A stretch of DNA of 64,000 bases. Source: Minisyncoccota bacterium. GTDB taxonomy: Bacteria; Patescibacteriota; Minisyncoccia; Phycocordibacterales; Phycocordibacteraceae. The translations under genes were made by a program, and so were the position numbers. Each line of letters begins with the position of its first letter. The stretch's first letter is position 1. Below, piece by piece: positions 1-64,000 of this stretch. The stretch is from positions 5,529-69,528 of the forward strand of contig JALHQL010000001.1 in assembly GCA_022841985.1 (NCBI GenBank). The letters are read 5' to 3'. Under the pieces are notes generated by a model. It did no database searches. It was not told the DNA's origin and saw only the letters and a program-made list of their open reading frames with translations.

Positions 1-1283
1 GAACATCACTAACTCGTAAAAGGGTGGCAAGAGATGCCGGCAATCCTGTCGATGGCATCGAAAGGAATAGGATTGCAAAAAATACAGTAAGCGCACCTCC
101 GGCAAGTTGATAAAAAAATGGCCACCATGACTGCCGCGCCGCATAGAGCGCGCGAGAAAAGAGAAGTACGGTCCCTTGAGCAACAAGACCTACAATGAAG
201 AGAGCAAAAAGAGCAGCCGTGAGACGAGTTGCATCCCAATCAAACGCGCCAGTACCGAGAACGACACGCACAATATGAGCACGTAAAACAATACCGAGAC
301 CCAGCGCGACGATTGACCAAAGAATGATGTGTCGCGCACTTGAAGAAAGAATACGAGTGAATTCATCACGATTCTTGGGTGCCGATGCTTCAGAAAGAGC
401 AGGAAACGCTGCCACTGCGTACGAAGATCCAATGAGTGCAAGTGGAACCGCCGCTAAATTTCCGGCGAAAGAGAACACGGAAATCGATCCTGTACCGATT
501 CTTGAGGCCATAGCGGTCAAGAGAAGCATCGTAAGCGAACCCATACTGAGTGCGAGCGCCCGAGGAACGGAATCTCGAATCACCGACATCATGACTTTCA
601 CACTTGGAACGCAGAGTCGCGGGAAAACACCTGCCTCGATTACGACCGGAACATTTACCATAAGATACGCAACTGCACCGATAATGACGCCGATGCCAAT
701 CCCGGGAAGCCCCCAGAGCGGATAGAAGACAATCGTACCGAGAATGATGCCAATATTATAGAGAATTGGCGAAATAGCGAAGAGCATGAAGCGACGACGT
801 ACCTGTGTCACACTCGAAAGTACCCCCGAAAGCCCAAGCAAAATTGGCTGCAAGAGCAGGAGACGTGCGAGAAGGACGAAATCAGCTGAATTGGGAGAGC
901 TGATGAAATTCGGATACAAGAGCACAAGAAATTGCGGCATCAAGAATGCAAGCACGATACAGATGAGCCCCCCAACGCCGAACAAGAATGACGCTGATTC
1001 AGAGAGAAGTCGTCGTGTTGCTTCCCTGTCCATTCCTGTAATGCGCGGAATAAGCACATAGGCACTCACGAGCGAAGCAACAAGAACGAAGACAAGGTCC
1101 GGTACACGGAATGCTGCGTAATAGAGGTCGAGCACCTCGCTCGCGCCGAAAGTATGGGCGAATGTTCGGTCGCGCAGAAGCGCTAGAGCCTGTGAAGCAA
1201 GTGTGAGCGCAGCGAGCAAATACGCGGCCTGATGCAGGCCGCGTATTGGTGCTGTGATGCTCTCGAGAATGCTCCGAACCATC
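1..1283 (-). CDS. murJ: Lipid II flippase MurJ/MviN, partial (C-terminus beyond window edge). Start ATG at 1283; no in-window stop, so it is missing from the ORF track.
   Basis: Manual translation of the minus strand from 1283 gives MVRSILESITAPIRGLHQAAYLLAALTLASQALALLRDRTFAHTFGASEVLDLYYAAFRVPDLVFVLVASL..., matching the MurJ N-terminal consensus (LSRxLGxxRDxxxAxxFGA...DAFxxAFRxPN). It continues as a multi-TM hydrophobic protein for >420 codons without a stop. The plus-strand ORFs 324-725 and 786-1061 are antisense artefacts. Confidence 0.7.
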
Positions 1284-1298
1284 GCTCTATACTACACC

Positions 1299-3671
1299 TT
1301 AATTTTGTATTGGTGCTGGAGCAATAGAGAGAAGATTCGCAGGGAACGGATTCTTACCTGCTTCAAGCGCCTCAAGCTGTGAAGCAACGGCATTCGCATT
1401 TTCAGCTGACATCTTCGCAATCGCTCGCATCTGTTCGAGCGCATTTTTAATATCACCTCGTTTTGCAAATACGGCCGAAAGGAAGTAGCGCGCATTGGCA
1501 AATTGCGGATTCGCAGCAACCGCTGCTGAAAGTGCATTTGCAGCACCAGCCAAATCACCTTGAGCAGCACTTAAGACACCCACCTGGAATAGAATGCTTG
1601 GATTATTTGGCGTGAAGTAGGCGGCAGCAAGAGCGGCAGCAAGAGCTTCTCTCACATTTCCATCTTGAACCTCAAGCTGCGAAAGGAGAAAGATGGCATC
1701 GGTATAATCTTGCTTCAGTGCGATTGCGGACTTGAGATCTTCTTTAGCGGCCTTTATATCTCTCTTCGCAATGTTGAGTTGCGCGAGGATATACGGAATT
1801 TGTGGATTCGTCGGGCTCAGTAGCGCTGCCTTTCCATATGCATCCTTAGCGCTGTCGTAGGCACCCGAGACTCCGAGCGGCACTGCTTTAGCGTAGAGGT
1901 TCCCCAATATGAGCCAATTCTGATAGTCAGAAGGGGCAAGACGTGTCGCAGTTAGAGCAGCATTTATACCTCCCGAAAGCGCCGTCTGAAATGCTTGTTG
2001 TGCTGCAGACGTCGACATTGTCGAAGAGGCCGCTATCCGATCAAGCTGTACACTCGCAACTCCCGCCTCGATTTGATAGGCAGCTGCGCTCGAAGCAAAA
2101 AGTATTGAGTTTTGTGCGGATTTACCAGCCGCCTCAATATTACCGGCGGAAAATGCAACTCTCGATTCCGCAAGTTCGGTTGTGGCGATATAACGTCCGA
2201 CAAGTGAATAAGCAGCACCGACTGATCCAAGCAGAAGAATCGTCAGAGAGAACACGACGAGAAATCCAAGTCGCGGACTTCGCGAGAAGACAATACCCCA
2301 TTGTTGGCCATGTGCGGCATAACGGGTTGTTGAGACGAAGAGGCCCGCGAAGACAAAGGCGAGAGTAAGAATAACCGTATTCGGCAAACCGAAAATCGCA
2401 GTTATGTAGAGGTAGAGTGCTGCCACGAACGAGAACAGCGCAACATGACGAACGAAAGCATCCTGTGGCGTGCGCAGGATAAGAGTACGGAGACCGAACA
2501 CGATAAAGAGAGCAAGGAACAGAACCCATGCGAACATGCCTACAAGACCGGTCGTCACAAATGAGGTCGGGATAAAGCCGATACCGGAGGAGAAGTCTAT
2601 ATTCCAGAAGACGGTCGAATTGAGAGCTGCATCGCGATATTTGAGCCATTCAACTCCAAAGGTGTTAGGACCCGAACCAAAGACTGGAGCAGTTGCATAC
2701 ACTTTCTGCCCGACTGAAAGCGTTGATTCCCAAGACGGACGGACGTTGAGGATATTTACGTTGAGCGTATTCGCCAAAGCGTTACCCAGTGTTCCTCCAA
2801 TAAGAAAGAAAAGCGAAACGGCGAGTACACAGAGCGGAATGATAAACGAGTGGATGCTTTCATCTGTCTCGAGCGGCGCTTCGCTCATAATTGCAGCCCC
2901 ATCAAGATCCGCCTCTGCAGTCTTCGACTTGCGCTGCATGATCGCTTCAACAAAAAGACCGAGTGAGAAGAGCGCCACCAATGTCCACGTAAGCATGGAG
3001 TTTGCAATAGCGAGCAACATCAGCGCTCCAATGAGAATAGCGATACGTATATAGTGTGCGCGTCGCGAGAGATTAAGTTCTCGGAGCGTGATGAGAATGC
3101 CGATGATACCGAGCCCCGCCAGAAACGCAAGATCTTCAAAAGAACCTATGGCCGAGAACGCTGGAGAGATTGCATTCGGCGCAAATTGCCCAACAATAAC
3201 GATGAGCAATTGGAGAACGACGATTGCACCGAATGCCCAAGCAGCGGCATTGAGAAAGGAGTGATACTGTTCCGGACGACGCAGCATGAGTGCCGCTAAG
3301 GTGCCCAGGCATGTGGCAACGAGCATAAAGCCGAATGTATCCGGTTCAAAGGCTGATCCCCAAAGGGCGTTCGTAAAGAGTGTGCCTGAAAACACTGCCG
3401 AAAGAGCGTACGCTAGTACTGGCAACCAGAGTGCACCAAGAAGCGCGAACGGCGGAAGGATGACATTGCCGCGCCCGAGACGCGCAAGAATGTAAAGCGC
3501 AAGAGTGACAAGTGTACCGGCAGCAAGCAGAAATGTTTTAGTCGTAGTAACTGGAACGGCTGTAGATGGAATAAAAATAAAAATAGCGCCGACAAGAGTG
3601 GCGAGGAGCGCCCAAATACTTATGGTCTCAATTGAACGGCGAGGAGCAAGGTTTGGATTTTCCGGAGGCAT
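1299..3671 (-). CDS. O-antigen ligase (Wzy_C)-like polytopic membrane protein with C-terminal TPR-like Ala-rich repeats
   Basis: 790 aa. The N-terminal ~430 aa carry about 10-12 predicted TM helices in the arrangement typical of O-antigen ligase/Wzy family proteins. The C-terminal ~300 aa are Ala/Leu-rich repeats (TPR-like). It ends 15 nt upstream of the murJ start on the same strand, so an operon is likely. Confidence 0.5.
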   Translation of the reverse strand: MPPENPNLAPRRSIETISIWALLATLVGAIFIFIPSTAVPVTTTKTFLLAAGTLVTLALYILARLGRGNVILPPFALLGALWLPVLAYALSAVFSGTLFTNALWGSAFEPDTFGFMLVATCLGTLAALMLRRPEQYHSFLNAAAWAFGAIVVLQLLIVIVGQFAPNAISPAFSAIGSFEDLAFLAGLGIIGILITLRELNLSRRAHYIRIAILIGALMLLAIANSMLTWTLVALFSLGLFVEAIMQRKSKTAEADLDGAAIMSEAPLETDESIHSFIIPLCVLAVSLFFLIGGTLGNALANTLNVNILNVRPSWESTLSVGQKVYATAPVFGSGPNTFGVEWLKYRDAALNSTVFWNIDFSSGIGFIPTSFVTTGLVGMFAWVLFLALFIVFGLRTLILRTPQDAFVRHVALFSFVAALYLYITAIFGLPNTVILTLAFVFAGLFVSTTRYAAHGQQWGIVFSRSPRLGFLVVFSLTILLLGSVGAAYSLVGRYIATTELAESRVAFSAGNIEAAGKSAQNSILFASSAAAYQIEAGVASVQLDRIAASSTMSTSAAQQAFQTALSGGINAALTATRLAPSDYQNWLILGNLYAKAVPLGVSGAYDSAKDAYGKAALLSPTNPQIPYILAQLNIAKRDIKAAKEDLKSAIALKQDYTDAIFLLSQLEVQDGNVREALAAALAAAYFTPNNPSILFQVGVLSAAQGDLAGAANALSAAVAANPQFANARYFLSAVFAKRGDIKNALEQMRAIAKMSAENANAVASQLEALEAGKNPFPANLLSIAPAPIQN

Positions 3672-3769
3672 GTTTATTTCTGGTGATAAAATTCAATAAT
3701 AATACCGTTCAGTATACCCTGCTAATCCTTTTGTCTAGACGTTCATCCACATCCTAAATCCTAATGTTA

Positions 3770-3778
3770 TGGTATAAT
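3770..3778 (+). promoter_or_regulatory. Extended -10 element (TGgTATAAT) driving rnpB
   Basis: tatggTATAATgc at 3768-3780; the predicted transcript start is ~7 nt downstream and coincides with the 5' strand of the RNase P RNA P1 helix. Confidence 0.4.
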
Positions 3779-3784
3779 GCACGC

Positions 3785-4148
3785 AGACCGAACTAGACGA
3801 TCGCCCCATGAGATAATCGCGGGGAGGAAAGTCCGAACATGCACTCTGCTTAACCGCAGAGGAGACAGGTAGCGGGTAACGCCCGTCGTCCGCGAGGATA
3901 GAGGTGCCTACAGAGACGCCCACAAGCGAAAGCGAGGGGCATCCTGCCACTCAGGTAGGATGAGTTCTCCGAGTAATCGGAGAGGTGCAACGAATAAATC
4001 CTTACCCGCATGCAAGGCCGTATCGTTGGTGCAAAACACCAACGGGGTGCCGCTCGAGCTTGCAAGCAATTGTGAGCCCAGATAAATGATCGTCTCGGTT
4101 TTTTTAAGAAAATCCAGACAGAATTCGGCTTATCGGTTCGGTCTATAC
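3785..4148 (+). ncRNA. rnpB: RNase P RNA (bacterial type A)
   Basis: Universally conserved P4 strand GGAGGAAAGTCCG at 3822-3834. The 3' region ACAGAATTCGGCTTATCGGTTCGG matches E. coli M1 RNA ACAGAACCCGGCTTATCGGTCAG. P1 pairing: AGACCGAAC (3786-3794) with GTTCGGTCT (4136-4144). P3 hairpin: gcccc...gcgggg. AGATAAATGA corresponds to M1 AGATGAATGA. Confidence 0.8.
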
Positions 4149-4154
4149 AATGCT

Positions 4155-4180
4155 AAAACCCACGCTCCTGCGTGGGTTTT
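4155..4180. terminator. Bidirectional rho-independent terminator between rnpB (+) and nrdJ (-)
   Basis: Perfect hairpin AAAACCCACGC-tcct-GCGTGGGTTTT with A/T runs on both sides. Confidence 0.6.
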
Positions 4181-4206
4181 AGCTTGAGGTGGAGCAACAG
4201 AGCGAC

Positions 4207-6621
4207 TTAGACTATTTCACAAGTCCCACCGGCACAAGCAAGCTCCTTTTTCATATCCGATTCATCCTGGCGTTCATATGCGAAGAGTTTCGAGTAATCC
4301 ACTTTTGGAAAGCGAGACATGCGTTCCTCGTATTCTTTTTCTGTAATTGTCTCATACGGCGCAAGACGATAGACATGATTTGATCGCGGAAGGAATGAAA
4401 GTCCGCCGATGATGTCCCAATTTTTCTGCACCCAGCTGACAACCCCAATCCACTCATCTTCGCCCACTGAGATGGTTGCCGAAGGATTGTGTTCAGTGAA
4501 GTTCAGTTTGACCGTCTTCCAGTATTCAAGTTGATCAAGGGCGGTCAGACCGTCTTTAAACTTCGCTTCTTTTGAGTGATCAGGCGCCTTGACCGGGAAC
4601 TCCAGTACAAAGGTATTGGCTTCTTCCATTGACTGCCCCACTTCCGGATAGTACGTCACACCTTGATCGCGCATCATTTTGAAAAGTGAGTCGGTCGCAC
4701 TGATGCGCACGCGACGGATATAGTAGGGTGCGTGGCGCGGATGAATACCCGATGCACAATTGAAAGTCTGTGAGACAGTACCCGAAGGCTTGACTGCAGT
4801 TACCGCCATTGATCGCTCGACACCAAAACGTTTTGCATACGCGACATTCGTCTTGACTGCTATATCGCGAACTTTACGCATCACCTCCGGCTGGCGCGCC
4901 ACAGGAGAATCCCATTGGCCTGTTATGGAAACGCCAAGGAGACGTTCCGCCTTATTATGCTCAGTCCAATCTTTTGAAATGTAGCCGAACTTTGTGAGCG
5001 TCGATTGATAGGTGCCGAGAATCGCCGCGAGACGTGCCTTCCGCAAGAGCGAGGCTTCCGTGTCGTTTGCACGCGCAATGACCTCGGAGAGATTACAGAA
5101 CTGCTTCGACTGCAAGATAATTTCGGCGCATGGATTGGTGCCGATAGATCCATGTACGACGCCATCTTCCCCGATAAAGCCGATTTTCTTGAAATACTCC
5201 GTTCGACGCTTTGGGAGAGTCGTCGCAAGAGAACCGCGATTGAAGATGCCTCGCTCGCCGCTTCCGCTTTTCATGAGCGCTACCCATTCGTCCATGAGCT
5301 CGGCATTGGTCGGCTGTATCTCATACACGGCGGAGTTATTGGAAACAGCGCGGTGTGGATCGGTCATATAGAATTGACCTTTCTTTGCATCACGCATCTC
5401 CACATCATCGAGGTCGGAGAGCGAGATCATCGCAGTACGACGCACTCCGCCAGCAACCACGCATTCGCCTATCTTACAAATGACATCGTGCACGTCGATC
5501 GCGCGCATGCGACGCCCCTGGCGCTTCAACACGCGCTCGCGGGCGAATGCGAGAAGACTCTGGAGCGGTTCAGGACCGCTTGCCTTCCCACCCATGGTCT
5601 TAAGGCGTGCTCCGGCCGGTCGTATCTGAGAATAATCAAATGTAATGTCTTTACCTGCATACCAGGTCGTAAGCCCGAGCGTGAGAGCATCGCACCAGCC
5701 CTCCTTTGAGTCCGCAATGACGTGCGTTGGTATCTTCTGCCCCATTTGTTTTTTGATTTGCGGAAGCTGCTCGACGTTTTGACTCTCTACCGCAAAGCCG
5801 ACACCGCATCCCTGCATTGAGAGATACATAATCTCGGCAAAGTCTTCGAGCTTCACCGGCGCAGTAAACGTACAATTATACGCACACGTATTACAGCGGC
5901 GCGCTGCCTCGCCCGAGAACTGCATGAGACGCATTGATGGCATCACTTCTTGCTTCAAGATGCCCATGCGTACTTCGGCGTATTCTTTTTCAGTCAGTTT
6001 GGTACCAAGATTCTCGCGCATGAAGCTTATGTAGCGATCTACCGTCTCAATCCATGTCTCGCGACGACCTTCAGAAGGAATCCATTTCGCGTAGGTGCGC
6101 AGGTAGACAAATTCACCGAGTGGATTTCCCTCGAAATATTTCTTGCTTTCTTCGGACAGCTTCCTCACATGTTCCGGTATCTCGATGTGCGTCGCCCGCA
6201 GTTGTGCCCGTTTGTCACGATAGAGAATGTACGCCTTAGCCGTCTTTACGTAATCGTTCAAGATGAGGTATTTTTCAATCGAATCTTGCATACCCTCGAC
6301 TGTTGGAAGGAAACTCTTATACTTCTTGGCAAATCGTCCGAGCTCGCCAGCCACCTGGTGCGCCACAAGATTTGCATCGTCCTGACTTCCTTCCTCTGCA
6401 GCGAGCATCGCCTTCCAAATAGCTGTGGCTATTTTATCGAAATCAAATGCAACAAGTCGCCCATCGCGTTTTTCTATTTGTGGAATCATTTCGCGATATC
6501 GCATCGTCTCCTTTGAGAACTCTTGTTCCGAGACTTCGGAAGGGAATCTAGATTCCGTCACTTTCGCAACAGAAGCAGCAAGACTTTTCGAATGGATGGA
6601 TGCTTTCGCGATTTTGGACAT
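4207..6621 (-). CDS. nrdJ: Adenosylcobalamin-dependent (class II) ribonucleotide reductase with N-terminal ATP-cone; the true start may be internal (MRYRE.../MIPQIEKRDG...)
   Basis: 804 aa. ATP-cone-like segment IPQIEKRDGRLVAFDFDKIATAIWKAM. RNR active-site motif TNPCAEI. C-terminal redox-active Cys pair CAGGTCEIV. The large size is typical of NrdJ. Confidence 0.75.
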   Translation of the reverse strand: MSKIAKASIHSKSLAASVAKVTESRFPSEVSEQEFSKETMRYREMIPQIEKRDGRLVAFDFDKIATAIWKAMLAAEEGSQDDANLVAHQVAGELGRFAKKYKSFLPTVEGMQDSIEKYLILNDYVKTAKAYILYRDKRAQLRATHIEIPEHVRKLSEESKKYFEGNPLGEFVYLRTYAKWIPSEGRRETWIETVDRYISFMRENLGTKLTEKEYAEVRMGILKQEVMPSMRLMQFSGEAARRCNTCAYNCTFTAPVKLEDFAEIMYLSMQGCGVGFAVESQNVEQLPQIKKQMGQKIPTHVIADSKEGWCDALTLGLTTWYAGKDITFDYSQIRPAGARLKTMGGKASGPEPLQSLLAFARERVLKRQGRRMRAIDVHDVICKIGECVVAGGVRRTAMISLSDLDDVEMRDAKKGQFYMTDPHRAVSNNSAVYEIQPTNAELMDEWVALMKSGSGERGIFNRGSLATTLPKRRTEYFKKIGFIGEDGVVHGSIGTNPCAEIILQSKQFCNLSEVIARANDTEASLLRKARLAAILGTYQSTLTKFGYISKDWTEHNKAERLLGVSITGQWDSPVARQPEVMRKVRDIAVKTNVAYAKRFGVERSMAVTAVKPSGTVSQTFNCASGIHPRHAPYYIRRVRISATDSLFKMMRDQGVTYYPEVGQSMEEANTFVLEFPVKAPDHSKEAKFKDGLTALDQLEYWKTVKLNFTEHNPSATISVGEDEWIGVVSWVQKNWDIIGGLSFLPRSNHVYRLAPYETITEKEYEERMSRFPKVDYSKLFAYERQDESDMKKELACAGGTCEIV

Positions 6622-6712
6622 ACGTGGACGATCAATAATTTATAAATATACTGCCGCGTGCTTCTTATCAACTAGTTTACTCCTGCTGCAAAAAAATACC
6701 CTGTGGACAGCG

Positions 6713-7189
6713 TTACTCTGAAACGATTGGAAAATTTTTCAACATAAGTTTTGTACTGGTCGTGATGTTGTGTGCACGCGCAAAACCAGCGACAGTTTCA
6801 AGGACATACCGTGCTTGGGCGTTCGGATAAAAGACATTTGGATAGCTTGAGGTCGCTACATTTTCGGCGATTGAAATAACCTGTCCTTTATCATCCAGCC
6901 AGAAAATATCTATAGGGACCAGCATATCCTTCATCCAGAAGCCATACATACCATCCTTTTGGAACACAAAAAACATTCCATAGTCTCCAGGGATCCTTGC
7001 TCGGCCGCTGAGCCCTCTCGCTTGCGCCTCGCTCGTACTTGCGACTTCAATTCTCAAGGACACGCCGCCAAATTCCCCTACGATAGATGGCTCCGCTGTT
7101 GGCGAATTTGTCCTATAGAAAAATAGTGCCGTAATTACCATCGCCACTATCAGAAATCCTACATAAAAATATCGAGACATACGCAACAA
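6713..7189 (-). CDS. DUF192 (COG1430) family protein with N-terminal membrane anchor
   Basis: 158 aa, N-terminal TM helix. Conserved DUF192 core: AQARGLSGR...GMFFVF...FWMKDMLVPIDIFWLDDKGQVI. Confidence 0.6.
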   Translation of the reverse strand: MLRMSRYFYVGFLIVAMVITALFFYRTNSPTAEPSIVGEFGGVSLRIEVASTSEAQARGLSGRARIPGDYGMFFVFQKDGMYGFWMKDMLVPIDIFWLDDKGQVISIAENVATSSYPNVFYPNAQARYVLETVAGFARAHNITTSTKLMLKNFPIVSE

Positions 7190-7194
7190 ATCAG

Positions 7195-7665
7195 CTAGAC
7201 TTTCAAAAGCATATCTACCATTTCTAGCTCCTTGTAAATGCCTGAAATGAGATCGAGCTCTTTAGCCTCTTCCAAACTTGCCCATTTGTATTCAACGGCG
7301 TCTTCGTCAAGCTTCACTTCCCCGGAAATATATGGCGCGTAATAGCTCAAGACCAGCACAGGAATTCCATCGGGGTGAAGGAAGGTAAGGTCAAGCAGAT
7401 AATTCACTTTCCCTATTTCAACACTTACTTCTTCTTGCACTTCTCGCCGAAGAGCTTTCTCGACAACTCCATACCAACCAGCATTACCATGAGTCTGCGG
7501 TGTATCGATATAATCGTTCGTACTTAACCCCCCGCCGGGCACTGTCCATTTACCCGGATGTACTTTTTTATGCTGGCTTCTTTTCGTCACCAAGTACTTC
7601 CCTTCGTCATTATAGATGATGCAGGTGGTCGCTATACGATGAAGTTCCTTATCTCGTATCTCCAT
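7195..7665 (-). CDS. NUDIX hydrolase
   Basis: 156 aa. Nudix box GGGLSTNDYIDTPQTHGNAGWYGVVEKALRREVQEEVSV (Gx5Ex7REUxEExGU pattern). Confidence 0.7.
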   Translation of the reverse strand: MEIRDKELHRIATTCIIYNDEGKYLVTKRSQHKKVHPGKWTVPGGGLSTNDYIDTPQTHGNAGWYGVVEKALRREVQEEVSVEIGKVNYLLDLTFLHPDGIPVLVLSYYAPYISGEVKLDEDAVEYKWASLEEAKELDLISGIYKELEMVDMLLKV

Positions 7666-7695
7666 GCATAAATGCTACCACGGAGCTCGGGGTAC

Positions 7696-9078
7696 CTAGA
7701 TAGTCTGATCGTGCGGATCGAAAATGGACGGGGACACTTCTTTTCCTTGCAGTAATTCTGAAATTCTTTTGCCACCAAATACCGATGGTAGAATACCGAC
7801 GCCGTTGCAGCCGAGGTTATACAAAAGCACCGGATTACATGGCTCGAAACCGACGCGACGAACGCCGTTTGGCGTATAGCCCATGAGTCCATGCCAACAA
7901 AACGCGTACTTGGTTTCCGGACCAGGGTGTTTACTGTAATTTGAACGCAGGAAATCGTCGATTATATCCCTCATATCCTCGGTGTACGCATGTGTGCGAG
8001 AATAATCCGCCCCATTCGGAAGCACTTTTTCCGGTCCACCCGCACAGACTAGACTATGGAGATTCTTCCCTTCGTGTTCGTGCGGACGACGAGTGAGGTA
8101 GAAATAGCTTTCGCCGGTCGGATCGCCATTGCGCTCATTCGTCTTGGGGAAATAACTCACGGCTGTGGGAGGATTGTCGAGCGGCTCGACGTAACCGGAC
8201 ATGTAACCGATGCGTCCAGCAATCGAGTGATGAAATGCCGTATCAATTTCTGGCCCCACTTCATTACTGATCGAAAAATGTTCGAATCCATTGGTGCACA
8301 GCACAATATTCCCCGCCACAACCGTATGCGCAAGGACCCCGAGCGACCCGTCGGCCCCCTTGAGCCGTACTGTTTTTACCGGACTGCCCTCATATAAAGA
8401 AAAACGGTCCTGGTATTTCGTCACTAAGTATCCGATGAGCTCTTCGGTAAAGAGCGCGCTATTCATGCATCCTTTCTGAAAAGCAAGGGAAGCGACGTAG
8501 CCCGTATTATTCGTCTCAAGCAGATTAAGCATGTCTTTGTGCGCGACTGTTCCATAGAGATGCGCATATGCTTTTGGAATATTCTTGCGCTCCTCCCACT
8601 CTTCGGCGACAATCATTGCCTCCGTCTGTAATCCTCCTTCCTCTCGGTAATGATTATCTTTCAGATGCCGAAGGACCTGATCGAAGCTCGAAAGCCCGGT
8701 ATATCCGGTAAATCGATAGAGCGGCGTCCGTAGATCCGCTTCTTCCATGATTTGGTCAATCAGCGTCCAAGCAGACTCGATCGAACGTTGACCATCAATG
8801 GCAAGTTCGAGACCGAATTCTTCCACGAGCTCAGAAAGCGGCCGCTCGAAGTAACTTGTAATCTGTCCTGCATTGTGCCCGGTCGCTCCATGGGCAATTT
8901 TATCGGCCTCAAGCAGAATAACGGTCTTGTTCGTATCGCGCAGAGTGAAAAAAGCGGTAACAATGCCGGCAATGCCACCACCGACGATGGCCACATCCGC
9001 GGTCGCATTGGCATTAAGCGGAACAACCGATCTACTGCGCTTGAGCTGATGTATCCAGGGTGAATTATTCGGTATCAT
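7696..9078 (-). CDS. FAD-dependent oxidoreductase (DAO / glycine-oxidase-like family)
   Basis: 460 aa. N-terminal dinucleotide-binding motif DVAIVGGGIAGIVTAF plus EADKIAHGATGHNAG, typical of the DAO superfamily. Confidence 0.65.
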   Translation of the reverse strand: MIPNNSPWIHQLKRSRSVVPLNANATADVAIVGGGIAGIVTAFFTLRDTNKTVILLEADKIAHGATGHNAGQITSYFERPLSELVEEFGLELAIDGQRSIESAWTLIDQIMEEADLRTPLYRFTGYTGLSSFDQVLRHLKDNHYREEGGLQTEAMIVAEEWEERKNIPKAYAHLYGTVAHKDMLNLLETNNTGYVASLAFQKGCMNSALFTEELIGYLVTKYQDRFSLYEGSPVKTVRLKGADGSLGVLAHTVVAGNIVLCTNGFEHFSISNEVGPEIDTAFHHSIAGRIGYMSGYVEPLDNPPTAVSYFPKTNERNGDPTGESYFYLTRRPHEHEGKNLHSLVCAGGPEKVLPNGADYSRTHAYTEDMRDIIDDFLRSNYSKHPGPETKYAFCWHGLMGYTPNGVRRVGFEPCNPVLLYNLGCNGVGILPSVFGGKRISELLQGKEVSPSIFDPHDQTI

Positions 9079-9095
9079 ATGGCATTACTAAAAGT

Positions 9096-10691
9096 TTACT
9101 CTACTTTGAAACTGAACATCATCCCCGACTCAAGATGCTCGGCGATATGGCAGTGTGCCATCCAGATGCCCGGGTTTGAAGTGTCGAGAATGATGTCTAC
9201 CGTTTCTCCAGCTTTCACCAAAACTGTGTCTTTCCACGCAAGGTTTGTTTGCGGTACTCCATCGCGAGCCACAACAAGGAACCGCTGACCGTGGAAATGC
9301 ATCGGATGTTGCATCGGGTGCATAGAATTCGGATCATTAAAAATCCTGATCTTGACTGGCTCTCCGCGCTTGAACGTCCAGTCGATGTCCATGTTTTCTT
9401 TTCCGGTCGCCTGATCTCTTACTTTCCATTTGACTGCATCGGCATCGGACATTTGGTTCATCATTTCGTTTTCATCTTCCCACTCAATACCGCCTTCCGA
9501 ACTCATCATAGAGCCGCCCATCCGGGTGCCGTCCGGCATCATATGGCCTCCCATCATACTCATCATGTTGCCGCCCATGTCGATGGAGAGTTTGATTTGT
9601 TTGTTTGGTGCTTTGTCGAAATACTGCCGGAATGGAACGATACTTGCCACTGTTTCTCCATGAGTGCGGAGCCGATTGAACTCTGACGTATAAGAGACCT
9701 CAACAGAATCTGTGTTTACACCGATCGTACCAAGTGTATAGGTTTTATTCGGTGTCTTATTTTGAATCGCAAACGTGCCACTTGTATCAAACATAACTTC
9801 AACGACAGCGCGCTCAGAAGGGCCGAGCGTTACCGCATTCACCCATTGATCCTTTTCATACGCACCGCCATCTGCTCCGACTAGCTTCATCTTTGCTCTA
9901 GCGATGGAAAAGTTAAACGGTCGAGTATTTGCTGAATTGGTGACATAGAAGCGAATAACCTCTCCTTTTTTTACAGAAAGGGAATACTCTGTCTCGCCAT
10001 TTATGAGCATAACGTTCCCAAACCTGCCCATGAGAGTATGACTGGCTTCCTGTTTGTTCAAAGTAATCCTTCCGTCTTCGATTAACATATCGTCTAAGAA
10101 TAGAGCGGCCTCGCGATTCACGGGCGACCAGTAATCAGCACTTTTCGGAACCACAAGATAGTTTCCATAGAGTCCGAGTTCCTGCTGATAATCCTCCCGA
10201 ACGTGCGGATGATACCAATACATACCGGCATCCGGAAACTTGAGTTTGTAAGAAAATACTTCGCCCGGCTTCATTGCTTCCTGCGTACTCTGCGATCCGT
10301 CAAACGCATTGTCCATTCTGATGCCGTGCGAGTGGAGAAGTGTATTCATGTCAATGCCGTTTTTGAAATTGATTGTAACTTCCGCTCCTTGGGCGATTTT
10401 AATAAGCGGTCCCGGAATTGAACCATTATAGGCAAGCATCCGGTATTCCGTGCCGTTAATATTCTTTTTTACATAGCTTGCGGTGAGATCATAGGTATCG
10501 CCATCCTTAAGCTCCACTGTTTGCGTTACCGAAGCGGGAGAGAGACCTGGGGTATCTGTGCTTACATACTCGCTTCGCACTATAGAGAACGAATTATCCT
10601 GTAAAAAGAACGCCGTCCCAATTATAATAACAACCGACACGATTCCACCGAATAGTTTATTTTTCATATAGTTTAACGAATTTGTTTCCAT
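9096..10691 (-). CDS. Multicopper oxidase (CueO/laccase-like) with Met-rich insert and N-terminal TM/signal anchor
   Basis: 531 aa. Copper-centre motifs HPMHFHG and HCHIAEHLESGMM (HCHxxxHxxxxM type 1/3 Cu ligands). Met-rich segment GGNMMSMMGGHMMPDGTRMGGSMMS as in copper-resistance MCOs. N-terminal hydrophobic helix. Confidence 0.8.
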   Translation of the reverse strand: METNSLNYMKNKLFGGIVSVVIIIGTAFFLQDNSFSIVRSEYVSTDTPGLSPASVTQTVELKDGDTYDLTASYVKKNINGTEYRMLAYNGSIPGPLIKIAQGAEVTINFKNGIDMNTLLHSHGIRMDNAFDGSQSTQEAMKPGEVFSYKLKFPDAGMYWYHPHVREDYQQELGLYGNYLVVPKSADYWSPVNREAALFLDDMLIEDGRITLNKQEASHTLMGRFGNVMLINGETEYSLSVKKGEVIRFYVTNSANTRPFNFSIARAKMKLVGADGGAYEKDQWVNAVTLGPSERAVVEVMFDTSGTFAIQNKTPNKTYTLGTIGVNTDSVEVSYTSEFNRLRTHGETVASIVPFRQYFDKAPNKQIKLSIDMGGNMMSMMGGHMMPDGTRMGGSMMSSEGGIEWEDENEMMNQMSDADAVKWKVRDQATGKENMDIDWTFKRGEPVKIRIFNDPNSMHPMQHPMHFHGQRFLVVARDGVPQTNLAWKDTVLVKAGETVDIILDTSNPGIWMAHCHIAEHLESGMMFSFKVE

Positions 10692-11581
10692 GAATCTCCC
10701 CCGTCACTGCTCTTGTAGAGCTTATTCTCATGTGTAAGAGCATAGACTATGTTTGGATTACTTCGATTAAAAACAATGTGGAGTACTGCCCCCACTCCAA
10801 AATCACTACTTACCTTTCCCCACGTCTTACCTGCATCGATGCTTTTCCCAAGACCCCCTAACTTTTCACTAAACGTAAGAAGAATTTTTGCGTCTTGAGG
10901 ATTACTAACGATGACTGATACGGCTCCATCTTCCAATTCCGGCGAAAGAGATGTCCATGTTGCACCTTTATCCTTACTTACCATCACTCCCTGGCCTTGC
11001 GTGGTCGCGGCATAAACCACGTTTTCATCTTGTGTGTCGGCCGCAAGATACACCGGTAGTAAATTACGATTCACTATCTCCCACGTTTTACCCTGATTGA
11101 TGCTTCGCTGAAGATTGCCCTGATACCAGCCATACATAAGATTGGGATTCACCGGACTGACAGACATTGCATGGAAATCAACCGGGCCGTTCAAGCCACT
11201 GGAAACCTTCTGCCATGTAACTCCGCCATCTTCAGACTTTTGAAATCCGATATTACCTCCGATACTTGGATGGCCACTTGAAAAAACAATGTTTGCTTCC
11301 GTGGGATGAGTAGAGAACCCCATGTAATCGTCTTTACTTTTACCAACCCGATATAGATCTTTTTCATTCAAAAGTACCAACAGACCATGATGTGTTGCGA
11401 TATAGAGTTTATTGGGATCTTCTACCGCAACTGCCAAACCATGCCCGTGCGTAATAACTTCTTCAGGGTACAAGTTATTTAATGAAGAATCTTTTGTTGT
11501 ATCACCGCCACGATAAAACATCGTGATTCCACCGACCATAAGTACGACTGCTATAATTCCAATGATTATTTTAATTTTCAT
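10673..11581 (-). CDS. BNR/Asp-box repeat beta-propeller protein (Ycf48/sialidase-like fold), membrane-anchored
   Basis: 302 aa, N-terminal TM helix. Repeated Asp-box motifs S-x-D-x-G-x-T-W: SEDGGVTWQKV, NQGKTWEIV, KDKGATWTSL, DAGKTWGKV, SDGGDSWKQI. Confidence 0.55.
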   Translation of the reverse strand: MKIKIIIGIIAVVLMVGGITMFYRGGDTTKDSSLNNLYPEEVITHGHGLAVAVEDPNKLYIATHHGLLVLLNEKDLYRVGKSKDDYMGFSTHPTEANIVFSSGHPSIGGNIGFQKSEDGGVTWQKVSSGLNGPVDFHAMSVSPVNPNLMYGWYQGNLQRSINQGKTWEIVNRNLLPVYLAADTQDENVVYAATTQGQGVMVSKDKGATWTSLSPELEDGAVSVIVSNPQDAKILLTFSEKLGGLGKSIDAGKTWGKVSSDFGVGAVLHIVFNRSNPNIVYALTHENKLYKSSDGGDSWKQIR

Positions 11582-11597
11582 CTATTTATTTTATTGA

Positions 11598-13703
11598 TTA
11601 CAATTCGCGCTTTCGTAAAAGAATTGCGTTACCAGCGACGATGATCGTACTCACCGACATAAACACGGCCGCTACTGCTGGATCAAGAATGATTCCTTTG
11701 AACGCCAGCGCACCAGCGGCAAGCGGCAGGGCTACCACGTTGTAGCCAGTCGCCCAAAACAGGTTCTGGATCATTTTGGTGTAGGTCATCTGTGATAACC
11801 GTACGATCTTCACAATATCCCGAGGGTCATTCCGCATAAGAATAATACCGGCTGACTCAATAGCGACATTTGTACCAGCACCTATTGCGATTCCGAGATC
11901 GGCCTGTGTTAGAGCTGGAGCATCGTTGATACCATCGCCGACCATTGCGACCTTCAGGCCACGATCCTGCAATGCTTTCACCTTTTCTGATTTCTGATGA
12001 GGAAGCACCCGAGCAAAATATTCATCAATGCCGAGCTCGGAGGCGACCCATTTTGCCACATCTTCGGAGTCGCCAGTAATCATTGCGGACTGTATACCCA
12101 TTTCTTTAAGCGACTTGATCGCTTCTCGTGACTCTTCCCGAATGATATCGGCGAGTGCCATCGCTCCGAGGAGTTTTTTATCTTTTATTGTAAAGACAAC
12201 GGTCTGTCCCTTCTTACCGGCATCCTGAACATGATTGGAAATTTCATTTGGAATGCTAAGTCCAAGACTCTCAAGAAGAGTCGGCCCACCAACCATGACT
12301 TCCTGCTCGCCAATCATTGCCTTTACACCACTGCCTTTGATTGCTTCAAACTTCTTAGGATCTTTGAGCGAAAGTCCCTGTTCTTTGGCTTTAGCCACCA
12401 CAGCTCGGGCAATTGGATGCTCCGACAGAGCATCGAGCGAAGCGGCTAATGCTATAACCTCGTCTTTGGTATACCCGCTGGTGCTCCATACTTCTACCAC
12501 CCCAAATTCTCCCTTTGTGAGTGTTCCTGTCTTATCAAACAGCACGGTATCCACTGTCCGAGCGGCTTCAAGGGCAAGACGCTGTTTTACGAGAAAGCCA
12601 TTCTGTGCCGCTTTGGTTGTGGAAATTGCTGCGACCAACGGAACGGCGAGACCGAGCGCATGCGGACAAGCAATCACAAGTACAGCCACGAGCCGAGCTA
12701 CCGCAAAACCGACATCAGCTCCAGCCAAAAGCCAGGCAATGAGTGTAATAAGGCCTCCACCGACTGCAACTACCGTGAGATACAGTGCTGCCCTATCGGA
12801 GAGAATCTGCAGTTTTGACTTGGAAGCCTGTGCTTCGGCGACTAAACGCATAACACCGGCAAGAAAGGTCTTCTCGCCGATTTGTGTGACTCTGATCTTT
12901 AGTGCTCCATCGCCATTAATTGTACCGGCAATAACAGCGTCGCCTTGCTTTTTAGACACTGGGTTAGATTCTCCGGTAATCATAGACTCGTTTACATCGG
13001 AATCGCCCTCAATGACGGAACCGTCGGTCGGAATCTTTGTCCCTGGCTTGACCAATACGATGTCATTTTCCCGAAGCTCGGAAAGAGAAATAGTCGTCGT
13101 TACTCCATTGTGGATTACTTCTGCGGTATCGGGAAGTAGTTTTGACAGTTCCTTAAGTGCTCCTTGCGCTCCGGAAACCGCACGCATTTCGAGCCAATGG
13201 CCGAGAAGCATGATCGTAATAAGTGTCGTGAGTTCCCAAAACAGAGCTTCGACTCCAGCAAAGACCGCATACACACTCCAGAGATAAGCGGCCGAAATAG
13301 CAATCGCGATAAGGGTCATCATCCCTGGTAGTCGTCCCTTGATCTCGCGCCACGATCCAATTAAGAACACCCAGCCTCCGTAGAAAAAGACGACTGATCC
13401 TATGACCAAGGAGAGATAGTCTGACCCGGGGAAAGAGGGAGGAGACCATTTAAAAATAGTTTCTACGACATCCGCGTAGAACACGACCGGAATAGTTAAC
13501 AGAAGGCTTATCCAAAACTTTCTAAAAAATATCTGCGTCGAGTGGCCTGCATGCGTATCGTGCCCCTCGTGTGCCGTTGTCGATTTCTTGTTTCTCGTGG
13601 GTACCAATTGCATACCGCACTCCGAACACATTCCCGGCGTATCCCGCACCACTTCCGGATGCATCGGACAGGTATACCTTGTTTCAGTTTGTTGTTGTGT
13701 CAT
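11598..13703 (-). CDS. copB: Heavy-metal (copper) translocating P1B-type ATPase, CPH subtype (CopB-like), with N-terminal Cys/His metal-binding domain
   Basis: 701 aa. TM6 motif CPH (VIACPHALGLAVP). DKTGTLT phosphorylation site. GDGINDAP hinge. N-terminal YTCPMHPEV...PGMCSECGM metal-binding module and His-rich stretch HEGHDTHAGHS. Confidence 0.85.
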   Translation of the reverse strand: MTQQQTETRYTCPMHPEVVRDTPGMCSECGMQLVPTRNKKSTTAHEGHDTHAGHSTQIFFRKFWISLLLTIPVVFYADVVETIFKWSPPSFPGSDYLSLVIGSVVFFYGGWVFLIGSWREIKGRLPGMMTLIAIAISAAYLWSVYAVFAGVEALFWELTTLITIMLLGHWLEMRAVSGAQGALKELSKLLPDTAEVIHNGVTTTISLSELRENDIVLVKPGTKIPTDGSVIEGDSDVNESMITGESNPVSKKQGDAVIAGTINGDGALKIRVTQIGEKTFLAGVMRLVAEAQASKSKLQILSDRAALYLTVVAVGGGLITLIAWLLAGADVGFAVARLVAVLVIACPHALGLAVPLVAAISTTKAAQNGFLVKQRLALEAARTVDTVLFDKTGTLTKGEFGVVEVWSTSGYTKDEVIALAASLDALSEHPIARAVVAKAKEQGLSLKDPKKFEAIKGSGVKAMIGEQEVMVGGPTLLESLGLSIPNEISNHVQDAGKKGQTVVFTIKDKKLLGAMALADIIREESREAIKSLKEMGIQSAMITGDSEDVAKWVASELGIDEYFARVLPHQKSEKVKALQDRGLKVAMVGDGINDAPALTQADLGIAIGAGTNVAIESAGIILMRNDPRDIVKIVRLSQMTYTKMIQNLFWATGYNVVALPLAAGALAFKGIILDPAVAAVFMSVSTIIVAGNAILLRKREL

Positions 13704-13707
13704 ATGA

Positions 13708-13980
13708 TTATTTCTTTTTCTGCGCCAGTTTATAGACTTTTAGAATTTCCGCGACCGCTTTTTTGCGCTTCCCTGATTTCATCTGTTCGACGACATGGGT
13801 CGTGAGATGGTTCTCGAGCACCAAGTCTTCCACTCCCGACAATGCCTCCTTAATTGCGCTTGATTGAATAATAATATCCACGCAGTACCGTTCGGTATCG
13901 ACCATTTTTATAAGTCCGTCGACTTGTCCTCTGATGAGACTGAGGCGCCGGAGTGATTTTTTCTTTATATCGGCTTTCAT
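13708..13980 (-). CDS. csoR: CsoR/RcnR-family (DUF156) metal-sensing transcriptional repressor. The ORF-track start at 14082 is probably spurious; the start at ATG 13980 is preferred.
   Basis: The 91-aa form MKADIKKKSLRRLSLIRGQVDGLIKMVDTERYCVDIIIQSSAIKEALSGVEDLVLENHLTTHVV... matches the CsoR/RcnR family (LxRIEGQVRGIxxMxEEDRYCxDIL). The operator palindrome lies immediately upstream of this start. The stop is 5 nt upstream of the copB start. Confidence 0.75.
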   Translation of the reverse strand: MKADIKKKSLRRLSLIRGQVDGLIKMVDTERYCVDIIIQSSAIKEALSGVEDLVLENHLTTHVVEQMKSGKRKKAVAEILKVYKLAQKKK

Positions 13981-13992
13981 GTTATCCCCATA

Positions 13993-14009
13993 ATACCCCT
14001 CTGGGGTAT
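13993..14009. promoter_or_regulatory. CsoR-type operator: perfect inverted repeat ATACCCC-TCT-GGGGTAT overlapping the csoR promoter/5' end
   Basis: ATACCCCTCTGGGGTAT lies 13 nt upstream of the csoR ATG. It resembles known CsoR operators (GC-rich TACCC-N-GGGTA pseudo-palindromes in B. subtilis copZA and M. tuberculosis cso). Confidence 0.55.
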
Positions 14010-14085
14010 TTGTGTACAGTCTCGCCTTTATGTACCCTATAGATGGAGGTTGGAGATTACTAAAAACACTAAACGACTTCACTAT

Positions 14086-14215
14086 GATGAACTATGGCTA
14101 TGGGAGCATGATGGGTAGCGCGGGCAGTTTTGGTTTTCTTGTCGGAATCATTATTCTCGTCGACCTTGTCCTCGTGGGCATCTGGCTCTGGCAACAGATT
14201 TCTAAAAATAAATAA
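14086..14215 (+). CDS. Possible small single-TM protein (43 aa from the internal Met; 67 aa from ATG 14012), divergent from csoR
   Basis: MMNYGYGSMMGSAGSFGFLVGIIILVDLVLVGIWLWQQISKNK: a Gly/Met-rich N-terminus plus one hydrophobic helix. No convincing SD, so real coding status is uncertain. Confidence 0.2.
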
Positions 14216-14239
14216 CGTTCCGTATTTCGCGGGATGCGT

Positions 14240-16918
14240 TCAAGACAACCTTCTTCGATAGAAGAACTTGCGGATTTCTTCGACCAAGATAATTGATCCG
14301 GCGACGGGAATAATAATCAACCATTCCGAAAGTGAGAGCGGTACCGTGTGCAAAATGTTTTGCATAAACGGATTATAGACTGCAAATAAATGAAGAAGAA
14401 TGACCACCATGGTCACACCAACGAGATACGTATTGGAGAATGGATTCATCTGAAACAAAGACTTGCTCTCGGAACGGCAATTCCACGCATTGAACCACTG
14501 GAAGGCGGCCATGGTCGTAAGAGCGATAGTCCAAGCTTTGGCAAGATCAGTTTCAAAATATTGACTGAAAAGATAGAGTGTTCCAAGTCCCATGACCGGA
14601 GCCAAAAGCAGCATCCGTCGCGCCATAAAGCCGTCGACAATCCATTTCTTCTGTTTATCGAATGTACCTTGCAGCAGACCTTGCTCCTTTGGTTCCATAG
14701 CAAGCGCAGCTGTCAGAAAGCCGCCAGTGACAAAATTAAGCCAAATAATCTGCGATGGCAAAAGTGGTACTGGCCAACGCGCTACGAGCGCGCCCATAAT
14801 ATTAATAACTTCTCCTATGCTGGTAGAGAAAAGAAACGTCAGAACTTTTTTTACCGTCTTATAAATGCTTCTGCCCTCTTCAGCCGCCGAGACGATGCTG
14901 GCAAAATTATCGTCCAGAAGCACGATATCAGACGCCTCCTTTGCCACTTCTGTTCCTATGTTCCCCATAGCAACGCCAAGATCGGCAGCGACAAGAGAAG
15001 GAGCATCATTAACGCCATCTCCGGTCATCGCTATGATCTCACCGCGTTTCCGATAGGCCTGAATGATGCGGAGTTTGTGATCTGGCGTCACGCGCGCAAA
15101 GACAGTCGTGTGGGCGAGCTTCACAGAAAGTTCCTCGTCGTACATCTTGTCTATGTCTTCCCCGGTAAGAATTCCGTCGCCTTCGCGCCAGATATCCGCC
15201 TCTTTTGCTATTGCCTGCGCCGTGAGCCGATGGTCGCCCGTAATCATCACCGCGCGCATGCCTGCCGAGCGCACTCTCTGCATCGCTTCTTTTACTTCGC
15301 CGCGGAGGGCGTCTTGCATGCCGAAAAAACCGACGAACGCGAGCGGCGGTAATGCCCCCTCGATTACTGATTCCTCAGTATTCGGATTAATGGCATACGC
15401 AACGACCCGAAAACCGTTTCGCGCGAATGTGTGAAATACCGTCGTAAGCTCTTTTCTTTTCTCTTCAGTAAGTGTGTCAACTCCTTCTTTGTGCCAGAGT
15501 TTCTGGCAAAGTCTGAGAACTTCTTCAGGGGCACCGACGATGGTAAGAAAATTCTTCCCCTCTACCATACGAATAACGGCATGATATTTTCTCCGATAGT
15601 CGAACAGGGTTTCAAAAAGTTTTGGTGTTTCCTTCTCTAGAACGTCATGACGGAATCCAATCTTTTCAGAGAACACCAGCATCGCCGCTTCAGTGGGATC
15701 TCCCGCGACCTTCCACATGCCAGTTTCTTCAAAAAAAGAGAGTCGTGCATTAGCACCAAACGCCGCGATCCTTCCGCTTAATAGCAGTTCGGAATGGTTT
15801 AAAGGATCGATAACCACGCCGTCAAGAACCGCTTCGCCCTTCGGATCGTAACCATTTCCGGTAATCTGAAAATGTTTTCCATCTGCATAGATGCCCCGAA
15901 CCAGCATTTCATTCTTTGTCAGAGTGCCAGTCTTGTCTACCGCGATGACTTTGGTCTGTCCCAACGCTTCTACCGCTTGCATCCGCTTTACCAATACATT
16001 GTGCTTTGACATTCTCCATACGCCAGTTGCGAGCACAAGAGTCATGACGATCGGAAGTCCCTCAGGGATAATGGAAACTGAGAGCGCCACAGCTGTGGTA
16101 AACATTTCTTTAAGAGATTTTCCGGAAGAAACACCGAGCGCAATCAATGCAACATTGATGAGAGCCACTGCGATAATGATGAGGCGCGAAAGATACCGAA
16201 TATTCATTTTTAAAGGAATCTCGGTGTCAATCGTCGAAATCTCCTGTGCTATCTTCCCGATCTCTGTCGCAAAGCCAGTCGCTATGACGACCGCAATGCC
16301 ATTTCCACTTAACACATTGGTACCTTTGAATAGTATATTTTTCTGTTCCGTAATCGGCAGAGTATCAACTGGCACGACTGCTTCGGTTTTAGTGACAGGT
16401 ACCGATTCCCCGGTAAGACTAGCTTCATCTATTTTAAGAGTATTGGCGGAGATAATCCGCGCATCAGCCGGCACTTTTTCTCCTTCTTGAAGGAGAATAA
16501 TATCCCCCGTCACTATCTCGGTATCAGGAATGATGCGCTCCTTTCCATCTCGCACTACCGTGGCCGAAGTTTCAGAAAATTTCTTTAAGGCGAGAAGCGC
16601 ATTTTGTGCTTTGCCTTCCTGAAAAGTCCCGACAACGGCATTAAAAAATAGGACAACGAAAATGATTGCCGCATCAACTGCTTCTCCCATCCAGAAAACA
16701 ATTGCCGAAGCAGCAAGAAGAATATAGATAAGAGGACTTTGGAATTGCCGTAAAAAAATAAGGAAGAGCCCGTCTACCTTTCCTTCGGGAAGTTTGTTGA
16801 CCCCGTATTTTTGAAAACGCTCGTTCGCCTCCTCTTGTGTCAATCCGCGCTCGTTCGAATGCAGCGTCTCAAGAACATCGAGGATTGTTTTCGTATGCCA
16901 GGGAAATGGTTCCATCAC
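14240..16918 (-). CDS. P2-type cation-transporting P-type ATPase (Ca2+/Mg2+-ATPase-like)
   Basis: 892 aa. N-terminal cation-ATPase-N segment (LTQEEANERFQKYGVNKL). PEGLP motif in M4. DKTGTLT. GDGVNDAPSL. Ten predicted TM helices. Confidence 0.8.
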   Translation of the reverse strand: MMEPFPWHTKTILDVLETLHSNERGLTQEEANERFQKYGVNKLPEGKVDGLFLIFLRQFQSPLIYILLAASAIVFWMGEAVDAAIIFVVLFFNAVVGTFQEGKAQNALLALKKFSETSATVVRDGKERIIPDTEIVTGDIILLQEGEKVPADARIISANTLKIDEASLTGESVPVTKTEAVVPVDTLPITEQKNILFKGTNVLSGNGIAVVIATGFATEIGKIAQEISTIDTEIPLKMNIRYLSRLIIIAVALINVALIALGVSSGKSLKEMFTTAVALSVSIIPEGLPIVMTLVLATGVWRMSKHNVLVKRMQAVEALGQTKVIAVDKTGTLTKNEMLVRGIYADGKHFQITGNGYDPKGEAVLDGVVIDPLNHSELLLSGRIAAFGANARLSFFEETGMWKVAGDPTEAAMLVFSEKIGFRHDVLEKETPKLFETLFDYRRKYHAVIRMVEGKNFLTIVGAPEEVLRLCQKLWHKEGVDTLTEEKRKELTTVFHTFARNGFRVVAYAINPNTEESVIEGALPPLAFVGFFGMQDALRGEVKEAMQRVRSAGMRAVMITGDHRLTAQAIAKEADIWREGDGILTGEDIDKMYDEELSVKLAHTTVFARVTPDHKLRIIQAYRKRGEIIAMTGDGVNDAPSLVAADLGVAMGNIGTEVAKEASDIVLLDDNFASIVSAAEEGRSIYKTVKKVLTFLFSTSIGEVINIMGALVARWPVPLLPSQIIWLNFVTGGFLTAALAMEPKEQGLLQGTFDKQKKWIVDGFMARRMLLLAPVMGLGTLYLFSQYFETDLAKAWTIALTTMAAFQWFNAWNCRSESKSLFQMNPFSNTYLVGVTMVVILLHLFAVYNPFMQNILHTVPLSLSEWLIIIPVAGSIILVEEIRKFFYRRRLS

Positions 16919-17004
16919 AAGTACCAGTATATCCTTTGCGCAAGCCTTTTCCGATTAGATCCGCTTTGCTGAGCTTTGTGACAAATCACCTCTGCTATGG
17001 AGTC

Positions 17005-17385
17005 CTATCCCTCTACTTCCACGCTAAAACCCCCTTTGGCCATGCGCTTCATATCAAATGGCATAGAAAAATCCTTTGCATCTTTGTATTTTTCGCTCAT
17101 CTCATCCATCACTTTTTTATTGACTTCGTCGCGATGTTGCTTGGATTCATACACAATAAAAGAAAACCACACGGTCTCGTCCGCATTTGTTTTTGTAAGC
17201 TCAGTAAACGCAAGCGATTTCATGCCATCCATTTCTTCAGACTCAAGATCGTCACCCTTGCATTCGTAATACTCAAGAGCACCGTGTTTCATCCACGCAT
17301 CGCGGCCTTCGATGGCCATTTTTGTATATTCCTGCACTTTGTCTTTCGGAACTACGAATACAAACCCGTCTATATATTTTGCCAT
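17005..17385 (-). CDS. DUF1428 family protein
   Basis: 126 aa. MAKYIDGFVFVVPKDKVQEYTKMA...GALEYYEC...ETVWFSFIVYESKQHRDEVNKKVM matches the DUF1428 pattern. Confidence 0.6.
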   Translation of the reverse strand: MAKYIDGFVFVVPKDKVQEYTKMAIEGRDAWMKHGALEYYECKGDDLESEEMDGMKSLAFTELTKTNADETVWFSFIVYESKQHRDEVNKKVMDEMSEKYKDAKDFSMPFDMKRMAKGGFSVEVEG

Positions 17386-17462
17386 AGTATTTTTTATTAA
17401 TAAATTAAGTATACTTTATCAAATTTCCTAGAAAACGGGAGCTCGGTTCAAAATTGCCAATC

Positions 17463-17529
17463 TGGCGATGAAGGGGAGATTCGAACTTTCGAGACCCTTT
17501 CGAGCCTACCACCTTTCTCCCACGCAAAG
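17463..17529 (-). pseudogene. Degenerate tRNA 3' half (variable-arm/T-arm/acceptor-3'/CCA) directly abutting tRNA-Ser; no matching 5' acceptor strand
   Basis: Minus-sense ...GGTGGTAGGCTCGAAAGGGTCTCGAAAGTTCGAATCTCCCCTTCATCGCCA. It is similar to the 3' portion of the neighbouring tRNA-Ser (CTCGAGAGTTCGAATCTCTCC vs CTCGAAAGTTCGAATCTCCCC), but the T-stem no longer pairs and no 5' acceptor partner (G[AG]TG[AG][AG]G) exists. Confidence 0.4.
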
Positions 17530-17616
17530 CGGAGGCGGAGAGATTCGAACTCTCGAGGCGGTTTCCCACCTGCCGCCTTTCCAAGGCGGTGCACTCGACC
17601 ACTATGCGACGCCTCC
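17530..17616 (-). tRNA. tRNA-Ser (anticodon GGA), class II with long variable arm; CCA not encoded
   Basis: Cloverleaf: acceptor GGAGGCG/CGCCTCC (7 bp); D-stem GCA/TGC; anticodon stem CCGCC/GGCGG with loop TTGGAAA; variable arm GGTGG-GAAA-CCGCC; T-arm GAGAG-TTCGAAT-CTCTC; discriminator G. Flanked by an 11-bp inverted repeat CCCACGCAAAG / CTTTGCGTGGG. Confidence 0.8.
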
Positions 17617-17744
17617 GCTTTGCGTGGGATTGCGACTTACAACAAACATCTCGCGAAACTCGCTGTTTGGCAAGTCGGAAACAATGCAATTCTTTAGACC
17701 GCTCTGCCATCTCTCCATCTATTCTGTTATAACAGAAAAATTTT

Positions 17745-18641
17745 CTATTTTCCAAGCAATGCTTCGATTCTACTTTGAATTGGCGGATGCGTAGAAAACA
17801 TTCGCCCAATCCATCCACTTATCCTGTCTGATTTCGCTCCAAATGGATCTCCAATGAAAAGGTGTGCAGTCGCTGTATTGGCGCTTTTCATTGGTGATGC
17901 ATAACTGCCAATCTTTTCGAGCGCAGAAGCGAGACCTTCGGGATATCGTGTGAGCAAAGCACCTGAAGCATCTGCAAGATATTCGCGTCGTCGCGAGACA
18001 GCTAGCTGGATAAGTTTTGCCGCAACGGGCGCGAGCACAATACCGACAACCCCGAGCACCATAAAAATGGGACTGTTCCCTCCACGATTATTGTCTCGCC
18101 CTCCGCCAAATATCGACATGCGCAAGAAGATGTCCGCAACGATAGCGACAAAACCTGCGAGCACCACTGCAACTGTCATCAGAAGCATATCGCGATTCTT
18201 GATATGCGAAAGTTCGTGACCAATGACGCCCTCAAGTTCGGGTCGCGAGAGCAGGGTGAGCAATCCAGTCGTTACACACACAACCGCATGGTTCTCGTCG
18301 CGACCAGTCGCAAATGCATTTGGAGCAGGATCGTCAATCACGTAGAGCTTCGGCTTTGGGAGTCCTGCCGCAATAGCAAGATTCTCGGTAACGGTATAGA
18401 GATCAAAAAACTCCTCTCGCGAAGCTTCCCGTGCATGACTCATTGAGAGAACGAGCTTATCCGAAGCCCAGTAGGCATAAAAATTCGTTCCAAGAGCTAT
18501 TGCAACTGCGATATAGAGTATTGATGGATTTCCGTAATACCCAGAGACAACATATCCAATGGCAATAACAACAACCAAAAAGCCGAGCACGAGTGCCCAC
18601 GTCCGACGGATATTGCTAGATCGCTGTGCGTACAAGTTCAT
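17745..18641 (-). CDS. htpX: Zinc metalloprotease HtpX (M48 family)
   Basis: 298 aa. HELSH zinc-binding motif (VIGHELSHIKNRD). N-terminal TM helices. Conserved C-terminal THPPIxxRI. Confidence 0.8.
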   Translation of the reverse strand: MNLYAQRSSNIRRTWALVLGFLVVVIAIGYVVSGYYGNPSILYIAVAIALGTNFYAYWASDKLVLSMSHAREASREEFFDLYTVTENLAIAAGLPKPKLYVIDDPAPNAFATGRDENHAVVCVTTGLLTLLSRPELEGVIGHELSHIKNRDMLLMTVAVVLAGFVAIVADIFLRMSIFGGGRDNNRGGNSPIFMVLGVVGIVLAPVAAKLIQLAVSRRREYLADASGALLTRYPEGLASALEKIGSYASPMKSANTATAHLFIGDPFGAKSDRISGWIGRMFSTHPPIQSRIEALLGK

Positions 18642-18683
18642 AACTAAATGATAGTCACAAATTTCACCCGTGACTACAGTCCA

Positions 18684-19244
18684 CTAGAATTGCACTTTCA
18701 CCGGTTCTTTCGCCGCCTGTTCGTTTGCGCCGAGTTCAAAGAGGTCCATCGGTTTAAAATCAAAATATGAAGCGATGAGGTTCCCAGGGAATGATTCCTC
18801 CGCGGTGTTGAGCGTCATCACCGTTGTATTGTAGAAGCGGCGAGATGCCTGGATTTTGTCTTCGGTATCTCCGAGTTCTTTCTGGAGCTGAAGGAAGTTC
18901 TGATTTGCTTTGAGGTCCGGATAAGCTTCAGAGACGGCAAAGAGCGATTTCAGAGCACCCGAAAGCATGTTTTCTGAGGCTGAGTGCTCTGCCGGTGTGC
19001 CTGCTTGCATAGCTTGTGTGCGAGCCTTGGTCACATTTTCAAAAACACTACTCTCGTGTTTTGCGTACCCCTTTACCGTTTCCATAAGATTCGGGATGAG
19101 GTCATAACGGCGCTTGAGTTGCACGTCGATATCGGCCCATGCTTCCTTCGCCTGATTAACGAGCGAAACAAGACGATTGTACGCAAAAATAGCCCAGAAC
19201 ACGACAACGGCAATGACGATTAGAACGATTGTTGTGATAGTCAT
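18684..19244 (-). CDS. lemA: LemA family protein
   Basis: 186 aa. N-terminal TM helix then NRLVSLVNQAKEAWADIDVQLKRRYDLIPNLMETVKGYAKHE, the typical LemA core. lemA-htpX adjacency is a common conserved pair. Confidence 0.75.
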   Translation of the reverse strand: MTITTIVLIVIAVVVFWAIFAYNRLVSLVNQAKEAWADIDVQLKRRYDLIPNLMETVKGYAKHESSVFENVTKARTQAMQAGTPAEHSASENMLSGALKSLFAVSEAYPDLKANQNFLQLQKELGDTEDKIQASRRFYNTTVMTLNTAEESFPGNLIASYFDFKPMDLFELGANEQAAKEPVKVQF

Positions 19245-19269
19245 ACAGTTATTGTAACAAAACTAGTGG

Positions 19270-20409
19270 TTAAAGTACAGACCGTGCAACTGCTTTTACC
19301 ACACGAGGATCAAGAAGATCGGGAATAATTTTAGCCGCAGTTGGTTTCGAGACGAGTGCCGCAAGAGCGCGGGCGGCGCGAAGCTTAGTTTCCTCTGTAA
19401 TCTTCTTTACGCTCTTATCAAGCGCGCCACGAAAAATACCGGGGAACACAAGGGCGTTGTTGATCTGATTTGGAAAGTCGGAGCGGCCCGTCGCGACGAC
19501 CATTGCGCCCGCTTTCTTTGCTTCGTCCGGAAGAATCTCTGGGTCAGGATTCGCCATTGCAAAAACAATCCCCCGCGGCGACATGGTGGCGACCTGCTCG
19601 GCTTTCAAAACTCCTTTTCCAGAAAGACCAATGAACCCGTCAGCGCCCTGCATAGCCTCAGCGAGACCACCCTCAACCCTGCGAGGATTCATAAGGCCAG
19701 CAAGCTCTTTCTTATGTGTATGTAAGTCAGTACGTCCAGCAAAAATCGTTCCAACGCGATCAAGAAGAACAATATCTCTAATTCCGGCAGCGAAGAGTAG
19801 CTTTGCAACCGCCGTGCCGGCCGCACCTGCCCCACTAATAACAATCTTAAGATCTTTGAAATTTTTCTTTACTACTTTTGCAGCATTTAAAAGACCTGCG
19901 AGCACAACAATTGCCGTACCATGCTGATCATCGTGCATGACCGGAATATCGAGATCTTCAACAAGGCGTCTCTCAATTTCAAAGCAGTGTGGCGCCGCGA
20001 TATCTTCGAGATTGATGCCGCCAAAAGATGGTGCGACAGCTTTTACGATACGTATAATCTCTTCAGGGTCCTGCGTATTGAGTACAAGCGGCCACGCATC
20101 GACGCCAGCTTTTTCTTTAAAGATGAGCGCTTTCCCTTCCATGACCGGCAAAGCGCCGTACGGGCCAATGTTCCCAAGTCCAAGCACGGCCGAGCCATCG
20201 GAGATGACCGCGACACTATTTTTCTTCACCGACATCTTCCGCGCATCCTCCGGATGCGCGGCCAAGTGAAGCGATGCGACGCCGACACCCGGCGTGTACC
20301 ACAGCGAAAAGTCTTTTTTACCCGCAAGCTTCACGCGAGCCCTCGTTTCTATCCGTGCGCCCTGACCCTTAAACGCCGCCAGTATCTTTTTTGATGATTT
20401 AGTATCCAT
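19270..20409 (-). CDS. NAD(P)-dependent malic enzyme (short form). Start at the internal Met (MDTKSS...) is preferred over the ORF-track start at 20469.
   Basis: The malic-enzyme core (VKLAGKKDFSLWYTPGVGVAS, GNIGPYGALPVMEGKALIFKEKAGVDAWPLVL, GINLEDIAAPHCFEIERRL) and Rossmann segment (VISGAGAAGTAVAKLL) are matched throughout. The longer ORF would overlap the divergent recG. Confidence 0.8.
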   Translation of the reverse strand: MDTKSSKKILAAFKGQGARIETRARVKLAGKKDFSLWYTPGVGVASLHLAAHPEDARKMSVKKNSVAVISDGSAVLGLGNIGPYGALPVMEGKALIFKEKAGVDAWPLVLNTQDPEEIIRIVKAVAPSFGGINLEDIAAPHCFEIERRLVEDLDIPVMHDDQHGTAIVVLAGLLNAAKVVKKNFKDLKIVISGAGAAGTAVAKLLFAAGIRDIVLLDRVGTIFAGRTDLHTHKKELAGLMNPRRVEGGLAEAMQGADGFIGLSGKGVLKAEQVATMSPRGIVFAMANPDPEILPDEAKKAGAMVVATGRSDFPNQINNALVFPGIFRGALDKSVKKITEETKLRAARALAALVSKPTAAKIIPDLLDPRVVKAVARSVL

Positions 20410-20428
20410 ATGAAGTAGCCAGTATACT

Positions 20429-22597
20429 ATGCGAGTGAATCCAGAAGACACTGTTGATACACATTTCACCCGACTGAAACCCGACCAGAGACGGGCGCTC
20501 GCGAAGCTCGGGATACGAACTATCCACGATATGCTCTATCACTTCCCTGCCCGCTATGAGAACGCAGGGCCGACCGGGACGATTGCCGGCATATCGGCGG
20601 GAAGCGAAGTCACGCTCTATGGCACCGTTCGCAAACCCGATATACGCAGGACATGGAAGAGTCGTCGCCCTATCGCCGAGGCATGGCTCGAGGATGCATC
20701 AGGAAAAATAAAAATGATGTGGTTCTCACAACCTTACATCGCCAAAACTCTGCACGATGGCATGGTGGTAAAAGTGAGCGGACGGGTCGCGGGTACTGGT
20801 ACCAAAGTGTACCTGGCAAATCCGGAGATAGATAAATCGCCTATTGTTCCAGAAGATATCCATGATTCTTTATTTTCGAAGGGCGAAACTCCAGAGGAAA
20901 CGCTCTACCCGATTTATCCAGAGAGCCAAGGCGTTTCCTCGCTCTGGTTCTTGCATGCGGTGAGAAAAATTTTTGAAACAAACGTACACGAACGTATCGA
21001 AGATCCGATTCCACAAGAAGTCCTCGAACGCTACAACCTGCCCACACTCTCTTCCGCCCTTGTTTTCATACATGCGCCACGGCAATTAACTGATGCAACT
21101 GCTGCGCGCAAGCGCTTTGCCTTTGAAGAAGTCTTCGCACTCCAGATCATGATGCAACAGCGACGCCGAGCACTTTTGAAAGAAGAAGCACTGCCAGTCG
21201 CCGTCAATCGACCAGCGCTTGCGGACTTCATCGCATCCTTCCCTTTCCCTGCGACCAAAGCCCAGATGCGAGCAATTGAAGCCATCGCTGCGGACTTCGA
21301 AAAAACTCACCCCATGCTTCGTTTGCTTGAGGGCGACGTGGGCAGCGGTAAGACCGCGGTCGCTGCAGCGACCGCGTATCTTGTCGCGACATCACTTCCG
21401 AAAAACAGAGTTGCCGGCACCCTCCAAGTCGCTTACCTCTGCCCGACTGAAATTCTCGCAAAACAGCATTTTTCAACATTTGTTTCCTATTTCAAAGATC
21501 ATCCAATCCCCATCGGCCTCATCACGGGCAGCGAATGTCGGAAATTCCCTTCTCGAGTGCGTTATGAAGAATCTGCAAAACTCTCAAAAGCTGCGTTTAA
21601 GAAAATGGTAGCAAATGGAGAGATCCCTATCGTCATCGGAACTCATGCAATCATTGAAAAATCACTCTCATTCAAATATTTCGCATACGCAATTATCGAT
21701 GAACAGCACCGCTTCGGTATCGTTCACCGGCAGAAACTCGCAACAAAAGGAGTGATTGCTCCGCATCTACTTTCAATGACGGCGACACCCATCCCACGCA
21801 CGCTCGCGCTTACGATTTACGGCGATCTCGACCTTACTGTACTTGATGAGATGCCAGCAGGAAGAAAACCAGTTGCCACGGAAATCGTCGGCCCAGAAAA
21901 ACGCGAGCGTGCCTATGAGCGCGTCCGCGAGGAACTCTCCGTCGGACATCAAGCATATGTTATCTGTCCGCGTATTGATGAGCCCGATCCGGCAAAAGAG
22001 CTTGCCCTCCAAGCGAAATCCGTGAAAGCTGAAGCGGCACGTTTGAAACGAGAAATATTTAAAGAAGCAACAATAGATATTTTGCACAGCAAAATGAAAC
22101 TGCCAGAAAAAGAAGAGACTATGAATAGATTCGAGAAAGGTGACATTGATATCCTTGTTGCAACTTCTGTAGTCGAAGTGGGCGTAAACGTCCCGAATGC
22201 AACGGCCATATTGATTGAAGGAGCCGAACGTTTTGGACTCGCACAGCTACACCAACTGCGCGGACGCGTCCTCCGCTCCACACACCAGTCCTACTGCTTC
22301 GCGCTTCCGGAATCATTTGGCCAAGCGACCAAAGACCGAATGAAGGCATTCACCACCGCGAAAAATGGCTTTGAGCTCGCTGAATACGACCTCGCACTCC
22401 GAGGCGCTGGTGAACTCGTCGGCGGCAAGCAGTGGGGCGTCTCTGACATCGCGATGGAAGCGCTCAAAAACATAAAGCTCGTGGAAGCGGCGCGTACCGA
22501 AGCGACACAACTCATTGCAAAAGATCCTGAATTAAAAAATCATCCCGTCCTCGCACTACGCGCCCTCGCTGCCGACCGCGACATGCATTTGGAATAA
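20429..22597 (+). CDS. recG: ATP-dependent DNA helicase RecG
   Basis: 722 aa. Walker A GDVGSGKTAVA. DEQHRFG (DEAH-box equivalent). C-terminal helicase motifs (QLHQLRGRVLR). Wedge/OB N-terminal region. Confidence 0.85.
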   Translation: MRVNPEDTVDTHFTRLKPDQRRALAKLGIRTIHDMLYHFPARYENAGPTGTIAGISAGSEVTLYGTVRKPDIRRTWKSRRPIAEAWLEDASGKIKMMWFSQPYIAKTLHDGMVVKVSGRVAGTGTKVYLANPEIDKSPIVPEDIHDSLFSKGETPEETLYPIYPESQGVSSLWFLHAVRKIFETNVHERIEDPIPQEVLERYNLPTLSSALVFIHAPRQLTDATAARKRFAFEEVFALQIMMQQRRRALLKEEALPVAVNRPALADFIASFPFPATKAQMRAIEAIAADFEKTHPMLRLLEGDVGSGKTAVAAATAYLVATSLPKNRVAGTLQVAYLCPTEILAKQHFSTFVSYFKDHPIPIGLITGSECRKFPSRVRYEESAKLSKAAFKKMVANGEIPIVIGTHAIIEKSLSFKYFAYAIIDEQHRFGIVHRQKLATKGVIAPHLLSMTATPIPRTLALTIYGDLDLTVLDEMPAGRKPVATEIVGPEKRERAYERVREELSVGHQAYVICPRIDEPDPAKELALQAKSVKAEAARLKREIFKEATIDILHSKMKLPEKEETMNRFEKGDIDILVATSVVEVGVNVPNATAILIEGAERFGLAQLHQLRGRVLRSTHQSYCFALPESFGQATKDRMKAFTTAKNGFELAEYDLALRGAGELVGGKQWGVSDIAMEALKNIKLVEAARTEATQLIAKDPELKNHPVLALRALAADRDMHLE

Positions 22598-22651
22598 AAA
22601 TTGAGTCCTCTAGTTGAGGCCCTATTCGATACCTCGTGCTAGCATGTTCGA

Positions 22652-23230
22652 ATGGATACTGACCCAAAATGGACTGTGTATCAAAAACGCACAGCTAGCG
22701 GGAGACCGCGGCCTCTCCTTGTTGAAGCTCTTTCCTATGTGAAAGAAAAAGGTGCAGCCATGGACCTAGGAGCTGGCGCACTAAACGACACTCAATTTCT
22801 CTTGGATTTAGAAAATGGATTCCGAGAAATTGTTGCGATTGACATAACACCTCAATTCAAGGAACTTTCCGTACCGCCGAATGTACAATTTTCCTATGTG
22901 CAAAAACGATTGGAAGAATATCAATTCCCAATCGATCGTTTCGACCTCATTTCTGCACAATACATCCTCCCTTTCATACCAAAAGATGACTTTAATAATA
23001 TTTGGATGAACATTTATGCAGCCCTAAAAACAGGAGGGGTATTTACCGGACAACTTTTCGGAGAGCACGATGATTGGTTTGGCAGAGAGAATATGACTTT
23101 CCATACAAAAAATGAGATGGGGAAACTAACTAGCAAATTTGAACCTCTTGTATGCAACGAACGTGAATACACTGAAGAGAACGAGAGGAAAAAACATTGG
23201 CACTATTTTGATTTTATTTTAAAGAAATAG
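22652..23230 (+). CDS. Class I SAM-dependent methyltransferase (TehB / thiopurine-MTase-like)
   Basis: 192 aa. SAM motif I AMDLGAGALNDTQFL. Post-I acidic residue (AIDI). Overall TehB-like length. Confidence 0.6.
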   Translation: MDTDPKWTVYQKRTASGRPRPLLVEALSYVKEKGAAMDLGAGALNDTQFLLDLENGFREIVAIDITPQFKELSVPPNVQFSYVQKRLEEYQFPIDRFDLISAQYILPFIPKDDFNNIWMNIYAALKTGGVFTGQLFGEHDDWFGRENMTFHTKNEMGKLTSKFEPLVCNEREYTEENERKKHWHYFDFILKK

Positions 23231-23282
23231 GAGCCACACTTTGTCAGTATGGCTCCTAAAAGACTACGCGCAAAAGAGCTTC

Positions 23283-23771
23283 TCAGAATACCCTCTTACA
23301 TTCATTTGGAGAGCAGTCTTTCGGCTGGCAACCGTCTGGACTGCAATCCGACGCATCCCTGCTTCCTGAAGGACCCCACCAATTCAATGACAACTCGCCG
23401 AACACAGTTTTGGCGAGTTCGCGAGTGCGAGGGACAGAATCGTAATTCTTCGTTTCTGCGAATGGATCCTCCGGCTGATGATGCACGTATCGACCACAGT
23501 AGTCCTTACAGAATTGTGCATAGTCCTTCGTAAAAAGAAGGAAGATATGCCAACCCTGATCGAGTGCCTTTGTTGGCGCCAGAGACTGCGAAGTGGTAAC
23601 ACACAGCGCGAGAAACCTCTTCACGTCCTCAAAGAGAATTTCTGCTTCTGCGCGTGTAATTTCCAACTCCACCTGCATCTTGTTAAGCAGAATTGGGTGT
23701 TGGTAGCCATGCATGAGCTCGAAACACGAATGTGCGGGATGAACTCTCTCACATACCAATGGTTGTATCAT
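23283..23771 (-). CDS. Hypothetical protein with Cys-rich C-terminal tail (weak DUF1399/GRDP-like motif D..WH..LL....Y...C......HH.P)
   Basis: 162 aa. LDQGWHIFLLFTKDYAQFCKDYCGRYVHHQP loosely resembles the DUF1399 core. The C-terminus DASDCSPDGCQPKDCSPNEC has repeated DCSP. No confident family assignment. Confidence 0.3.
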   Translation of the reverse strand: MIQPLVCERVHPAHSCFELMHGYQHPILLNKMQVELEITRAEAEILFEDVKRFLALCVTTSQSLAPTKALDQGWHIFLLFTKDYAQFCKDYCGRYVHHQPEDPFAETKNYDSVPRTRELAKTVFGELSLNWWGPSGSRDASDCSPDGCQPKDCSPNECKRVF

Positions 23772-23876
23772 CTCATACCTCCGTTGATTAGGAAAATCTA
23801 TTGGGCAAAAAGATCTTTCAAAAACACTATACTCCTAAATTATATTTAGTCAATGGTACGGAAGCCTGCGGTAAAA

Positions 23877-24428
23877 TCACTTTTCGGCGACCATGATGAA
23901 ATACGGAGGGAAATTACGAACCTCGAATGAAAGATTTATTTTTTTCTTAAAATACTTTTTGAGGTACGGAAACATAAGAGGAGAAACTTGATAGATGATG
24001 AATCGTCCATGCTCCGAAAGTTTCTGAAATGTTTGTTTCGCAATTATGTCCCGTTCATTTGAATTGAAGAAAGAGAATGGGATACCGGAGATAACCGCAT
24101 CAATGCGCGGGAGCTTCAACTCAGAGAGATTTTTACAAATTTTTAAAACGTCGCCCTGCACTATTTGAAGCCGAGGATCATGGATTTTCTTCAACAGTGC
24201 GATGAAGTGAGGATTCATCTCGATGGCAATGAGCTTCCCATCACGGGGCATATGGTCCAGAAGTGCCTTTGTGATGACCCCGTCTCCTGCCCCATACTCT
24301 ATGATGCACGTGCGAGAATGATGGGGAAGTTTTTTTAAAATCTGTTTGACAACGAAACTAGAACTTGGGGTAAAAGCTCCGACTTTATAGTCTCGTAATG
24401 CGGTTTTAAAAAAATGAATCTTGGACAT
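23877..24428 (-). CDS. Class I SAM-dependent methyltransferase (PmtA / small rRNA-adenine-dimethylase-like fold)
   Basis: 183 aa. Motif I IIEYGAGDGVITKALL. Motif post-II QGDVLKI. About 180 aa in length. Confidence 0.6.
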   Translation of the reverse strand: MSKIHFFKTALRDYKVGAFTPSSSFVVKQILKKLPHHSRTCIIEYGAGDGVITKALLDHMPRDGKLIAIEMNPHFIALLKKIHDPRLQIVQGDVLKICKNLSELKLPRIDAVISGIPFSFFNSNERDIIAKQTFQKLSEHGRFIIYQVSPLMFPYLKKYFKKKINLSFEVRNFPPYFIMVAEK

Positions 24429-24447
24429 CGTTTTATATATCTAGTAG

Positions 24448-24521
24448 TGGGCGTGCCTGGACTCGAACCAGGAACCGCCGAGGTATAAGCTCGGTGCTCT
24501 AACCAATTGAGCTACACGCCC
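24448..24521 (-). tRNA. tRNA-Ile (anticodon UAU); CCA not encoded
   Basis: Clean cloverleaf: GGGCGTG-TA-GCTC-AATTGGTTA-GAGC-A-CCGAG-CTTATAC-CTCGG-CGGTT-CCTGG-TTCGAGT-CCAGG-CACGCCC-A. Anticodon loop C-U-UAU-A-C. Confidence 0.75.
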
Positions 24522-24620
24522 AGAGTGAGGCGCCGAACGAAGGATCTATAACTTGATCGTCACAGACCTGCGTCCAGACTCGTTCATACTACAACGAAGC
24601 TCCGAACTTGCGAATCTCGA

Positions 24621-26573
24621 CTAGGCGACACCGCCGGGGACACTCGGCGCGATGATGATACCTTCCTCTTCTCTCTTTTTCGGCGTAATCCCGTTCGCAA
24701 TCAAAATCTTTTCAAAGCTATCTCTCTCGACAGTTTCTTTCTCAATGAGTTCCTTCGCGATAGCGTCGAGCGCCTTGCGATGCTCAGTGATGACCTGTTT
24801 CGCGCGAACTTTCGCTTCTTCAATAATGCGAGCAACTTCGGCATCTATTTGCATCGCGACATGTTCGGAGTATGGCTCGTTCCCGAGCTGCCGCTCACCA
24901 AAAGCAATAGGGCCCAATTTTTCGCTCATGCCATAGCGGACGACCATATCGCGCGCAATCGCGGTAATGACCATGAGATCATTGGAGGGACCAGTTGTCA
25001 CATCATCGAAGAGCATTTCTTCAGCGACGTATCCGCCAAGCGTTGCCGCGATGTCGTCGAGGAACTGCTTCTTCGACTGCATCTTCTTGTCTTCAAAAGG
25101 AAGCTTGAGTGTGTATCCTGCCGCTCGGCCACGACTGATGATAGAAATTTTATGCACCGGATCGGCATTCGGCAGTACCGAAGAGACGAGGGCATGACCT
25201 GCTTCGTGATAGGAGGTGAGTTCTTTTTCTTTTTTCGTAAGCAAGTGACTCTTGCGCTCGGGACCAAGCATCACTTTCTCTATCGAACGGATGAGGTCGT
25301 ACTGTGTGACTTCTGTCCGATTCTCGCGCGCAGCAAGGATCGCACCCTCATTCATAAGTGAATAGAGTTCGGCGCCCGAGAAACCGGGCGTGCGCTCGGC
25401 GATGGCAGGGAGCGCCACATCAGGACCCAAAGGCTTCTTGCGAGCATGGATCTTCAAAATATCTTCGCGATCGCGGCGATCGGGGAGATCAATAGTCACG
25501 CGCCGGTCAAACCGCCCAGGGCGAAGCAGTGCCGGATCGAGGACATCGGGTCTATTGGTTGCCGCCATAACTACGACTTTTTCGTTTGGTTCGAAGCCGT
25601 CCATCTCGACGAGAATCTGATTGAGCGTCTGCTCACGCTCGTCATTGCCGCCACCGACACCCGTGCCGCGCACACGCCCGACCGCGTCGATCTCATCAAC
25701 GAAAATAATCGCGGGCGCAGCCCTCTTTGCCATCTGGAAAAGGTCGCGCACTCTCGACGCTCCAACGCCGACGAACATTTCAACAAACTCGGAGCCTGAA
25801 ATGGAGAAGAACGGCACACCCGCCTCGCCTGCCACAGCACGAGCAAGTAAGGTTTTGCCGGTGCCCGGCGCGCCCATTAAGATAATACCCTTTGGGATTC
25901 GCGCACCGATATCGAGGAACTTTTTCGGATTCTTAAGGAAGTCGACAATCTCGAAAAGCTCCTCCTTCGCCTCGCGCGCGCCCGCGATATCAGCAAAAGT
26001 AACACGCTGTGAGGAGTCGGAAGGGTCAGTGATACGTGCTTTTGATTGCCCGAAGTTGAGTGCCTGCATACCCGCCCCTTTGACCTGTCGCGAAAGGAAC
26101 CAGAATATGAATCCAATGAAAAGAAGCGGCAGCAAAAACGGCGTGAGAGCGAGAAACCAAAATTGAAATCCTGACTGTCCCTGTATTGTAATCGACACTT
26201 TAGAGAGCTCTACGGGTGTCACGCCGTAGGTCGCGAGCGTCTCTGGAAGACCGGCAGAAGGATCCTTGCGCGAAGTCTTTTTAGATTCGTCGGTGTAGAC
26301 AAGATCAAGCGAGTCACCATTCACGGTAATTGCACGTATCTTCCCTGCCGCAACATCTCCCGCGACAACTGAGAGCGGTACGTCGACGCTCGGCTTCATA
26401 AAGCTCTCAACGAGCGAGTAGGCGCTCATGAGAAGAAGGAATATGAGAATAGTTGTCGTAAAATTGCCAAAGAAGGACGGGCCGCCAAAAAGCGTTTTCC
26501 AATCATTGCCTTTTGAGGGCGTCAGTGTTGATTTCTTCTCCTTTTGTTTTTTCGAGAACGTGACGAGCGGCAT
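24621..26573 (-). CDS. ftsH: ATP-dependent zinc metalloprotease FtsH
   Basis: 650 aa. Two N-terminal TM helices. AAA+ Walker [14 protein letters not shown]. Walker B/SRH. Zn protease motif HEAGHA. Confidence 0.9.
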
Positions 26574-26634
26574 TGAGGTACTATACTCTTCACAGGCGAG
26601 AAGATAAAGTAGCTGCCATCATCGCCTCACCCTT

Positions 26635-27078
26635 ATGACCCTCATCAAAAACAAAAAAGCCCCAATACTCTACGAAACGCTCGAGACCTTCTCGGCGGGT
26701 ATTGAGCTGCTCGGCCAGGAAGTAAAGGCGCTTCGTGGCGGGCATGGCTCGCTCGAGGGTGCACGGGTAGTGGCACGGGGCGGCGAAGCATATATCGTCG
26801 GCATGACTATCCCGCCGTACCAGGCGGCAAATATGCCGAAAAGTTACGAACCCGAACGGCCGCGGCGTCTCTTGCTCACGAAAAAAGAGATCACCACGCT
26901 TGCTACCGAGGAATCAAAGAAGGGATTGACAATTGTGCCATTTGAGGTGTATACTAAGAAGGGTCTTATCAAGGCACGCATTGCTATAGTTCGCGGCAAA
27001 GGGAAAGCTGACCGCCGCGAAGACTTAAAGAAGCGAGACGCAATGCGCGAAACAGGACGCCTTTTGAAAAATAGATAG
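26635..27078 (+). CDS. smpB: SsrA-binding protein SmpB
   Basis: 147 aa. SmpB core ...GIELLGQEVKALR...RRLLLTKKEI... Immediately upstream of the tmRNA. Confidence 0.85.
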   Translation: MTLIKNKKAPILYETLETFSAGIELLGQEVKALRGGHGSLEGARVVARGGEAYIVGMTIPPYQAANMPKSYEPERPRRLLLTKKEITTLATEESKKGLTIVPFEVYTKKGLIKARIAIVRGKGKADRREDLKKRDAMRETGRLLKNR

Positions 27079-27123
27079 AGCGATCGGTCGCGGCAAGCGC
27101 GGGAATGCTATCCTACTCTTTCC

Positions 27124-27527
27124 GGGGGTGATCGGCTTTGACGATTTGTTCCTTGAAAGACGTGCGACGCAGTGCACTCCCGCCCAACACTTTAATCTGG
27201 CGGGAAACATACTTGCAAAGAATACTCTAGCAAGCGTGAAGTCCCCGTACTTCGGTATGAAGGACTTCTCGTTCGCCTACGCGAAAGCCTAACGGCTCTT
27301 CGCCTTCGCGACGTTCATCCTCTCGGGCTCCTATAGCCGAAGGTATGGGCGGAATCATCTATAGGATCGATGTTCGGAATCCCGTCCGATACATCTAGAC
27401 AAGGGATCGGGCAGGAATGGTTTCGTCTGCGTTCTTCGCATCCTGCCTCAAAGATAACGCTGACTACGCGTCGTAGAAACGCTTTCATAAACAGATTCGG
27501 ACGGGGGTTCAATTCCCCCCGCCTCCA
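27124..27527 (+). ncRNA. ssrA: tmRNA (SsrA), about 404 nt; 3' CCA not fully encoded
   Basis: 5' GGGGGTGATCGGCTTTGACG... (tmRNA 5' consensus GGGGCTGATTCTGGATTCGACGGG). 3' GGACGGGGGTTCAATTCCCCCCGCCTCCA (consensus GGACGGGGGTTCAA(C/T)TCCCCC.GCTCCACCA). Acceptor GGGGGTG/CGCCTCC with a G3-U70 Ala-identity pair. An in-frame tag ORF ends ...FSFAYAKA-TAA at ~27290-27317. Confidence 0.8.
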
Positions 27528-27540
27528 CAAAACAAACATT

Positions 27541-27562
27541 GAGCGCCTTCGGGCGCTTTTTG
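27541..27562 (+). terminator. Rho-independent terminator after ssrA
   Basis: GAGCGCC-ttcg-GGCGCTC followed by TTTTTGTTTTG. Confidence 0.5.
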
Positions 27563-27664
27563 TTTTGTGGAGGCGGAGCAAGCCTACTACCCACTCGCTT
27601 GACCTCTCCTTCAAAAAGCCATAGGCTCCGCGTGGATAGTTCCAAACCAATAGGAGGTGCTTAC

Positions 27665-28372
27665 ATGAGTGTAGGAAATTCCACAAGTCGTGATGCGGTA
27701 GCTGAATCGTTCATTCGATATGTATTAGAGATAGGCGCTATTGAGTTTCCCACTGAAGGACGGTCACTTCGTAGCGGCCGACTATCTCCTTACTTCTTCA
27801 ATTCGGGATTGTTCACAAAAGGAGAATACATAGGAAATCTCGCAGAACTCTACTCGCGCGCTATCCGTCTGCATACCCATCTCAATCCGGACGTGATTTT
27901 CGGTCCAGCGTACAAAGGCATTCCACTTGCGGTAACCATTGCCGAATCACTTGGCAGCTATGTTGAATATGCATTCAATCGCAAAGAACCAAAAGGTCAT
28001 GGTGAGGGAGGCGAGATCGTCGGGGCGACTCTCGAAGGGAAAAGGGTCGTCATAGTTGACGACGTCATCACTACAGGCGGCTCAGCGACAGAGGCTCTGG
28101 CGTCCGTACTGAAGCATGGCGGCATACCAGTCGGATGCGTAATAGCGTTTGATCGACAAGAACGGGCACATGATGAAAGTGATTACTCTGCAGTCCAGGA
28201 GTTCCATAGGAAAAATCGCATCCCCGTTTATTCAATTGCGACAACCTCTCATCTCATCGCATACCTCGAACAATCTCACACCCCGAAAATGTATCGGGAC
28301 ATCCCGAAGGAGATCGTCCTTGGAAAGCTCACCTCCTATTTTGAGAAGTACCGCAGCAAAATCTTGAGCTGA
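27665..28372 (+). CDS. pyrE: Orotate phosphoribosyltransferase. Start at ATG 27665 with SD AGGAGG (27651-27656); the ORF-track start at 27539 lies inside ssrA.
   Basis: Close match to E. coli PyrE across its length: RLSPYFFNSGLF (cf. KSGRKSPYFFNAGLF), FGPAYKGIPLAVTIA, FNRKEPKGHGEGGEIVGATLEGKRVVIVDDVITTGGS (PRPP-binding loop), DRQERAHDESD...AVQE. Confidence 0.85.
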   Translation: MSVGNSTSRDAVAESFIRYVLEIGAIEFPTEGRSLRSGRLSPYFFNSGLFTKGEYIGNLAELYSRAIRLHTHLNPDVIFGPAYKGIPLAVTIAESLGSYVEYAFNRKEPKGHGEGGEIVGATLEGKRVVIVDDVITTGGSATEALASVLKHGGIPVGCVIAFDRQERAHDESDYSAVQEFHRKNRIPVYSIATTSHLIAYLEQSHTPKMYRDIPKEIVLGKLTSYFEKYRSKILS

Positions 28373-28380
28373 ATACGACA

Positions 28381-28418
28381 ACCCCCGGCACGCTCCGCGT
28401 GCCGGGGGTTTCTCTTTT
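28381..28418. terminator. Bidirectional rho-independent terminator between pyrE (+) and typA (-)
   Basis: CCCCCGGCACG-ctcc-GCGTGCCGGGGG followed by TTTCTCTTTTT; A-rich on the other side. Confidence 0.5.
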
Positions 28419-28432
28419 TATGTTATTGAAAA

Positions 28433-30217
28433 TTAGCGACGGGCTTTCGCACGTTCAGTCTCAGTGAGATACTGTTTGCGCAGACGCACGCTCTTCGGCG
28501 TAATTTCAAGATACTCGTCATCTGTCATAATTTCCATGCCGCGCTCAATCGTGAGATCAAATATCGGTACCAAGGTGAGAGCTTCGTCCATGCCCGAGGA
28601 ACGGACGTTCGACTGATTCTTTCCCTTAGTCGGATTCGCTTGCATCTCTTCACCCTTAGAAGTATTGCCAATGACCATACCCTCATATACTTCCGTCGCC
28701 GGCTTGATGTACAACTGTCCGCGATCCTGGAGATACCAAAGCGAGTAGCCGAGCGCTTTCCCGGTCGCCATTGAAATCATCGAACCGACTTGGCGCTTCT
28801 TGATCTCTCCCGCATACGGCTTGAAACCGAGTACGCGTGAAGAAAGGATGCCCTCGCCCTTCGTATCGATGATGAACATATTCTTGTAGCCAAGGAGACC
28901 GCGCGTCGGACCCTCGAGTGTAAGGCGGACGATGTTACCGTGCTGAGTAAGATTCTGCAGTACGAACGCACGAGTGCCGAGCTTCTCGATGATGGCACCT
29001 TGAAATTCGGATGGCGTATCGATAATGACTTCTTCAAAAGGTTCTAGCTTCACTCCGCCTTCTTCGCGAATAATGACTTGTGGCTGGGAGACTTGGAGCT
29101 CATATCCCTCGCGGCGCATATTCTCGAGCAAGACAGCGATGTGGAGTTCGCCACGGCCGGATACGCGGAACAATTCTGCACTTCCGAAATCAATTTTGAG
29201 GCCGACATTCACTTCAAGCTCTTTCATAAGCCGATCGCGAATCTGGCGACTAGTCACATACTTCCCTTCTTTCCCAGCAAATGGGGAATTATTAACGAGG
29301 AAGTTGAGCGCGATAGTTGGCTCGTCCACCGCAATGGCTGGCAATGGCGCCGCCCCCTCATCTGTCGTCACCGTCTCACCGATATAAATGTCGGGAAGGC
29401 CGGCAATGAGTGCAATGTCTCCTGCTTTCGCCTCCGTAGTTTCGACACGATCGAGACCCTTGAAGGTAAAGACTTTTGTGGTACGTCCTGCACGCACCTC
29501 GCCATCCGGCTTTTTTATAAAGACGTTTTGATTGGGACGAACAGTTCCCGCATAAATGCGACCGACTGCGAGCCGACCCATAAAGTTATCATATGCGAGA
29601 TTGAAAGGCTGGAGCATCAGGGGCGCCTCAGCGTCGGCATTGAGATTTGCCGGTGGTACCTTTTCGAGAATGAGGTCAAGGAGCGGCGTAAGATCCTTCT
29701 TCTCATCGGTGAGATTCTTTATCGCAATACCTTCGCGCCCAATAGAATACATAACGGGGAAATCAGATTGCTCGTCGGACGCGCCAAGTTCAAGAAAGAG
29801 TTCGAGTACCTGCTCTTCAGAGCGGGCCGGATTAGCCGCTGGCTTATCGATTTTATTAAGTACGACGATTGGTTTTAGCCCGAGTTCCAAAGACTTCTTG
29901 AGTACGAAACGAGTCTGGGGCATAGGTCCTTCCTGCGCGTCGACAACGAGCAGCACCGAGTCGATCGAGCGCAGCACGCGCTCGACCTCGCTGCCGAAGT
30001 CCGCGTGGCCTGGCGTATCGACGATATTGATCTTCGTGCCTTTGTACTCAACTGCCGCGTTCTTGGCGTAAATGGTAATGCCGCGCTCAAGTTCGAGCGC
30101 GTTGGAATCCATCGACGTACCTTCAGAAGCAGCTCCGGTCTGCTTAAGGATGGCATCAGTAAGTGCCGTCTTTCCGTGGTCGACGTGTGCGATGATAGCG
30201 ATATTGCGTATCTCCAT
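28433..30217 (-). CDS. typA: Translational GTPase TypA/BipA. Start at the internal Met (MEIRNIAIIAHVDHGKT).
   Basis: G1 AHVDHGKT, G3 DTPGHADF, G4 NKID. EF-G-like domain order. Overall ~595 aa, typical of BipA. Confidence 0.85.
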   Translation of the reverse strand: MEIRNIAIIAHVDHGKTALTDAILKQTGAASEGTSMDSNALELERGITIYAKNAAVEYKGTKINIVDTPGHADFGSEVERVLRSIDSVLLVVDAQEGPMPQTRFVLKKSLELGLKPIVVLNKIDKPAANPARSEEQVLELFLELGASDEQSDFPVMYSIGREGIAIKNLTDEKKDLTPLLDLILEKVPPANLNADAEAPLMLQPFNLAYDNFMGRLAVGRIYAGTVRPNQNVFIKKPDGEVRAGRTTKVFTFKGLDRVETTEAKAGDIALIAGLPDIYIGETVTTDEGAAPLPAIAVDEPTIALNFLVNNSPFAGKEGKYVTSRQIRDRLMKELEVNVGLKIDFGSAELFRVSGRGELHIAVLLENMRREGYELQVSQPQVIIREEGGVKLEPFEEVIIDTPSEFQGAIIEKLGTRAFVLQNLTQHGNIVRLTLEGPTRGLLGYKNMFIIDTKGEGILSSRVLGFKPYAGEIKKRQVGSMISMATGKALGYSLWYLQDRGQLYIKPATEVYEGMVIGNTSKGEEMQANPTKGKNQSNVRSSGMDEALTLVPIFDLTIERGMEIMTDDEYLEITPKSVRLRKQYLTETERAKARR

Positions 30218-30318
30218 AGCGATAAAATAAAAATGAAAAATGGCCGCAGGGGCCGATGGGTTCAATATACAATAGAGAGGATTTTATGCAAGGTCAACAG
30301 TATGACGAATATAATTGC

Positions 30319-30903
30319 TCAACACTCTCTGTGCAGAAAAGAACGACGGTGGATAGCGCTCGGACCATACTTACGAAGCTGTGCATAGTGCGCTTTGGTG
30401 CCGTAGCCTTTATGCTTTTCAAAACCATATTCCGGATACCGCGCGGAGAGTTCAAGCATAAGCCGATCGCGACTCACTTTTGCTGCGATAGAAGCAAGTG
30501 AAATAATCGGGATGAGTGCGTCGCCATGGATGATAGTTTCTTGCGAATATTCGGACGGCGCGCGAAGCGCGCCGTCGAGCTTTACAGTTACAAGTGCTGC
30601 ATCTGGCGCAAGAGCATTCACGCCACGAGAAAGTGCGCTATGTACTGCCCTCACGATACCTTCCCTATCAATCATTTCGGCACTTTCGAACTCGACCGCA
30701 AATCGCACGTCGCCACGAGCAGAACGTGCTTCTAGCATTGCAAAAATTTTTTCACGCTTTTTTTCAGATATTTTTTTTGAATCCGCTACCCCTGGAAACT
30801 CCTGGGCGACATTAAATCCTTCAGGTACAGCAACTATTCCCACTGAGACTGGTCCCGCCAAAGGCCCTCTGCCAGCTTCATCCACTCCGAGCATAAATCG
30901 CAT
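30319..30903 (-). CDS. rnhB: Ribonuclease HII
   Basis: 194 aa. GVDEAGRGPLAGPV catalytic motif. C-terminal KSRDRLM...GYG motif. Confidence 0.85.
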   Translation of the reverse strand: MRFMLGVDEAGRGPLAGPVSVGIVAVPEGFNVAQEFPGVADSKKISEKKREKIFAMLEARSARGDVRFAVEFESAEMIDREGIVRAVHSALSRGVNALAPDAALVTVKLDGALRAPSEYSQETIIHGDALIPIISLASIAAKVSRDRLMLELSARYPEYGFEKHKGYGTKAHYAQLRKYGPSAIHRRSFLHREC

Positions 30904-30923
30904 ACAGAAAGTATACTATTCAC

Positions 30924-33900
30924 ATGGCATCGCGATTCATACATCTCCATACGCACAGTCACTACACATTCCTTCAGGCATTGCCAAAGGTGAACGAGTT
31001 AGTTGAGAAAGCGAAAAAAGAAGGAATGGACGCACTTGCGCTCACCGATGGCGGCAATATGCACGGCGCCATTGAGTTCTACAAGGACGCAACCAAAGAA
31101 GGTCTGAAGCCAATCCTTGGCGTTGATGCGTATCTCGCACCGCGTTCTCGAAAAGAGCGAGACCCGAGTATTGATGCGAAACGTTCGCGCATCGTACTTC
31201 TGGCAGAAAATAACGAAGGATATAAGAACCTCCTTGCCCTTGTCACAAAGTCATGGACGGAAGGTTTTTTTGAGCGCCCGCGCATGGATAAAGATTTGCT
31301 GCGCGAACATCATCGGGGAATTATCGCGCTTCTGCCTTCATTCGCGGGAGATATCGCGCAGCTCTTGCGCGCAGGCGACACAGATGGCGCCGCAGCTGCA
31401 CTTGCAGAATTTAAAGATATATTCGGTACCGACAATGTCTTTCTCGAAATCACGCACCATCCGCATGTTGCCGGACACGAAGCACTTATGAAAAAGATTG
31501 TGGAGCTCGCGCGCGCAAGCAACACGCCACTTGTCGCTCAACACGATGTCTACTATTTAAACCCTGACGATCGGGGCGCTACCGAGACCATGCGCCGCAT
31601 CCAGCAAGGCTCGCACGGCAGGAATGAAGACGAGGACTTCTCTTTCATCAGCGAGAAGCGTGCCCTCGAGCTTTTCAAGGACACTCCCGAAGCAATTGAT
31701 AACACGCGGAAAATCGCCGATCGTTGTAACCTTTCTTTTGATCTTGGGAAGTGGACATTCCCATCGGTGCCGGTATCGCCCAGTTTTAAAAATCATGATG
31801 AAGAGTTACGAGCGAAGGCATATGCCGGTATCGCCATAAGGAAACTTGAGGAGTCAAAAGAAGTTGTTGATCGCATTGAATATGAGTTAAAAATTATTAT
31901 CGGCAAAGGGTTCGCGGTGTATTACCTCATCGTCGCCGATCTGCTCGCCTTCGCCCGTGACAATGGCATCCTCACTACCACCAGAGGTTCGGCCGCAGGG
32001 AGCCTCGTCGCCTATCTTGTAGGTATCACTAACGTAAACCCGTTATTCTATAAGCTGCCTTTTGAGCGATTTCTCAACCCTGAGCGTCCAAAAGCGCCGG
32101 ATATCGACATGGACATAGCCGACAACCGCCGCGACGACATGATTGCGTATACAAAACAGAAGTATGGCGAAGATCATGTCGCACAAATTGGGACCTTCGG
32201 CACCATGATGGCACGAGCCGCGGTCCGAGACGTCGCCCGCGCTCTTGGACACGCCTACACGACCGGCGACCGCATTGCAAAACTCATTCCCATAGGTTCA
32301 CAGGGCTTCCCTATGACTATTGATCGTGCGCTTGAATTAGAACCTGATTTGAAGTCATTGTATGACGAAGACGATGATGCTCGCGAGATTATCGACCTTG
32401 CGAAACGCATTGAGGGCTGCGTGCGGCACGTTGGTGTCCATGCAGCAGGTGTTGTGGTAGCACCGACGCCGCTTGTCGAGTGGGCGCCCGTACAGCCCGA
32501 CCCGAAAGGCACCGGTAAAATCATCACCCAATACGATATGTACTCCATCACCGATGAGTACGGCGGCGTCGGACTTCTGAAGTTTGACTTTCTTGGTATT
32601 AAAAATCTCGCGATTCTCGCCGATGTCGTCGAGCGTGTCCGCGAGACACGCGGTGTCGAAGTCGACATTGAGAACGTCCCGATCGACGACCCAAAAACAT
32701 TTCAAATGCTCGCACGCGGAGAGACCGAGGGCACCTTCCAGTTAAACGGCTCTGGTATGACTCGCTGGCTTAAAGAGCTTCGACCGACCACTATCCACGA
32801 TATCAATGCCATGGTTGCTCTCTATCGCCCAGGTCCGATGGAAACGATTCCGCAATATATTGAACGCAAACATAATCCGAAACTCATCCGCTTCGTGGAC
32901 CCTAGGATGAAAGATTACCTTGATTTCTCCTACGGCCTTCTTGTGTATCAAGATGATGTTCTTCTTACCGCCATCACGCTCGCCGGTTACTCATGGCTTG
33001 AAGCAGATGCGCTACGTAAAGCCATGGGTAAAAAAATTCCTGCAGTCATGCAGGCGGAGAAAGAAAAGCTGCTCAAAGGTTTCGTTACCTATGGAAAACT
33101 CTCAAAAGAAAAAGCAGAGACGCTCTGGCTCTTGATTGAGCCCTTTGCAGCATACGGCTTCAACAAGGCGCATGCGGCGAGCTATGGGAAAGTCGCTTAT
33201 CAAACTGCTTATATGAAAGCGAACTACCCGGTTGAATATCTCTCCGCGCTTCTGACCGCCGATTCGGGCGACACGGAGCAAATCTCGATCTTTGTTGCTG
33301 AGGCGAAACGCATGGGTATCCCTGTGTTGCCGCCAGATGTCAACGAGAGCGGTAGCGTCTTCACTGTCGTCGGCGAACAAAAAGATGTCATTCGATTCGG
33401 TCTCTCATCTATCAAGAACTTCGGCGATGGGATTTCAGAAGCCATCATCACCGAACGGAAAACGCACGGTCCTTTTACAACACTTTCCGATTTTCTTTCC
33501 CGTGTTGGTTCGAAAAACCTGACAAAGAAATCCCTTGAGTCACTTATAAAATGTGGCGCGCTTGACTCTCTCAGCCCGCAAGAAGGCGGTCGTGGCACTT
33601 TGCTTGAAAGTATTGAGACCATGCTTGCTTTCCATCGCGAAGCAACTGCCCTTGCACCGCAGGACTCACTTTTCGGCGCGATCATGAAGCCGCCGCCACT
33701 CACTCTCCCTGCCGGCAAGCGCATATCGCTCATGGACAAACTTATTTGGGAGAAAGAATTGCTTGGTATCTACGTAAGCGGTCACCCACTTGAGGTGCAT
33801 CAAGAAATCGCCAAAAAAGCAGTCCTCTCAATTGCAAAAATAAAAGCGGAACCGCAATCAGGAATGTTGCTTATCTTGCCAGTACTCGTGTCGGTCGTGC

Positions 33901-34106
33901 GCTCGCTCCTTACTAAAAGCGGCGAGAAGATGGCATTTATCACCGTCGAAGATACTACTGATTCAATTGAGGCGGTCATCTTCCCAAAACTATTTAAAGA
34001 ACATGCGGCCGCGATAGTCCCTGGCGCGTGCCTCCTCGTAAAAGGAAAAGTCTCGGTCCGAAACGGCGAGACCTCGCTTGCAATCGAAGGCATTAAAATG
34101 CTGTAA
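30924..34106 (+). CDS. dnaE: DNA polymerase III alpha subunit (DnaE), compact form
   Basis: 1060 aa. N-terminal PHP domain (FIHLHTHSHYTFL). Polymerase core motifs (GSAAGSLVAYLVGIT, FLNPERPKAPDIDMD, VHAAGVVV). C-terminal OB domain. Confidence 0.9.
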   Translation: MASRFIHLHTHSHYTFLQALPKVNELVEKAKKEGMDALALTDGGNMHGAIEFYKDATKEGLKPILGVDAYLAPRSRKERDPSIDAKRSRIVLLAENNEGYKNLLALVTKSWTEGFFERPRMDKDLLREHHRGIIALLPSFAGDIAQLLRAGDTDGAAAALAEFKDIFGTDNVFLEITHHPHVAGHEALMKKIVELARASNTPLVAQHDVYYLNPDDRGATETMRRIQQGSHGRNEDEDFSFISEKRALELFKDTPEAIDNTRKIADRCNLSFDLGKWTFPSVPVSPSFKNHDEELRAKAYAGIAIRKLEESKEVVDRIEYELKIIIGKGFAVYYLIVADLLAFARDNGILTTTRGSAAGSLVAYLVGITNVNPLFYKLPFERFLNPERPKAPDIDMDIADNRRDDMIAYTKQKYGEDHVAQIGTFGTMMARAAVRDVARALGHAYTTGDRIAKLIPIGSQGFPMTIDRALELEPDLKSLYDEDDDAREIIDLAKRIEGCVRHVGVHAAGVVVAPTPLVEWAPVQPDPKGTGKIITQYDMYSITDEYGGVGLLKFDFLGIKNLAILADVVERVRETRGVEVDIENVPIDDPKTFQMLARGETEGTFQLNGSGMTRWLKELRPTTIHDINAMVALYRPGPMETIPQYIERKHNPKLIRFVDPRMKDYLDFSYGLLVYQDDVLLTAITLAGYSWLEADALRKAMGKKIPAVMQAEKEKLLKGFVTYGKLSKEKAETLWLLIEPFAAYGFNKAHAASYGKVAYQTAYMKANYPVEYLSALLTADSGDTEQISIFVAEAKRMGIPVLPPDVNESGSVFTVVGEQKDVIRFGLSSIKNFGDGISEAIITERKTHGPFTTLSDFLSRVGSKNLTKKSLESLIKCGALDSLSPQEGGRGTLLESIETMLAFHREATALAPQDSLFGAIMKPPPLTLPAGKRISLMDKLIWEKELLGIYVSGHPLEVHQEIAKKAVLSIAKIKAEPQSGMLLILPVLVSVVRSLLTKSGEKMAFITVEDTTDSIEAVIFPKLFKEHAAAIVPGACLLVKGKVSVRNGETSLAIEGIKML

Positions 34107-34179
34107 AACAGTTGGTCTCGCCATCCCTCGCCGTAAAACGGACGGAGCGTTCTAGTCGATTCCGGTAAATCGTTCCCTG

Positions 34180-35745
34180 CTATACCGCTTGGGAAATACG
34201 GGCGACGACAAGTTCGTGAGGGAGACTCGCAAGAAACCATCCGGCTTTGGGACCTGAATCGCGATTGAGGAAGATGCGATAGATGGCCTGAAAAAGTTCT
34301 TTCGGCTGTATAGGAATCTCGGTCTTGAGCTCATGAAGACGCAAATGAAGTTCTTCGCCCGAACGCGCACCTTCCTGAAGAAATGCAGCAAGTGCTGAGA
34401 GCGCCTTCTTTTGCGTATCGGAAAGTTCGACATTCGGCATTTCTTCTTGTAATTCATATTTAAATTCTTCTGGGGCGTAGGTTGAAAGCCAGAATTTGGC
34501 ATACCGCGCACGCTCTTCGAGCATCGACGCCTCATCTTCATTCAGTGCACTTCCCTTTGTTCTCATTGCTTCTTCTTTGAGTGAAAGATGTGCCATTTGT
34601 ACGATGAATGCGACTTCGCGGAAGCGCATTACCCAGGGGGCAGTAAGTGCCGCGCGACTCTCTGGAAGCTCACAGAGCGCAAAGAGACGCGAGTAATCAT
34701 CTGCCTTCCCTTCGCGCACACCAAGAGCCAGTTCATCATACCAGTCATAGAGCCGTGGCACTGATTCCCCTGCAGGATCAATATCGATCTGCTCGCGAAT
34801 ATCTTTCCCGATGAGTGCAAGACGGAAAATTTGAGGTGGGAAAAGATCGCACATATCTTTAGCGCTACTCCCGCGACCTTTTGAGGAAGACATTTTCTTT
34901 CCGCCAACAAGAAAGAATTCATAGGGTATATCGAAGGGCGGTTCCTGGCCGAACACTTCACGACAAATATGATTCGCAACGTCGCGCGAACCGCCTTTAG
35001 TTGAGTGATCCTTACCACCTCCCTCGATGTCGACACCTTGTGCAATCCACTTCGCAGCCCAATCAACTTTCCAGAAAAGCTTCGCTGCTCCTTTCCATGG
35101 AGCAGCACGACTTGTATGCCCACAACTCTTCACCTCGTCCAGATTCTTGTCGCACGCATACCCGACGGTCTGACCATCATAATCGTATGCACGGGTCGTC
35201 ATTATCTTTCCGCACGCTTCACATACAACGGAAATCGGAAGCCATGACTCATCTTTCACAGATCCGGAAACCTCTTTCAGAATGCGCCGCACATCGTTCG
35301 CGCGCGCAAGTGCACTCTCGATAAACGGATCCATCTTCCCCGACTGATACAATTCAGTTGCGCGATAATAGCTCGGGGTAAAACCGGCTTTTTGGTGCAC
35401 TCCGACGAATTCATCGCCAAAATATTCTGCGTAATTCTTAAAACCCGGCTCTGGGCTCGGGACTGTATATAAAGGCTTTCCGAGATGCTCTCTGAATTTC
35501 TCCGCATCAAGGTAACCCGGTATCGAATCGAAGGGATCAAAGTCATTGAGCTCGAAACGAAACTCATTTGCTATACCTTGTTCCGAAAAAACTTCTGAAA
35601 TAAGACTATGTATTGCGACACCTCGCATACTCCCGACGTGCACCCGACCGGAGAGTGTCTTCTCATCGCGAATAAGAAACGTCTTTCCGTTCCGAGGCGT
35701 ACGCGTATTCCGGATCTCGCTCGCTATGCGGTCAGCCCACAACAT
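34180..35745 (-). CDS. lysK: Lysine--tRNA ligase, class I (archaeal-type LysK)
   Basis: 521 aa. Class I HIGH-region variant GRVHVGSMRG (cf. VHVGNFRE in class I LysRS). KMSKS variant KMSSSKG. Zn-binding Cys cluster CEACGKIM...C. About 520 aa is typical of class I LysRS. Confidence 0.8.
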   Translation of the reverse strand: MLWADRIASEIRNTRTPRNGKTFLIRDEKTLSGRVHVGSMRGVAIHSLISEVFSEQGIANEFRFELNDFDPFDSIPGYLDAEKFREHLGKPLYTVPSPEPGFKNYAEYFGDEFVGVHQKAGFTPSYYRATELYQSGKMDPFIESALARANDVRRILKEVSGSVKDESWLPISVVCEACGKIMTTRAYDYDGQTVGYACDKNLDEVKSCGHTSRAAPWKGAAKLFWKVDWAAKWIAQGVDIEGGGKDHSTKGGSRDVANHICREVFGQEPPFDIPYEFFLVGGKKMSSSKGRGSSAKDMCDLFPPQIFRLALIGKDIREQIDIDPAGESVPRLYDWYDELALGVREGKADDYSRLFALCELPESRAALTAPWVMRFREVAFIVQMAHLSLKEEAMRTKGSALNEDEASMLEERARYAKFWLSTYAPEEFKYELQEEMPNVELSDTQKKALSALAAFLQEGARSGEELHLRLHELKTEIPIQPKELFQAIYRIFLNRDSGPKAGWFLASLPHELVVARISQAV

Positions 35746-35781
35746 GAATCCATCGTATCACCTAGTAGGTGATTTGCTAAA

Positions 35782-36255
35782 TTATGCTACTTTCTCGATC
35801 GTATACGTTTGCTTGCCGTTCGGCGTACTGAAAGCAAAGACATCACCCTTCTTCTTTCCCATAAGCGCAGCCCCAAGAGGGGACAGGTGAGAAAGCTTTT
35901 TCACACGCATATCAGCCTCTTCACTACCGACGATAATGTATTCATGCACATCCGCACTCCCCTCTTTTCTTATTGAAACTTTTGAGCCGAAGCTAACCTC
36001 GTTTTTCTTTTTACCATCAGTAATGATTTTTGTGTACTTCACCAATTCTTCGAGTTTCTTGATGCGCTCTTCAGCCGCAGCTTGCAAATCACGCGCTTCT
36101 TGATACTCGGCATTTTCTGAGAGATCACCGAGCGAACGAGCATATTCGAGATTCTTCGCAATCTCAGTGCGACGCACTGTTTTCAAGTGCTCAAGCTCGT
36201 GTATCATCTCATCGAATTTCTCTTGTGATACGACGGTATTTTGTGCATCGGACAT
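35782..36255 (-). CDS. greA: Transcription elongation factor GreA
   Basis: 157 aa. Coiled-coil N-terminal domain with acidic finger (RSLGDLSENAEYQEA). C-terminal FKBP-like domain. Confidence 0.85.
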   Translation of the reverse strand: MSDAQNTVVSQEKFDEMIHELEHLKTVRRTEIAKNLEYARSLGDLSENAEYQEARDLQAAAEERIKKLEELVKYTKIITDGKKKNEVSFGSKVSIRKEGSADVHEYIIVGSEEADMRVKKLSHLSPLGAALMGKKKGDVFAFSTPNGKQTYTIEKVA

Positions 36256-36350
36256 AATGAAGTATTAAAAAATTATAAAGGGACGTTGTGTGTGCGCATT
36301 GTACGCGAGCAATACGAGAGTGCAATAGCTGTACTGATGTGACAATACAT

Positions 36351-36383
36351 AATAAAAGGGGATGAGTCGCGTGACCCATCCCC
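36351..36383 (-). terminator. Rho-independent terminator of ppdK
   Basis: Minus sense GGGGATGGGTCACGCGACTCATCCCC followed by TTTTATT. Confidence 0.6.
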
Positions 36384-36406
36384 CTGTCCACGAATTTCAC
36401 GTGGCG

Positions 36407-39178
36407 TTAGCTTTTGCTCTCCTCCTCTCTAATGGCAGCCTGTGCCGCCGCCAATCGCGCAATTGCTACGCGATATGGTGAACAACTTATATAATCCAGA
36501 CCGACCTTATGAAAGAACTCTATTGAACCCGGATCGCCGCCATGCTCACCACAAATGCCGAGCTTGATGCCGGGACGTGTTTCTCTGCCGCCGACAATAC
36601 CTTGTCTGATCAAAGTGCCGACCCCTTCTCGATCGAGCATCGCGAAAGGGTCCGCGTCCATGATCTTGTTGTTTCGATAGAAGCCAATAAACTTCGCAGC
36701 GTCGTCACGGGAAAATCCAAACGTCGTCTGAGTGAGATCATTGGTTCCAAATGAAAAGAACTCTGCTTCCTGTGCAATCTGATCGGCTGTCACGCAGGCG
36801 CGTGGTAACTCGATCATCGTTCCCACCAGATACTCTATCGTGACTCCATACCGGTCCATGGTTTCTTGCGCGACCTCGCGCACCAAGTCCTTCTGTGACT
36901 TCATCTCGGACACCATACCCACTAAAGGGATCATGATCTCCGGGACTATTTTCTTACCCTCTTTCGCCAACTGGCAAGCCGCTTCCATAATGGCGCGAAC
37001 TTGCATTCGCGTAATTTCCGGCATCGTAATCCCGAGCCGGCACCCGCGCAATCCCAACATCGGATTGAACTCATGGAGTTCCTCGACACGGGCCAGCAAA
37101 CGACGCTTCTCTTCGAGATCTGTGGGACGAGTGCCCATAAATTCCAAATGTGCGACTTCAACCATCAGATCTTCACGTTTCGGCAGAAACTCGTGCAAAG
37201 GCGGATCCAGTAATCGAATGGTTACTGGGAACCCTTCCATAACACGGTACAGCCCAATGAAGTCCTCCCTCTGCAATGACAAGAGCTGTGCAAGAAATTC
37301 CTCTCGCTCTTCCGTGGTTCGCGCGAGAATCATGCTCTGCATGATTTTGATGCGGTTTTCGGCAAAGAACATGTGCTCCGTGCGAACGAGACCAATTCCT
37401 TCCGCACCGAAGCCCCGTGCAATCTTCGCCTGATCCGGTACATCCGCATTCGCTCGCACTTTCAATTTTCTCTTGCCGTCTGCCCATGAGAGCAATGTGG
37501 AGAAAAGAGAATGTTTCTCAGATTTGCTCGGATCCAATTTCCCCTGGATGACCTGAATGACTTCAGAATCCATCACGGGAATACTGCCAGAATAGACGTG
37601 CCCCATCGAACCGTTCACAGAAATGAAATCGCCTTCGCGAAACACCTCCGAGCCGATCCTGATGGACTGCCTATTGATGACCTCAATGGCTTCACACCCA
37701 ACCACACAGACTTTACCCATCTGTCTAGCCACTACCGCTGCATGCGATGTCATGCCGCCACGAGCAGTTATAAAGCCCTCCGCGGCATTCATCCCATGAA
37801 TATCGTCGGGGCTCGTTTCCTGTCGCACCAACACCACCCGCTTACCAGAGGACTTTCTTTTAACAGCCTCCTCTGAAGTAAACACAATCTCCCCTGATGC
37901 AGCTCCCGGTCCTGCCGGCAACCCTTTGCAAAGCAGTGTAGCCTTACTCTCCTCCTTCGTATTGAAGATGGGATAGAGATACTGCTCCAACTGATCGGGA
38001 CTGACTCGCAACAACGCTTCGCGTTCCGAAATGAGTCCTTCATGGACCATGTCAATAGCGATGCGTACCGCGGCAATACCGGTCCGTTTGCCCACACGTG
38101 TTTGCAACATATAGAGCTTGCCCTCTTGAATCGTGAACTCCAAGTCGAGCATGTCACGATAGTGCCGCTCGAGAATCTTGTACGTACGTACCAGCTCCTC
38201 ATAAGCTTCCGGCACTTCCTCCATAAGGGCACTCATCGGAAGAGGGGTTCTGATGCCAGCGACGACATCTTCCCCTTGCGCATCCATCAAGCACTCCCCG
38301 AAGAACACCTTCTCACCTGAATTGGGATTGCGCGTGAACGCGACACCCGTACCACTTGTGTTTCCCATATTCCCAAAGACCATAGCCATGACATTGACTG
38401 CTGTCCCCCAGGAGTCTGGAATACCATTTAGTCGTCGGTAGGTGACAGCGCGTGCGCCATTCCAAGAAGAGAACACAGCATGAATCGCCATGTTCAACTG
38501 CTCATGCGCATCGTCTGGAAAGTTTTTTCCCGTTTCTTTCTTCACCAAGATCTTAAAACTCTCCACAAGATCGCGCAAAGATCCCACACGGAAATCGGTA
38601 TCATGCACGATTCCCATTTCCACCTTTTTGCGATTTAAAATTTCTTCAAAAAGATGTCGTGGGACTCCCATGACAATACTGCCGAACATGGCAATGAATC
38701 GACGATAACTGTCCTGCGCGAATCGCTCATTACCTGTTTTTTGGGCAAGTCCTTTTACCGTTTTCCTCGTAAGTCCGACATTCAGTACCGTGTCCATCAT
38801 CCCTGGCATGGATGCCTGGGAACCGGACCGGACTGAAAGGAGAAGGGGGTTTTCGGAATTTCCAAACTTCAGACTCATCAGGTGTTCGATTTTCTCAAGT
38901 GCTTCTTTGACCGAATCCAACATGCGGAGAGGATAGATATTCCCCCGCTTGTAATACTCAATACAAGCTTCGGTCGTGATAGTGAAGCCTGGAGGAACAG
39001 GAATCCCAAGATTGGTCATCTCTGCCAATCCTGCGCCCTTGCCGCCAAGCAATTCCCTCATACGGGCATCGCCTTCGGCTTCCCCATCACCAAAGAAATA
39101 TACCCATTTGGGAATACTTCCTTCTAACGTTGCACCGTCAAGTTCCGGAAATATACTTCCCTCTTTCCGCTGCGTCAT
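36407..39178 (-). CDS. ppdK: Pyruvate, phosphate dikinase
   Basis: 923 aa. N-terminal ATP-grasp domain. Central phosphohistidine domain GGMTSHAAVVARQMGKVCVVGC. C-terminal PEP-utilising TIM-barrel (FFSFGTNDLTQ). Confidence 0.85.
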   Translation of the reverse strand: MTQRKEGSIFPELDGATLEGSIPKWVYFFGDGEAEGDARMRELLGGKGAGLAEMTNLGIPVPPGFTITTEACIEYYKRGNIYPLRMLDSVKEALEKIEHLMSLKFGNSENPLLLSVRSGSQASMPGMMDTVLNVGLTRKTVKGLAQKTGNERFAQDSYRRFIAMFGSIVMGVPRHLFEEILNRKKVEMGIVHDTDFRVGSLRDLVESFKILVKKETGKNFPDDAHEQLNMAIHAVFSSWNGARAVTYRRLNGIPDSWGTAVNVMAMVFGNMGNTSGTGVAFTRNPNSGEKVFFGECLMDAQGEDVVAGIRTPLPMSALMEEVPEAYEELVRTYKILERHYRDMLDLEFTIQEGKLYMLQTRVGKRTGIAAVRIAIDMVHEGLISEREALLRVSPDQLEQYLYPIFNTKEESKATLLCKGLPAGPGAASGEIVFTSEEAVKRKSSGKRVVLVRQETSPDDIHGMNAAEGFITARGGMTSHAAVVARQMGKVCVVGCEAIEVINRQSIRIGSEVFREGDFISVNGSMGHVYSGSIPVMDSEVIQVIQGKLDPSKSEKHSLFSTLLSWADGKRKLKVRANADVPDQAKIARGFGAEGIGLVRTEHMFFAENRIKIMQSMILARTTEEREEFLAQLLSLQREDFIGLYRVMEGFPVTIRLLDPPLHEFLPKREDLMVEVAHLEFMGTRPTDLEEKRRLLARVEELHEFNPMLGLRGCRLGITMPEITRMQVRAIMEAACQLAKEGKKIVPEIMIPLVGMVSEMKSQKDLVREVAQETMDRYGVTIEYLVGTMIELPRACVTADQIAQEAEFFSFGTNDLTQTTFGFSRDDAAKFIGFYRNNKIMDADPFAMLDREGVGTLIRQGIVGGRETRPGIKLGICGEHGGDPGSIEFFHKVGLDYISCSPYRVAIARLAAAQAAIREEESKS

Positions 39179-39394
39179 ACGCTAGTCCTCCTTTGTATGA
39201 AGTGTAAGTGAGTGAACAAACTCGAACTCTTGGCAAACAGCACTATGCCTCCCTGTAAGATAGACGTCGTATACGCCCTCCTTTCATTCGATAGAATGTA
39301 TAGGTTTATTCACAATGTACATCGCGATATCCTCGATGACTATAGTGAAAATTATAACCATTGTCAAAATATACCCACTTTAAAAACCGCTCTA

Positions 39395-41095
39395 TTAATT
39401 CCCCGCTATTGATGCAGTCGTAGTGGACGTCCCGCCGACATACGGAGAATTTTCTGCATGCAAGGATTTAAAAAGGTCCCGCATCACATTCACCGCCTGT
39501 GACCCAGTACCGGCAGGCCCTCGTTCAAGCACAACTGTAAAAGCATATCTCGGATTTTCATAAGGAAAGAACCCAACTACCCATGAATTATCATACTGAT
39601 TACGCGTACCAGTCTCTGCCGTACCAGTCTTTGCGGCGACCGTGACGTAAGAAAGATTAATTGCCCCTGCAAGCGCGCTTGTCACCGTCTGACGCATACC
39701 TTCTCGGACAACCTGAAGTGAGGAAGCATCCACGGGTACTTCCGTATATTCTGGGGTTTGTCCGGCAAGTAACGTGGGAGTGAACAGCTTTCCGTTGTTT
39801 GCCAATGCTGCAGTCGCCCGCGCCATCTGAATCGGCGTCACCTGCACCGAGTACTGCCCGATCGATGTAAAATACGTGTCCCCAAGATACCAAGGCTCAT
39901 CGAAGGTCGATTTCTTCCATTCGGGAGTCGGAATGAGTCCTCTTGTCTCTTCTGGCACATCAATACCTGTCAAACTCCCAATGCCGAACTGCTGATACCA
40001 ATATGCAAGCCGATCTATACCAAGACCTTTTTGGTTCTTGAATCCGCCACCAACTATGTAGAAAAAAACGTCCGACGACCATGCAATTGCCTTCTTCACA
40101 TCAACAGGACCGAGAGGCTTCCAGCTTCTAAATACATACGACTTCCCGGGACGATACGGGTCAGGGATTGAAATGGAACCAGGGTCGTCAAAAATGGTCT
40201 CTGGCGTAATGATACCGTCAGTGAGTGCTCCTGCGGCAATGAATGGCTTCACGATAGACCCGGGCGCGTAGACGCCTTGCACGGCATGATCAATAAACGG
40301 ATTGCCAGGATCCTTAGAGTAACCGGCGATGATTTCAGAAGGACCTCCATTCGCCATGACATTTGGATCGTAGCTCGGATAGGAGACGATCGCCCGCACC
40401 GCGCCTGTATGCACATCCATAATCACGCCAGCTCCGCTAATGAAGCTTTTATTGCGTGCAACATCCTCAATTGCCTTTCCGAACAGTTTTTGGAGATTCG
40501 CATCAATCGATAGTTGAACGGTTTCCCCTGCTTCCGCAGGCTCCATAGTACCCTCGGAACGGATTCTGCCAAATGCATCCGTCTCAGTGAGCAATCGACC
40601 ATTCTTGCCGGCAAGGCGCGAATCATATTGCGCCTCGAGACCCGCGAGACCCGTCTGTTTCGTATCATAATAAATACCCTTTGCATCCTTCTTCGGATGC
40701 GAGGTATACCCAATGATATGACCAAAAGAAGGTGCTGGATAATTACGTCTTACACTACCATCTTCTTTCTCAATATTTTCGGCGACTACGACTCCAAAAA
40801 TATCAGTGATAACTCCTCTTGGGGCAAAAAGCGTCCTGACTTCGAGAGAATTCTGCGCACTTTCAGCGGCGAAGATGGCCCCATTGGTAATTTGAAGATG
40901 CCAAGTACGAATGATGAGGATAAGCATGAGAAGCAAAAGAGTGACACCGATCGCGAAGAATGTCCTGCGCGAAAGTGGCTTCTCTAGTCTTCCCTCAAAG
41001 CGCGATCGATCGAAACCCGGAGCATTTGAGGCATCGAGAAATATTTCATCGGGAGCAATTTCTGCATTCCATCTTTTTATGCGCCGCCATATCAT
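39395..41095 (-). CDS. mrdA: Penicillin-binding protein 2 (peptidoglycan D,D-transpeptidase MrdA)
   Basis: 566 aa. N-terminal TM anchor. Dimerisation domain. Transpeptidase motifs SxxK (GSIVKPF), SxN and KTG (AAKTGTA). Sits downstream of mreBCD. Confidence 0.75.
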   Translation of the reverse strand: MIWRRIKRWNAEIAPDEIFLDASNAPGFDRSRFEGRLEKPLSRRTFFAIGVTLLLLMLILIIRTWHLQITNGAIFAAESAQNSLEVRTLFAPRGVITDIFGVVVAENIEKEDGSVRRNYPAPSFGHIIGYTSHPKKDAKGIYYDTKQTGLAGLEAQYDSRLAGKNGRLLTETDAFGRIRSEGTMEPAEAGETVQLSIDANLQKLFGKAIEDVARNKSFISGAGVIMDVHTGAVRAIVSYPSYDPNVMANGGPSEIIAGYSKDPGNPFIDHAVQGVYAPGSIVKPFIAAGALTDGIITPETIFDDPGSISIPDPYRPGKSYVFRSWKPLGPVDVKKAIAWSSDVFFYIVGGGFKNQKGLGIDRLAYWYQQFGIGSLTGIDVPEETRGLIPTPEWKKSTFDEPWYLGDTYFTSIGQYSVQVTPIQMARATAALANNGKLFTPTLLAGQTPEYTEVPVDASSLQVVREGMRQTVTSALAGAINLSYVTVAAKTGTAETGTRNQYDNSWVVGFFPYENPRYAFTVVLERGPAGTGSQAVNVMRDLFKSLHAENSPYVGGTSTTTASIAGN

Positions 41096-41346
41096 CCCCT
41101 CATAATACTCGCTCTCAGTCGACTGCGCACGATGAATGCAATACCAGTCATAGCGGCCCCGTAGAGCGTAAAGAGCGGTAGTGTGTTCGTGTGCGGAGTG
41201 TAATAGAGAGTATCAGCGAATATACCCACGGCGAGCGGTATAAGCGGTTCCGTAAACGCTAAGACGACAGCGAAAGTGGCAGCAAATGGCCACGGAAAAA
41301 ATATGACTGATGTAAGAGTAAAAAACGTGAGGATTCCTCGCATCAT
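41092..41346 (-). CDS. mreD: Probable rod-shape protein MreD (small polytopic membrane protein)
   Basis: 84 aa, entirely hydrophobic with 2-3 TM helices. Sits between mreC and mrdA with 4-nt overlaps. Assignment is by position. Confidence 0.4.
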   Translation of the reverse strand: MMRGILTFFTLTSVIFFPWPFAATFAVVLAFTEPLIPLAVGIFADTLYYTPHTNTLPLFTLYGAAMTGIAFIVRSRLRASIMRG

Positions 41347-42197
41347 GGAGTTGAAGTTGCGAACAAAAAAGCGCCGGAATCTCCTATGCCCGTATCACGA
41401 AGTGCGACCCAAGTGATTGAAAAAAGATTCAGCACGGGTGTAATGCGCAGGACAACTCCAGGTGCCGTCGGGTCGTCATCAATACGCGTAACGGTACCAA
41501 TAGGGAGCGCACCAGGACCCGGAGCAAATACTGTATCACCGACCATTACCTTCGCAGAGCGTGCAAGTGATGCGCTCATCGCACCTCCACCGACTCCACG
41601 GATTGTGAGTGGGATATTCTCGCGTCCGACCCAGCCATGCACGACCGTATTGGGCGCGGAGAAAAGAGTTACTCGGGAAAAATCGGCAAGAACTGACGAA
41701 ACCACTCCTATTGGGACGCCGTCTGCGCCAAATGCCTCCTGACCAAGAGTGACGCCTACTTTCGTTCCAGCAGCGAGCACGAGAGTGTCGTACGGACTCT
41801 CGGGTGGGCGGGCGATAACGCCAGCAAGTATTTTTGAAATGCTCTTTCCCTCAACTCCTGAAGAACCTAGAAGTGCTGAAAGCGCCAGTTCTTTTGCGAG
41901 CAATGCTTTATTTTCGTTTGCAAGAGCGGCATTTTCATGCTTCAACTGCTCGTTATGCAGAGCAAGAACGGCCGTATCGCCAAAACTAGAGGTGATGACA
42001 AAAGTTTTTGCGGCGAGTACGTCAGCCGCGCGAAATACGGGTGAGAATATCTGCCAAAAAATATTCGGTGCAAGAAGACGTACGAGGAGCACCAAAATAA
42101 CACCCGAGCAGGCAATACTGCCCCACGAAATATTCGTGGACGATAGGAGCGCGTTACGCTTCGCTAAGAATGTCCTCTTCATTGATAAAAAAATCAA
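41343..42197 (-). CDS. mreC: Rod shape-determining protein MreC
   Basis: 284 aa. N-terminal TM helix. Coiled-coil (LALHNEQLKHENAALANENKALLAKELAL). Beta-rich C-terminal domain ending in a Gly/Val-rich segment. Confidence 0.7.
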   Translation of the reverse strand: MIFLSMKRTFLAKRNALLSSTNISWGSIACSGVILVLLVRLLAPNIFWQIFSPVFRAADVLAAKTFVITSSFGDTAVLALHNEQLKHENAALANENKALLAKELALSALLGSSGVEGKSISKILAGVIARPPESPYDTLVLAAGTKVGVTLGQEAFGADGVPIGVVSSVLADFSRVTLFSAPNTVVHGWVGRENIPLTIRGVGGGAMSASLARSAKVMVGDTVFAPGPGALPIGTVTRIDDDPTAPGVVLRITPVLNLFSITWVALRDTGIGDSGAFLFATSTP

Positions 42198-43206
42198 CGT
42201 ATGGCTCAGGATCTTCGGTTACAACCCCAGCGCCACGTACGACAGCCGTCAGTGGATCTGCGGTCACTTTGACCGGCACTCCGAGCATTTTCTCAAGGAT
42301 TTGCGGCAGACCTCGCAGGAGCGCTCCTCCGCCGAAGACGGTTACTCCGTGTTGTAAGACATCGGAAAGGAGCTCAGGCGGAGTTGCTTCAATGACTTCC
42401 TTCATGGCTTCCATAAGAGCATCAAGTGAAGGCATGATCGCCTCGCGAACATGACTATCGGTAAGCGTTATTTCGCGTGGGAGTCCTGTCGCAAAATCGC
42501 GGCCACGCACACTCTTCGAGAGAGCTTCCGAGAGCGGAATAACCGTGCCAATCGATAGCTTCACATCCTCGGCAGTACGCTCGCCGATACCGAGTTTGAA
42601 TTCGCTTCGCACGAATTCGATGATGTTGTCGTTGAAACGATCCCCAGCAATATGCGAACTCTTAGACGCAACAACACCCTTGAGCGCAATGACCGCGATA
42701 TCGGTCGTACCGCCACCGATATCAAGGACCATCGTACCGACGGCTTCAGAAACCGGCAGTTTTGCACCAATAGCGCCCGCGACCGGCTCCTCAAGAATGA
42801 TCGCCTCACGGGCACCCGCATTCTTTGCTGCATCGCGCACCGCGCGACTCTGGACGTTTGTCACACCAGTTGGCACGCCTATAACGACACGTGGACCGAA
42901 CAGCCGGGCGCGGCCACTCTGCGCTTTATTAATGAAATAGGTAAGAAGCTCTTCGGTCACTTCAAAATCCGAGATGACTCCGTGAGAAAGCGGACGCACG
43001 ACGCGGATATGTGCGGGAGTCTTCCCGAGCATCATTTTCGCTTCCTTTCCTACTGCGACGACCTGATTCGTCTTGTCATTGACCGCAACGACTGACGGCT
43101 CATTAATGACGACACCGCGACCGCGCACATATACAAGAGTGTTTGCTGTCCCTAAATCAATTGCGATGTCGCTGCTGAACAGTGCGTTTTTTGAAAATTT
43201 CGACAT
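42154..43206 (-). CDS. mreB: Rod shape-determining protein MreB (actin homologue). Start at the internal Met MSKFSKNALFSSDIAIDLGTANT; the ORF-track N-extension to 43395 overlaps proS.
   Basis: Actin-fold phosphate-1 motif IDLGTANTLVY. Adenosine motif. GGGALLRGL. About 350 aa. GGAG SD upstream of 43206. Confidence 0.9.
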   Translation of the reverse strand: MSKFSKNALFSSDIAIDLGTANTLVYVRGRGVVINEPSVVAVNDKTNQVVAVGKEAKMMLGKTPAHIRVVRPLSHGVISDFEVTEELLTYFINKAQSGRARLFGPRVVIGVPTGVTNVQSRAVRDAAKNAGAREAIILEEPVAGAIGAKLPVSEAVGTMVLDIGGGTTDIAVIALKGVVASKSSHIAGDRFNDNIIEFVRSEFKLGIGERTAEDVKLSIGTVIPLSEALSKSVRGRDFATGLPREITLTDSHVREAIMPSLDALMEAMKEVIEATPPELLSDVLQHGVTVFGGGALLRGLPQILEKMLGVPVKVTADPLTAVVRGAGVVTEDPEPYVDFFINEEDILSEA

Positions 43207-43210
43207 ACTC

Positions 43211-44455
43211 CTAGGCAAGAAGCTCCGTGCGCAACTTTTTAACAACTTCGCCATTTGCACGTTCACACACTTCGAACGTACCCGTTGCAATTGCGTCACG
43301 ACCGACCACGATACGTTTCGGAATACCAAGCAAATCACTTTCCGTAAACTTCTGTCCAACGGACATGTCGCGATCATCATAGAGGACTTCAACACCCGTT
43401 TTTACAAAATCTTCATAGAGCGCATCGGCTATTTTCGAAATGTCATCTCCTGATTTCCCAAGAGAGACGAGATGTATAGAAAACGGAGCAACACTTTCCG
43501 GCCAGACCAAACCTTTCTCGTCAGACAAGAGTTCCACAATCGTGCCCATGAGACGCGCCGGACCGATACCATAACTACCCATATACACCGAAGTTGCCTT
43601 CCCTTCGGCATTTTTGTAGGACAAACCGAGCGCATCAGAAAATTTCGTACCGAGCGTAAAGATATTCCCGACTTCTATAGCTTTCTCTTCTTTTAGATTT
43701 TCCTTGGTGATACCGCTAGTCGCATACACTTCTGAATCGTCATAGACCTCCTTATTAAGTGCGAGTTTCTTGCTGACATCTATGTATATAGTGTCCTCTC
43801 CTGCATCGCAAACAGTTTGATACTCGTGTGAATACTTACTAAAAGAACCCCCCGAAGCAAAAGTGCGATAGGTTTTATCACCGATGCCGACGCGTTTAAA
43901 AATATTTTCGTACGCGATAGCAACTTTTTCATAATACTCTTTATGACTATCCGCATCCTTTGAAAACGAATACAAATCTTTCATGATGAATTCACGCGTG
44001 CGCATAATACCTGACTTTGCACGAGTCTCATTGCGAAATTTGTTTTGAAATTGATAGATGTACCGTGGTAAATCTTTATACGAAGAGATGTGTTCGGTCA
44101 TGAGAGCCGCTAATGGTTCTTCATGTGTGTTACCAAGACCGAGCTCGCCACCGTTTTTCAAATACGTCTTAAACCAGACATCGACAACAGTATCGTCCCA
44201 ACGCCCGCTCTTTTTCCAAATTTCGGGATTTTGAAGGGTCGTCAATAGTACCTCCTCTCCTCCAATCGCGTTCATCTCTTCGCGAATGATTCCGATAATT
44301 TTATGTAACGTACGAAGACCGAGCGGAAGGAAATCGTATACTCCCGCCATCTCCTTATGGATGTAGCCGGCGCGCACGAGAAGTTGTGCATTCTTCGCCA
44401 CTTCGCCCGTAGGCGCCTCGCGCCGCGCTTTCGTGAAAAGTCTTGATTGTCTCAT
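43211..44455 (-). CDS. proS: Proline--tRNA ligase (compact bacterial-like form lacking the large INS editing domain)
   Basis: 414 aa. N-terminus MRQSRLFTKARREAPTGEVAKNAQLLVRAGYIHKEMAGVYDFLPLGLR is near-identical in pattern to bacterial ProRS (MRxSQLFxKTxKExPADxEVxSHQLLxRAG). Class II motifs 2/3. C-terminal anticodon-binding domain. Confidence 0.85.
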   Translation of the reverse strand: MRQSRLFTKARREAPTGEVAKNAQLLVRAGYIHKEMAGVYDFLPLGLRTLHKIIGIIREEMNAIGGEEVLLTTLQNPEIWKKSGRWDDTVVDVWFKTYLKNGGELGLGNTHEEPLAALMTEHISSYKDLPRYIYQFQNKFRNETRAKSGIMRTREFIMKDLYSFSKDADSHKEYYEKVAIAYENIFKRVGIGDKTYRTFASGGSFSKYSHEYQTVCDAGEDTIYIDVSKKLALNKEVYDDSEVYATSGITKENLKEEKAIEVGNIFTLGTKFSDALGLSYKNAEGKATSVYMGSYGIGPARLMGTIVELLSDEKGLVWPESVAPFSIHLVSLGKSGDDISKIADALYEDFVKTGVEVLYDDRDMSVGQKFTESDLLGIPKRIVVGRDAIATGTFEVCERANGEVVKKLRTELLA

Positions 44456-44519
44456 GCGAGCAGTATATGCCCCACACGCATTGAGTGCAAAATGAGGGAA
44501 CCTGCAAATGATTCTTTTG

Positions 44520-44592
44520 AGCCGCCTCTCGGATTTGAACCGAGGACCTTCACTTTACAAAAGTGTTGCTCTACCAACTGAGCTAAGGCGGC
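44520..44592 (-). tRNA. tRNA-Thr (anticodon UGU); CCA not encoded
   Basis: GCCGCCT-TA-GCTC-AGTTGGTA-GAGC-A-ACACT-TTTGTAA-AGTGA-AGGTC-CTCGG-TTCAAAT-CCGAG-AGGCGGC-T. Acceptor 7 bp perfect. One A-A mismatch closing the anticodon stem. Confidence 0.75.
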
Positions 44593-44598
44593 ATTCCT

Positions 44599-45006
44599 CT
44601 ACTGTATATCAGGAACTTCGGAAGGTGTCGCCTTGAGGCGACCTTTGAAATCGGACAAAGTCTTCACATACCCTCTTGCATTCTCACGCGGTACCGCATC
44701 GACTGCACGCTGAGTGCGCAGATGTCGAATAGTGCGAGTGAGGAGACGTTCAATCGCGCGCACTACCAAAAGCGAAAGGTGCGCAACATCGTGCCCAAAA
44801 CGCACAGCAAAACGATGTATCTCATCGAGAAAGAACGCGCCGAAGTCGACATGCGCAAAGATAAATGCAAGACGGACGACTTGCTGATCGAGGCGCATGC
44901 GTGCACTAGCAAAAACACGTATGCCACGACGCTCCTCGTATCCAACAAGTACAAAGAAGCCCAGGAGAAGCACGAGCGTCGTGAGAATAAATAAGAGATT
45001 CGCCAT
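44599..45006 (-). CDS. Hypothetical membrane-anchored protein (uncertain)
   Basis: 135 aa. N-terminal TM helix (LLFILTTLVLLLGFFVLVG), then a basic/His-rich region. No recognisable family. Fits the gap between tsf and tRNA-Thr. Confidence 0.25.
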   Translation of the reverse strand: MANLLFILTTLVLLLGFFVLVGYEERRGIRVFASARMRLDQQVVRLAFIFAHVDFGAFFLDEIHRFAVRFGHDVAHLSLLVVRAIERLLTRTIRHLRTQRAVDAVPRENARGYVKTLSDFKGRLKATPSEVPDIQ

Positions 45007-45011
45007 AGCGA

Positions 45012-45593
45012 CTAGCGAGAGGAGAGACGTGCGAAACGGCTCACTTCGACTCGTTCACCAAATTTTTGCGTCGCCTCATTCAAAAGATCGCGAATAGTCT
45101 TACTCTCGTCTTTGATAAAAGACTGGTCCAAAAAGACTTGGTCACGGAAGTAACTCGCCAGCTTGCCCTCAAGAATCTTTGCCCGCATCTCGGCTGGTTT
45201 GTCAGCGACCTCTTTCTCAAACACGGCGGTTGCGGCCCGCTTCGCTTCTTCCGGAATTTCATCAGACGTCGCAAAGGAAGGATTTGTTGCGGCAACGTGC
45301 ATAGCAAGGTCGCGTGCAAGTACTCCAAACTCCGGATTCTTAGCAACGAAGTCGGTCTCGCAAGACAGAAATACCATTGCACCGATGTTTCCGTCGTGCG
45401 TGTAGCTACCTATGATACCGGCAGCGAGCGAACGATCCGCCTTTTTAAGCGCAGAAGCCGCCGAATGCTTCTTGAGGATGACCGTTGCTTTCGCAATATC
45501 ACCGCCCGCTTCTTCAAGCGCTTTCTTGCACTGCATGACGGACACTCCCGTTGCTTCCCGCAATTCTTTTATGCTGTCAGTGGTAATTTCCAT
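45012..45593 (-). CDS. tsf: Elongation factor Ts (short form). Start at the internal Met MEITTDSIKELR.
   Basis: UBA-like N-terminus ELREATGVSVMQCKKALEEAGGDIAKA. EF-Ts core (TDFVAKNPEF). About 193 aa. Downstream of rpsB. Confidence 0.85.
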   Translation of the reverse strand: MEITTDSIKELREATGVSVMQCKKALEEAGGDIAKATVILKKHSAASALKKADRSLAAGIIGSYTHDGNIGAMVFLSCETDFVAKNPEFGVLARDLAMHVAATNPSFATSDEIPEEAKRAATAVFEKEVADKPAEMRAKILEGKLASYFRDQVFLDQSFIKDESKTIRDLLNEATQKFGERVEVSRFARLSSR

Positions 45594-45695
45594 AGGTATT
45601 AAAAAATAATAACACACCGTAACTTACTACCAAACGAGCGCGCGAAATAATGAGATTATTATTTCATTATTTTGAGCAAGCTTTGTCTGCAAAGC

Positions 45696-46394
45696 TTACG
45701 CCGCCTGCCCCTTCAAGAATGCTTCGGTAAGCTCGGTAAGGATAAGCCGCACCGTCTCGCGCGATGTGTCGTTTGCGACTATTGGATACGCCGCCTCACG
45801 GAGATTGCAGTCCGAACTCATGATGGCAATGATAGGGATACCCGCATCGTTTGCCTCCTTGACCGCATGCTTCTCGTGCTTCGTATCAACAACAAGAAGC
45901 GCATCCGGCCGTTTCGTAAGCGTCGTGATGCCATCGAGACGTTCTTCGAGACGTTTCTTCTCGCGGCCGATGTATACGAGCTCAAGTTTCGTATGCTGCT
46001 TTGCGAGCGTACCTGCAGCACCCTTTTCAGAGAGTTCCGCGAGTCGCTCAATGCGCTTCTTGATTTCATTCCAATTGGAGATGGTGCCTCCAAGCCAGCG
46101 TGCGGCAACGAAAGGTGCAGAAATGTCCTGCGCCGCTTTTTTCACGAACGCGGCAATCTCAACTTTCCCGCCGACAAAAAGAATTGTCTTGCCTTCCTTT
46201 GCAAGGGTCGACATAACGGTCTTGGCCGCTTCGAGCTGTTCGGACGTCTTTACAAGGTCTATGATCTCTTGCCGCCCCTTCATGCCCACTAGAAAAGGCT
46301 TCATCGAGGGGTGCCGGCGACTCTTTACCTGCGCAAAATGCGCCCCCGTGTCAAAGAGGCGTTTAAACTCAGTCGCATCGCTCCCGGTAGTCAT
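45696..46394 (-). CDS. rpsB: 30S ribosomal protein S2
   Basis: 232 aa. AHFGHQ-like N-terminal region (GAHFAQVKSRRHPSMKPF). Conserved PDALLVVD...ANDTS. Confidence 0.9.
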   Translation of the reverse strand: MTTGSDATEFKRLFDTGAHFAQVKSRRHPSMKPFLVGMKGRQEIIDLVKTSEQLEAAKTVMSTLAKEGKTILFVGGKVEIAAFVKKAAQDISAPFVAARWLGGTISNWNEIKKRIERLAELSEKGAAGTLAKQHTKLELVYIGREKKRLEERLDGITTLTKRPDALLVVDTKHEKHAVKEANDAGIPIIAIMSSDCNLREAAYPIVANDTSRETVRLILTELTEAFLKGQAA

Positions 46395-46443
46395 GTGGGA
46401 CTACAGTACTTTGAAATCAAGCGAAATGCAAGCACCGGAGATA

Positions 46444-47397
46444 TCATTCCCCTTCTACAGCCTCTCCAACACCTCCATGAACCGCGGCACCATGGAGTGC
46501 GCTTACGATGTCGTCAATACCGCCCGCAAGAATCTTCGGTAGATTGTGCCACGACTCCTTCAGTCGATGATCGGTAACCCGGTCTTGCAGGTAATTATAA
46601 GTACGAATCTTCTCGGAGCGGTCTCCGGTACCTATCTGCTCTTTACGCTCAGCCGCATGCTTCTTTGCCTCTTCCTCTTCACGAAGCACGTCAAGTTTCG
46701 CGACAAGAATCTGCATAGCTTTCTCACGGTTCGCAAGCTGACTACGCTCCGAGGAGGAGCGTACGTCGATACCGGTCGGAATATGCACGAGTCGCACCGC
46801 GGACTCAACTTTGTTCACATTCTGTCCACCTGCCCCACCGCTGCGCGAAAACTCCATGCGAATATCCGCCGGGTTGATTTCAATCTTCGACTTATTGCGA
46901 ATCGGTAGCACGGCAATTGAAGCAGTGGAGGTATGTATACGGCCCGACTTCTCAGTAAGCGGAACGCGCTGCACCCGATGCACTCCGGTCTCATAGCGAA
47001 GAGCATCATATGCATCGGCGCCGACAATCTCGAGAGTGAGATCATCGATGGCACGCGTCTTCCATCTGCGATGCTCCGCGTACTTCTGGTACATCTCTTT
47101 CAAATCACGCGCAAAGATAGCCGCCTCGTCGCCCCCCGTACCAGCGCGCAGTTCCATCACGACCGAGATCGGCCGTGCGACTTCTTCTTTCTCCTTCGCG
47201 AGAATTTGCTCGATCTCGGCAAGGATATCCGTCTGGCGAGAACGGATGCGAAAAACCTCTTCATTCGCCATGGCTTTCAGTCCCTCCTCGGCTCCGGCAG
47301 CGCCCATGGTTTCCACCGCCTCATTCTCAAGGCGCTCGTATTCCTCCGCGAGATACGCGGTCGCGAAATTCTTCTTAAATTCAGGCGAATAGTCCAT
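46444..47397 (-). CDS. prfA: Peptide chain release factor 1 (N-terminally compact)
   Basis: 317 aa. GGQ motif ([25 protein letters not shown]). Codon-recognition tripeptide P-L-T within [25 protein letters not shown] (RF1-type PxT; RF2 would be SPF). Confidence 0.75.
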
Positions 47398-47518
47398 ACC
47401 AAACAGTATACGCGAAACGGGATGTTACATTTCAATGCATCCGGAGCACAACGGCGCGAGGCAGAATACATTTCCAGCAGGAAATTATGCGGCCCCGAAA
47501 TGTAATATCCCGTGAGAG

Positions 47519-47770
47519 TTATTTCTTCTTTGCTGCGCGCTGCTTAAATCGCTCCACGCGACCCGCCTTGTCAAGCGTACGGTCTTCACCCGTATAAAAA
47601 GGATGCGACTTTGAGGAAATTTCGACGACAAGCTTCGGGTATTCCTTACCATCTTCCCACTTTGCGGTTTCGGTCGTATGCACGGTGGACCCAATGAGAA
47701 AACGAGCGCCCGAGGCGATATCCTCAAAAATCACCTCGCGGTACGTGTCCGGATGGATATTCTTTTTCAT
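47519..47770 (-). CDS. rpmE: 50S ribosomal protein L31, Cys-less (C-minus / type B) form
   Basis: 83 aa. [13 protein letters not shown]...SKSHPFYTG matches L31. No Cys residues, so no Zn-ribbon CxxC motifs. Confidence 0.85.
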
Positions 47771-47880
47771 TCCGCAGATGATAGCACAGGCTTAGAATTC
47801 TTGGAAGGAGGAGTCCTGCCCGACGTAAGACGACACTGAAAAAAACCATTCCGATGCGAAACATAGACAAGAGCTTTTCT

Positions 47881-47913
47881 AGTATCTATGAAGGTTTAAC
47901 CTTCATAGATACT
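47881..47913. repeat. 33-bp perfect palindrome AGTATCTATGAAGGTT-T-AACCTTCATAGATACT upstream of rpmE
   Basis: Read directly. 16-bp arms around a single central T. About 110 nt upstream of the rpmE start codon. Confidence 0.6.
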
Positions 47914-47941
47914 CCTGCGCTATTCGGTGGGTTTTTTATTT

Positions 47942-47984
47942 TCTGTATATACAGAAACGACCTGATCCTATGGATCAGGTCGTT
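47942..47984. repeat. Adjacent palindromes TCTGTATATACAGA and AACGACCTGATCC-TAT-GGATCAGGTCGTT (13-bp stem)
   Basis: Read directly. Together with 47881-47913 they give three consecutive dyad elements within a 420-nt intergenic region. Confidence 0.6.
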
Positions 47985-48004
47985 CGACACCTCTCTCGCA
48001 ATTC

Positions 48005-48112
48005 CTAAGTATTCTTTCGATATTTCCCGAAAAGCGCCTCGAAAAGCGTTTCGAAAAGCTCGAGAATACATACTGAATTGCGACGGTTACGCCAAGAGCA
48101 TGCGCTATTCAT
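48005..48112 (-). CDS. Possible 35-codon small ORF with strong SD (GGGAGG, 8-nt spacer), built on a tandem GCTTTTCG x3 repeat
   Basis: Minus sense GAAGGGAGGTTTTGATT-ATG AAT AGC GCA TGC ... TAG gives MNSACSWRNRRNSVCILELFETLFEALFGKYRKNT. The triple DNA repeat (48027-48065) encodes the LFE-TLFE-ALF segment. Coding status unproven. Confidence 0.2.
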   Translation of the reverse strand: MNSACSWRNRRNSVCILELFETLFEALFGKYRKNT

Positions 48113-48191
48113 AATCAAAACCTCCCTTCAGAAAAAACGAATCTTATCCAAATTAATGTATAACACAGTTCTTATTTTTAATCAAATTAAT

Positions 48192-49574
48192 TTACCCACC
48201 AAGTTGATCGATCGTCCTCTGGAACGTCGCGGCAAATCCCATAACGCCGTCGCCATAGAAAGCATAGGCTCGATTCTTCGCCCCCACCCACCCAGCGAAA
48301 TAGCGTAACGCCGCAAGTCGTTCAGCTTGAGGAGTTTGTGCGTCTGCGCCATTGTCTGCCATAAGCATGGCGGTCGCCATGATGGCGGTCTGTGCATTCC
48401 ATGGATTACTTGGCGAAGAACTCCCTAGAAGTTTTCGAACGCGATCTTTACTTTCGACATATACCCATGGACCCTGCCAAAAAGGATTCCCGGCACCTGA
48501 TGGCGCACATCCGTTCGTATTCACGTTCACAAATCCTCCGTAACATACCCAGGTCGATGGAATGAACTGTCCTGGCCCCATTGCCCCACCCCACCCATAC
48601 GAAGGTCTCTTTGAGACCGGCATCTTGTCAGGATCGAGGCCGAGCGCCTGTGTGATGTAGACGAATACCGGTTGATCGCGAGTCGGCGACATATCAACTC
48701 GCCATGAGCCGGTGCCGAGATTCTGGCCGAGATTTGTTTCTTGCTTTAAAACACCGAGTGTAACCGCGGCACGAGTGCCTGTCGCCTTCTCAGCCGCCTT
48801 TGCATACGCAAGCGCTGTACCAAACGGTATCGCGGCGCTGTCCCGAAGCGAGAATAGCTCAGCGCGAATCTGAGCAGCTGTCTTCTGATTAGTGGTAATG
48901 AGTTTCTGGAAATTTGCTTCAATGCCTTTAGTCTCTTTGAGTAGTTGCTGCTTCTCTCTTTCTTGTGCTTGAACCTGCTGTCTAGCGAGTTGCGCTATAG
49001 TGCGCAATTGCTCCTGTTCTGCGAGCCGCTCTTGCAATGCTTCCTTCTCAGCTTCGGTTGAGGAACTTGTTTTTTCAATCTGAGTAAACGAATTCGAGAG
49101 TTCTCTTTTTATAGAAGTGAAGGCATCAAGATCGCTAAAGAAGTCAGAGACCGATTGCGAACCGAGCGCGACACTGACGACCGAATAATCGTCAATAATT
49201 TGAGTCTGTCGCAAGATCTGTGCCAGAGACTCTTTCTCCGCAACAAGCCGTGCGGAGAGCTCGGCAAGAGTCTTATTATGTGCTCCGATATTATCGTTTA
49301 ATTTCGTTATAGTGAGATTGATTGCCTGAATTTGGAGTTGAGTTTTCTTTATTTCCGCATTGAAAGCATTTATTTGTGTCTGAAGTGTCTGTCGCTGATT
49401 TTTCGTAGAATCAAGTACTTGCTGCTGTGCAGTAATCTGGTTCTCAAGTGCGTCGAGCTGATTTTGAAGCTCTTGTTGACGGCCCTCTATGCCTGAAGAT
49501 GTGCTCTGGGCAAAGGTAAGCGATGGCGCAAGCATAAGCGCGAATCCGAGGACAAAAGAAAAGACCCGATGCAT
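48192..49574 (-). CDS. Secreted coiled-coil protein with C-terminal lytic-transglycosylase (MltB/family-3-like) domain
   Basis: 460 aa. Signal peptide MHRVFSFVLGFALMLAPSLTFAQS. About 200 aa of Gln/Leu-rich heptad coiled coil. C-terminal GWGGAMGPGQFIPSTW resembles the MltB-family catalytic region motif AGAMGPMQFMPSTW. Confidence 0.6.
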   Translation of the reverse strand: MHRVFSFVLGFALMLAPSLTFAQSTSSGIEGRQQELQNQLDALENQITAQQQVLDSTKNQRQTLQTQINAFNAEIKKTQLQIQAINLTITKLNDNIGAHNKTLAELSARLVAEKESLAQILRQTQIIDDYSVVSVALGSQSVSDFFSDLDAFTSIKRELSNSFTQIEKTSSSTEAEKEALQERLAEQEQLRTIAQLARQQVQAQEREKQQLLKETKGIEANFQKLITTNQKTAAQIRAELFSLRDSAAIPFGTALAYAKAAEKATGTRAAVTLGVLKQETNLGQNLGTGSWRVDMSPTRDQPVFVYITQALGLDPDKMPVSKRPSYGWGGAMGPGQFIPSTWVCYGGFVNVNTNGCAPSGAGNPFWQGPWVYVESKDRVRKLLGSSSPSNPWNAQTAIMATAMLMADNGADAQTPQAERLAALRYFAGWVGAKNRAYAFYGDGVMGFAATFQRTIDQLGG

Positions 49575-49631
49575 TGTCGGATCATTTTACCATGCCTGCC
49601 GAGCAATGGGAGCGGATCTTGCAAGCAGCGT

Positions 49632-50276
49632 TTATTCCTTTGCAACTTCTGCTGTCTCTGTATCCTCCTTACCCTTCTTCTCAACTTCGATTGAGGCGAT
49701 ATCTGCCGATGCGGCCACCTCTTCTTTTTCCTCGACGACCTCTTGAGCAAGAGCGATGACTTCTTCTGGTTCGACAGCAAGCTCTATACCTGCAGGAAGT
49801 ACCACATCTTTCGCATAAATACGGTCGTTAATAGCCGCGAGCGCGGACAAATCAATTGTAATGGTATGGGGAAGATTCATTGGATCTGCCTTCACCTCAA
49901 GCTCGTGGAGCACCTTCACAAGGTTCGCACCCGATTTCACTGCTGGGGATTCGCCAATAAATGCCAATGGAATAGCAACCTGCACCTTCTTGCCTTTGGT
50001 CACTGCATAAAAATCAACATGGCGCGGCTGATTCGTTAAAGGATCGAGATCAACTTCGTGGATAAGTGTTGGAAGCGGCGCACCGAGGCCAGAAAGAGAG
50101 ACGATGGTCGCCTCACCTGCTTCGCGTAAAACCTTCTCAAAAGCACGTGTCGACACGGTAATTGGCGTGGACTCCTTGTGGGCTCCATAGACAACTGCCG
50201 GGATGAATCCGGTACGACGAAGTACCGGTACCGAAGCACTTGTTTTTTCGCGTTTCTCTACCGAAAGCGTAAGCAT
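49632..50276 (-). CDS. rplY: 50S ribosomal protein L25 / general stress protein Ctc form. Start at the internal Met MLTLSVEKREK.
   Basis: L25 N-domain (RRTGFIPAVVYG) and beta-barrel C-domain. Acidic C-terminal tail. The longer ORF-track form (from 50453) has an implausible N-extension. Confidence 0.8.
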   Translation of the reverse strand: MLTLSVEKREKTSASVPVLRRTGFIPAVVYGAHKESTPITVSTRAFEKVLREAGEATIVSLSGLGAPLPTLIHEVDLDPLTNQPRHVDFYAVTKGKKVQVAIPLAFIGESPAVKSGANLVKVLHELEVKADPMNLPHTITIDLSALAAINDRIYAKDVVLPAGIELAVEPEEVIALAQEVVEEKEEVAASADIASIEVEKKGKEDTETAEVAKE

Positions 50277-50314
50277 GATGGCTTGAATATACGGGAAAGC
50301 CCGAAGAAATGCAA

Positions 50315-51307
50315 TCAGCCGAGCGCGGCAGAGACTTTTGAAAGACGACCAAGGAAAGCTGTGCGAGCTGCGAGAACATTCTCCTCCTTCCCTCCCCAGA
50401 GCGAAAGCGCCTCTTCTTGGAGAGCGCGCGCATACGAAAAGGTGAGTGGCCATGGAGCATGGACTTCCTTCGCCCGACGAGTTATTGCTGCAAGATTCGC
50501 CGTCGCCTCGTCCGATGTCTGCCCGCCTGAAAGAAAGACGATGCCCGCCACTTTTCGCGGAACACTTTGCATAAGCGCGGCAATTGTATCTTCTGCGACC
50601 TCCTCCGGAGTATCCTTTTTCCCACTCTCGCTCCCCGAGAGCGCCATGGATGTTTTTAAGATGACACTCGTGAGATCAACCGAATGCTCCTCAAGCACCG
50701 AAAAGAGCGTGCCAAGCACCTCTTCGATGACTGCGCGGGAACGCGCACGGCTGTGCTTCCCCTCAAGTAGTACCTCGGGCTCTATAATTGGTACGAGACC
50801 TGCCGTCTGCACCTCCTTTGCATACTGCGCGAGACGTTTTGCATTTTCGTGAATGGCTGCAGCAGTTGGTAACTGATCGCCATCAATACGAACAACCGCA
50901 CGCCATTTAGTAAAGACGGCACCCTGCTTCTTATACTCCGCGAGCCGCTCAGGCAAATCGAGGAGACCTTGTGTGATGAGCTCTTGCGGGCTTGTGCTGA
51001 TAGGTTCGGTGCCAAGATCGACTTTCACACCCGGTAAAATGCCTCGTGCTGCAAGTGATTCAGGAAATAATTTTTTATCATTCCCTTTTTCGAGCATTGT
51101 TTCCGAAAAAAGAATGACGCCAGAGAGATACTGCTCGACGCCTTCGGTTCCCATAAAAAGATCGCGATACTGACGGCGCATTTCAGCACTCGTAGGAATA
51201 CCGTAGGAAGCAAGGCGCGCGGTCGCGCTATGCACGCTTTCATCTGCAGCAAGAACTCCTTTACCAGGAGTAAAAAGTGCACGAGCAATCAACGCAAGGT
51301 CTGTCAT
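50315..51307 (-). CDS. fba: Fructose-bisphosphate aldolase, class I. Start at the internal Met MTDLALIARALF.
   Basis: Hallmark class I FBA N-terminal motif GKGVLAADES. Schiff-base Lys region (LLEGKHSRARS). About 330 aa. Confidence 0.8.
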   Translation of the reverse strand: MTDLALIARALFTPGKGVLAADESVHSATARLASYGIPTSAEMRRQYRDLFMGTEGVEQYLSGVILFSETMLEKGNDKKLFPESLAARGILPGVKVDLGTEPISTSPQELITQGLLDLPERLAEYKKQGAVFTKWRAVVRIDGDQLPTAAAIHENAKRLAQYAKEVQTAGLVPIIEPEVLLEGKHSRARSRAVIEEVLGTLFSVLEEHSVDLTSVILKTSMALSGSESGKKDTPEEVAEDTIAALMQSVPRKVAGIVFLSGGQTSDEATANLAAITRRAKEVHAPWPLTFSYARALQEEALSLWGGKEENVLAARTAFLGRLSKVSAALG

Positions 51308-51360
51308 GACTACATCATACCATGTACGCCACGTGGAACATGGTATACTTACACTCAAGT

Positions 51361-52344
51361 ATGGATTTCATCGCTATTGGTGACACTGCGGTTGACGAAT
51401 TTATTAAACTCAAAGAAGCGCGCGTCAATTGCGATATCAATAATCAGGATTGCACCATCTCAATGAAATGGGGCGATAAGATTCCCTATGAATTTTCCGT
51501 GCTTGTGCCAGGCGTAGGGAATGCGGCAAACGCCGCAGTTGCAGCCGCACGTCTCGGTCTCTCCTCTGGATTCGTTTCTAATGTTGGCAATGATCGCTAT
51601 GGTGAAGAAACCCTCGCCGCCTTCAAAAAGGAGGGTGTCGATACGACGTATATCGCCGTCAACGACGGTATGCCGACAAATCATCACTATGTGCTTTGGT
51701 ATGAAGCCGAGCGCACTATCCTCATCCGACACGAAGCGTATCCCTATGTCATTCCGAAAAAATTTGTACCCCCGAGATGGATATATCTTTCCTCTGCTGG
51801 CGAACGCTCGGAGGCGTTCCATGGTGAACTCGCCGCATGGCTTGTTGCCCATCCGGAGACAAAGCTCGCTTTCCAGCCTGGTACGTTCCAAATGTCTATG
51901 GGTAAAGAAAAGCTTGCGCCGCTGTACGCTGCCACCGAACTCGTCGCTTGTAACAAAGAGGAAGCGGAGCGCATTCTTGGAATCGGTGAGACGAACATCA
52001 AAGAACTTCTCGAAAAGATGCGCGCCCTTGGTCCGAAAATCGCACTCATCACCGACGGTCCAAACGGCGCATACGCGTTTGACGGTACCGAGATGCTTAA
52101 AATTACTATGTATCCTGATCAGAAACCACCTGTAGACCGTACCGGTGCCGGAGATGCAACAACCTCAACTGTTGTCGTCGCACTCGCACAGGGCTTGCCT
52201 CTACGGGAAGCGCTTCTCTGGGGACCAGTGAACTCTATGTCGGTGGTACAAGAAATCGGTGCGCAAAAAGGCCTCCTCACGCGAGAAAAGCTCGAAGAAT
52301 ATCTTAAGAACGCCCCCGCGGATTATCGCGTAGAATCGCTATAG
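51361..52344 (+). CDS. PfkB-family carbohydrate kinase (ribokinase/phosphofructokinase-B-like). Start at ATG 51361 (MDFIAIGDTAVD).
   Basis: N-terminal GD motif IAIGDTAVD. C-terminal anion-hole motif DRTGAGDA. About 327 aa. Confidence 0.7.
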   Translation: MDFIAIGDTAVDEFIKLKEARVNCDINNQDCTISMKWGDKIPYEFSVLVPGVGNAANAAVAAARLGLSSGFVSNVGNDRYGEETLAAFKKEGVDTTYIAVNDGMPTNHHYVLWYEAERTILIRHEAYPYVIPKKFVPPRWIYLSSAGERSEAFHGELAAWLVAHPETKLAFQPGTFQMSMGKEKLAPLYAATELVACNKEEAERILGIGETNIKELLEKMRALGPKIALITDGPNGAYAFDGTEMLKITMYPDQKPPVDRTGAGDATTSTVVVALAQGLPLREALLWGPVNSMSVVQEIGAQKGLLTREKLEEYLKNAPADYRVESL

Positions 52345-52357
52345 AGACAGTTGATTT

Positions 52358-53371
52358 CTATCCTATACTTTTACTAAGCTCTCGCGCTGCTGTCTGAATG
52401 TGGAGAGTATCGAGTCCGTAATGTTCGAGAAGTTGATCTGGTTCGCCTGATTGGCCAAATACATCCAATACGCCGAGTAGCCGCATTGGCATCGGATGAT
52501 GCTGTGAAAGAAACTCAGCAATAGCACTACCAAAACCACCTGCTGCTTGATGTTCCTCAACCGTGACAACACCGTCGACACTCCGCACTGCATCAAGCAC
52601 CGCCCCCTCATCGAGCGGCTTTACCGTAGGCACATGGAGCACAAGCGAATCAATGCCACTCTCGGAGAGTGCCCGGGCCGCCATGAGCGCCGTATAGCTC
52701 AAAGAACCTGTTGAGAGAATTGCCACTTTGGGACTCTCTGATTTCCAAAGCATCATTGCCTTCCCGATTGTAAAAGGCGTGTCGCTTGTCGTGAAGATCG
52801 GCGTCGCGGTACGGCTAAAACGAATATAGACTGGCCCGTCCGTCTGCGCCGCAGCAAGAACAGCCTTGCGTGCTTCTTCTGCATCTCCAGGTGCAAGTAC
52901 CGTCATCCCAGGAAGCATTCGCATCAGACCAATATCTTCAAGCATTTGATGTGTTGCGCCGTCGGGACCAACCGAGACACCTGCATGCATGCCGCATATC
53001 TTGACCGGCATATGATTGAGGGCGATTGTTGTTCGAATCTGTTCATAATTGCGACCGGGATTAAATGCTGCGTAGCTAGTAATGAATGGGATCTTGCCCG
53101 CAGCCGCCATACCAGCGGCTACCGTAGCCATGTTTTGCTCGGCGACACCCATCTCGACAAAACGTTCCGGAAATTCTTTTTGAAACCATTCGGCGCGAGT
53201 GCTTTCAGAGAGATCGGCACAGAGCACAACAACACGCGGATCATTTTTACCCGCTTCAACAGAACCTTTCCCAAAGCCGTCGCGCGTCGATGCTTTCTCG
53301 ATATCATCTGCAAATATTTTTGCAGAAAGTTTTGCGTCAGAATTAAGCATATTCGTGGAGAACTTTACCAC
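52358..53371 (-). CDS. Transketolase, C-terminal (pyrimidine-binding + C-terminal domain) subunit of a split transketolase
   Basis: 337 aa. Matches the Tkt Pyr and C-terminal domains (EMGVAEQNMATVAAGMAAAGKIPF..., GPDGATHQMLEDI). Overlaps the N-terminal subunit gene by 29 nt. Confidence 0.8.
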   Translation of the reverse strand: MVKFSTNMLNSDAKLSAKIFADDIEKASTRDGFGKGSVEAGKNDPRVVVLCADLSESTRAEWFQKEFPERFVEMGVAEQNMATVAAGMAAAGKIPFITSYAAFNPGRNYEQIRTTIALNHMPVKICGMHAGVSVGPDGATHQMLEDIGLMRMLPGMTVLAPGDAEEARKAVLAAAQTDGPVYIRFSRTATPIFTTSDTPFTIGKAMMLWKSESPKVAILSTGSLSYTALMAARALSESGIDSLVLHVPTVKPLDEGAVLDAVRSVDGVVTVEEHQAAGGFGSAIAEFLSQHHPMPMRLLGVLDVFGQSGEPDQLLEHYGLDTLHIQTAARELSKSIG

Positions 53372-54203
53372 TCATCGTGCGAATCTCTTTCAGAAATCGC
53401 TTTCCTTCTTCCTTGGAAGGCGGCTTGCCGTGCCAGCGATAATCGAACTCGATTTCTGGAACGCCCTTTCCGGGAATGGTGTGTGCAATGATAAGTACTG
53501 GCTTCTCATAAATCGCTTTTGCTTCATCGACTGCAGAGATAAACGCACGTACGTCGTTCCCATTCACTTCAAGTACGTGCCAATTGAATGCGCGGTACTT
53601 GTCCGCGATCGGCTCAAGCGGCATGATGTCTTCAGTCATGCCGTCAATCTGAATATTATTACGGTCCATAACCGCAATAAGGTTTGAGAGTTTGTATTTC
53701 CCGGCAAACATGGCTGCTTCCCAGATATTTCCTTCCTCTTGCTCCCCATCGCTCATGAGGCAATAGACGCGCTGCTTTTTATCATCCATGCGGAATGCAT
53801 ACGCCATTCCAGCGGCTTGGGAAAGACCTTCACCAAGCGGGCCCGAAGTGGTTTCAAGCCCCGGTAAATGCAACCGCTCGGGGTGTCCTTGAAGCCGACT
53901 ACCAAACTTCCGAAGCGTGAGGCATTCTTCAATCGAAAAATAACCGCTATGCGCCAGTGCGGCATAGAGCACCGGACAAATATGACCATTGGAAAGAACG
54001 AGACGGTCACGTTCTTCCCAACTTGGCAACTTTGGATTGTGATTAAGAATATGAAAATAAAAGGCCGTGAATACATCCGCCATACCCAAGGGGCCGGCCG
54101 TGTGGCCAGACTTTGCCTCGACAAGCATCTGGATTACTGTCTCGCGAATTGCTTCGGCTTTTGTCTCAAGTGTACGCACCTGTTCATCATCGAGTGACAT
54201 CAT
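53343..54203 (-). CDS. Transketolase, N-terminal (thiamine-diphosphate-binding) subunit
   Basis: 286 aa. TPP-binding GDG...N motif region (LMSDGEQEEGNIWEAA). HxxGHxxP-like SGHTAGPLG. Confidence 0.8.
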   Translation of the reverse strand: MMSLDDEQVRTLETKAEAIRETVIQMLVEAKSGHTAGPLGMADVFTAFYFHILNHNPKLPSWEERDRLVLSNGHICPVLYAALAHSGYFSIEECLTLRKFGSRLQGHPERLHLPGLETTSGPLGEGLSQAAGMAYAFRMDDKKQRVYCLMSDGEQEEGNIWEAAMFAGKYKLSNLIAVMDRNNIQIDGMTEDIMPLEPIADKYRAFNWHVLEVNGNDVRAFISAVDEAKAIYEKPVLIIAHTIPGKGVPEIEFDYRWHGKPPSKEEGKRFLKEIRTMSGKVLHEYA

Positions 54204-54209
54204 GTTGGA

Positions 54210-54908
54210 TTATACCCTAAAAGGAGTCTGGATTTCTTGAAACGCTACAAAGGCTGCAGAAGGATCGCTGACACGCAAAATACCTGAGCCTACAATAAGA
54301 TCTGAAACACCAAGTTCAAGAAGTGATTTTGCACTCTGAAGAGAGACCCCACCGTCCACTTGCATCGGGACTTCTGGATGATGAGCATGGAATGCACGAA
54401 TTTTTTCTAGAACACGTGAATCGAAGACCTCTCCTTGTTTGCCGATAGATGCGATCCCCATGAACTGCACATATTGTATTTCTCTTAGGTAGGACTCTAA
54501 AAGAGAGAGGTCGCTCGCGATGTTAATCGCACAACCAAAAGAGATAAAATTACCATATCGACCTCGAAGGGTTTTGATGAGACGCGATAAGTCGATGGCA
54601 CTTTCGACATGGAAGGTAAGGCGCGTCGCACCTAGTGTGAGCCAGGTGCTAGCCGCTTGTTCCATATCGAGACACATGAGATCAATCTCATACGAGATGC
54701 GATCGAGTGCCGGCAACATATAGTTTTGCTCGACCAAAGTTTGAAATTCTTTGGGAGAAGAGTAAGGCCAAGAAACGGGGGTGGCAAAATGTCTGTCGAC
54801 AACATCAATCTGTATCCGAGAAACCGAAGGGATGCGCTCTAGCAACGCAAGCTTCTCGTCAAGATCTTCGTGCGAGGATGGAAGTATGGCTGGAACAATG
54901 AGACTCAT
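54210..54908 (-). CDS. rpe: Ribulose-phosphate 3-epimerase (divergent)
   Basis: 232 aa. TIM-barrel epimerase pattern (IVPAILPSS..., IQIDVVDRHF, DGGVSLQSAKSL, VGSGI). Located in the pentose-phosphate cluster. Confidence 0.65.
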   Translation of the reverse strand: MSLIVPAILPSSHEDLDEKLALLERIPSVSRIQIDVVDRHFATPVSWPYSSPKEFQTLVEQNYMLPALDRISYEIDLMCLDMEQAASTWLTLGATRLTFHVESAIDLSRLIKTLRGRYGNFISFGCAINIASDLSLLESYLREIQYVQFMGIASIGKQGEVFDSRVLEKIRAFHAHHPEVPMQVDGGVSLQSAKSLLELGVSDLIVGSGILRVSDPSAAFVAFQEIQTPFRV

Positions 54909-54911
54909 ACA

Positions 54912-55397
54912 TCAAAACTTTGCGAGACGCCGCTGATGCCGCTCATCGCGAGAAAATTCAGTTTCAAGAAATATCCGAACGGCTTCATCGGCCTCATTCC
55001 TTGAGACAAAACGCGCACCGATAGAAAGGACGTTTGCATCGTTGTGTCGACGAGGAAGTCGCACCACATCGTATTCATCTTCAGAATGACCGCCCTCGAT
55101 ATCGAGTGGTTCCTTCACTTTCATTTCGCCATAAAAAACAGCTGCGCGAATGCCGCGTACGCGATTCGCGCACATAGCTTCGCCTTGCCCACTACCGCCA
55201 ATGACGATGCCGCGGCTTCCCGGCTCGCTTATAACTCGCTTTGCAAGCGGAGTCACAAAATCTGGATAATCATCTTCTGGATCGAGGGAGAGGGCGCCTA
55301 AATCTTCGATTGCATACCCGAGGGTACGAACATACTCGACAAGTGCATTCTTGAGCGCAAACCCTGCATGATCAGAAGCGATAAATATTTTAGGCAT
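54912..55397 (-). CDS. rpiB: Ribose-5-phosphate isomerase B. Start at the internal Met MPKIFIASDHAGF.
   Basis: RpiB/LacAB fold: IASDHAGFALKNALVEYV, VIGGSGQGEAMCANRVRGIRAAV. About 160 aa. Confidence 0.8.
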   Translation of the reverse strand: MPKIFIASDHAGFALKNALVEYVRTLGYAIEDLGALSLDPEDDYPDFVTPLAKRVISEPGSRGIVIGGSGQGEAMCANRVRGIRAAVFYGEMKVKEPLDIEGGHSEDEYDVVRLPRRHNDANVLSIGARFVSRNEADEAVRIFLETEFSRDERHQRRLAKF

Positions 55398-56397
55398 TGG
55401 CGGCTGCGATACAATGACGGACGAGTGATTCCGTATATCCCATTTCATTATCGTACCAAGCAAGCACCTTTACGAGTGTTCCATCGACGACGCGTGTCAT
55501 TCCAAGATCTGCAATAGACGCATAGGGTTGACCGACAATATCGCTCGAGACAAGTTCTTCATCAGTTGTCGTAAAGATACCTTCCCAATGCGACTTCGAG
55601 GCGGCGGCGCGCAAAATGTCATTTACTTCCTCCTTGGTCGTCGAGCGCTTCGCGATAAAAGTAATGTCAGCAATTGATCCTGCTGGCACTGGAACGCGTA
55701 GCGAGATACCGTCAAATTTTCCTTTGAGCGGTTCATATGCTTGTGCGACCGCTATCGCGGCACCTGTCGAAGTCGGCACAATATTTTGTGCTGCGGCTCT
55801 TCCCTCTTTCATGTCCTTTTTTGACGGACCATCGACAAGTGATTGACTTGCGGTGTATGCGTGTGTCGTCGAAAGTACCGCTTTCTCGATACCGATGGCT
55901 TCATCAAGAATAGAGATAACCGGGCTTGCTGAATTTGTCGTGCAGGATGCATTGCTGGTTATCTGGCAGGTCGCAAGTTTTTTTTCATTTAGACCCATAA
56001 GCACTGTTGCCCCAAGAAGCGACTCATTCTTTACGGGTGCCGTAATAACAACGCGCTTTGCGCCTGCAACAATATGCACATTTGCTTTTTCATAGTCTGT
56101 AAAAAATCCAGTCGATTCAATGACAACATCTATTGCCAGATCTTTCCACGGCAATTGCGTAGGATCTTTTTCTGAAAAAAATTTCACCTCTTTCCCATAA
56201 ATAAGAAGTGCTCCATTTTTTGCTTCGACAGCAAATGGTGCACGACCATATACCGTGTCGTACTTGAGAAGATATGCGAGATTTTCAAGCGAGCCGAGAT
56301 CATTCACGGCAACAATATCGATACCGCGCTTATGCGAACGGCGAACAAATGCGCGCCCAATACGACCGAAACCATTGATAGCGACACGAATAGCCAT
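55390..56397 (-). CDS. gap: Glyceraldehyde-3-phosphate dehydrogenase
   Basis: 335 aa. NAD motif INGFGRIGR. Active site SNASCTTN. Conserved WYDNE C-terminus. Confidence 0.9.
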   Translation of the reverse strand: MAIRVAINGFGRIGRAFVRRSHKRGIDIVAVNDLGSLENLAYLLKYDTVYGRAPFAVEAKNGALLIYGKEVKFFSEKDPTQLPWKDLAIDVVIESTGFFTDYEKANVHIVAGAKRVVITAPVKNESLLGATVLMGLNEKKLATCQITSNASCTTNSASPVISILDEAIGIEKAVLSTTHAYTASQSLVDGPSKKDMKEGRAAAQNIVPTSTGAAIAVAQAYEPLKGKFDGISLRVPVPAGSIADITFIAKRSTTKEEVNDILRAAASKSHWEGIFTTTDEELVSSDIVGQPYASIADLGMTRVVDGTLVKVLAWYDNEMGYTESLVRHCIAAANA

Positions 56398-56561
56398 AGG
56401 AAAAATTAAGAATGATGAATTAAAGAAAGCGGGACATCGGAATTATACACTATCCCTACCCTCACAATGCCCTCTTCGCCTGATTACAGATCTTGGTACA
56501 GGATACTGAATTAGCCCAAATCGACTTTCAGCCGTCGCAAGTGACGAAAGCGGCAACGTAG

Positions 56562-56633
56562 TGCCCCCTCCAGGAGTCGAACCTGAATCAGCTCGTTAGG
56601 AGTGAGCCGTTCTATCCATTGAACTAAAGGGGC
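56562..56633 (-). tRNA. tRNA-Arg (anticodon CCU); CCA not encoded
   Basis: GCCCCTT-TA-GTTC-AATGGATA-GAAC-G-GCTCA-CTCCTAA-CGAGC-TGAT-TCAGG-TTCGACT-CCTGG-AGGGGGC-A. One A-C mismatch at the base of the anticodon stem. Confidence 0.7.
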
Positions 56634-56638
56634 CGAAA

Positions 56639-56881
56639 TTATGCGGTAATGCCAAGGGAAGACACGAGCCTTTCCTTATCAAAACCGACAATCATCTCAT
56701 CGCCCACGAAGATAACCGGAACACCCATCTGTCCTGACTTCTGTATCATCTCTTGACGCTTTGCAAGGTCGCGAGCAACATCGAATTCAGTATAGCCGAT
56801 ACCTTTTTCTTTAAGAAAATCCTTGGTCATCTGGCAGAAATGGCAGGTTGGCGTACTGTAAATGGTGATGGTTTTATTCAT
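56639..56881 (-). CDS. Glutaredoxin/NrdH-like redoxin (thioredoxin fold). Start at the internal Met MNKTITIY.
   Basis: 80 aa. CxxC active site TCHFC. C-terminal GVPVIFVGDEMIVGFD (cis-Pro/GG region), typical of NrdH/glutaredoxins. Confidence 0.6.
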   Translation of the reverse strand: MNKTITIYSTPTCHFCQMTKDFLKEKGIGYTEFDVARDLAKRQEMIQKSGQMGVPVIFVGDEMIVGFDKERLVSSLGITA

Positions 56882-56937
56882 GTATGAGAAGTTATGTGAT
56901 GAGTATAGCACGTAAGGTTATCCACAGAAATAAACGG

Positions 56938-57006
56938 TGCGGAATGGGAGAATCGAACTCCCGCCCGTTGCTTGGGAAGCAACTGTTCTACCACTAAACC
57001 AATTCC
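56938..57006 (-). tRNA. tRNA-Gly (anticodon CCC)
   Basis: GCGGAAT-TG-GTTT-AGTGGTA-GAAC-A-GTTGC-TTCCCAA-GCAAC-GGGC-GGGAG-TTCGATT-CTCCC-ATTCCGC-A; followed by CC in the genome. Confidence 0.7.
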
Positions 57007-57010
57007 GCAG

Positions 57011-57349
57011 TTAGAACCAGCTCAACATTCGCTGCCACCAGGACGGTGTCGTCGTCGGAGCCTTAAGCTCGGGCGGCACCACCACGATAACCTCTTCTCC
57101 CGGCCGCGCAACCCCGAAGGCCGTCCGGATAGCTGCGTCCTGCCCACGGGCAGTAGCAAGCGCGGTAAGATTTGCTTGAAGCAGAGTCTTGCGCCCTTCA
57201 AGGGCTTCATATTGTCGCTTCGCCTCGTGGGCTTCCAACACTGCAACATGTGCTTTCCTGGCAAGTCCCCAGATAAGCGACGCAAGCCAGAATATGGTAA
57301 GCAAAAGAATACCAACGAGAATTCCTTGTCGCCACTGCTTCGCGTGCAT
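57011..57349 (-). CDS. FtsB/DivIC-like septum formation initiator (single TM + coiled coil)
   Basis: 112 aa. N-terminal TM (ILVGILLLTIFWLASLIWGL) followed by a short coiled coil (EAHEAKRQYEALEGRKTLLQANLTAL), the typical FtsB/FtsL architecture. Confidence 0.5.
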   Translation of the reverse strand: MHAKQWRQGILVGILLLTIFWLASLIWGLARKAHVAVLEAHEAKRQYEALEGRKTLLQANLTALATARGQDAAIRTAFGVARPGEEVIVVVPPELKAPTTTPSWWQRMLSWF

Positions 57350-57434
57350 ACGCCCAGTATACGATTTTTTTATTGATACTCCAATGAAATTGTTCTAAGA
57401 AAGGCCCTAAAATAACGACGACCAGCTAGGCCCA

Positions 57435-57761
57435 CTAGCTGGTCGTTCTCTGCACAAAATCTATCTCGTCCCGTATTTTTTGAAGGTCTCTAAGTACTTG
57501 ATGAATCTTCTCATCAATTCCTTTCATTTTCTGGAGTACTTGTTCCCATTTCACGCTATTCTCCTTAGAAACAGGCACACGGATATCCTTCGGATCAAAT
57601 GGTACTCCCAAAATTGAGATTGTCTCTTGTTGACACGAAAACTTCTCGTCATAAAGAGCCTGAAGAAGTTTTCTTTTCTCGCAAAGAATATCCTCATGAT
57701 TACCAAACTCTAGCCGTGTTACTTTTTTTCCCGATACACGACCTGAATTATTTTCTCTCAA
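57435..57761 (-). CDS. Hypothetical protein, about 108 aa. Preferred start is TTG at 57761 with SD GGGAGG; the ORF-track TTG start at 57803 lacks an SD.
   Basis: No recognisable domain (…LEFGNHEDILCEKRKLLQALYDEKFSCQQ…, coiled-coil C-terminus). A conserved 36-nt element lies ~45 nt upstream. Confidence 0.35.
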   Translation of the reverse strand: MRENNSGRVSGKKVTRLEFGNHEDILCEKRKLLQALYDEKFSCQQETISILGVPFDPKDIRVPVSKENSVKWEQVLQKMKGIDEKIHQVLRDLQKIRDEIDFVQRTTS

Positions 57762-57806
57762 GATACTTACCTCCCTTCTAGAAAGTTCAAATAATGCCTG
57801 CAAAAC

Positions 57807-57842
57807 AGTTTACTACCAAGCGAGCCGAGTAACAAGTGAATG
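57807..57842. repeat. 36-nt element R1 (AGTTTACTACCAAGCGAGCCGAGTAACAAGTGAATG), copy 1 of 2
   Basis: 29/36 identical to 58703-58738. Each copy sits 40-45 nt upstream of the start of a minus-strand hypothetical gene. Confidence 0.6.
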
Positions 57843-57910
57843 TCCTCACTCATTTGTTCGAGGCGAACGCAGGGAGCAAAGCCTCTTTACTCTAATAGGG
57901 CACGTTTAGC

Positions 57911-57959
57911 AATAAGAAATAATGTAAAGATCAGCCGACTGGTTTCCACCAGCCGGCTG
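57911..57959 (-). terminator. Rho-independent terminator of the 224-aa hypothetical gene
   Basis: Minus sense CAGCCGGCTGG-tggaaa-CCAGTCGGCTG (11-bp stem, one mismatch) followed by ATCTTTACATTATTTCTTATT. Confidence 0.5.
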
Positions 57960-57987
57960 TATGCACCTCCAATGTGCTTGTTCAAAG

Positions 57988-58662
57988 CTATGCCAGAACT
58001 CGATTCACACTTCCAGATATCCTCCCTATCGGCCTTAAGAAGGCCGGATCGATTTCTGGCTTCTTCCTGATTGAAAATTTTATTGCGGTTTCGAGCCTTG
58101 CAATCCGCCTGAGAAGGAACGCGTGCTTGCTTTTATTTTTTTCAGGGACCCAAGTGCAACCGCCTGCCTTCATTTCAAGAGCCTCGCACTCGTTCTGAAG
58201 CTTAGATATCTCCTTTTTGAGCAAAAGAAGATTTTGTTCTTCGCGAGAGAGTACGCGCTCGGCAGGAAACACTCTGACACTCTTGTTGGCTATAACTGCT
58301 TTTTTTCTTCGCGGACGCGGCCTTCCGATTTTTACATACCTCTCGAAAGACCAGCTCTCGACCACTAACGAGTAAAGCCACGGGGTTGTCCGTTTCCAGC
58401 GATCATTCTCACCACCTGGGAAATCCCTTTCTCTTCTTTCGTCATGCGGCCAGAACTTCCCGACTTCATCCCAATTTGTTTTCGCTTTGATGCGAATCAT
58501 CTCATTCTGGTTTTTGTCAGGATTATCACAAAACATCGTATGCCGACAAAGTACGAAACCAAATGGGATACCCCCTTTCTTTTTTACAAGCTCTACAAGA
58601 GCTATGAATTGCACACGATATCCCTCATCGAGCGCCTCTCGCCATAAAGTCCTGGCGAACAT
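57988..58662 (-). CDS. Hypothetical protein (224 aa), basic, with CxxxxxC pair and coiled-coil; strong SD (AAGGAGG)
   Basis: MFARTLWREALDEGYRVQFIALVELVKKKGGIPFGFVLCRHTMFCDNPD... No recognisable family. Monocistronic, with its own terminator and the conserved 36-nt upstream element. Confidence 0.4.
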   Translation of the reverse strand: MFARTLWREALDEGYRVQFIALVELVKKKGGIPFGFVLCRHTMFCDNPDKNQNEMIRIKAKTNWDEVGKFWPHDERRERDFPGGENDRWKRTTPWLYSLVVESWSFERYVKIGRPRPRRKKAVIANKSVRVFPAERVLSREEQNLLLLKKEISKLQNECEALEMKAGGCTWVPEKNKSKHAFLLRRIARLETAIKFSIRKKPEIDPAFLRPIGRISGSVNRVLA

Positions 58663-58702
58663 CGTACCTCCTTTTTAGAATGTACAAAGACTCCTGAGGG
58701 TA

Positions 58703-58738
58703 AGTTTACTTCCAAGCGAAGCGAACGACAAGTGAAGG
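58703..58738. repeat. 36-nt element R2 (AGTTTACTTCCAAGCGAAGCGAACGACAAGTGAAGG), copy 2 of 2
   Basis: See R1. It sits 40 nt upstream of the ATG of the 224-aa hypothetical gene. Confidence 0.6.
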
Positions 58739-58747
58739 AAGAAAACT

Positions 58748-59731
58748 TTACTTACTCGTTTTCTGAGTGTGTTCTACAACGGCCGCCGCCAAGGCGGCAG
58801 CCGAATCGGTTTCCATGAGTTTTGCGCGGAGTTCCGCAGCACCATCAAAGCCAGTCACGAACGCTTTAATGTGCTTTTTAAGTATGGAAAAATTCTTAGG
58901 TGGTGTGAGCTTCTCGAAGTCTTGCGCGAGCTCGATAAGCGCCGCGAGCTTCTCAGCGAGCGGCGTGTCCCCCGATGTGCGCCCGGCAAAAACCCACGGA
59001 TTACCGAACATCGCACGACCAAGCATCGCTCCATCAGAACCCGAATGAGCGACTTTCGTCCGAGCATCGTCGAGATCTTGAACGTCACCATTCCCAATCA
59101 GAAGCACCTTGGGGTTTGTGCGATTACGAATCTCGACAGCTTTCTTCATCAACTCCCAATCGGCTGGCACGAGCGACATGTCTTTGCGTGTGCGCAAATG
59201 AAGTGTAATAGCGGCTGGTGACGTCTCAAGAAGTGCGGTGAGCCACTCATCGAGTGATTCTGTATTGTAGCCGATGCGCGTCTTGACCGAAACAGGGAGA
59301 CTGCTCGCCTTCTGTGCCGCATGAATAATTTCCTGAGCAAGTTTCGGATTCTTCATCATTGCGGCACCGCAGCCCTGTTTTTCAATGGCGCGATCAGGGC
59401 AACCCATATTGATATCAATACCGTCGAAGCCACGACCTGAAACAAGCCTCGCCGCATATGCAATCATGTCTGGCTTTGCTGAAAATATCTGCGCGACAAT
59501 CGGTCGTTCAATTTCGCTTTTCGTAAGTATGCCCACAAGCGGATTCTCTTCGTCCCTCATCTTCTTTATTTCACGAGTATGATACAGACCATCTGCCGAG
59601 ACAAATTCGGTCCAGAATACCGCGGGAGCGCCACGTTTCGCAACGAGCTGACGGAAAGCAGCGTCGGTCACGTCCGCCATAGGCGCCATGACGAAAAAAG
59701 GTTTCGGGAGTTGATTCCAGAATGATTGCAT
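58748..59731 (-). CDS. dus: tRNA-dihydrouridine synthase (DusB-like)
   Basis: 327 aa. FMN-binding TIM barrel: FVMAPMADVTDAAFR, DINMGCP catalytic Cys motif, KTRIGY. Confidence 0.85.
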   Translation of the reverse strand: MQSFWNQLPKPFFVMAPMADVTDAAFRQLVAKRGAPAVFWTEFVSADGLYHTREIKKMRDEENPLVGILTKSEIERPIVAQIFSAKPDMIAYAARLVSGRGFDGIDINMGCPDRAIEKQGCGAAMMKNPKLAQEIIHAAQKASSLPVSVKTRIGYNTESLDEWLTALLETSPAAITLHLRTRKDMSLVPADWELMKKAVEIRNRTNPKVLLIGNGDVQDLDDARTKVAHSGSDGAMLGRAMFGNPWVFAGRTSGDTPLAEKLAALIELAQDFEKLTPPKNFSILKKHIKAFVTGFDGAAELRAKLMETDSAAALAAAVVEHTQKTSK

Positions 59732-59755
59732 GCGGTTACACTAACACTTCTTTTG

Positions 59756-60604
59756 CTATTTGAGCTGCTCAGTTCGTTTGAGATATATTTTCCCAGGGAA
59801 CCGGACGTCGATATATTTTAGAGTCGGATCAGAAATATTCAGCTGGCCTTTTGCGGATATGAGAGCGGTAAAAGCATTCTGTTCATCACCGAGAAGATAC
59901 GTAACGCGTGCGCCGCTCTCGAAATAAGCATCAACTTCGTCATTGCGGAACACAACAAAAGAAATCGGCGAACCAAAGGCCGCAAGTTGGCGCGCAAAAT
60001 CAAAAGCAGCGGGAAGCTTCTCGGCGTTTAGAAGTGTTTTGCCGAGGATAGTGTCAAAAATCTGATCTTCTTCAGGCGCAGCAAGCGATTGATAAACAGT
60101 AAATGTGTTGAGTAGCGGTACGGTGCTTGTCGCTGCATAAACGATACCGTTCGCATCAAAAACATAGCAGTCCGCAACGATATCAAACCTTGTTGAGTCT
60201 GACGGAGCACCACACCAACGCGCAACAGGAACGCGAGTATCCACTTTAACTGTAAGGCCGGTGAATCCGCTTCGAGATAGCGAGACAGCGGCTACGTTCT
60301 GGTGTGTCGCAATGATATCTGCACGAATATGCGAAGCAGGAAAAAAGAATATCGAATCGCGCGGAATGATGCCAAGGTAGCTCCCTTGCATAGCTGACCT
60401 CGCAATCTCCGCAAATGATGGCTCCGCGCCCACTATTTGAATATCTGAAATACGTACCGCGCTCTGCCACAGAGCATAGGTAATTCCAATACCGAGCAAA
60501 AGGAAAAACACCCCGAACGCAATGCGCATGCGGCGCCGCCTGCTGCGACGGCGAGCTGCGAGCCGCTCGCTACCGCGCGACACCGATGACACTTTTCCCG
60601 ACAT
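59756..60604 (-). CDS. ftsQ: Cell division protein FtsQ/DivIB (POTRA domain). Start at the internal Met (MSGKV...) is preferred; the ORF-track start at 60661 overlaps serS by 90 nt.
   Basis: Basic cytoplasmic segment (AARRRSRRRR), single TM (IAFGVFFLLLGIGI), POTRA-like beta domain, C-terminal beta domain. Length and architecture typical of FtsQ. Confidence 0.6.
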   Translation of the reverse strand: MSGKVSSVSRGSERLAARRRSRRRRMRIAFGVFFLLLGIGITYALWQSAVRISDIQIVGAEPSFAEIARSAMQGSYLGIIPRDSIFFFPASHIRADIIATHQNVAAVSLSRSGFTGLTVKVDTRVPVARWCGAPSDSTRFDIVADCYVFDANGIVYAATSTVPLLNTFTVYQSLAAPEEDQIFDTILGKTLLNAEKLPAAFDFARQLAAFGSPISFVVFRNDEVDAYFESGARVTYLLGDEQNAFTALISAKGQLNISDPTLKYIDVRFPGKIYLKRTEQLK

Positions 60605-61838
60605 ACGGTACGAGAGCCTCAGGCACTTTGACAGTACCGTCCGCCTGTTGATAATTCTCAACGATGGAAACTAAGATTCTTGGTGTCGGAATCGCCGTGG
60701 AATTTAAGGAATGGGGAAAACGCAGAGTCCCTTCCGCGTCGCGATATCGGATATTGAGCCGTCGCGTTTGGAAGTCGTGGAAATAAGATGCTGAGCTTAT
60801 TTCTCGATAGGTATTCTCTCCCGGCACCCAAAGTTCGATATCGTACTTCTTCACCTGTCCGAGTCCAAGATCGCCACCACAATTGACGACCGTGTGATAC
60901 GGAATGTTCAGAAGTTCAATAAACTCCTCCGTATTACGATTGAGCCATTCGTGTATGCGAACCGACTCATCGTGCTCCGCTCGGCACAAGACGACCTGTT
61001 CCCATTTAAAAAACTCATGCACGCGAATAAGACCGTTTACATCCTTGCCGTGTGCCCCCGCCTCGCGGCGGAAACAAGGAGAAAATGCGAGGAACTGCAT
61101 TGGCTGTACTGCGAGGTCGACGATCTCATTCATGTAGTAACCCATCGTTGCGACTTCTCCAGTACCGGCAAGATATTCCCCATCCTGCGTTTTATAGAGA
61201 TCGTCTTCTCCTTGCGGCAAGTAGCCGGTACCGAGAAATGCCTCGCGACGTACCAAGGACGGTACACTCAGTGGCGTAAGTCCTTTTGCCGCAAAAAATT
61301 TCAACGCCAGCTGCCATACAGCATTCATAAGAAGTACCCCGTCGCCCTTAAGGAAGTACCCACGGAATCCGGCAACTTTCGCGCCACGTTCGAAGTCCGC
61401 CATACCAAGTGTCGTCATAAGCTCGACATGACTCTTGGGTGTAAATGCGAAGATCGCCGGCTCACCCCACTTCTTCACCTCGACATTTTCAGCATCACTA
61501 ACACCGTCCGGCACCGACATGTCGGGGATGTTCGGCACCATAAGCATGAGCTTCTGCCACTCGACCATAACAACTTTTAATTTTTCTTCGCCTTCATTCA
61601 TACCCGCTTTCAGATGCTGCATCGCCTCAATGAGCTTCTCACGCTCGCTACCGCTCGCGCGCTGAATCTCGTTGCTCCGCCTATTTTGCTCCGCGCGCTT
61701 CGCCTCAAGCTCCTGTTTCAAAAGCTTCCGCTCATCGTCAATGGCAAGCAGTCGATCAATGTCGACTTCGATACGCTTCTTTACTGCCCCGGCTTTGATT
61801 ACGTCGGTATTCTCCCGAATGAAATGTATATCGAGCAT
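60570..61838 (-). CDS. serS: Serine--tRNA ligase
   Basis: 422 aa. N-terminal coiled-coil arm. Class II motifs (FRREAGAHGKDVNGLIRVHEF, ...GTGEVA..., GSALAV-like motif 3). Confidence 0.9.
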   Translation of the reverse strand: MLDIHFIRENTDVIKAGAVKKRIEVDIDRLLAIDDERKLLKQELEAKRAEQNRRSNEIQRASGSEREKLIEAMQHLKAGMNEGEEKLKVVMVEWQKLMLMVPNIPDMSVPDGVSDAENVEVKKWGEPAIFAFTPKSHVELMTTLGMADFERGAKVAGFRGYFLKGDGVLLMNAVWQLALKFFAAKGLTPLSVPSLVRREAFLGTGYLPQGEDDLYKTQDGEYLAGTGEVATMGYYMNEIVDLAVQPMQFLAFSPCFRREAGAHGKDVNGLIRVHEFFKWEQVVLCRAEHDESVRIHEWLNRNTEEFIELLNIPYHTVVNCGGDLGLGQVKKYDIELWVPGENTYREISSASYFHDFQTRRLNIRYRDAEGTLRFPHSLNSTAIPTPRILVSIVENYQQADGTVKVPEALVPYVGKSVIGVAR

Positions 61839-61861
61839 GTGTCAAATAGTATACTGTACCG

Positions 61862-62719
61862 ATGGATATTCGCGAACTGAAACGCATCAAGTGGCCTCGT
61901 CAACTGCTTGAGATACCGCAACTCCCAGAACGATTGTGGATTCGCGGAACGTTGCCAGTGGAAAGAACGAAATTTCTTGCAGTCGTGGGTTCCCGCGCAA
62001 TGACGCATTACGGACAGGAAGCATGCGAGAAACTCATTACTGGACTTACGGGCTACCCTATTTCCATCATCAGTGGTCTTGCCCTCGGCGTTGATGCCTG
62101 CGCGCACAAAGCGGCACTCGCCGCGGGACTCCACACTATCGCCATTCCTGGCTCCGGCCTTGATGACTCGGTCATCGGTCCGCGAACAAATCTGGGGCTT
62201 GCAAAAGAAATCTTAAAAGCGGGTGGGGCACTTATATCTGAACAAGAACCGATGCACAAGCCATGGCTGAAAGAATTTCCGTCACGCAACCGCCTCATGG
62301 TAGGCATGAGTAATGCAGTGCTCATCGTCGAAGCGGGTCAAAAATCCGGCACGCTCATTACCGCACGTCTTGCGAGTGAGTACAATCGCGACCTGCTCTG
62401 CATTCCCCATCGCATTGGCGACCCGCACGCTTTCGGTCCGCACCTTTTCATTCGTCTCGGCGCGGCACTCGTAACCGAACCGCTCCATATTCTCGAAGCA
62501 CTCGGAATACCACCCCGAGACAATGCTTCGCATGGCGGAGTGCCTACCGACCTCGAAGGTGCTGAACTGGAAATTTGGGATATGCTTGCGGAACCGAAAA
62601 CACGCGACGAAATTCTCCGCGCCGGCTCCGCCGGCGCGGGCGAACTTTTGACGTCGCTCGTCGCGCTCGAGCTACGCGGACTTGCCAAAGAAGAGTTCGG
62701 CACGTGGCATCGGCTATAA
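61862..62719 (+). CDS. dprA: DNA-processing protein DprA (Smf)
   Basis: 285 aa. Rossmann-like DprA core (AVVGSRAMTHYGQEA, ISGLALGVDACAH, VIVEAGQKSG). Located upstream of topA, a conserved arrangement. Confidence 0.85.
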   Translation: MDIRELKRIKWPRQLLEIPQLPERLWIRGTLPVERTKFLAVVGSRAMTHYGQEACEKLITGLTGYPISIISGLALGVDACAHKAALAAGLHTIAIPGSGLDDSVIGPRTNLGLAKEILKAGGALISEQEPMHKPWLKEFPSRNRLMVGMSNAVLIVEAGQKSGTLITARLASEYNRDLLCIPHRIGDPHAFGPHLFIRLGAALVTEPLHILEALGIPPRDNASHGGVPTDLEGAELEIWDMLAEPKTRDEILRAGSAGAGELLTSLVALELRGLAKEEFGTWHRL

Positions 62720-62729
62720 TACAAACGAG

Positions 62730-63014
62730 ATGAATCCCGTTAGAGATAATGAAATGTACTATGTGTACGTCATTAGAAGTCTCTCGAGCGACTATTGGTA
62801 TACTGGCGTTACGAACGATTTACGGAAACGCTTCAGCCAGCATCAAACAGCGTCAACCGGATGGACGAAACGCCATCGGCCATACGAACTGCTATATTAC
62901 GAAGCATGTCGCAACATGAACGATGCAACGACTCGAGAAAAATATCTCAAGACCGGCACGGGAAAGCGATATTTAAAAAACAGACTGAAGCGGTTCCTAT
63001 CTCTAACGGGATGA
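62730..63014 (+). CDS. GIY-YIG nuclease-domain protein (UPF0213/YhbQ-like). Start at ATG 62730 or 62754.
   Basis: YYVYVIRS...YTGVTNDLRKRFSQH is the GIY-YIG core. About 90 aa single-domain. Confidence 0.7.
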   Translation: MNPVRDNEMYYVYVIRSLSSDYWYTGVTNDLRKRFSQHQTASTGWTKRHRPYELLYYEACRNMNDATTREKYLKTGTGKRYLKNRLKRFLSLTG

Positions 63015-63781
63015 AAATTTATTCCTGGAACATGCTCTTCCGCAATAAAGAGCTCGATCGCGCATTCGAGTTTGTCCGCACGGCTGACTTCGATATCTTC
63101 TGCCTGCAAGAAGTACCTGCTGATTTTCTCACACTCCTCGAAACACTCCCCTGCCACCATGTCTCCACAATTGACGCCGAACGAATCGAGCGCGACACAA
63201 TACCAACCTATCTTGTCATTCTTTCGCGCTACCCCATTACCGGACAAGGCGTAGTCCATTTCCCCGAATACTGGCCTCAGTGGCCATGGCGTACGCGACT
63301 CTTCATGCACCTCATGCGTCCCCTCCATTTCACAAAGATAAAAAATCGTCGAGGTTTTTTCGCCGATATAACCGTCGGAGATACGATCTTTCACGTATTC
63401 AATCTTCATCTCATCCTCGCACATCCGGACTTGCGTCTAGTGGAATTCGAGCATGCACTCGTGGAACGCGATCGCTCGCGGCCCGGGATTGTCTGCGGCG
63501 ACTTCAATATTCTCGAATCACCAAAAATAACTCTTTTGAATTGGTTGCTTGGCGGCCGCGTAAGCGACACAATCCTCTGGATGCGCGAACGAACTCACAT
63601 TGAAAAATGTTTCGTCTCCCATGAACTCAAAAATCCGCTTCGCGGCAAAGACACGCATCCGCTCTCCCGTTCGCAACTTGATCATATTCTTGTTCCGAAT
63701 TCGTTCTCAATCAAGGATGCCCAAGTTATTCCCGATCGCATCGGCTCTGATCATCACCCAATACGAGTTGAAATTGAATAG
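63011..63781 (+). CDS. Endonuclease/exonuclease/phosphatase (EEP) family protein. Start at ATG 63011 (MKIYSWNML).
   Basis: EEP signatures: IYSWNM...DIFCLQEV near the N-terminus. GDFN motif (VCGDFNILES). C-terminal SDHHP. The start overlaps the GIY-YIG stop by 4 nt. Confidence 0.65.
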   Translation: MKIYSWNMLFRNKELDRAFEFVRTADFDIFCLQEVPADFLTLLETLPCHHVSTIDAERIERDTIPTYLVILSRYPITGQGVVHFPEYWPQWPWRTRLFMHLMRPLHFTKIKNRRGFFADITVGDTIFHVFNLHLILAHPDLRLVEFEHALVERDRSRPGIVCGDFNILESPKITLLNWLLGGRVSDTILWMRERTHIEKCFVSHELKNPLRGKDTHPLSRSQLDHILVPNSFSIKDAQVIPDRIGSDHHPIRVEIE

Positions 63782-63822
63782 ATGGACTTGACCATATATA
63801 GGTATACGAGTTATGAGTGAAT

Positions 63823-64000
63823 ACATGTCCAAGCGATTACTGATCGTCGAATCGCCGACCAAGGCGCGTACTATTGGAAATTATTTAGGCAAGGACTACG
63901 TCGTCCTTGCTTCGGTCGGACACGTCCGCGACTTGCCGAAGAGTAACAAAGACGCAGTCGACATCGAGGGTGGCTTTATGCCGCGCTATGTCATTCCTAC
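63823..64000 (+). CDS. topA: DNA topoisomerase I, N-terminal fragment (continues beyond the window)
   Basis: [42 protein letters not shown] is the TOPRIM N-terminus of bacterial Topo I. Confidence 0.8.

Follow-up and report, generated by a model that had tools for sequence, protein, structure and literature searches.

A copper-detoxification cassette with a predicted exported propeller in a mosaic gene row 3′ of a tRNA-Ser gene of a Parcubacteria genome

Here we describe a row of seven genes, found in a window of 64,000 nucleotides from a Parcubacteria (CPR) genome, that we read as an evolutionary mosaic. According to this reading, to which we would give a probability of about 80%, a slot 3′ of a tRNA-Ser(GGA) gene holds a CsoR-controlled unit, csoR-copB-BNR-MCO (repressor, pump, BNR propeller and multicopper oxidase), followed by a variable gene for a FAD-dependent oxidoreductase and by a backbone block, NUDIX-DUF192-RNR, with its own promoter. 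The first four genes are a horizontally acquired copper-detoxification cassette, a copper operon of ordinary kind set in mosaic surroundings, and the last three are unrelated genes of the lineage, adjacent to it by chance. Coordinates are those of the window, and features lie on the minus strand unless otherwise indicated.

ORF calling recovered all seven genes in a single row (6713-13980), as the preliminary description had claimed, and confirmed the gaps it had given: from csoR through copB, BNR, MCO, FAD and NUDIX to DUF192 they measure 4, 16, -19, 17, 30 and 5 nt. Profile searches (Pfam, NCBIfam) likewise upheld the seven domain assignments, among them a BNR/Sortilin propeller domain, the DAO domain of the FAD protein, and the NUDIX and DUF192 domains at the end of the row. 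The overlap of 19 nt between BNR and MCO is probably an artefact of the ORF caller, since the oxidases of relatives begin with MKNKL..., equivalent to ATG 10667; with the start moved to this position the gap becomes +5, and those of the row range from 4 to 30 nt. All six junctions were inspected and none contains a terminator-like hairpin. Downstream of the row, a gene for a class II (B12-dependent) ribonucleotide reductase (RNR, 4207-6621) starts after only 91 nt on the same strand.

The first gene encodes a CsoR-family repressor of 90 residues (13708-13980; PF02583, E = 4e-23, 82 bits against a cut-off of 22.8). Its longest ORF begins at GTG 14082, but the start was placed at ATG 13980 because the Pfam match covers that ORF only from residue 40 onwards and a promoter and operator lie just before the ATG. 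This promoter (13990-14018), conserved in L147, one of two loci of the closest relative (L147/L148), consists of a -35 box TGTACA (14018-14013) and a -10 box TATTAT (13995-13990) that ends 9 nt ahead of the ATG. Overlapping the -10 box is the predicted CsoR operator (13993-14009, with no strand assigned), the perfect palindrome ATACCCCAGAGGGGTAT, whose arms ATACCCC and GGGGTAT flank AGA and which occurs once in the whole window. In about 15 related loci the pattern TACCC-N5/6-GGGTA stands 10-40 nt ahead of csoR, and each exact match to it in the 138 loci searched has a csoR homologue directly downstream. The repressor itself is 95% identical to that of L147.

When aligned with solved CsoR structures (PDB 2HH7 and 3AAI), the protein keeps the Cys and His of the M. 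tuberculosis set Cys36/His61/Cys65 and carries His as the third ligand (NHLTTH), as does the Thermus CsoR 3AAI, which is likewise Cys-His-His; CsoR relatives in loci that hold a BNR gene have Cys-His-Cys. The Ni/Co sensor RcnR, too, has His as the third ligand. It could thus be proposed that nickel or cobalt, and not copper, is what the cassette senses and exports; the HLTTH of the window protein presumably resembles the HLTEH of RcnR, and NCBIfam profiles score the protein almost alike as RicR (49.6 bits) and as RcnR (49.3 bits). Nevertheless, the N-terminal His3 is missing, the closest matches of solved structure are copper CsoRs, 3AAI included, the operator belongs to the CsoR type and the Cys-His-Cys relatives have it too, and the genes behind it encode a Met-rich multicopper oxidase and a pump that bears the copper signature of P1B-3 ATPases (CPH/MSxST), so that nickel or cobalt specificity seems extremely improbable.

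The pump gene, copB (11598-13703), would encode a CopB-type (P1B-3) copper-exporting ATPase, with an HMBD (PF19335) and a His-rich N-terminus that includes the stretch HEGHDTHAGH. Motifs CPH at residue 346, DKTGT at 390, GYN at 653 and MSVST at 682 complete the P1B-3 signature set (CPH in TM4, YN in TM5, MSxST in TM6, DKTGT, His-rich N-terminus), and TIGR01511 is matched with 589 bits (cut-off 397). The oxidase gene (9096-10691, with the likely true start at ATG 10667) encodes a three-domain multicopper oxidase with all four copper motifs (HxHG, WxHxH, HxxHxH and HCHxxxHxxxxM) and a Met-rich insert that contains 13 Met within residues 365-414; it is probably a cuprous oxidase. The domains and motifs thus agree with the earlier view that repressor, CPH-type pump and Met-rich oxidase form a copper-detoxification unit.

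Several known systems offer points of comparison. As in the CsoR operons of M. tuberculosis (cso), B. subtilis (csoR-copZA) and T. thermophilus (copZ-csoR-copA), a CsoR-family repressor accompanies a copper-exporting P1B ATPase, and a GC-rich palindromic operator with AT-rich flanks lies over the promoter. The window unit differs in that the CopZ chaperone is missing, that the pump is of the CPH type (CopB, P1B-3) with an HMBD and not a CPC-type CopA with ferredoxin-like domains, and that the unit also holds a multicopper oxidase and an exported propeller; moreover, it is found in a CPR bacterium, and compared with the closest relative the genes behind csoR have been exchanged. The pairing of a Cu(I) pump with a Met-rich three-domain oxidase bearing all four motifs is also that of E. 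coli CueO/CopA and of Aquifex McoA. In E. coli, however, pump and oxidase belong to the MerR-type CueR regulon, whereas here they share one CsoR operon, and the window oxidase differs from CueO by a hydrophobic N-terminal anchor in which a reading of the sequence recognises no Tat motif, and by a score of 153 bits for the CueO equivalog, below the cut-off of 525.

Between pump and oxidase lies the gene for the BNR propeller (10673-11581), preceded by a TAAAAT box. From profiles, topology and structure comparison, its product is predicted to be an exported, membrane-anchored member of the F510_1955 family, with some 265 residues forming one six-bladed propeller that has five Asp-boxes. It carries eight invariant residues (His5/Met/Asp2: H45, H47, H64, D85, M87, H104, D135 and H137), and the family-wide invariant motifs HxHG, ATHxG, DxMGF, SGHP and DFH sit outside the Asp-box blades. 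The Asp-box repeats and the beta-propeller fold are shared with NF045728 and the related GH74 and Ycf48 propellers; the single six-bladed propeller, with its invariant motifs outside the Asp-box blades, sets it apart from GH74 proteins.

The database label for the protein is "F510_1955 family glycosylhydrolase" (NCBIfam NF045728), and its score of 186.4 bits exceeds the cut-off of 175. Together with the five Asp-boxes, and with GH74 xyloglucanases as best matches both in sequence and in Foldseek (15-19% identity), this would speak for a glycoside hydrolase or a carbohydrate-binding surface protein that is a mere passenger in metal islands. GH74 enzymes are built of two tandem seven-bladed propellers. 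The architecture of a GH74-type hydrolase, with such tandem propellers and a catalytic Asp pair in the cleft, was considered for the window protein and set aside in view of its single six-bladed propeller. Furthermore, the similarity to GH74 is confined to the Asp-box blades, while the invariant His, Met and Asp residues stand in blades that have no Asp-boxes. The family name, in turn, derives from an uncharacterised Anoxybacillus ORF whose function is given as unknown by its authors.

The genomic context of the homologues points the same way. Among 19 metagenomic loci with a BNR protein at least 50% identical and flanks of at least 4 kb, 13 have csoR, a P1B ATPase or a multicopper oxidase within 5 kb of BNR, and none has FAD, NUDIX or DUF192. 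All of the sampled plasmids with a BNR homologue (8/8, from five phyla) carry copper or heavy-metal genes, and in plasmids and metagenomic loci alike carbohydrate genes are essentially missing around it, whereas for more distant BNR proteins copper genes were found in 0 of 29. The context is consistently one of copper or heavy-metal resistance, the NF045728 label is backed by no evidence of a glycosidase, and the carbohydrate reading is improbable. The order copB-BNR-MCO is found again in two metagenomic loci (L068 and L089), and in two others (L059 and L094) BNR-MCO is followed by a DoxX-like gene. In many loci BNR stands upstream of the csoR operator and not behind it, so control of BNR by CsoR would not be general. 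No publication describing a link between the propeller and metal genes was found in the literature. The association reappears in the metal-resistance islands of several bacterial phyla, and we consider it a worthwhile lead.

Envelope genes (TlpA, DsbA, CcdA and ICMT-like) also recur beside BNR homologues. They fit the idea of a metal-dependent enzyme, for example a hydrolase or lyase of the lactonase, PAL or phytase kind with His-bound Zn or Ca, acting on an envelope substrate under metal stress, and the invariant His and Asp residues would suit a catalytic metal site. Yet identity to enzymes of these types is only 9-14%, and the cassette encodes the propeller between pump and oxidase. Besides, an invariant Met together with several His is more typical of extracytoplasmic copper sites, and we regard an enzymatic role as rather unlikely. 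Conservation, topology and gene context argue instead for metal binding, and the role of the propeller would most likely be the binding or buffering of copper outside the cytoplasm, or its transfer from pump to oxidase. The BNR gene is the one non-canonical member that belongs to the copper operon. Beyond the window, we put forward only tentatively that the glycosylhydrolase name is mistaken, and that it may cover a widespread, unrecognised class of exported six-bladed propellers handling copper or heavy metals, with a His5/Met/Asp2 site on one face that would catch Cu(I) from P1B pumps and either buffer it or hand it over to multicopper oxidases, and that would have spread horizontally with metal-resistance islands over CPR, Bacteroidota, Pseudomonadota, Actinomycetota, Bacillota and Cyanobacteriota.

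The working of the cassette can be sketched from these parts. Without copper, CsoR would sit on the palindrome over the -10 box and block transcription; binding of Cu(I) at the Cys-His-His site would release it. The CPH-type P1B-3 pump would then move cytoplasmic Cu(I) out, and outside the membrane the anchored Met-rich oxidase would turn it into the less toxic Cu(II), with the exported His/Met-rich propeller most likely binding copper there, as a buffer or as a relay between the two. Transcripts started at the copper promoter could physically run on into FAD and later genes, but this would be incidental.

Whether the whole row forms one extended operon against copper and oxidative damage, in which the FAD, NUDIX and DUF192 proteins would serve cofactor redox or deal with oxidised nucleotides, must be considered in the light of the other genomes. 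Copper stress leads to oxidative damage, the seven genes share one strand with gaps of at most 30 nt and terminator-free junctions, and in L147/L148 the copper genes adjoin NUDIX-DUF192 too. Moreover, no terminator lies in the 17-nt gap between MCO and FAD, and therefore FAD and the later genes may be co-transcribed and induced by copper; since copper genes lie in the same slot of three related genomes (that of the window, L147/L148 and, with its MCO, L149), a functional link to the backbone specific to this lineage may also exist. Tight spacing, however, says little about co-transcription here, since the genome is poor in SD sequences and appears prone to leaderless mRNAs, and among 17 closely spaced genes 5 are preceded, just ahead of the ATG, by a -10-like box of their own.

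The comparative data already largely refute the extended operon. The FAD gene (7696-9078) is a variable-slot gene with no conserved neighbour across the FAD loci; copB, BNR and MCO are absent within 10 kb of it in all 53, and in the closest relative with copper genes a clean deletion has reduced the gene to a scar. In another relative, L016, a terminator-like GC hairpin with T-tract lies about 60 nt ahead of FAD. The genes for the NUDIX hydrolase (7195-7665; PF00293, E = 2e-15, with the MutT equivalog at 29.7 bits, far under its cut-off of 97.9) and the DUF192 protein (6713-7189), which follows NUDIX in relatives, belong to a conserved Parcubacteria backbone whose third member is RNR, and this block exists without copper genes in L150 and L016. 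Relatives of the cassette, for their part, are followed by other genes. The seven-gene set and order are thus not conserved across genomes, the copper cassette and the FAD and NUDIX-DUF192 parts occurring independently.

The NUDIX gene also seems to have its own signal. Six nucleotides ahead of its ATG lies a candidate extended -10 box, TGGTAGCAT (7672-7680), conserved in L147, L149, L150 and L016, so that TGnTAnCAT-N6-ATG precedes NUDIX in five genomes whatever the upstream neighbour, which in L150 is directly the tRNA-Ser. The background frequency of TGnTAnnnT at such a distance from an ATG is 0.5%, and boxes of this type stand before 43% of gene starts, compared with 5.7% of all ATGs. We infer a putative internal promoter giving a leaderless mRNA. 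Together with a cassette composition unlike that of the last three genes, these data make the extended operon very improbable. Of the proposal that the non-canonical genes take part in metal handling, the part concerning BNR stands, as this gene does travel with copper genes; for FAD, NUDIX and DUF192 it fell, given their lack of co-occurrence with copper genes elsewhere and the conserved promoter-like box before NUDIX.

The mosaic reading also accounts for the surroundings of the row. The metal genes occupy a hypervariable slot between two conserved blocks, LemA-HtpX-tRNA and NUDIX-DUF192-RNR. At its upstream edge stands the tRNA-Ser(GGA) gene (17529-17616), found after HtpX also in L016, L149 and L150, and next to it a 45-nt partial copy of the tRNA 3′ half (17473-17517, 78% identity, repeat family D1), which may be the remnant of an integration site. 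Further cargo of the slot comprises a DUF1428 gene (17005-17385; PF07237), missing from the slot in L016, L149 and L150, and a P2-type (PMR1/SERCA-like) cation ATPase gene assigned by profiles (14240-16918), present at 91% identity in L147/L148. This closest relative has csoR, ATPase and MCO without BNR. L149 shows the order MCO-TruB-FAD-NUDIX-DUF192-RNR, with TruB separating FAD from MCO; the slot of L016 holds methylases, TruB and FAD, the copper genes being missing and NUDIX-DUF192-RNR kept; and L150, from which FAD and the copper genes are missing, reads HtpX-tRNA-Ser-NUDIX-DUF192-RNR.

Nucleotide identity to L148 is 88% over 16762-13651, ranges from none to 64% across copB-BNR-MCO, and returns to 84% from 7682. 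The segment between these recombination breakpoints (9095-13651) is a tetranucleotide outlier, its distance being reached by 0 of 200 background chunks; by the same composition test FAD-NUDIX-DUF192 and RNR are no outliers. As a compositional outlier in a variable slot, the repressor, pump and oxidase genes indeed make up the clearest accessory module here, as had been suggested. At the protein level, the closest relative's ATPase shares only 40% identity with the pump, and the oxidase of L147 shares 61% with that of the window. The breakpoints indicate that recombination would have brought in copB-BNR-MCO downstream of a csoR promoter older than this cargo, and the exchange appears to have proceeded by homologous recombination in conserved flanks, at the csoR end and the MCO end. 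In this the slot resembles tRNA-linked islands: its cargo, which varies between close relatives, sits directly behind the 3′ end of a tRNA gene and beside a fragment that repeats part of the 3′ half of that tRNA. It differs from such islands by this apparent homologous recombination and by the lack of an integrase or clear att repeats flanking the cargo.

The end of the row had earlier been set at 14215, which takes in an ORF of the plus strand (14084-14215) that is divergent from csoR and falls outside the minus-strand row. This ORF encodes a small Met/Gly-rich membrane peptide of 43 residues, conserved in L147/L148, where it is called as a gene of 41 residues, and related peptides are present in three further copper loci (L083, L092 and L071).

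The preliminary description had placed seven minus-strand ORFs here and had named the domains of each; the ORF listing confirmed the positions, and profile searches (Pfam/NCBIfam) upheld all seven domain calls. The row itself stands, although its range end of 14215 also took in a small plus-strand ORF divergent from csoR. It opens with csoR (90 aa counted from the ATG at 13980, minus strand; PF02583), followed by a P1B pump with CPH in TM4, GYN, MSVST and DKTGT motifs and an N-terminal HMBD, then a short His-rich stretch, a set that reads as the CopB/P1B-3 signature. Next come a BNR/Sortilin-type propeller protein (BNR), above the NCBIfam cut-off for "F510_1955 family glycosylhydrolase", and a three-domain multicopper oxidase (MCO) with four of the four copper motifs and 13 Met within 50 residues; the last three genes encode a DAO-family flavoprotein (FAD) and members of the NUDIX and DUF192 families. 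The minus strand continues 91 nt beyond DUF192 with a gene for a class II ribonucleotide reductase (RNR). The intergenic gaps along the row are 4, 16, -19, 17, 30 and 5 nt, of which the negative one, between BNR and MCO, is probably an artefact: because the oxidases of relatives begin MKNKL..., the MCO start would lie at 10667 and the gap would be +5. No terminator-like hairpins were found in the row junctions.

Shine-Dalgarno motifs are rare in the window (7/53 gene starts), and at 23 of the 53 starts (43%) the ATG has a TAnnnT box 5-9 nt ahead of it, compared with 5.7% for ATG triplets as a whole (p = 3e-15). The 23 include 5 of the 17 genes spaced at most 35 nt from their upstream neighbour. 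This suggests that leaderless mRNAs are widespread in the Parcubacteria lineage of the window. In an SD-poor genome with such boxes even at closely spaced genes, short gaps are therefore no proof of co-transcription. The generic sigma-70/terminator scan gave counts not above those of shuffled sequence, left the junctions empty and was useful for the csoR promoter only, and an Rfam search of the cluster returned no riboswitch or other RNA element.

Read from sequence comparison, csoR-copB-BNR-MCO makes up the functional unit: a copper-detoxification operon of a known kind, to which an undescribed propeller is added as an accessory. FAD is predicted to be a slot gene unrelated to this unit, and NUDIX-DUF192-RNR a conserved backbone with its own predicted promoter. 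Of the earlier interpretation, the copper unit of csoR, ATPase and MCO and its link with BNR are retained, and the membership of FAD, NUDIX and DUF192 is not. The "extended copper operon", proposed as an undescribed architecture, is not new: what mimics a long operon is a mobile cassette in a tRNA-linked hot-spot, which can pass for one notably in an SD-poor, apparently leaderless-prone genome.

The neighbourhood of FAD weighs against the longer operon. Scanning the FAD protein against species-representative genomes gave 53 loci, nearly all in Patescibacteria, at 34-81% identity, and in all 53, P1B ATPases, BNR propellers and MCOs are absent within 10 kb. Neighbour clustering across 51 CPR loci found no conserved partner, and we therefore propose no function for FAD, which is an orphan CPR enzyme. 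This 460-aa DAO-family flavoprotein (7696-9078; L001-L053 in the comparison set) is widespread in CPR, with 53 species representatives, and does not reach the curated cut-off of any NCBIfam model that it matches.

The gene orders around NUDIX homologues in related genomes delimit the slot. Locus L150, from Kaiserbacteria, reads LemA-GGDEF-HtpX-tRNA-Ser-NUDIX-DUF192-RNR; L149 reads LemA-HtpX-tRNA-Ser-two small ORFs-MCO-TruB-FAD-NUDIX-DUF192-RNR; and the closest relatives of the window, L147 and L148, read P2-ATPase-small peptide-csoR-P1B ATPase-MCO-NUDIX-DUF192-RNR. From these orders the backbone is LemA-HtpX-tRNA-Ser(GGA)-[slot]-NUDIX-DUF192-RNR, NUDIX homologues being well conserved in Parcubacteria, and the slot cargo of the window is everything from DUF1428 (17385) to FAD (7696). 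The closest FAD locus, L016, is the only one of the 53 keeping FAD-NUDIX-DUF192-RNR, and it does so without copper genes. Its flanks match those of the window, with HtpX-tRNA-Ser at one end and, at the other, the genes from FAD to RNR and further; the stretch from tRNA-Ser to FAD holds, among others, DNA methylases, an HATPase protein and TruB. Homology between L016 and the window starts about 22 nt before the FAD ATG, and in L016 a GC-rich hairpin with a T-tract stands ahead of that point. L147 holds a scar, CTTAGTAATGCCACATGATGCC, where FAD would stand, and FAD was thus deleted there.

Several other features were observed around this slot. A 45-nt copy (17473-17517; 78% identity) of the 3' half of the adjoining tRNA-Ser(GGA) lies at its edge and may be an integration-site remnant. 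When att-like direct repeats were sought on the flanks of the slot, this partial copy was all that turned up, no integrase was found in the slot region, and a classical integrase-borne island is accordingly not supported. A PMR1/SERCA-like P2-type cation ATPase (14240-16918), directly upstream of the copper locus, also belongs to the slot cargo. In L016, a LAGLIDADG endonuclease gene (1376-2038) stands between HtpX and tRNA-Ser, and two DNA methylases and an HATPase_c_3 protein (2201-6881) take the place of the metal genes of the window.

The cargo behind csoR differs sharply between the window and its closest relatives. Compared with L147/L148, identity is 91% for the P2-ATPase, 95% for csoR, 87% for NUDIX, 81% for DUF192 and 96% for RNR, against 40% for the P1B ATPase and 61% for MCO, and BNR is absent from both. 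Nucleotide identity to L148 stands at 88% over 16762-13651, ranges from undetectable to 64% over 13650-9095, and returns to 84% from 7682 on. By tetranucleotide composition the segment 9096-13980 stands out from the rest of the window, at a distance that 0 of 200 equal-sized chunks reach; in the same comparison FAD-NUDIX-DUF192 and RNR have ordinary composition. The copB-BNR-MCO order was found again on the independent contigs L068 and L089, and in loci L059 and L094 the gene after BNR-MCO is DoxX-like rather than FAD. The copper unit is, by these sequence criteria, one acquired horizontally and exchanged by recombination in the tRNA-linked hot-spot, and the locus would illustrate how CPR bacteria gain and swap copper-resistance cargo behind a fixed regulator. 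As for the pumps themselves, the ATPase of L147 has CPD in TM4, against CPH in the window; the P1B ATPases of L147 (3095-5248) and of another locus, L092 (7243-9318), combine CPD in TM4 with MSxSS in TM6 and Met/His-rich N-termini, and in L147/L148 the CPD/MSxSS pump stands in place of the CPH/MSxST pump of the window.

The backbone genes have candidate transcription signals of their own. NUDIX is preceded by TGGTAGCAT-N6-ATG, an extended form (TGnTAnnnT) whose background rate is 0.5%, and this extended box is kept in L147, L149, L016 and L150; in the latter a promoter is required before NUDIX, because the upstream neighbour is a tRNA. We infer a candidate internal promoter at about 7672-7680 that would yield a leaderless NUDIX mRNA. 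Read-through from the copper promoter into FAD is possible, since MCO and FAD are only 17 nt apart. No strong FAD promoter emerged: the roughly 22 nt ahead of the ATG are partly conserved with L016 and L147 but contain no convincing -10. Between the DUF192 stop and RNR lies a conserved element of about 38 nt (CGCTGTCCACAGGG...GCAGGAGTAAAC; about 6675-6712), also found in L147, L149 and L016 and without a match in Rfam; it may serve in the regulation of RNR.

At the other end, the copper operon begins with what is predicted to be a textbook CsoR switch. A -10 box, TATTAT, lies 9 nt before the csoR ATG, with TGTACA 17 nt upstream of it, and the box is overlapped by the perfect palindrome ATACCCCAGAGGGGTAT, which occurs once in the 64 kb window. 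Its core, TACCC-N5-GGGTA, is matched in 6 of 138 loci, each time directly upstream of a csoR homologue, and a relaxed pattern in about 15 loci, 10-40 nt before csoR. In the window CsoR the last Cys of the usual Cys-His-Cys triad is replaced by His, as in Thermus thermophilus CsoR (PDB 3AAI), which has Cys-His-His at the aligned positions; the CsoR of L092 is likewise Cys-His-His, and the other csoR genes of BNR-linked loci are Cys-His-Cys. Divergent from csoR, 14084-14215 (+) encodes a Met/Gly-rich peptide of 43 aa (MMNYGYGSMMGS...) with a single membrane pass, which L147/L148 also have in conserved form. Peptides resembling it occur in further copper loci: in L083 one immediately precedes a CPC ATPase, in L092 one stands between csoR and the ATPase, and L071 has one too. 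The window peptide may be a small copper-related membrane protein.

Conservation of the propeller across phyla is unusually high: a homologue from a Chitinophagales genome is 75% identical and one from an Ilumatobacteraceae genome 70%. In the former, BNR ends the operon CsoR-MauE-BNR; a serine recombinase and TrwB are its neighbours, and an MCO is found 5 kb away. Exact-sequence look-ups with the BNR of the window and with its 100% identical hit, P0001, matched no recorded contig. That it travels with copper genes was borne out in two settings. Among metagenomic loci with at least 4 kb of flank and a BNR at least 50% identical, at least one of csoR, a P1B ATPase and an MCO lies within 5 kb in 13 of 19, against 0 of 29 for more distant BNR proteins. 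At E <= 1e-30 the family numbers roughly 1,570 representatives. The family also occurs on 63 plasmids of cultured bacteria, and all eight of the contexts sampled (two each from Sinorhizobium and Bacillus, one each from Azospirillum, Arthrobacter, Streptomyces and Chroococcidiopsis) hold copper or heavy-metal genes: CusA/CzcA, P1B ATPases, MCOs, CopZ, four-helix-bundle copper proteins, DUF305, SCO, MerR/MerA or outer-membrane CopB, often together with TlpA, DsbA and CcdA. The F510_1955 name traces to an Anoxybacillus ORF whose authors call its function unknown, and our literature search found no paper tying the family to metals; the BNR protein in Price et al. is from another family, one with a link to an RND exporter.

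The AlphaFold model of BNR (pLDDT 88, pTM 0.83) has an N-terminal membrane helix, a linker and six four-stranded blades, with five Asp-boxes in the C-D loops of blades 2-6, and every homologue has a membrane anchor, lipobox or signal peptide. A GH74-type hydrolase requires two seven-bladed domains, and this function is ruled out because BNR is a single six-bladed propeller; Foldseek gave only weak matches, to single GH74 domains and Ycf48. The glycosylhydrolase label of the family is probably wrong. Residues H45, H47, H64, D85, M87, S102-G-H104-P and D135-F-H137 are invariant down to 28% identity and lie in blades one to three, at inner-strand starts or in B-C loops, and by propeller topology they would therefore cluster on one face. 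We conclude that BNR is an exported propeller with a predicted metal site, whose role would most likely be copper binding or hand-over between pump and oxidase, the main alternative being that it is a metal-dependent enzyme. If BNR binds copper, it would be a new part of extracytoplasmic copper handling and the annotation of the whole family would be corrected; it occurs in islands for copper and heavy metals in bacteria that are cultured and amenable to genetics (Bacillus, Arthrobacter, Sinorhizobium, Streptomyces and cyanobacteria). In the 610-aa protein P0133, a YncE-like propeller is fused to an F510_1955-type propeller with 47% identity to the BNR of the window.

Follow-up and report, generated by a model that had tools for sequence, protein, structure and literature searches.

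The analysed stretch of DNA, referred to here as the window, is 64 kb long and carries on its minus strand, just past the htpX gene, a complete tRNA-Ser(GGA) gene enclosed between the two parts of another tRNA-Ser(GGA) gene. The features of this locus are as follows.

17745..18641, minus strand: htpX, encoding an M48 protease (Pfam PF01435), the conserved upstream neighbour; homologues 80-95% identical in Patescibacteria
17682..17716, minus strand: 5' half of the outer tRNA-Ser(GGA), positions 1-34, pseudogene, GGAGAGATGGCAGAGCGGTCTAAAGAATTGCATTG
17518..17681, minus strand: inserted cassette of 164 bp; the same cassette and junctions in seven other Patescibacteria loci
17633..17677, minus strand: imperfect hairpin of 45 nt in the cassette, with an 8-bp stem H1, a 6-bp stem H2 and a variable tip in the MFE fold
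17617..17629, minus strand: leader TCCCACGCAAAGC, 13 nt, pairing with the trailer as part of a 20-nt perfect inverted repeat (fold)
17530..17616, minus strand: inner, intact tRNA-Ser(GGA), 87 nt (G1 to G73), CCA not encoded (ARAGORN; Rfam RF00005)
17518..17530, minus strand: trailer GCTTTGCGTGGGA, pairing with the leader, its first base being the discriminator G73
17463..17517, minus strand: 3' half of the outer tRNA-Ser(GGA), position 35 to CCA, pseudogene (direct repeat; BLAST)

Along the minus strand, in the 5' to 3' direction, the outer 5' half comes first and is followed by the hairpin, the leader, the complete tRNA, the trailer and the outer 3' half; the 5' half (17716-17682), the cassette (17681-17518) and the 3' half (17517-17463) directly adjoin one another. 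The left junction of the cassette reads ...TTG(34)|TTTCC and the right one GTGGGA|GAAAG(35...). The htpX stop codon is followed by the TTCTGTTATAACAG motif, which is conserved ahead of the tRNA gene in relatives, and a conserved TATAAC motif precedes the outer 5' half by 9 nt.

The outer 5' half begins 28 nt past the htpX stop, the place occupied by an intact tRNA gene in relatives. It opens with GGAGAGATGGCAGAGCGGTCTAA... and showed 96% identity to positions 1-23 of the tRNA of the related locus L001 (BLAST). The outer 3' half reads GAAAGGTGG T AGGCTCGAAAGGGTCT C GAAAG TTCGAAT CTCCC CTTCATC G CCA and spans anticodon position 35, the 3' strand of the anticodon stem, the long variable arm, the T arm, the 3' strand of the acceptor stem, G73 and CCA. 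It constitutes a 45-nt direct repeat of the inner tRNA with 78% identity, and 93% identity was detected to positions 36-77 of the tRNA-Ser of another related locus, L004 (BLAST, E = 4e-11). A decayed tRNA 3' part ending in CCA had been recognised here in the original prediction, and it proved to be longer than described (17517-17463). It had been regarded as a duplicate with no 5' partner; it turned out to be the original gene's own 3' half, with the 5' half located 164 bp upstream (17716-17682), outside the segment that the prediction covered. Because this matching 5' half is placed exactly where relatives have an intact tRNA-Ser(GGA), the reading of the locus as a nested gene, in which a 164-bp cassette would have interrupted an ancestral tRNA-Ser(GGA) between anticodon positions 34 and 35, is well supported.

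Inner tRNA, flanking helix and outer halves

ARAGORN called one tRNA-Ser(GGA) at the locus (17529-17616, minus strand), and the inner gene scored 56 bits with the Rfam tRNA model (RF00005), for which the cut-off is 29. The tRNA-Ser(GGA) of the original prediction is thus real, and its strand is the minus one. A cloverleaf, a long variable arm, the anticodon GGA and an above-threshold score, which together define a bacterial type II tRNA, were all found for the inner gene, and it is presumably the working gene.

The leader (17629-17617) and the trailer (17530-17518) are paired over 13 bp. An extension of the acceptor stem by 11 bp had been predicted; the complementarity was confirmed, and two additional pairs, C(-1) with the discriminator G73 and T(-13) with an A, make the helix longer than stated there. 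Together with the 7-bp acceptor stem, the 13 bp form a 20-nt inverted repeat that is 100% complementary (repeat search; fold z = -7.4). By chance, 13 bp at fixed positions would all match with a probability of about 4^-13, and paired flanks are absent from all four other tRNAs of the window.

Covariation was examined in a sample of only 9 sequences representing about five lineages. For the 20-bp helix, 97.8% of cells pair across these 9 loci, which form a small sample partly chosen by the search pattern. One leader-trailer pair was seen as G:C, G.U and A:U, so that both sides had changed, and four further helix pairs showed a one-sided change to G.U. In the hairpin, stem H2 of L113 and L123 reads CAAAAT/ATTTTG instead of CAAACA/TGTTTG, which amounts to two compensatory double changes, while the changes in H1 are mostly to G.U wobble pairs and the tip is variable. 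This is modest evidence that the leader-trailer and hairpin folds matter, probably in RNA. The role that the helix would play in RNA is not obvious, since a fully paired leader with a -1:73 pair is expected to hinder RNase P. No Rfam family covering the scaffold was found in the window region 17380-17760 at E <= 10 or in L003, L094 and L155 at the gathering score, and a promoter/terminator consensus scan gave nothing beyond shuffle expectation on the relevant strand. A search of the 64-kb piece for RNase III with the E. coli sequence as the query gave no match, a negative that carries no weight for a piece of this size.

The outer gene of the window carries G7 changed to A, two A.C mismatches in the T stem and the acceptor 3' strand CTTCATC, which no longer pairs with the 5' half. 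When the cassette was removed in silico, ARAGORN called a tRNA-Ser(GGA) in L003, L155 and L094, whereas the joined halves of the window were not called as a tRNA; the outer gene of the window is therefore the more eroded one. The outer anticodon stem is mispaired in every copy, and insertions of 20-36 nt are present in the D, T or variable regions of the outer halves of other nested loci. Judged by these changes, the outer halves are decaying pseudogene remnants, and the decay in the window appears to consist mostly of G:C-to-A:T transitions. A shift of the acceptor stem by two bases (GATGGAG/CTTCATC), which makes the outer gene look intact, was also considered and rejected, as it wrecks the D arm and is unseen in relatives.

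Empty and filled sites in related loci

Related loci from genomes and metagenomes, designated by L numbers, were compared with the window. The HtpX homologues with 80-95% identity belong to MAGs of Kaiserbacteria, Paceibacteria and Parcubacteria (Patescibacteria). The order of htpX followed by tRNA-Ser(GGA) is kept in about 60 related loci, and in simple relatives the tRNA starts 26-47 nt past htpX, behind the TTCTGTTATAACAG motif. An intact tRNA of the GGAGAGG type occupies the matching place in L001, L086, L158, L159 and L161.

The same cassette with the same junctions was found in L003, L155, L094, L088, L113, L123 (=L136) and L126 (=L130, L154). L003 has the same nested arrangement with intact outer halves, and the nested loci beyond it were added by a metagenome scan for the leader/tRNA junction pattern on both strands. 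The search pattern fixed 11 nt of the leader or trailer and the GGAGGCG acceptor, so that the inner acceptor is uniform by construction and the helix is conserved in part for the same reason. Eight distinct loci share the junctions TTG|TTYCC and GTGGGA|GARAG. Trailer-only alleles with unrelated 5' flanks were detected in L098, L131 (=L149) and L150, and L082 has both leader and trailer with the outer 5' half absent. In viral contigs, the trailer pattern had no matches and the hairpin pattern had one chance match without a tRNA.

An empty site was identified in L086, which shares about 96% identity with L003 across 430 nt of upstream sequence. Positions 1-23 and 35 to the end of its intact tRNA are identical to the two halves of L003, and only four of the 12 bases beside the left junction differ between the two loci. 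The site thus varies among close relatives, in agreement with the original prediction. The outer halves represent several alleles: GGAGAGG in the window, L003 and L155, GGAGGCG in L094, and GGAGGGT or GGGGGGT in L088, L113 and L123. The GGAGAGG, GGAGGCG and GGAGGGT alleles each also occur intact in other loci; an intact GGGGGGT-type allele was not seen among the compared loci. Between L094 and L003, the scaffold is 96% identical, whereas both outer halves and the inner tRNA differ.

A recurrent and precise site, different alleles at that site and an empty-site allele (L086) close to a filled one (L003) were therefore found, as for a mobile insertion. It is well supported by these comparisons that the cassette family entered one position of at least three tRNA-Ser(GGA) alleles in Paceibacteria/Kaiserbacteria-like Patescibacteria, and entry at the same position of at least three different alleles argues that the cassette is, or recently was, a site-specific mobile element. 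The locus would be best explained by a tRNA-Ser(GGA) gene just downstream of htpX that was split at 34|35 by a cassette carrying a complete tRNA-Ser(GGA). To this explanation, including a working inner tRNA and site-specific mobility, we assign a probability of about 0.7. The insertion would have been made harmless by a spare copy of the broken gene and not by splicing.

The locus clearly recombines, as seen from the trailer-only alleles and from L082, and scaffold and inner tRNA types have been re-assorted, for example in L094. A single ancient insertion could thus have been inherited vertically, with its flanks later shuffled by homologous recombination or gene conversion and with no active site-specific mobility. 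Such a history is unlikely, as it needs crossovers within a few nucleotides of both junctions to set a 96% identical scaffold between the mutually complementary halves of different alleles (L003, L094 and L113), and the insert is essentially the only difference between L086 and L003. How L094 differs from L003 is explained more simply by site-specific insertion, because ordinary recombination requires these closely placed crossovers.

In related loci, other elements invade or adjoin the same tRNA gene. A LAGLIDADG ORF of 218 aa (Pfam) extends into the beginning of another tRNA-Ser(GGA) allele in L006, L009, L022, L040 and L063, and a decayed form of it is present in L007 and L048; upstream of the ORF, a stub of the resident gene (positions 1-26/27) was found in L040, L063 and L007. 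GIY-YIG ORFs of 80-84 aa (Pfam) lie between htpX and the tRNA in L060, L054, L066, L039 and L015. The resident stub of L060 and L054 stops precisely at G34, which is the cassette's own left junction. Large serine recombinases with Resolvase, Recombinase and Zn-ribbon domains abut the CCA end of the tRNA in L015 and L003, and more distant serine recombinases follow the tRNA in L012, L013, L030, L041 and L001. The only GIY-YIG ORF of the window itself encodes a small protein and is located at 62754-63014, 45 kb from the cassette.

The adjacent metal-handling block and further explanations

On the other side of the tRNA locus, the following features were identified.

7696..17385, minus strand: accessory block of 9.7 kb (Pfam; synteny in L011, L020, L005, L039, L159 and others)
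7195-7665, minus strand: backbone NUDIX gene (tblastn against related loci; Pfam)
6713-7189, minus strand: backbone DUF192 gene (tblastn against related loci; Pfam)
4207-6621, minus strand: backbone gene for class II ribonucleotide reductase (RNR) (tblastn against related loci; Pfam)

The genes of the block encode an FAD oxidoreductase, a multicopper oxidase, a BNR protein, a copper P-type ATPase, a CsoR-like repressor, a P2-type ATPase and a DUF1428 protein (Pfam). In relatives, the backbone (4207..7665) follows the tRNA directly or nearly so, in the order htpX, tRNA-Ser, (truB), NUDIX, DUF192 and RNR, and 9.7 kb separates the tRNA from NUDIX in the window. DUF192 and class II RNR follow the tRNA in 13 relatives, and the order in L159 is tRNA, truB, NUDIX and DUF192; truB is missing from the 64-kb window. 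The block, with a GC content of 47.3% in comparison with 49.8% for the rest of the window, is accessory as judged by synteny. This agrees with the character given to it in the original prediction, being absent between tRNA and NUDIX in relatives.

The block had been proposed as the inserted element behind the tRNA fragment, the fragment being a relic att repeat of an integrase-borne island that has since lost its mobility genes. The absence of the block from relatives keeping the backbone order, its slightly lower GC content and the serine recombinases placed past the CCA end of this tRNA in L015 and L003, or farther away in the five other loci named above, are consistent with that proposal. 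It is nevertheless distinctly unlikely and, as an explanation of the fragment itself, already contradicted by the locus comparison. A 5' half that belongs to the fragment lies 164 bp upstream and completes it to one tRNA, and the two are separated by the small tRNA cassette instead of the block. It lies at the tRNA-proximal end of the block and not at the far end. A second copy of the fragment, expected at the far side of the block, was absent there (6.4-7.7 kb), and neither fragment nor scaffold recurred elsewhere in the window, where only chance 9-11-mers were found (BLAST, repeat search). The same fragment architecture is present in L155, in which the nested structure has no such block downstream. 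No recombinase was detected among all block ORFs (Pfam), and no serine-recombinase homologue in the 64-kb window (tblastn with the L015 recombinase as the query). The window sequence past CCA matches the L015/L003 recombinase junction at 15 of 30 positions, which is not significant, as 508 of 2000 shuffles scored as well. Serine recombinases are not known to leave long direct repeats, which also counts against a relic att site. No recombinase or att repeat that might tie the block to the fragment was thus found in these searches. What stands of the original prediction is that the fragment marks a site-specific insertion into a tRNA gene; what does not is its identity as a duplicated att copy left by an island.

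The placement of the insertion in the anticodon loop resembles that of the group I introns of Patescibacteria tRNAs (PMC13011429), and ARAGORN recognises a tRNA-Ser in L003, L155 and L094 once their halves are joined. The outer gene could on these grounds be a functional intron-containing tRNA, with the 164-nt insert removed from RNA by self-splicing or by a BHB-type endonuclease and with two tRNAs obtained per transcript. We consider this very improbable. The insert has no group I, group II or other Rfam match even at E <= 10, and its 164 nt, 87 of them tRNA, are too few for a group I core. The junctions form no bulge-helix-bulge, and at best a 4x4 internal loop beside a 4-bp TCCC/GGGA helix, which competes with the leader-trailer stem. 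The mispaired outer anticodon stem was observed even in the joined halves that are called, the T and acceptor stems of the window are broken and its joined halves are not called, and other copies carry large disruptive insertions.

Least probable of all is an array of three tandem tRNA-Ser genes, the first having lost its 3' half and the third its 5' half: tandem tRNA duplicates are common in bacteria and the pieces are homologous to the central tRNA, but the break falls at one nucleotide (34|35) in eight loci, the pieces make exactly one tRNA matching an intact allele in a near-identical background and the spacers are a conserved structured scaffold rather than tRNA remnants, so that the comparison of L086 with L003 and the in silico removal of the cassette exclude such decay.

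Mobility, known systems and significance

For the nested cassette, a MITE or an IS-derived non-autonomous transposon was rejected as its origin: no target-site duplication is present at TTG|TTYCC and GGGA|GAAAG, no other scaffold copy exists in the 64-kb window and all copies are in one gene. The junction sequences likewise fit neither a tyrosine or serine recombinase core nor IS200/IS605-type ends.

The cassette may spread in the manner of homing, through repair of a double-strand break in the DNA of the anticodon arm, with the endonuclease presumably supplied in trans, since the cassette has no ORF. No endonuclease or transposase ORF was found in any cassette copy seen, and the mode of mobility is for this reason hypothetical. 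The RNA role of the helix is a hypothesis as well. The anticodon arm of the inner tRNA is that of many targets (CCGCC TTGGAAA GGCGG), and an enzyme reading only this arm would also cut the cassette's own tRNA. Transcription would be driven by the resident promoter ahead of the outer 5' half, for which the TATAAC motif is a candidate. In the transcript, the helix and the hairpin may prevent mispairing of the inner tRNA with the homologous outer halves, and the leader-trailer helix could offer a double-stranded entry for processing, for example by RNase III.

In intronless homing, free-standing homing endonuclease genes are linked to a cleavage-resistant allele, as for seg and mob of phage T4. 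The locus is alike in the LAGLIDADG or GIY-YIG ORF found directly upstream of the replacement tRNA-Ser(GGA) in L040, L063, L007, L060 and L054, with a resident stub left, in the recurrent insertion at one site and in the coexistence of empty and filled alleles. It is different in that the cassette of the window has no ORF and the resistance of the inner tRNA is only putative.

Integrative elements targeting tRNA genes, reportedly treated by Williams in 2002, are said to use anticodon-loop and T-loop sublocations and to carry a replacement tRNA segment. A tRNA landing site, a displaced 3' piece beginning in the anticodon loop and a tRNA sequence supplied by the element are shared with them. In contrast, the cassette measures 164 bp and brings a whole tRNA, not a 3' segment fused to the resident 5' part; its junctions share no identical core, and no integrase is present.

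The flanking helix can be compared with the leader-trailer stems of rRNA operons, which are RNase III sites, about 20 bp being the minimal substrate. In both cases a long perfect helix formed from both flanks, of 20 bp here, encloses the mature RNA, but such a stem around a single tRNA is unusual in bacteria and its cleavage at this locus is putative.

Within the phylum, group I introns sit at position 35/36 of the tRNA anticodon loop (PMC13011429), one position away from the 34/35 target of the cassette. In both, the cell keeps a working tRNA and most copies have no endonuclease gene. Unlike these introns, the cassette contains no ribozyme: it has no Rfam intron match, its length is insufficient and tRNA makes up 87 of its 164 nt. 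Its rescue also appears to come from a spare gene instead of from splicing, with the interrupted gene given up and decaying.

Insertions in the rRNA genes of CPR bacteria, many of which encode LAGLIDADG endonucleases shown to cut their own insertion site (PMC11270868), occur in the same clade, where structural-RNA genes are riddled with insertions. Those are introns or excised spacers in rRNA, however, and none has been reported with a spare gene copy. In Archaea, split, permuted and multi-intron tRNA genes are known, the halves of which are rejoined via BHB motifs (PMC3218864, PMC4033280). The separation of the halves at the anticodon loop is similar, whereas no BHB is formed here and the halves are pseudogenes. 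Full-text literature searches retrieved tRNA group I introns and rRNA insertions for the phylum, and no account of a tRNA nested in a tRNA.

A wider and more tentative reading, which we regard as possible although we would not favour it, is that the cassette belongs to a kind of selfish element not described before, a protein-less "replacement-gene cassette" of Patescibacteria. Such an element would invade the anticodon loop of the single-copy tRNA-Ser(GGA) gene, offset the damage with a complete spare tRNA held in a conserved RNA scaffold, made up of the hairpin and the 13-bp leader-trailer helix, that directs its folding and processing, and spread between lineages by homing with a trans-acting endonuclease, as part of an arms race with LAGLIDADG, GIY-YIG and serine-recombinase elements over this one tRNA gene.

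Two ways are known in which a mobile insertion inhabits an essential RNA gene, self-splicing and restoring the end of the gene. The nested cassette would represent a third, in which a whole spare is brought and the old gene is left to rot. It would account for the puzzling tRNA fragments and the breaks in contigs that metagenome assemblies of ultra-small bacteria show at this locus, and it is a warning for annotation, as such tRNA fragments need not mark integrase att sites. The finding also directs attention to endonucleases specific for tRNA genes and to an unusual helix for pre-tRNA processing, and it suggests a horizontal turnover of tRNA alleles by selfish elements in these reduced genomes.

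RNA genes of the window and the place of truB

In the relatives L159 and L082 (L-numbers denote related Patescibacteria loci, each with its own coordinates), truB is located between the tRNA and NUDIX genes, as seen when window positions 7195-17400 were compared with L159 2549-3376. No truB homologue was found anywhere in the 64-kb window, and the metal-resistance block therefore occupies the place expected for truB. Other RNA genes in the window include:

24447-24521, minus strand, tRNA-Ile with the anticodon TAT
27124-27528, plus strand, tmRNA with the predicted tag peptide AKNTLASVKSPYFGMKDFSFAYAKA

A tRNA-Ile with the TAT anticodon is uncommon among bacteria; the relatives L012 and L038 also have this tRNA. 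The predicted tmRNA tag peptide is unusually long.

Insertions in and beside tRNA-Ser(GGA) of relatives

Five loci (L023 5024-5174, L007 5756-5902, L050, L053 and L066) share a conserved element, AATGATTC...TTATGCGTGAC, which spans about 130 nt and separates the complete tRNA from a repeated copy of its 3' end, this second copy beginning at CGAATC in the T loop. The element with the repeated 3' end is a further insertion-with-duplication at the same tRNA-Ser(GGA) gene. The dead tRNA halves, i.e., the split and decaying outer pieces of the resident (ancestral) tRNA, harbour three families of mini-insertions, every time in cloverleaf loops:

36-nt double hairpin (TCACCGC...GGCGATG), L123 and L136 (D loop) and L088 (T loop)
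18-20-nt palindrome CTGCCTGCCGGCAGGCAG, L060, L054 and L113
20-nt D-arm insert, L002, L094 and L088

Large serine recombinase genes (L015 6219-7730 and L003 3183-3818, both minus strand) end at the tRNA-Ser(GGA) 3' end, with the open frame continuing antisense through that end, and the junction CCA|GATGTCCAAG is identical next to two different tRNA alleles. Just downstream of the tRNA, a structured-looking conserved sequence of about 45 nt, GCCGAAATGGGGTCGGCGCGAAGCGCCGACACTAATGCATCCCC, was present in L001 (about 5035-5080), L008, L009, L155 and L066; it gave no Rfam match at the gathering score and is missing from the window.

Several independent metagenome contigs end within the tRNA-Ser(GGA) gene, at position 35 (L081), about 45 (L083 and L085) or 28 (L160), or at its CCA end (L086), which fits assemblies broken by strain-level heterogeneity at the site.

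Endonuclease genes associated with the tRNA

In L060 (5034-5426), L054 (4960-5362), L066, L039, L015 and L008, the interval from htpX to the tRNA holds a short GIY-YIG ORF of 80-84 aa that comprises the catalytic domain alone. The resident tRNA stub of L060 and L054 stops exactly at G34, the junction of the window's cassette (the tRNA-carrying insert). The window encodes a related ORF:

62754-63014, plus strand, GIY-YIG ORF of 86 aa, 37-38% identical to the tRNA-associated ORFs of relatives

It is bordered on one side by a dprA-like gene, on the other by an endonuclease/exonuclease/phosphatase-like gene.

In seven loci (L040 4964-5774, L063 726-1538, L007 4947-5755, L006, L009, L022 and L048), a 218-aa LAGLIDADG ORF runs directly into tRNA-Ser(GGA) at its 5' end, the allele there differing from the resident type in both D arm and anticodon stem. 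In three loci, 24-27 nt of the resident tRNA persist as a stub upstream of the ORF, the L040 and L063 stubs being identical 27-mers. The ORF with its adjoining allele looks like an endonuclease gene moving together with an immune replacement tRNA.

Follow-up and report, generated by a model that had tools for sequence, protein, structure and literature searches.

Two neighboring genes of an uncultured groundwater bacterium, encoding hypothetical proteins of 224 aa and 108 aa, are each preceded by a copy of the same short sequence element. What does this element do, and why do two adjacent genes carry it? A preliminary description of this DNA interpreted the two genes as orphans that constitute a co-regulated two-component accessory system (defense, toxin/antitoxin, or stress response) in surroundings otherwise made up of housekeeping genes. 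We analyzed the element, the two proteins, and their surroundings in a 64-kb window (the whole 64,000-nt stretch of DNA considered here) and in related genomes and contigs, which are given L numbers. All features with coordinates below are on the minus strand.

A promoter-like element upstream of both genes

The two copies of the element, R1 (57807 to 57842) and R2 (58703 to 58738), are identical at 29 of 36 positions (81%), as originally described, and at 82% of positions over the 34 nt from 57807 to 57840 and from 58703 to 58736. In a shuffle control, 0 of 100 shuffles produced a match. R1 ends 45 nt before the TTG start codon of the 108-aa gene (57435 to 57761, start at 57761) and R2 ends 40 nt before the ATG start codon of the 224-aa gene (57988 to 58662, start at 58662), and both genes have strong Shine-Dalgarno (SD) sequences (AGGGAGG and AAGGAGG, respectively); this spacing and SD strength were also reported correctly. 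Similarity between the two upstream regions exceeds the 36 nt and, with one indel, covers everything between the -35 region and the SD (approximately 53 of 74 positions, or 72%, counted on alignment A1). The 5' untranslated region (UTR) and SD occupy 58663 to 58702 for the 224-aa gene (CAGG..TTTGTACATTCTAAAAAGGAGG) and 57762 to 57806 for the 108-aa gene. A block reading TTTG.AC.TTCTA.AAGGAGG is common to both genes and to family genes on other contigs. A search of the window for further copies of the 36-mer found no full-length match other than R1 and R2, and it found a partial third copy of the box (CGCTCGTTTGGTAGTAAGTT, corresponding to the 3' half of the element) at 45621 to 45640, 27 nt upstream of the tsf ATG. 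This copy has no recognizable -35 and is preceded by an AT-rich hairpin. The degenerate form of the box had three matches, compared to 0.04 expected.

Both copies have the hexamer spacing of sigma-70-type promoters (16 to 18 nt). R1 comprises a putative -35 hexamer TTGTTA (57830 to 57835), a 17-nt spacer, and a putative -10 hexamer TAAACT (57807 to 57812); R2 comprises TTGTCG (58726 to 58731), again a 17-nt spacer, and TAAACT (58703 to 58708). Their position 40 to 45 nt upstream of the start codons suits a promoter. Upstream regions elsewhere in the window have -10 boxes of the TATACT or TATAAT type, and TAAACT differs by one base. Given the resemblance of TAAACT to the TATACT-type boxes, we read R1 and R2 as most likely representing the putative core of a sigma-70-type promoter. 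Each copy matches the consensus, which is that of E. coli, at 8 of 12 positions, and because the threshold of our promoter scan was 9 of 12, neither copy appears in the scan list. The original claim that a shared promoter-like module stands ahead of both genes is supported. In an alignment of eight copies from six genomes (A5), TTG and TAnnCT are invariant, and the spacer (TCG..TCGCTTGG) is conserved to the same degree as the hexamers. The sequence AGTAAACT is enriched (4 occurrences versus 0.9 expected), and another copy of it precedes a gene start. Spacer conservation and the box at tsf that has no -35 represent an extra constraint beyond what a plain promoter explains.

Each gene has its own strong intrinsic terminator, consistent with the earlier proposal that the genes are monocistronic. 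The terminator hairpin of the 224-aa gene, whose position had been identified correctly (57932 to 57959; dG -24 kcal/mol, z -5.9), is conserved in L002, L006, and L097; that of the 108-aa gene lies at 57418 to 57446 (dG -22.1, z -5.9). From the stop codon of the neighboring gene dus to R2, we found no notable hairpin (dG -7.2, z -0.2), and since no terminator separates the two genes, transcripts of dus probably also extend into the 224-aa gene, a point that counts against the promoter reading. We propose that the core formed by R1 or R2 is part of a longer conserved intergenic unit made up, in order, of a hairpin (at the dus stop or beyond it), the promoter, a 5' UTR of approximately 38 nt, and the SD. 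Both genes would then be transcribed from near-identical putative promoters, so that the two proteins may be made together.

Two related proteins of one family

We modeled the 224-aa protein with AF2 using 57 sequences (pLDDT 82.8), which replaced a model based on 8 sequences (pLDDT 57.7). The protein is predicted to consist of a four-strand beta domain (residues ~1 to 112), a basic linker (GRPRPRRKK), a C-terminal antiparallel helical hairpin (~140 to 198), and a conserved tail. It is basic, as noted previously, with a pI of 10.1. The cysteine pair in CRHTMFC, to which the preliminary description had drawn attention, is not conserved, with the first Cys replaced by Tyr in most relatives, and we therefore dropped the idea of a metal-binding Cys pair.

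The 108-aa gene encodes a stand-alone C-terminal helical-hairpin domain with the motif LEFGN..VP.SKEN..W..IRDEIDF, and two other contigs preserve its TTG start and SD. Pairwise BLASTP of the 108-aa and 224-aa proteins gave no match. The 108-aa protein matches positions 130 to 219 of the A4 family profile (E 1e-8 to 1e-11), and HHalign aligns it to the C-terminal domain of the 224-aa family over 90 columns (97.1%, E 4.9e-11). These profile comparisons identify the 108-aa protein and the C-terminal domain of its 224-aa neighbor as paralogous, which contradicts the description of the pair as two orphans forming a two-component system. The family comprises approximately 60 clusters. Searches of Pfam, PADLOC, PHROG, and NCBIfam with both proteins gave no family match, in line with the earlier statement that neither protein belongs to a recognizable family. 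A Pfam search with 57 family members and 37 N-domains returned only scattered coiled-coil noise, and PDB sequence profiles returned only coiled coils for the family and nothing for the N-domain. A literature search found no paper on the family.

The predicted structures may be compared with two known folds. In the model, the N-domain sheet of four long antiparallel strands leads into a helix, which recalls the beta-beta-beta-beta-alpha nucleic-acid-binding fold of PUR repeat, Whirly, and PC4-like domains, and the best Foldseek matches of the N-domain in the PDB were the PUR-alpha repeats 8chv_B (E 0.14, prob 0.96) and 5fgp_A (prob 0.80), with TM-scores of only 0.2 to 0.3. As a further difference, the invariant family motif W-x-K-T-T-x-W-L lies outside the beta sheet. 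The N-domain profile showed no PUR-family similarity in PDB and Pfam, and HHalign of the N-domain with an approximate human PURA sequence gave a probability of 0.06%. A nucleic-acid-binding role for the 224-aa family is a weak lead. The C-terminal domain and the entire 108-aa protein, each predicted to be a two-helix hairpin with a small beta tip, resemble antiparallel coiled-coil hairpins such as prefoldin beta, the N-terminal arm of seryl-tRNA synthetase, and the ESCRT-I stalk. The 108-aa hairpin protein might associate with the hairpin of the 224-aa protein, or compete with it.

A variable family at a fixed locus and the origin of R1

We next consider where the family occurs. It is found directly after dus in six of the seven lineages with context, where N-only and C-only satellite genes are also present, and the gene order serS, (ftsQ-like), dus, family gene is kept down to 29% protein identity. 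The check for the gene pair in related genomes that the preliminary description had proposed located the family after dus in relatives, and the family is a fixed part of this neighborhood rather than an insertion of accessory genes. Among the neighbor labels assigned previously, dus, serS, and tRNA-Gly are confirmed, and ftsB and ftsQ have no profile support. A glutaredoxin gene is also confirmed among the neighbors. Screening of GTDB genomes with the family alignment, by means of two peptide patterns, yielded no relatives.

Several features of the locus fit a co-regulated accessory system. The two small adjacent genes have a common upstream motif, as in type II toxin/antitoxin pairs and PADLOC defense systems; G+C is 0.40 to 0.42 over the small gene, below the ~0.50 of its surroundings; protein divergence is very fast (74% identity for the 224-aa protein and 28% for the small gene where serS is 95% identical); satellite genes are gained, lost, and decayed among relatives; and the stretch that follows dus varies among other genomes, L011 having an IS-type integrase there. 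Against this, the chromosomal position holds down to 29% identity, neither protein matched any family in the PADLOC-DB 2.0 profiles at an E value of 1 or below, PHROG, Pfam, and NCBIfam were likewise empty, and phage records, plasmid records, IMG/VR, and BFVD contained no relatives, leaving defense or toxin/antitoxin function unsupported. The two proteins are mutually homologous rather than complementary, and the pair differs from known systems of these kinds in having no operon, no recognized toxin, antitoxin, or defense domain, and no mobility. A terminator and a promoter-like site lie between the genes, neither of which matches a toxin/antitoxin family, and separate promoters and terminators are a poor fit to a toxin/antitoxin operon. 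The occurrence of part of the box ahead of the housekeeping gene tsf also argues against an operator private to the gene pair. We therefore regard an accessory system as extremely unlikely. Being paralogous, the two genes represent a lineage-specific family rather than a defense or toxin module, and the locus is most likely that of a fast-changing family at a fixed chromosomal spot.

The position of the unit in relatives suggests how the second copy arose. In L005, L006, L094, and L097, the element is located in the gap that separates dus from the first family gene, and by comparison of these sequences one unit at this position appears to be the normal state in this Paceibacteria (Patescibacteria/CPR) lineage. 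The source genome and its nearest relatives have a second unit ahead of the next gene. The R1 unit (57807 to 57891) is collinear with the dus-stop and intergenic sequence of L005 and L006, and it retains approximately 25 nt resembling the dus 3' end, plus the hairpin. This non-coding remnant (AGGCTTTGCTCCCTGCGTTCGCC, 57862 to 57884), which resembles what relatives have at the dus stop or immediately beyond it, has AGTAAAG at its 5' side. The dus-like remnant and AGTAAAG identify R1 as a dus-proximal unit that was copied to a displaced position. Comparison with L002 and L006 also revealed a remnant of the small gene's older promoter (TTGCTAAACGTGCCCTATTAGAGTAAAG, 57885 to 57912); in those two, the arrangement ATTGCTAAA..TAAACT is the sole promoter-like site before the small gene, and the R1 unit sits just downstream of this older ATTGCTAAA-type promoter. 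In L097+L095, two tandem units stand ahead of the small gene. R1 is 86 to 96% identical to elements of other genomes (96% to a relative's copy of the 224-type) and only 80% identical to R2. Since R1 and R2 are each closer to copies in other genomes, either the duplication is old or one copy was recombined in from another strain. The unit is bounded by AGTAAAG at its start and AGTAAAC at its end, which makes recombination at short repeats a plausible route.

Copies of a mobile promoter would be expected ahead of non-homologous genes. Here the two genes are partial paralogues, and the coding sequences adjoining R2 (N-domain) and R1 (hairpin domain) are not homologous to each other. As in putative mobile promoters, a homologous promoter-bearing segment precedes more than one gene of one genome; the criterion for such promoters is an upstream segment of 50 to 100 nt with at least 80% identity (Matus-Garcia, Nijveen & van Passel 2012, PMC3488235). 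By that criterion, R1 and R2 fall short, with ~72% identity over 74 nt and 81 to 82% only over 34 to 36 nt. The R1 unit keeps a scrap of its former neighborhood (the dus 3' end), a further likeness to promoter propagation. In contrast to mobile promoters, the downstream genes here are partial paralogues in tandem, which points to local duplication or recombination and not to mobilization to an unrelated gene. The locus also resembles tandem paralogue arrays with domain fission, in that full-length, N-only, and C-only family genes stand side by side and copy number and content vary between close relatives; it differs in its anchoring to a single housekeeping neighbor, dus, and in that no function has been described for the family.

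Regulatory and RNA alternatives

An imperfect palindrome or hairpin (TCGAACAAATGAGT-GAGGAC-ATTCACTTGTTACTCG, 57826 to 57861; dG -15.9, z -1.9) overlaps R1, and its right arm holds the putative -35. The conserved sequence could be mainly a regulator binding site, either this palindrome over the -35 (AACAAGTGAAT-N6/7-ATTCACTTGTT) or the spacer box CGCTCGYTTGGTAGTAA, with the 224-aa protein as a possible regulator of its own promoter and that of its paralogue. The equal conservation of spacer and hexamers would fit such a site, as would the palindrome being perfect (11/11) in L006 and L095, the basic character and linker of the 224-aa protein, its hairpin suited to dimerization, and the weak PUR-repeat-like match of its N-domain. 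However, the left arm of the palindrome is missing from R2 and L094, its arms vary by compensatory substitutions, and in L097 unit A an unrelated AT-rich hairpin stands in its place, which favors structure over sequence recognition. The presence of the box before tsf and the lack of matches in DNA-binding domain searches also count against a regulator site, which we consider unlikely. A sigma-54 reading of TTGG..TTGCA was dropped because the spacing is wrong.

Alternatively, the element might act as RNA, with the hairpin forming the 3' end of the dus transcript (as terminator or stabilizer) or with translation controlled by a leader whose CUCGCUU pairs with AAGGGAG of the SD. The hairpin is cleaner in relatives (z -5.6 in L095 and -4.1 in L006) and is kept with two compensatory pairs, with 93% of cells paired compared to 26 to 42% in slid controls; RNAalifold proposed the CUCGCUU-SD pairing, and the older promoter remnant upstream of R1 could transcribe it. 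On the other hand, 122 of 500 shuffles reached the observed covariation, which comes from six informative sequences, and R2 and L094 have no hairpin. The stem is followed by CGGCTCGCTTGG, without a U run, and is not in the terminator scan list. The consensus leader structure has only -1.6 kcal/mol and zero covariation, and the anti-SD structure was dropped, as was the idea that the UTR encodes a mini-ORF or leader peptide, since the frame differs between copies. The sole Rfam 15 match with an E value below 1 was U12 (E 0.57), whose 18.7 bits fall below the gathering score (53) and which we take as chance. We judge an RNA role to be quite improbable. We hold with moderate confidence that R1 and R2 are promoter cores, that R1 belongs to a displaced dus-proximal unit, and that the two genes encode paralogous modules that would be produced together and may associate or compete.

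This explanation would make the locus a neat example of how a bacterial promoter unit comes to be re-used for a neighboring gene, with its origin marked by the attached dus-proximal scrap. It would also define a previously undescribed two-domain Paceibacteria protein family that splits into single-domain genes while keeping its fixed chromosomal place, and annotations should join both "hypothetical proteins" in a single family. A bolder reading, which we regard as very doubtful, is that the 224-aa family is a Patescibacteria-specific nucleic-acid binder (PUR/Whirly-like beta domain, basic linker, dimerizing hairpin) acting on the hairpin or box of its own gene, its paralogue's gene, and perhaps tsf, with the 108-aa protein as antagonist or partner. 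If true, the family would form a small circuit that regulates itself and changes rapidly through gain and loss of modules.

Two promoter-like elements and the genes behind them

The 36-nt element occurs at both sites named in the preliminary description, with R1 (57807-57840) and R2 (58703-58736) sharing 82% identity over 34 nt. The consensus proposed there matched nothing else in the 64 kb, and it had 0 matches in 100 dinucleotide-preserving shuffles. A repeat finder returned a second repeat pair (57768-57791 and 58665-58688) with almost the same spacing as R1/R2, and the two upstream regions align as a single continuous similarity with one indel, running from ATTCACTTGT to the Shine-Dalgarno (SD) sequence (approximately 53 of 74 positions, counted on the alignment). 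The downstream genes also stand as first described: the 224-aa ORF (57988-58662) starts with ATG at 58662 behind the SD AAGGAGG, and the 108-aa ORF (57435-57761) starts with TTG at 57761 behind the SD AGGGAGG, with this TTG and SD conserved in two further contigs. The terminator hairpin reported for the 224-aa gene (57932-57959) is strong (dG -24 kcal/mol, z -5.9), and the 108-aa gene has a strong hairpin terminator of its own (57418-57446; dG -22.1 kcal/mol, z -5.9).

On the minus strand, R1 reads ATTCAC-TTGTTA-CTCGGCTCGCTTGGTAG-TAAACT and ends 45 nt before the start codon, and R2 reads CTTCAC-TTGTCG-TTCGCTTCGCTTGGAAG-TAAACT and ends 40 nt before it. Both contain -35-like and -10-like hexamers with 17 nt between them. 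The hexamers fit the E. coli consensus at just 8 of 12 positions, therefore neither element was listed by a consensus scan. TATACT or TATAAT boxes predominate in the window's own upstream regions, and TAAACT is one base away. The window holds four copies of AGTAAACT against 0.9 expected, one further copy of which precedes a gene start. Rfam has no family for the element; its sole match under E = 1 was a sub-threshold U12, which we took as chance.

Origin of the second copy

In two related contigs (L005 and L006), the element sits between dus and the large gene, with a palindrome upstream and the -35 hexamer within the palindrome's right arm. The L006 palindrome is AACAAGTGAAT-7-ATTCACTTGTT, and its left arm overlaps the dus stop. 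The R1 unit (57807-57891) is collinear with this dus-stop-to-element stretch, beginning at AGTAAAG, the sequence that both the window and L005 have at the dus stop, and it contains a non-coding remnant (57862-57884) and a hairpin (57826-57861). Immediately upstream of the unit, 57885-57912 reads TTGCTAAAC..AGTAAAG, the counterpart of what in L002 and L006 is the sole promoter-like site preceding the small gene. Together, the collinearity and this upstream site indicate that R1 is, as judged from sequence comparison, a copy of the dus-proximal unit (the conserved hairpin, predicted promoter core, 5' UTR, and SD between dus and the first family gene) displaced from its usual place and apparently inserted at the old -10 box. 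With AGTAAAG at one boundary of the unit and AGTAAAC at the other, the copying may plausibly have gone through recombination between these short repeats.

The nearest relative, assembled by joining two contigs of the same sample across an 18-nt overlap (L097 780-935 and L095 1-140), has two tandem units ahead of the small gene. The first of these (L097 unit A) has an unrelated AT-rich hairpin, AAAAGAAAAATCAGAATTTTTCTTTT (dG -10.7, z -4.7), where the palindrome would be. R2 is without a 33-nt left-arm segment that L005 has. R1 is 86 to 96% identical to copies in other genomes and 80% identical to R2, whose own nearest copy is in L094 (89%). That each element is closer to foreign copies suggests that R1 and R2 are two old allelic types rather than the products of a recent duplication.

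A paralogous family at a fixed site

The two genes had been described as orphans; profile comparison relates them to each other, the small protein aligning to the C-terminal part of the large one. The 224-aa family profile matches the small ORF at profile positions 130-219 (E 1e-8 among all ORFs of the loci, 1.7e-11 for the domain), and in the reverse search the small-protein profile matches distant full-length family members. HHalign of the two alignments gave 97.1% probability (E 4.9e-11, 90 columns) and placed residues 13-105 of the small protein against 126-205 of the large one; pairwise BLASTP between the two proteins gave no match. Both share the motifs L-x-F-G-N opening helix 1, V-P-x-E-N at the tip, and E-(M/I)-x-F closing helix 2. 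The genes are therefore paralogous modules of one family. Single-domain genes occur in other genomes directly 3' of dus or of a full-length gene, both as the N-domain only (L003 5928-6413, L087 6890-7234, L054 9778-10164) and as the C-domain only (L002 7214-7543, L044 4371-4724, L013 9134-9421, L094 667-969). Between co-occurring, near-identical strains (L002 7543-8062 and L003 5891-6512), the N-only genes are distinguished by an in-frame deletion of 102 nt. Lost with it is FP..RW.ET..WL, the motif best conserved in the family, which points to decay of this satellite gene or to variation between strains. Identity between the window and L002 is 95% for serS, 90% for dus, 74% for the large protein, and 28% for the small protein; divergence of the family is rapid. 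Across the small gene (57400-57999), G+C content is 0.40-0.42, lower than the approximately 0.50 of the flanks.

An AlphaFold2 model of the 224-aa protein, built from a 57-sequence alignment (mean pLDDT 82.8), has an N-domain of four long antiparallel strands (residues 2-58, pLDDT above 90), short helices as far as approximately residue 111, a low-confidence basic linker (GRPRPRRKK; pI 12 over residues 113-139), and a C-terminal two-helix antiparallel hairpin (140-198) with a small beta tip. The best Foldseek PDB matches were PUR-alpha repeats (E 0.14, probability 0.96, TM 0.2 to 0.3), which have a beta4-alpha layout in common with the modeled N-domain. Because a search for sequence support of this likeness found none, the PUR-like N-domain would be a lead at most. 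The modeled fold elements are generic (the coiled-coil hairpin) or weakly assignable (PUR-like). The CRHTMFC cysteine pair singled out earlier is not conserved among relatives, and neither protein matched a described family.

The nearest relatives of the window's serS (63 to 88% identical) are MAGs labeled Paceibacterota, Paceibacteria, Kaiserbacteria, or Patescibacteria, and many serS-relative MAGs carry the label uncultured Candidatus Saccharibacteria. These relatives place the window in a bacterium of the candidate phyla radiation. For the 224-aa protein there are just eight close clusters among 5.8 billion proteins, and searching 1.84 billion cluster representatives with a profile gave a family of 60 proteins, most of 200 to 260 aa (range 97 to 278), with 43 at E <= 1e-10. 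Two close relatives of the 108-aa protein were found. Labels given to the neighboring genes held for dus, serS, and tRNA-Gly, to which a glutaredoxin gene and tRNA-Arg can be added; those for 'ftsB' and 'ftsQ' (57011-57349 and 59756-60661, minus strand) lacked profile support, with no Pfam or NCBIfam match at E limits of 0.01 and 0.1 other than one marginal GspM match for the 112-aa 'ftsB' protein (E 0.029, 14 bits). The ftsQ-like protein is only approximately 50% identical between genomes sharing 95% serS identity.

The gene dus directly precedes the family gene in six of the seven lineages with context. L001-L004 (74% to the window protein) have serS, ftsQ-like, dus, and genes of 226, 100, and 108-142 aa, and then, like the window, the 112-aa and glutaredoxin genes; L005 (49%) has dus and a 235-aa gene; L006 (45%) has dus and genes of 233 and 85 aa; L087-L089 (29%) have serS, two unannotated genes (280 and 142 aa), dus, genes of 238 and 114 aa, and dnaX; L090 (29%) has serS, ftsQ-like, dus, and a 237-aa gene; and L094 has dus, then a 100-aa gene alone. 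The exception is L091-L093 (P0068, 32%), whose contigs of just 2.2 to 2.4 kb have a 247-aa family gene behind two genes without annotation (90 and 132 aa) and lack dus. No family member was detected in most of 80 species-representative genomes that retain serS, ftsQ-like, and dus; genomes without one have dnaX or other genes after dus. By its synteny and patchy presence, the family is specific to the lineage and tied to one fixed position, not a mobile island; searches of phage records, plasmid records, IMG/VR, and BFVD yielded no relatives.

The region 3' of dus varies among related genomes. By our reading of the translations, dnaX is immediately next in L010 (9083-10273), and orphan ORFs and an IS-type integrase lie between dus and dnaX in L011 (Kaiserbacteria chromosome OY969413, 9100-11600), where one orphan (9662-10093) has a marginal N-domain match (E 0.03). 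A further unannotated family (MNIISVLSRVF.. / MFIISSILDQWF..) lies 3' of the small hairpin gene in two lineages (L006 2967-3503; L094, reverse strand, 573 to the contig end); Pfam gives no match for it, and the window lacks it.

Readings of the element and the gene pair

The best-supported reading is that the 36-nt element is a predicted promoter core inside a conserved unit of hairpin, promoter, UTR, and SD. The spacer (TCG..TCGCTTGG) is conserved to the same degree as the hexamers, and a third, partial copy comprising spacer and -10 part, CGCTCGTTTGGTAGTAAGTT, lies 27 nt upstream of the tsf ATG on the minus strand, the tsf product being confirmed as EF-Ts by Pfam. A degenerate form of this box has three matches in the window against 0.04 expected. 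In the tsf upstream region (45621-45680, minus strand), an AT-rich hairpin (dG -7, z -3.1) stands before CGCTCGTTTGGTAGTAAGTT, a layout that recurs in L097 unit A. A plain promoter does not explain the extra constraint seen in spacer and tsf copy, which could reflect a site bound by a factor or a promoter feature particular to this organism. A regulator-binding site, possibly for autoregulation, is the most plausible of three alternatives.

Next in plausibility comes an element acting as RNA, which would be a hairpin at the 3' end of dus or a leader. In the stem, 93% of cells are paired, compared with 26 to 42% in slid-partner controls, and L095 has double compensatory changes at two stem pairs (AGCAAATGAAT/ATTCATTTGCT). 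Among six informative sequences, 122 of 500 shuffles equaled the observed covariation, therefore covariation supports the hairpin weakly. Folding gave dG -15.9 kcal/mol (z -1.9) for R1, -15.3 kcal/mol (z -5.6) for L095, and -12.9 kcal/mol (z -4.1) for L006, and no U-tract follows the hairpin. Least plausible is the defense or toxin/antitoxin module first suggested for the gene pair, which fits poorly with a pair of homologous proteins that have no known domains and are encoded at a fixed locus in separate transcription units.

Under the promoter-core reading, the second occurrence of the element would stem from copying of the dus-proximal unit to a place before the next gene. As the two genes are modules of one family, they are probably co-expressed, and the large and small proteins may associate through their hairpins. 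The nearest described phenomenon is promoter propagation (PMC3488235); the R1/R2 copies miss the length and identity criterion of that paper, and they stand in tandem before partial paralogues. The R1/R2 locus would represent a promoter put to use a second time, together with an array of paralogues particular to the lineage.
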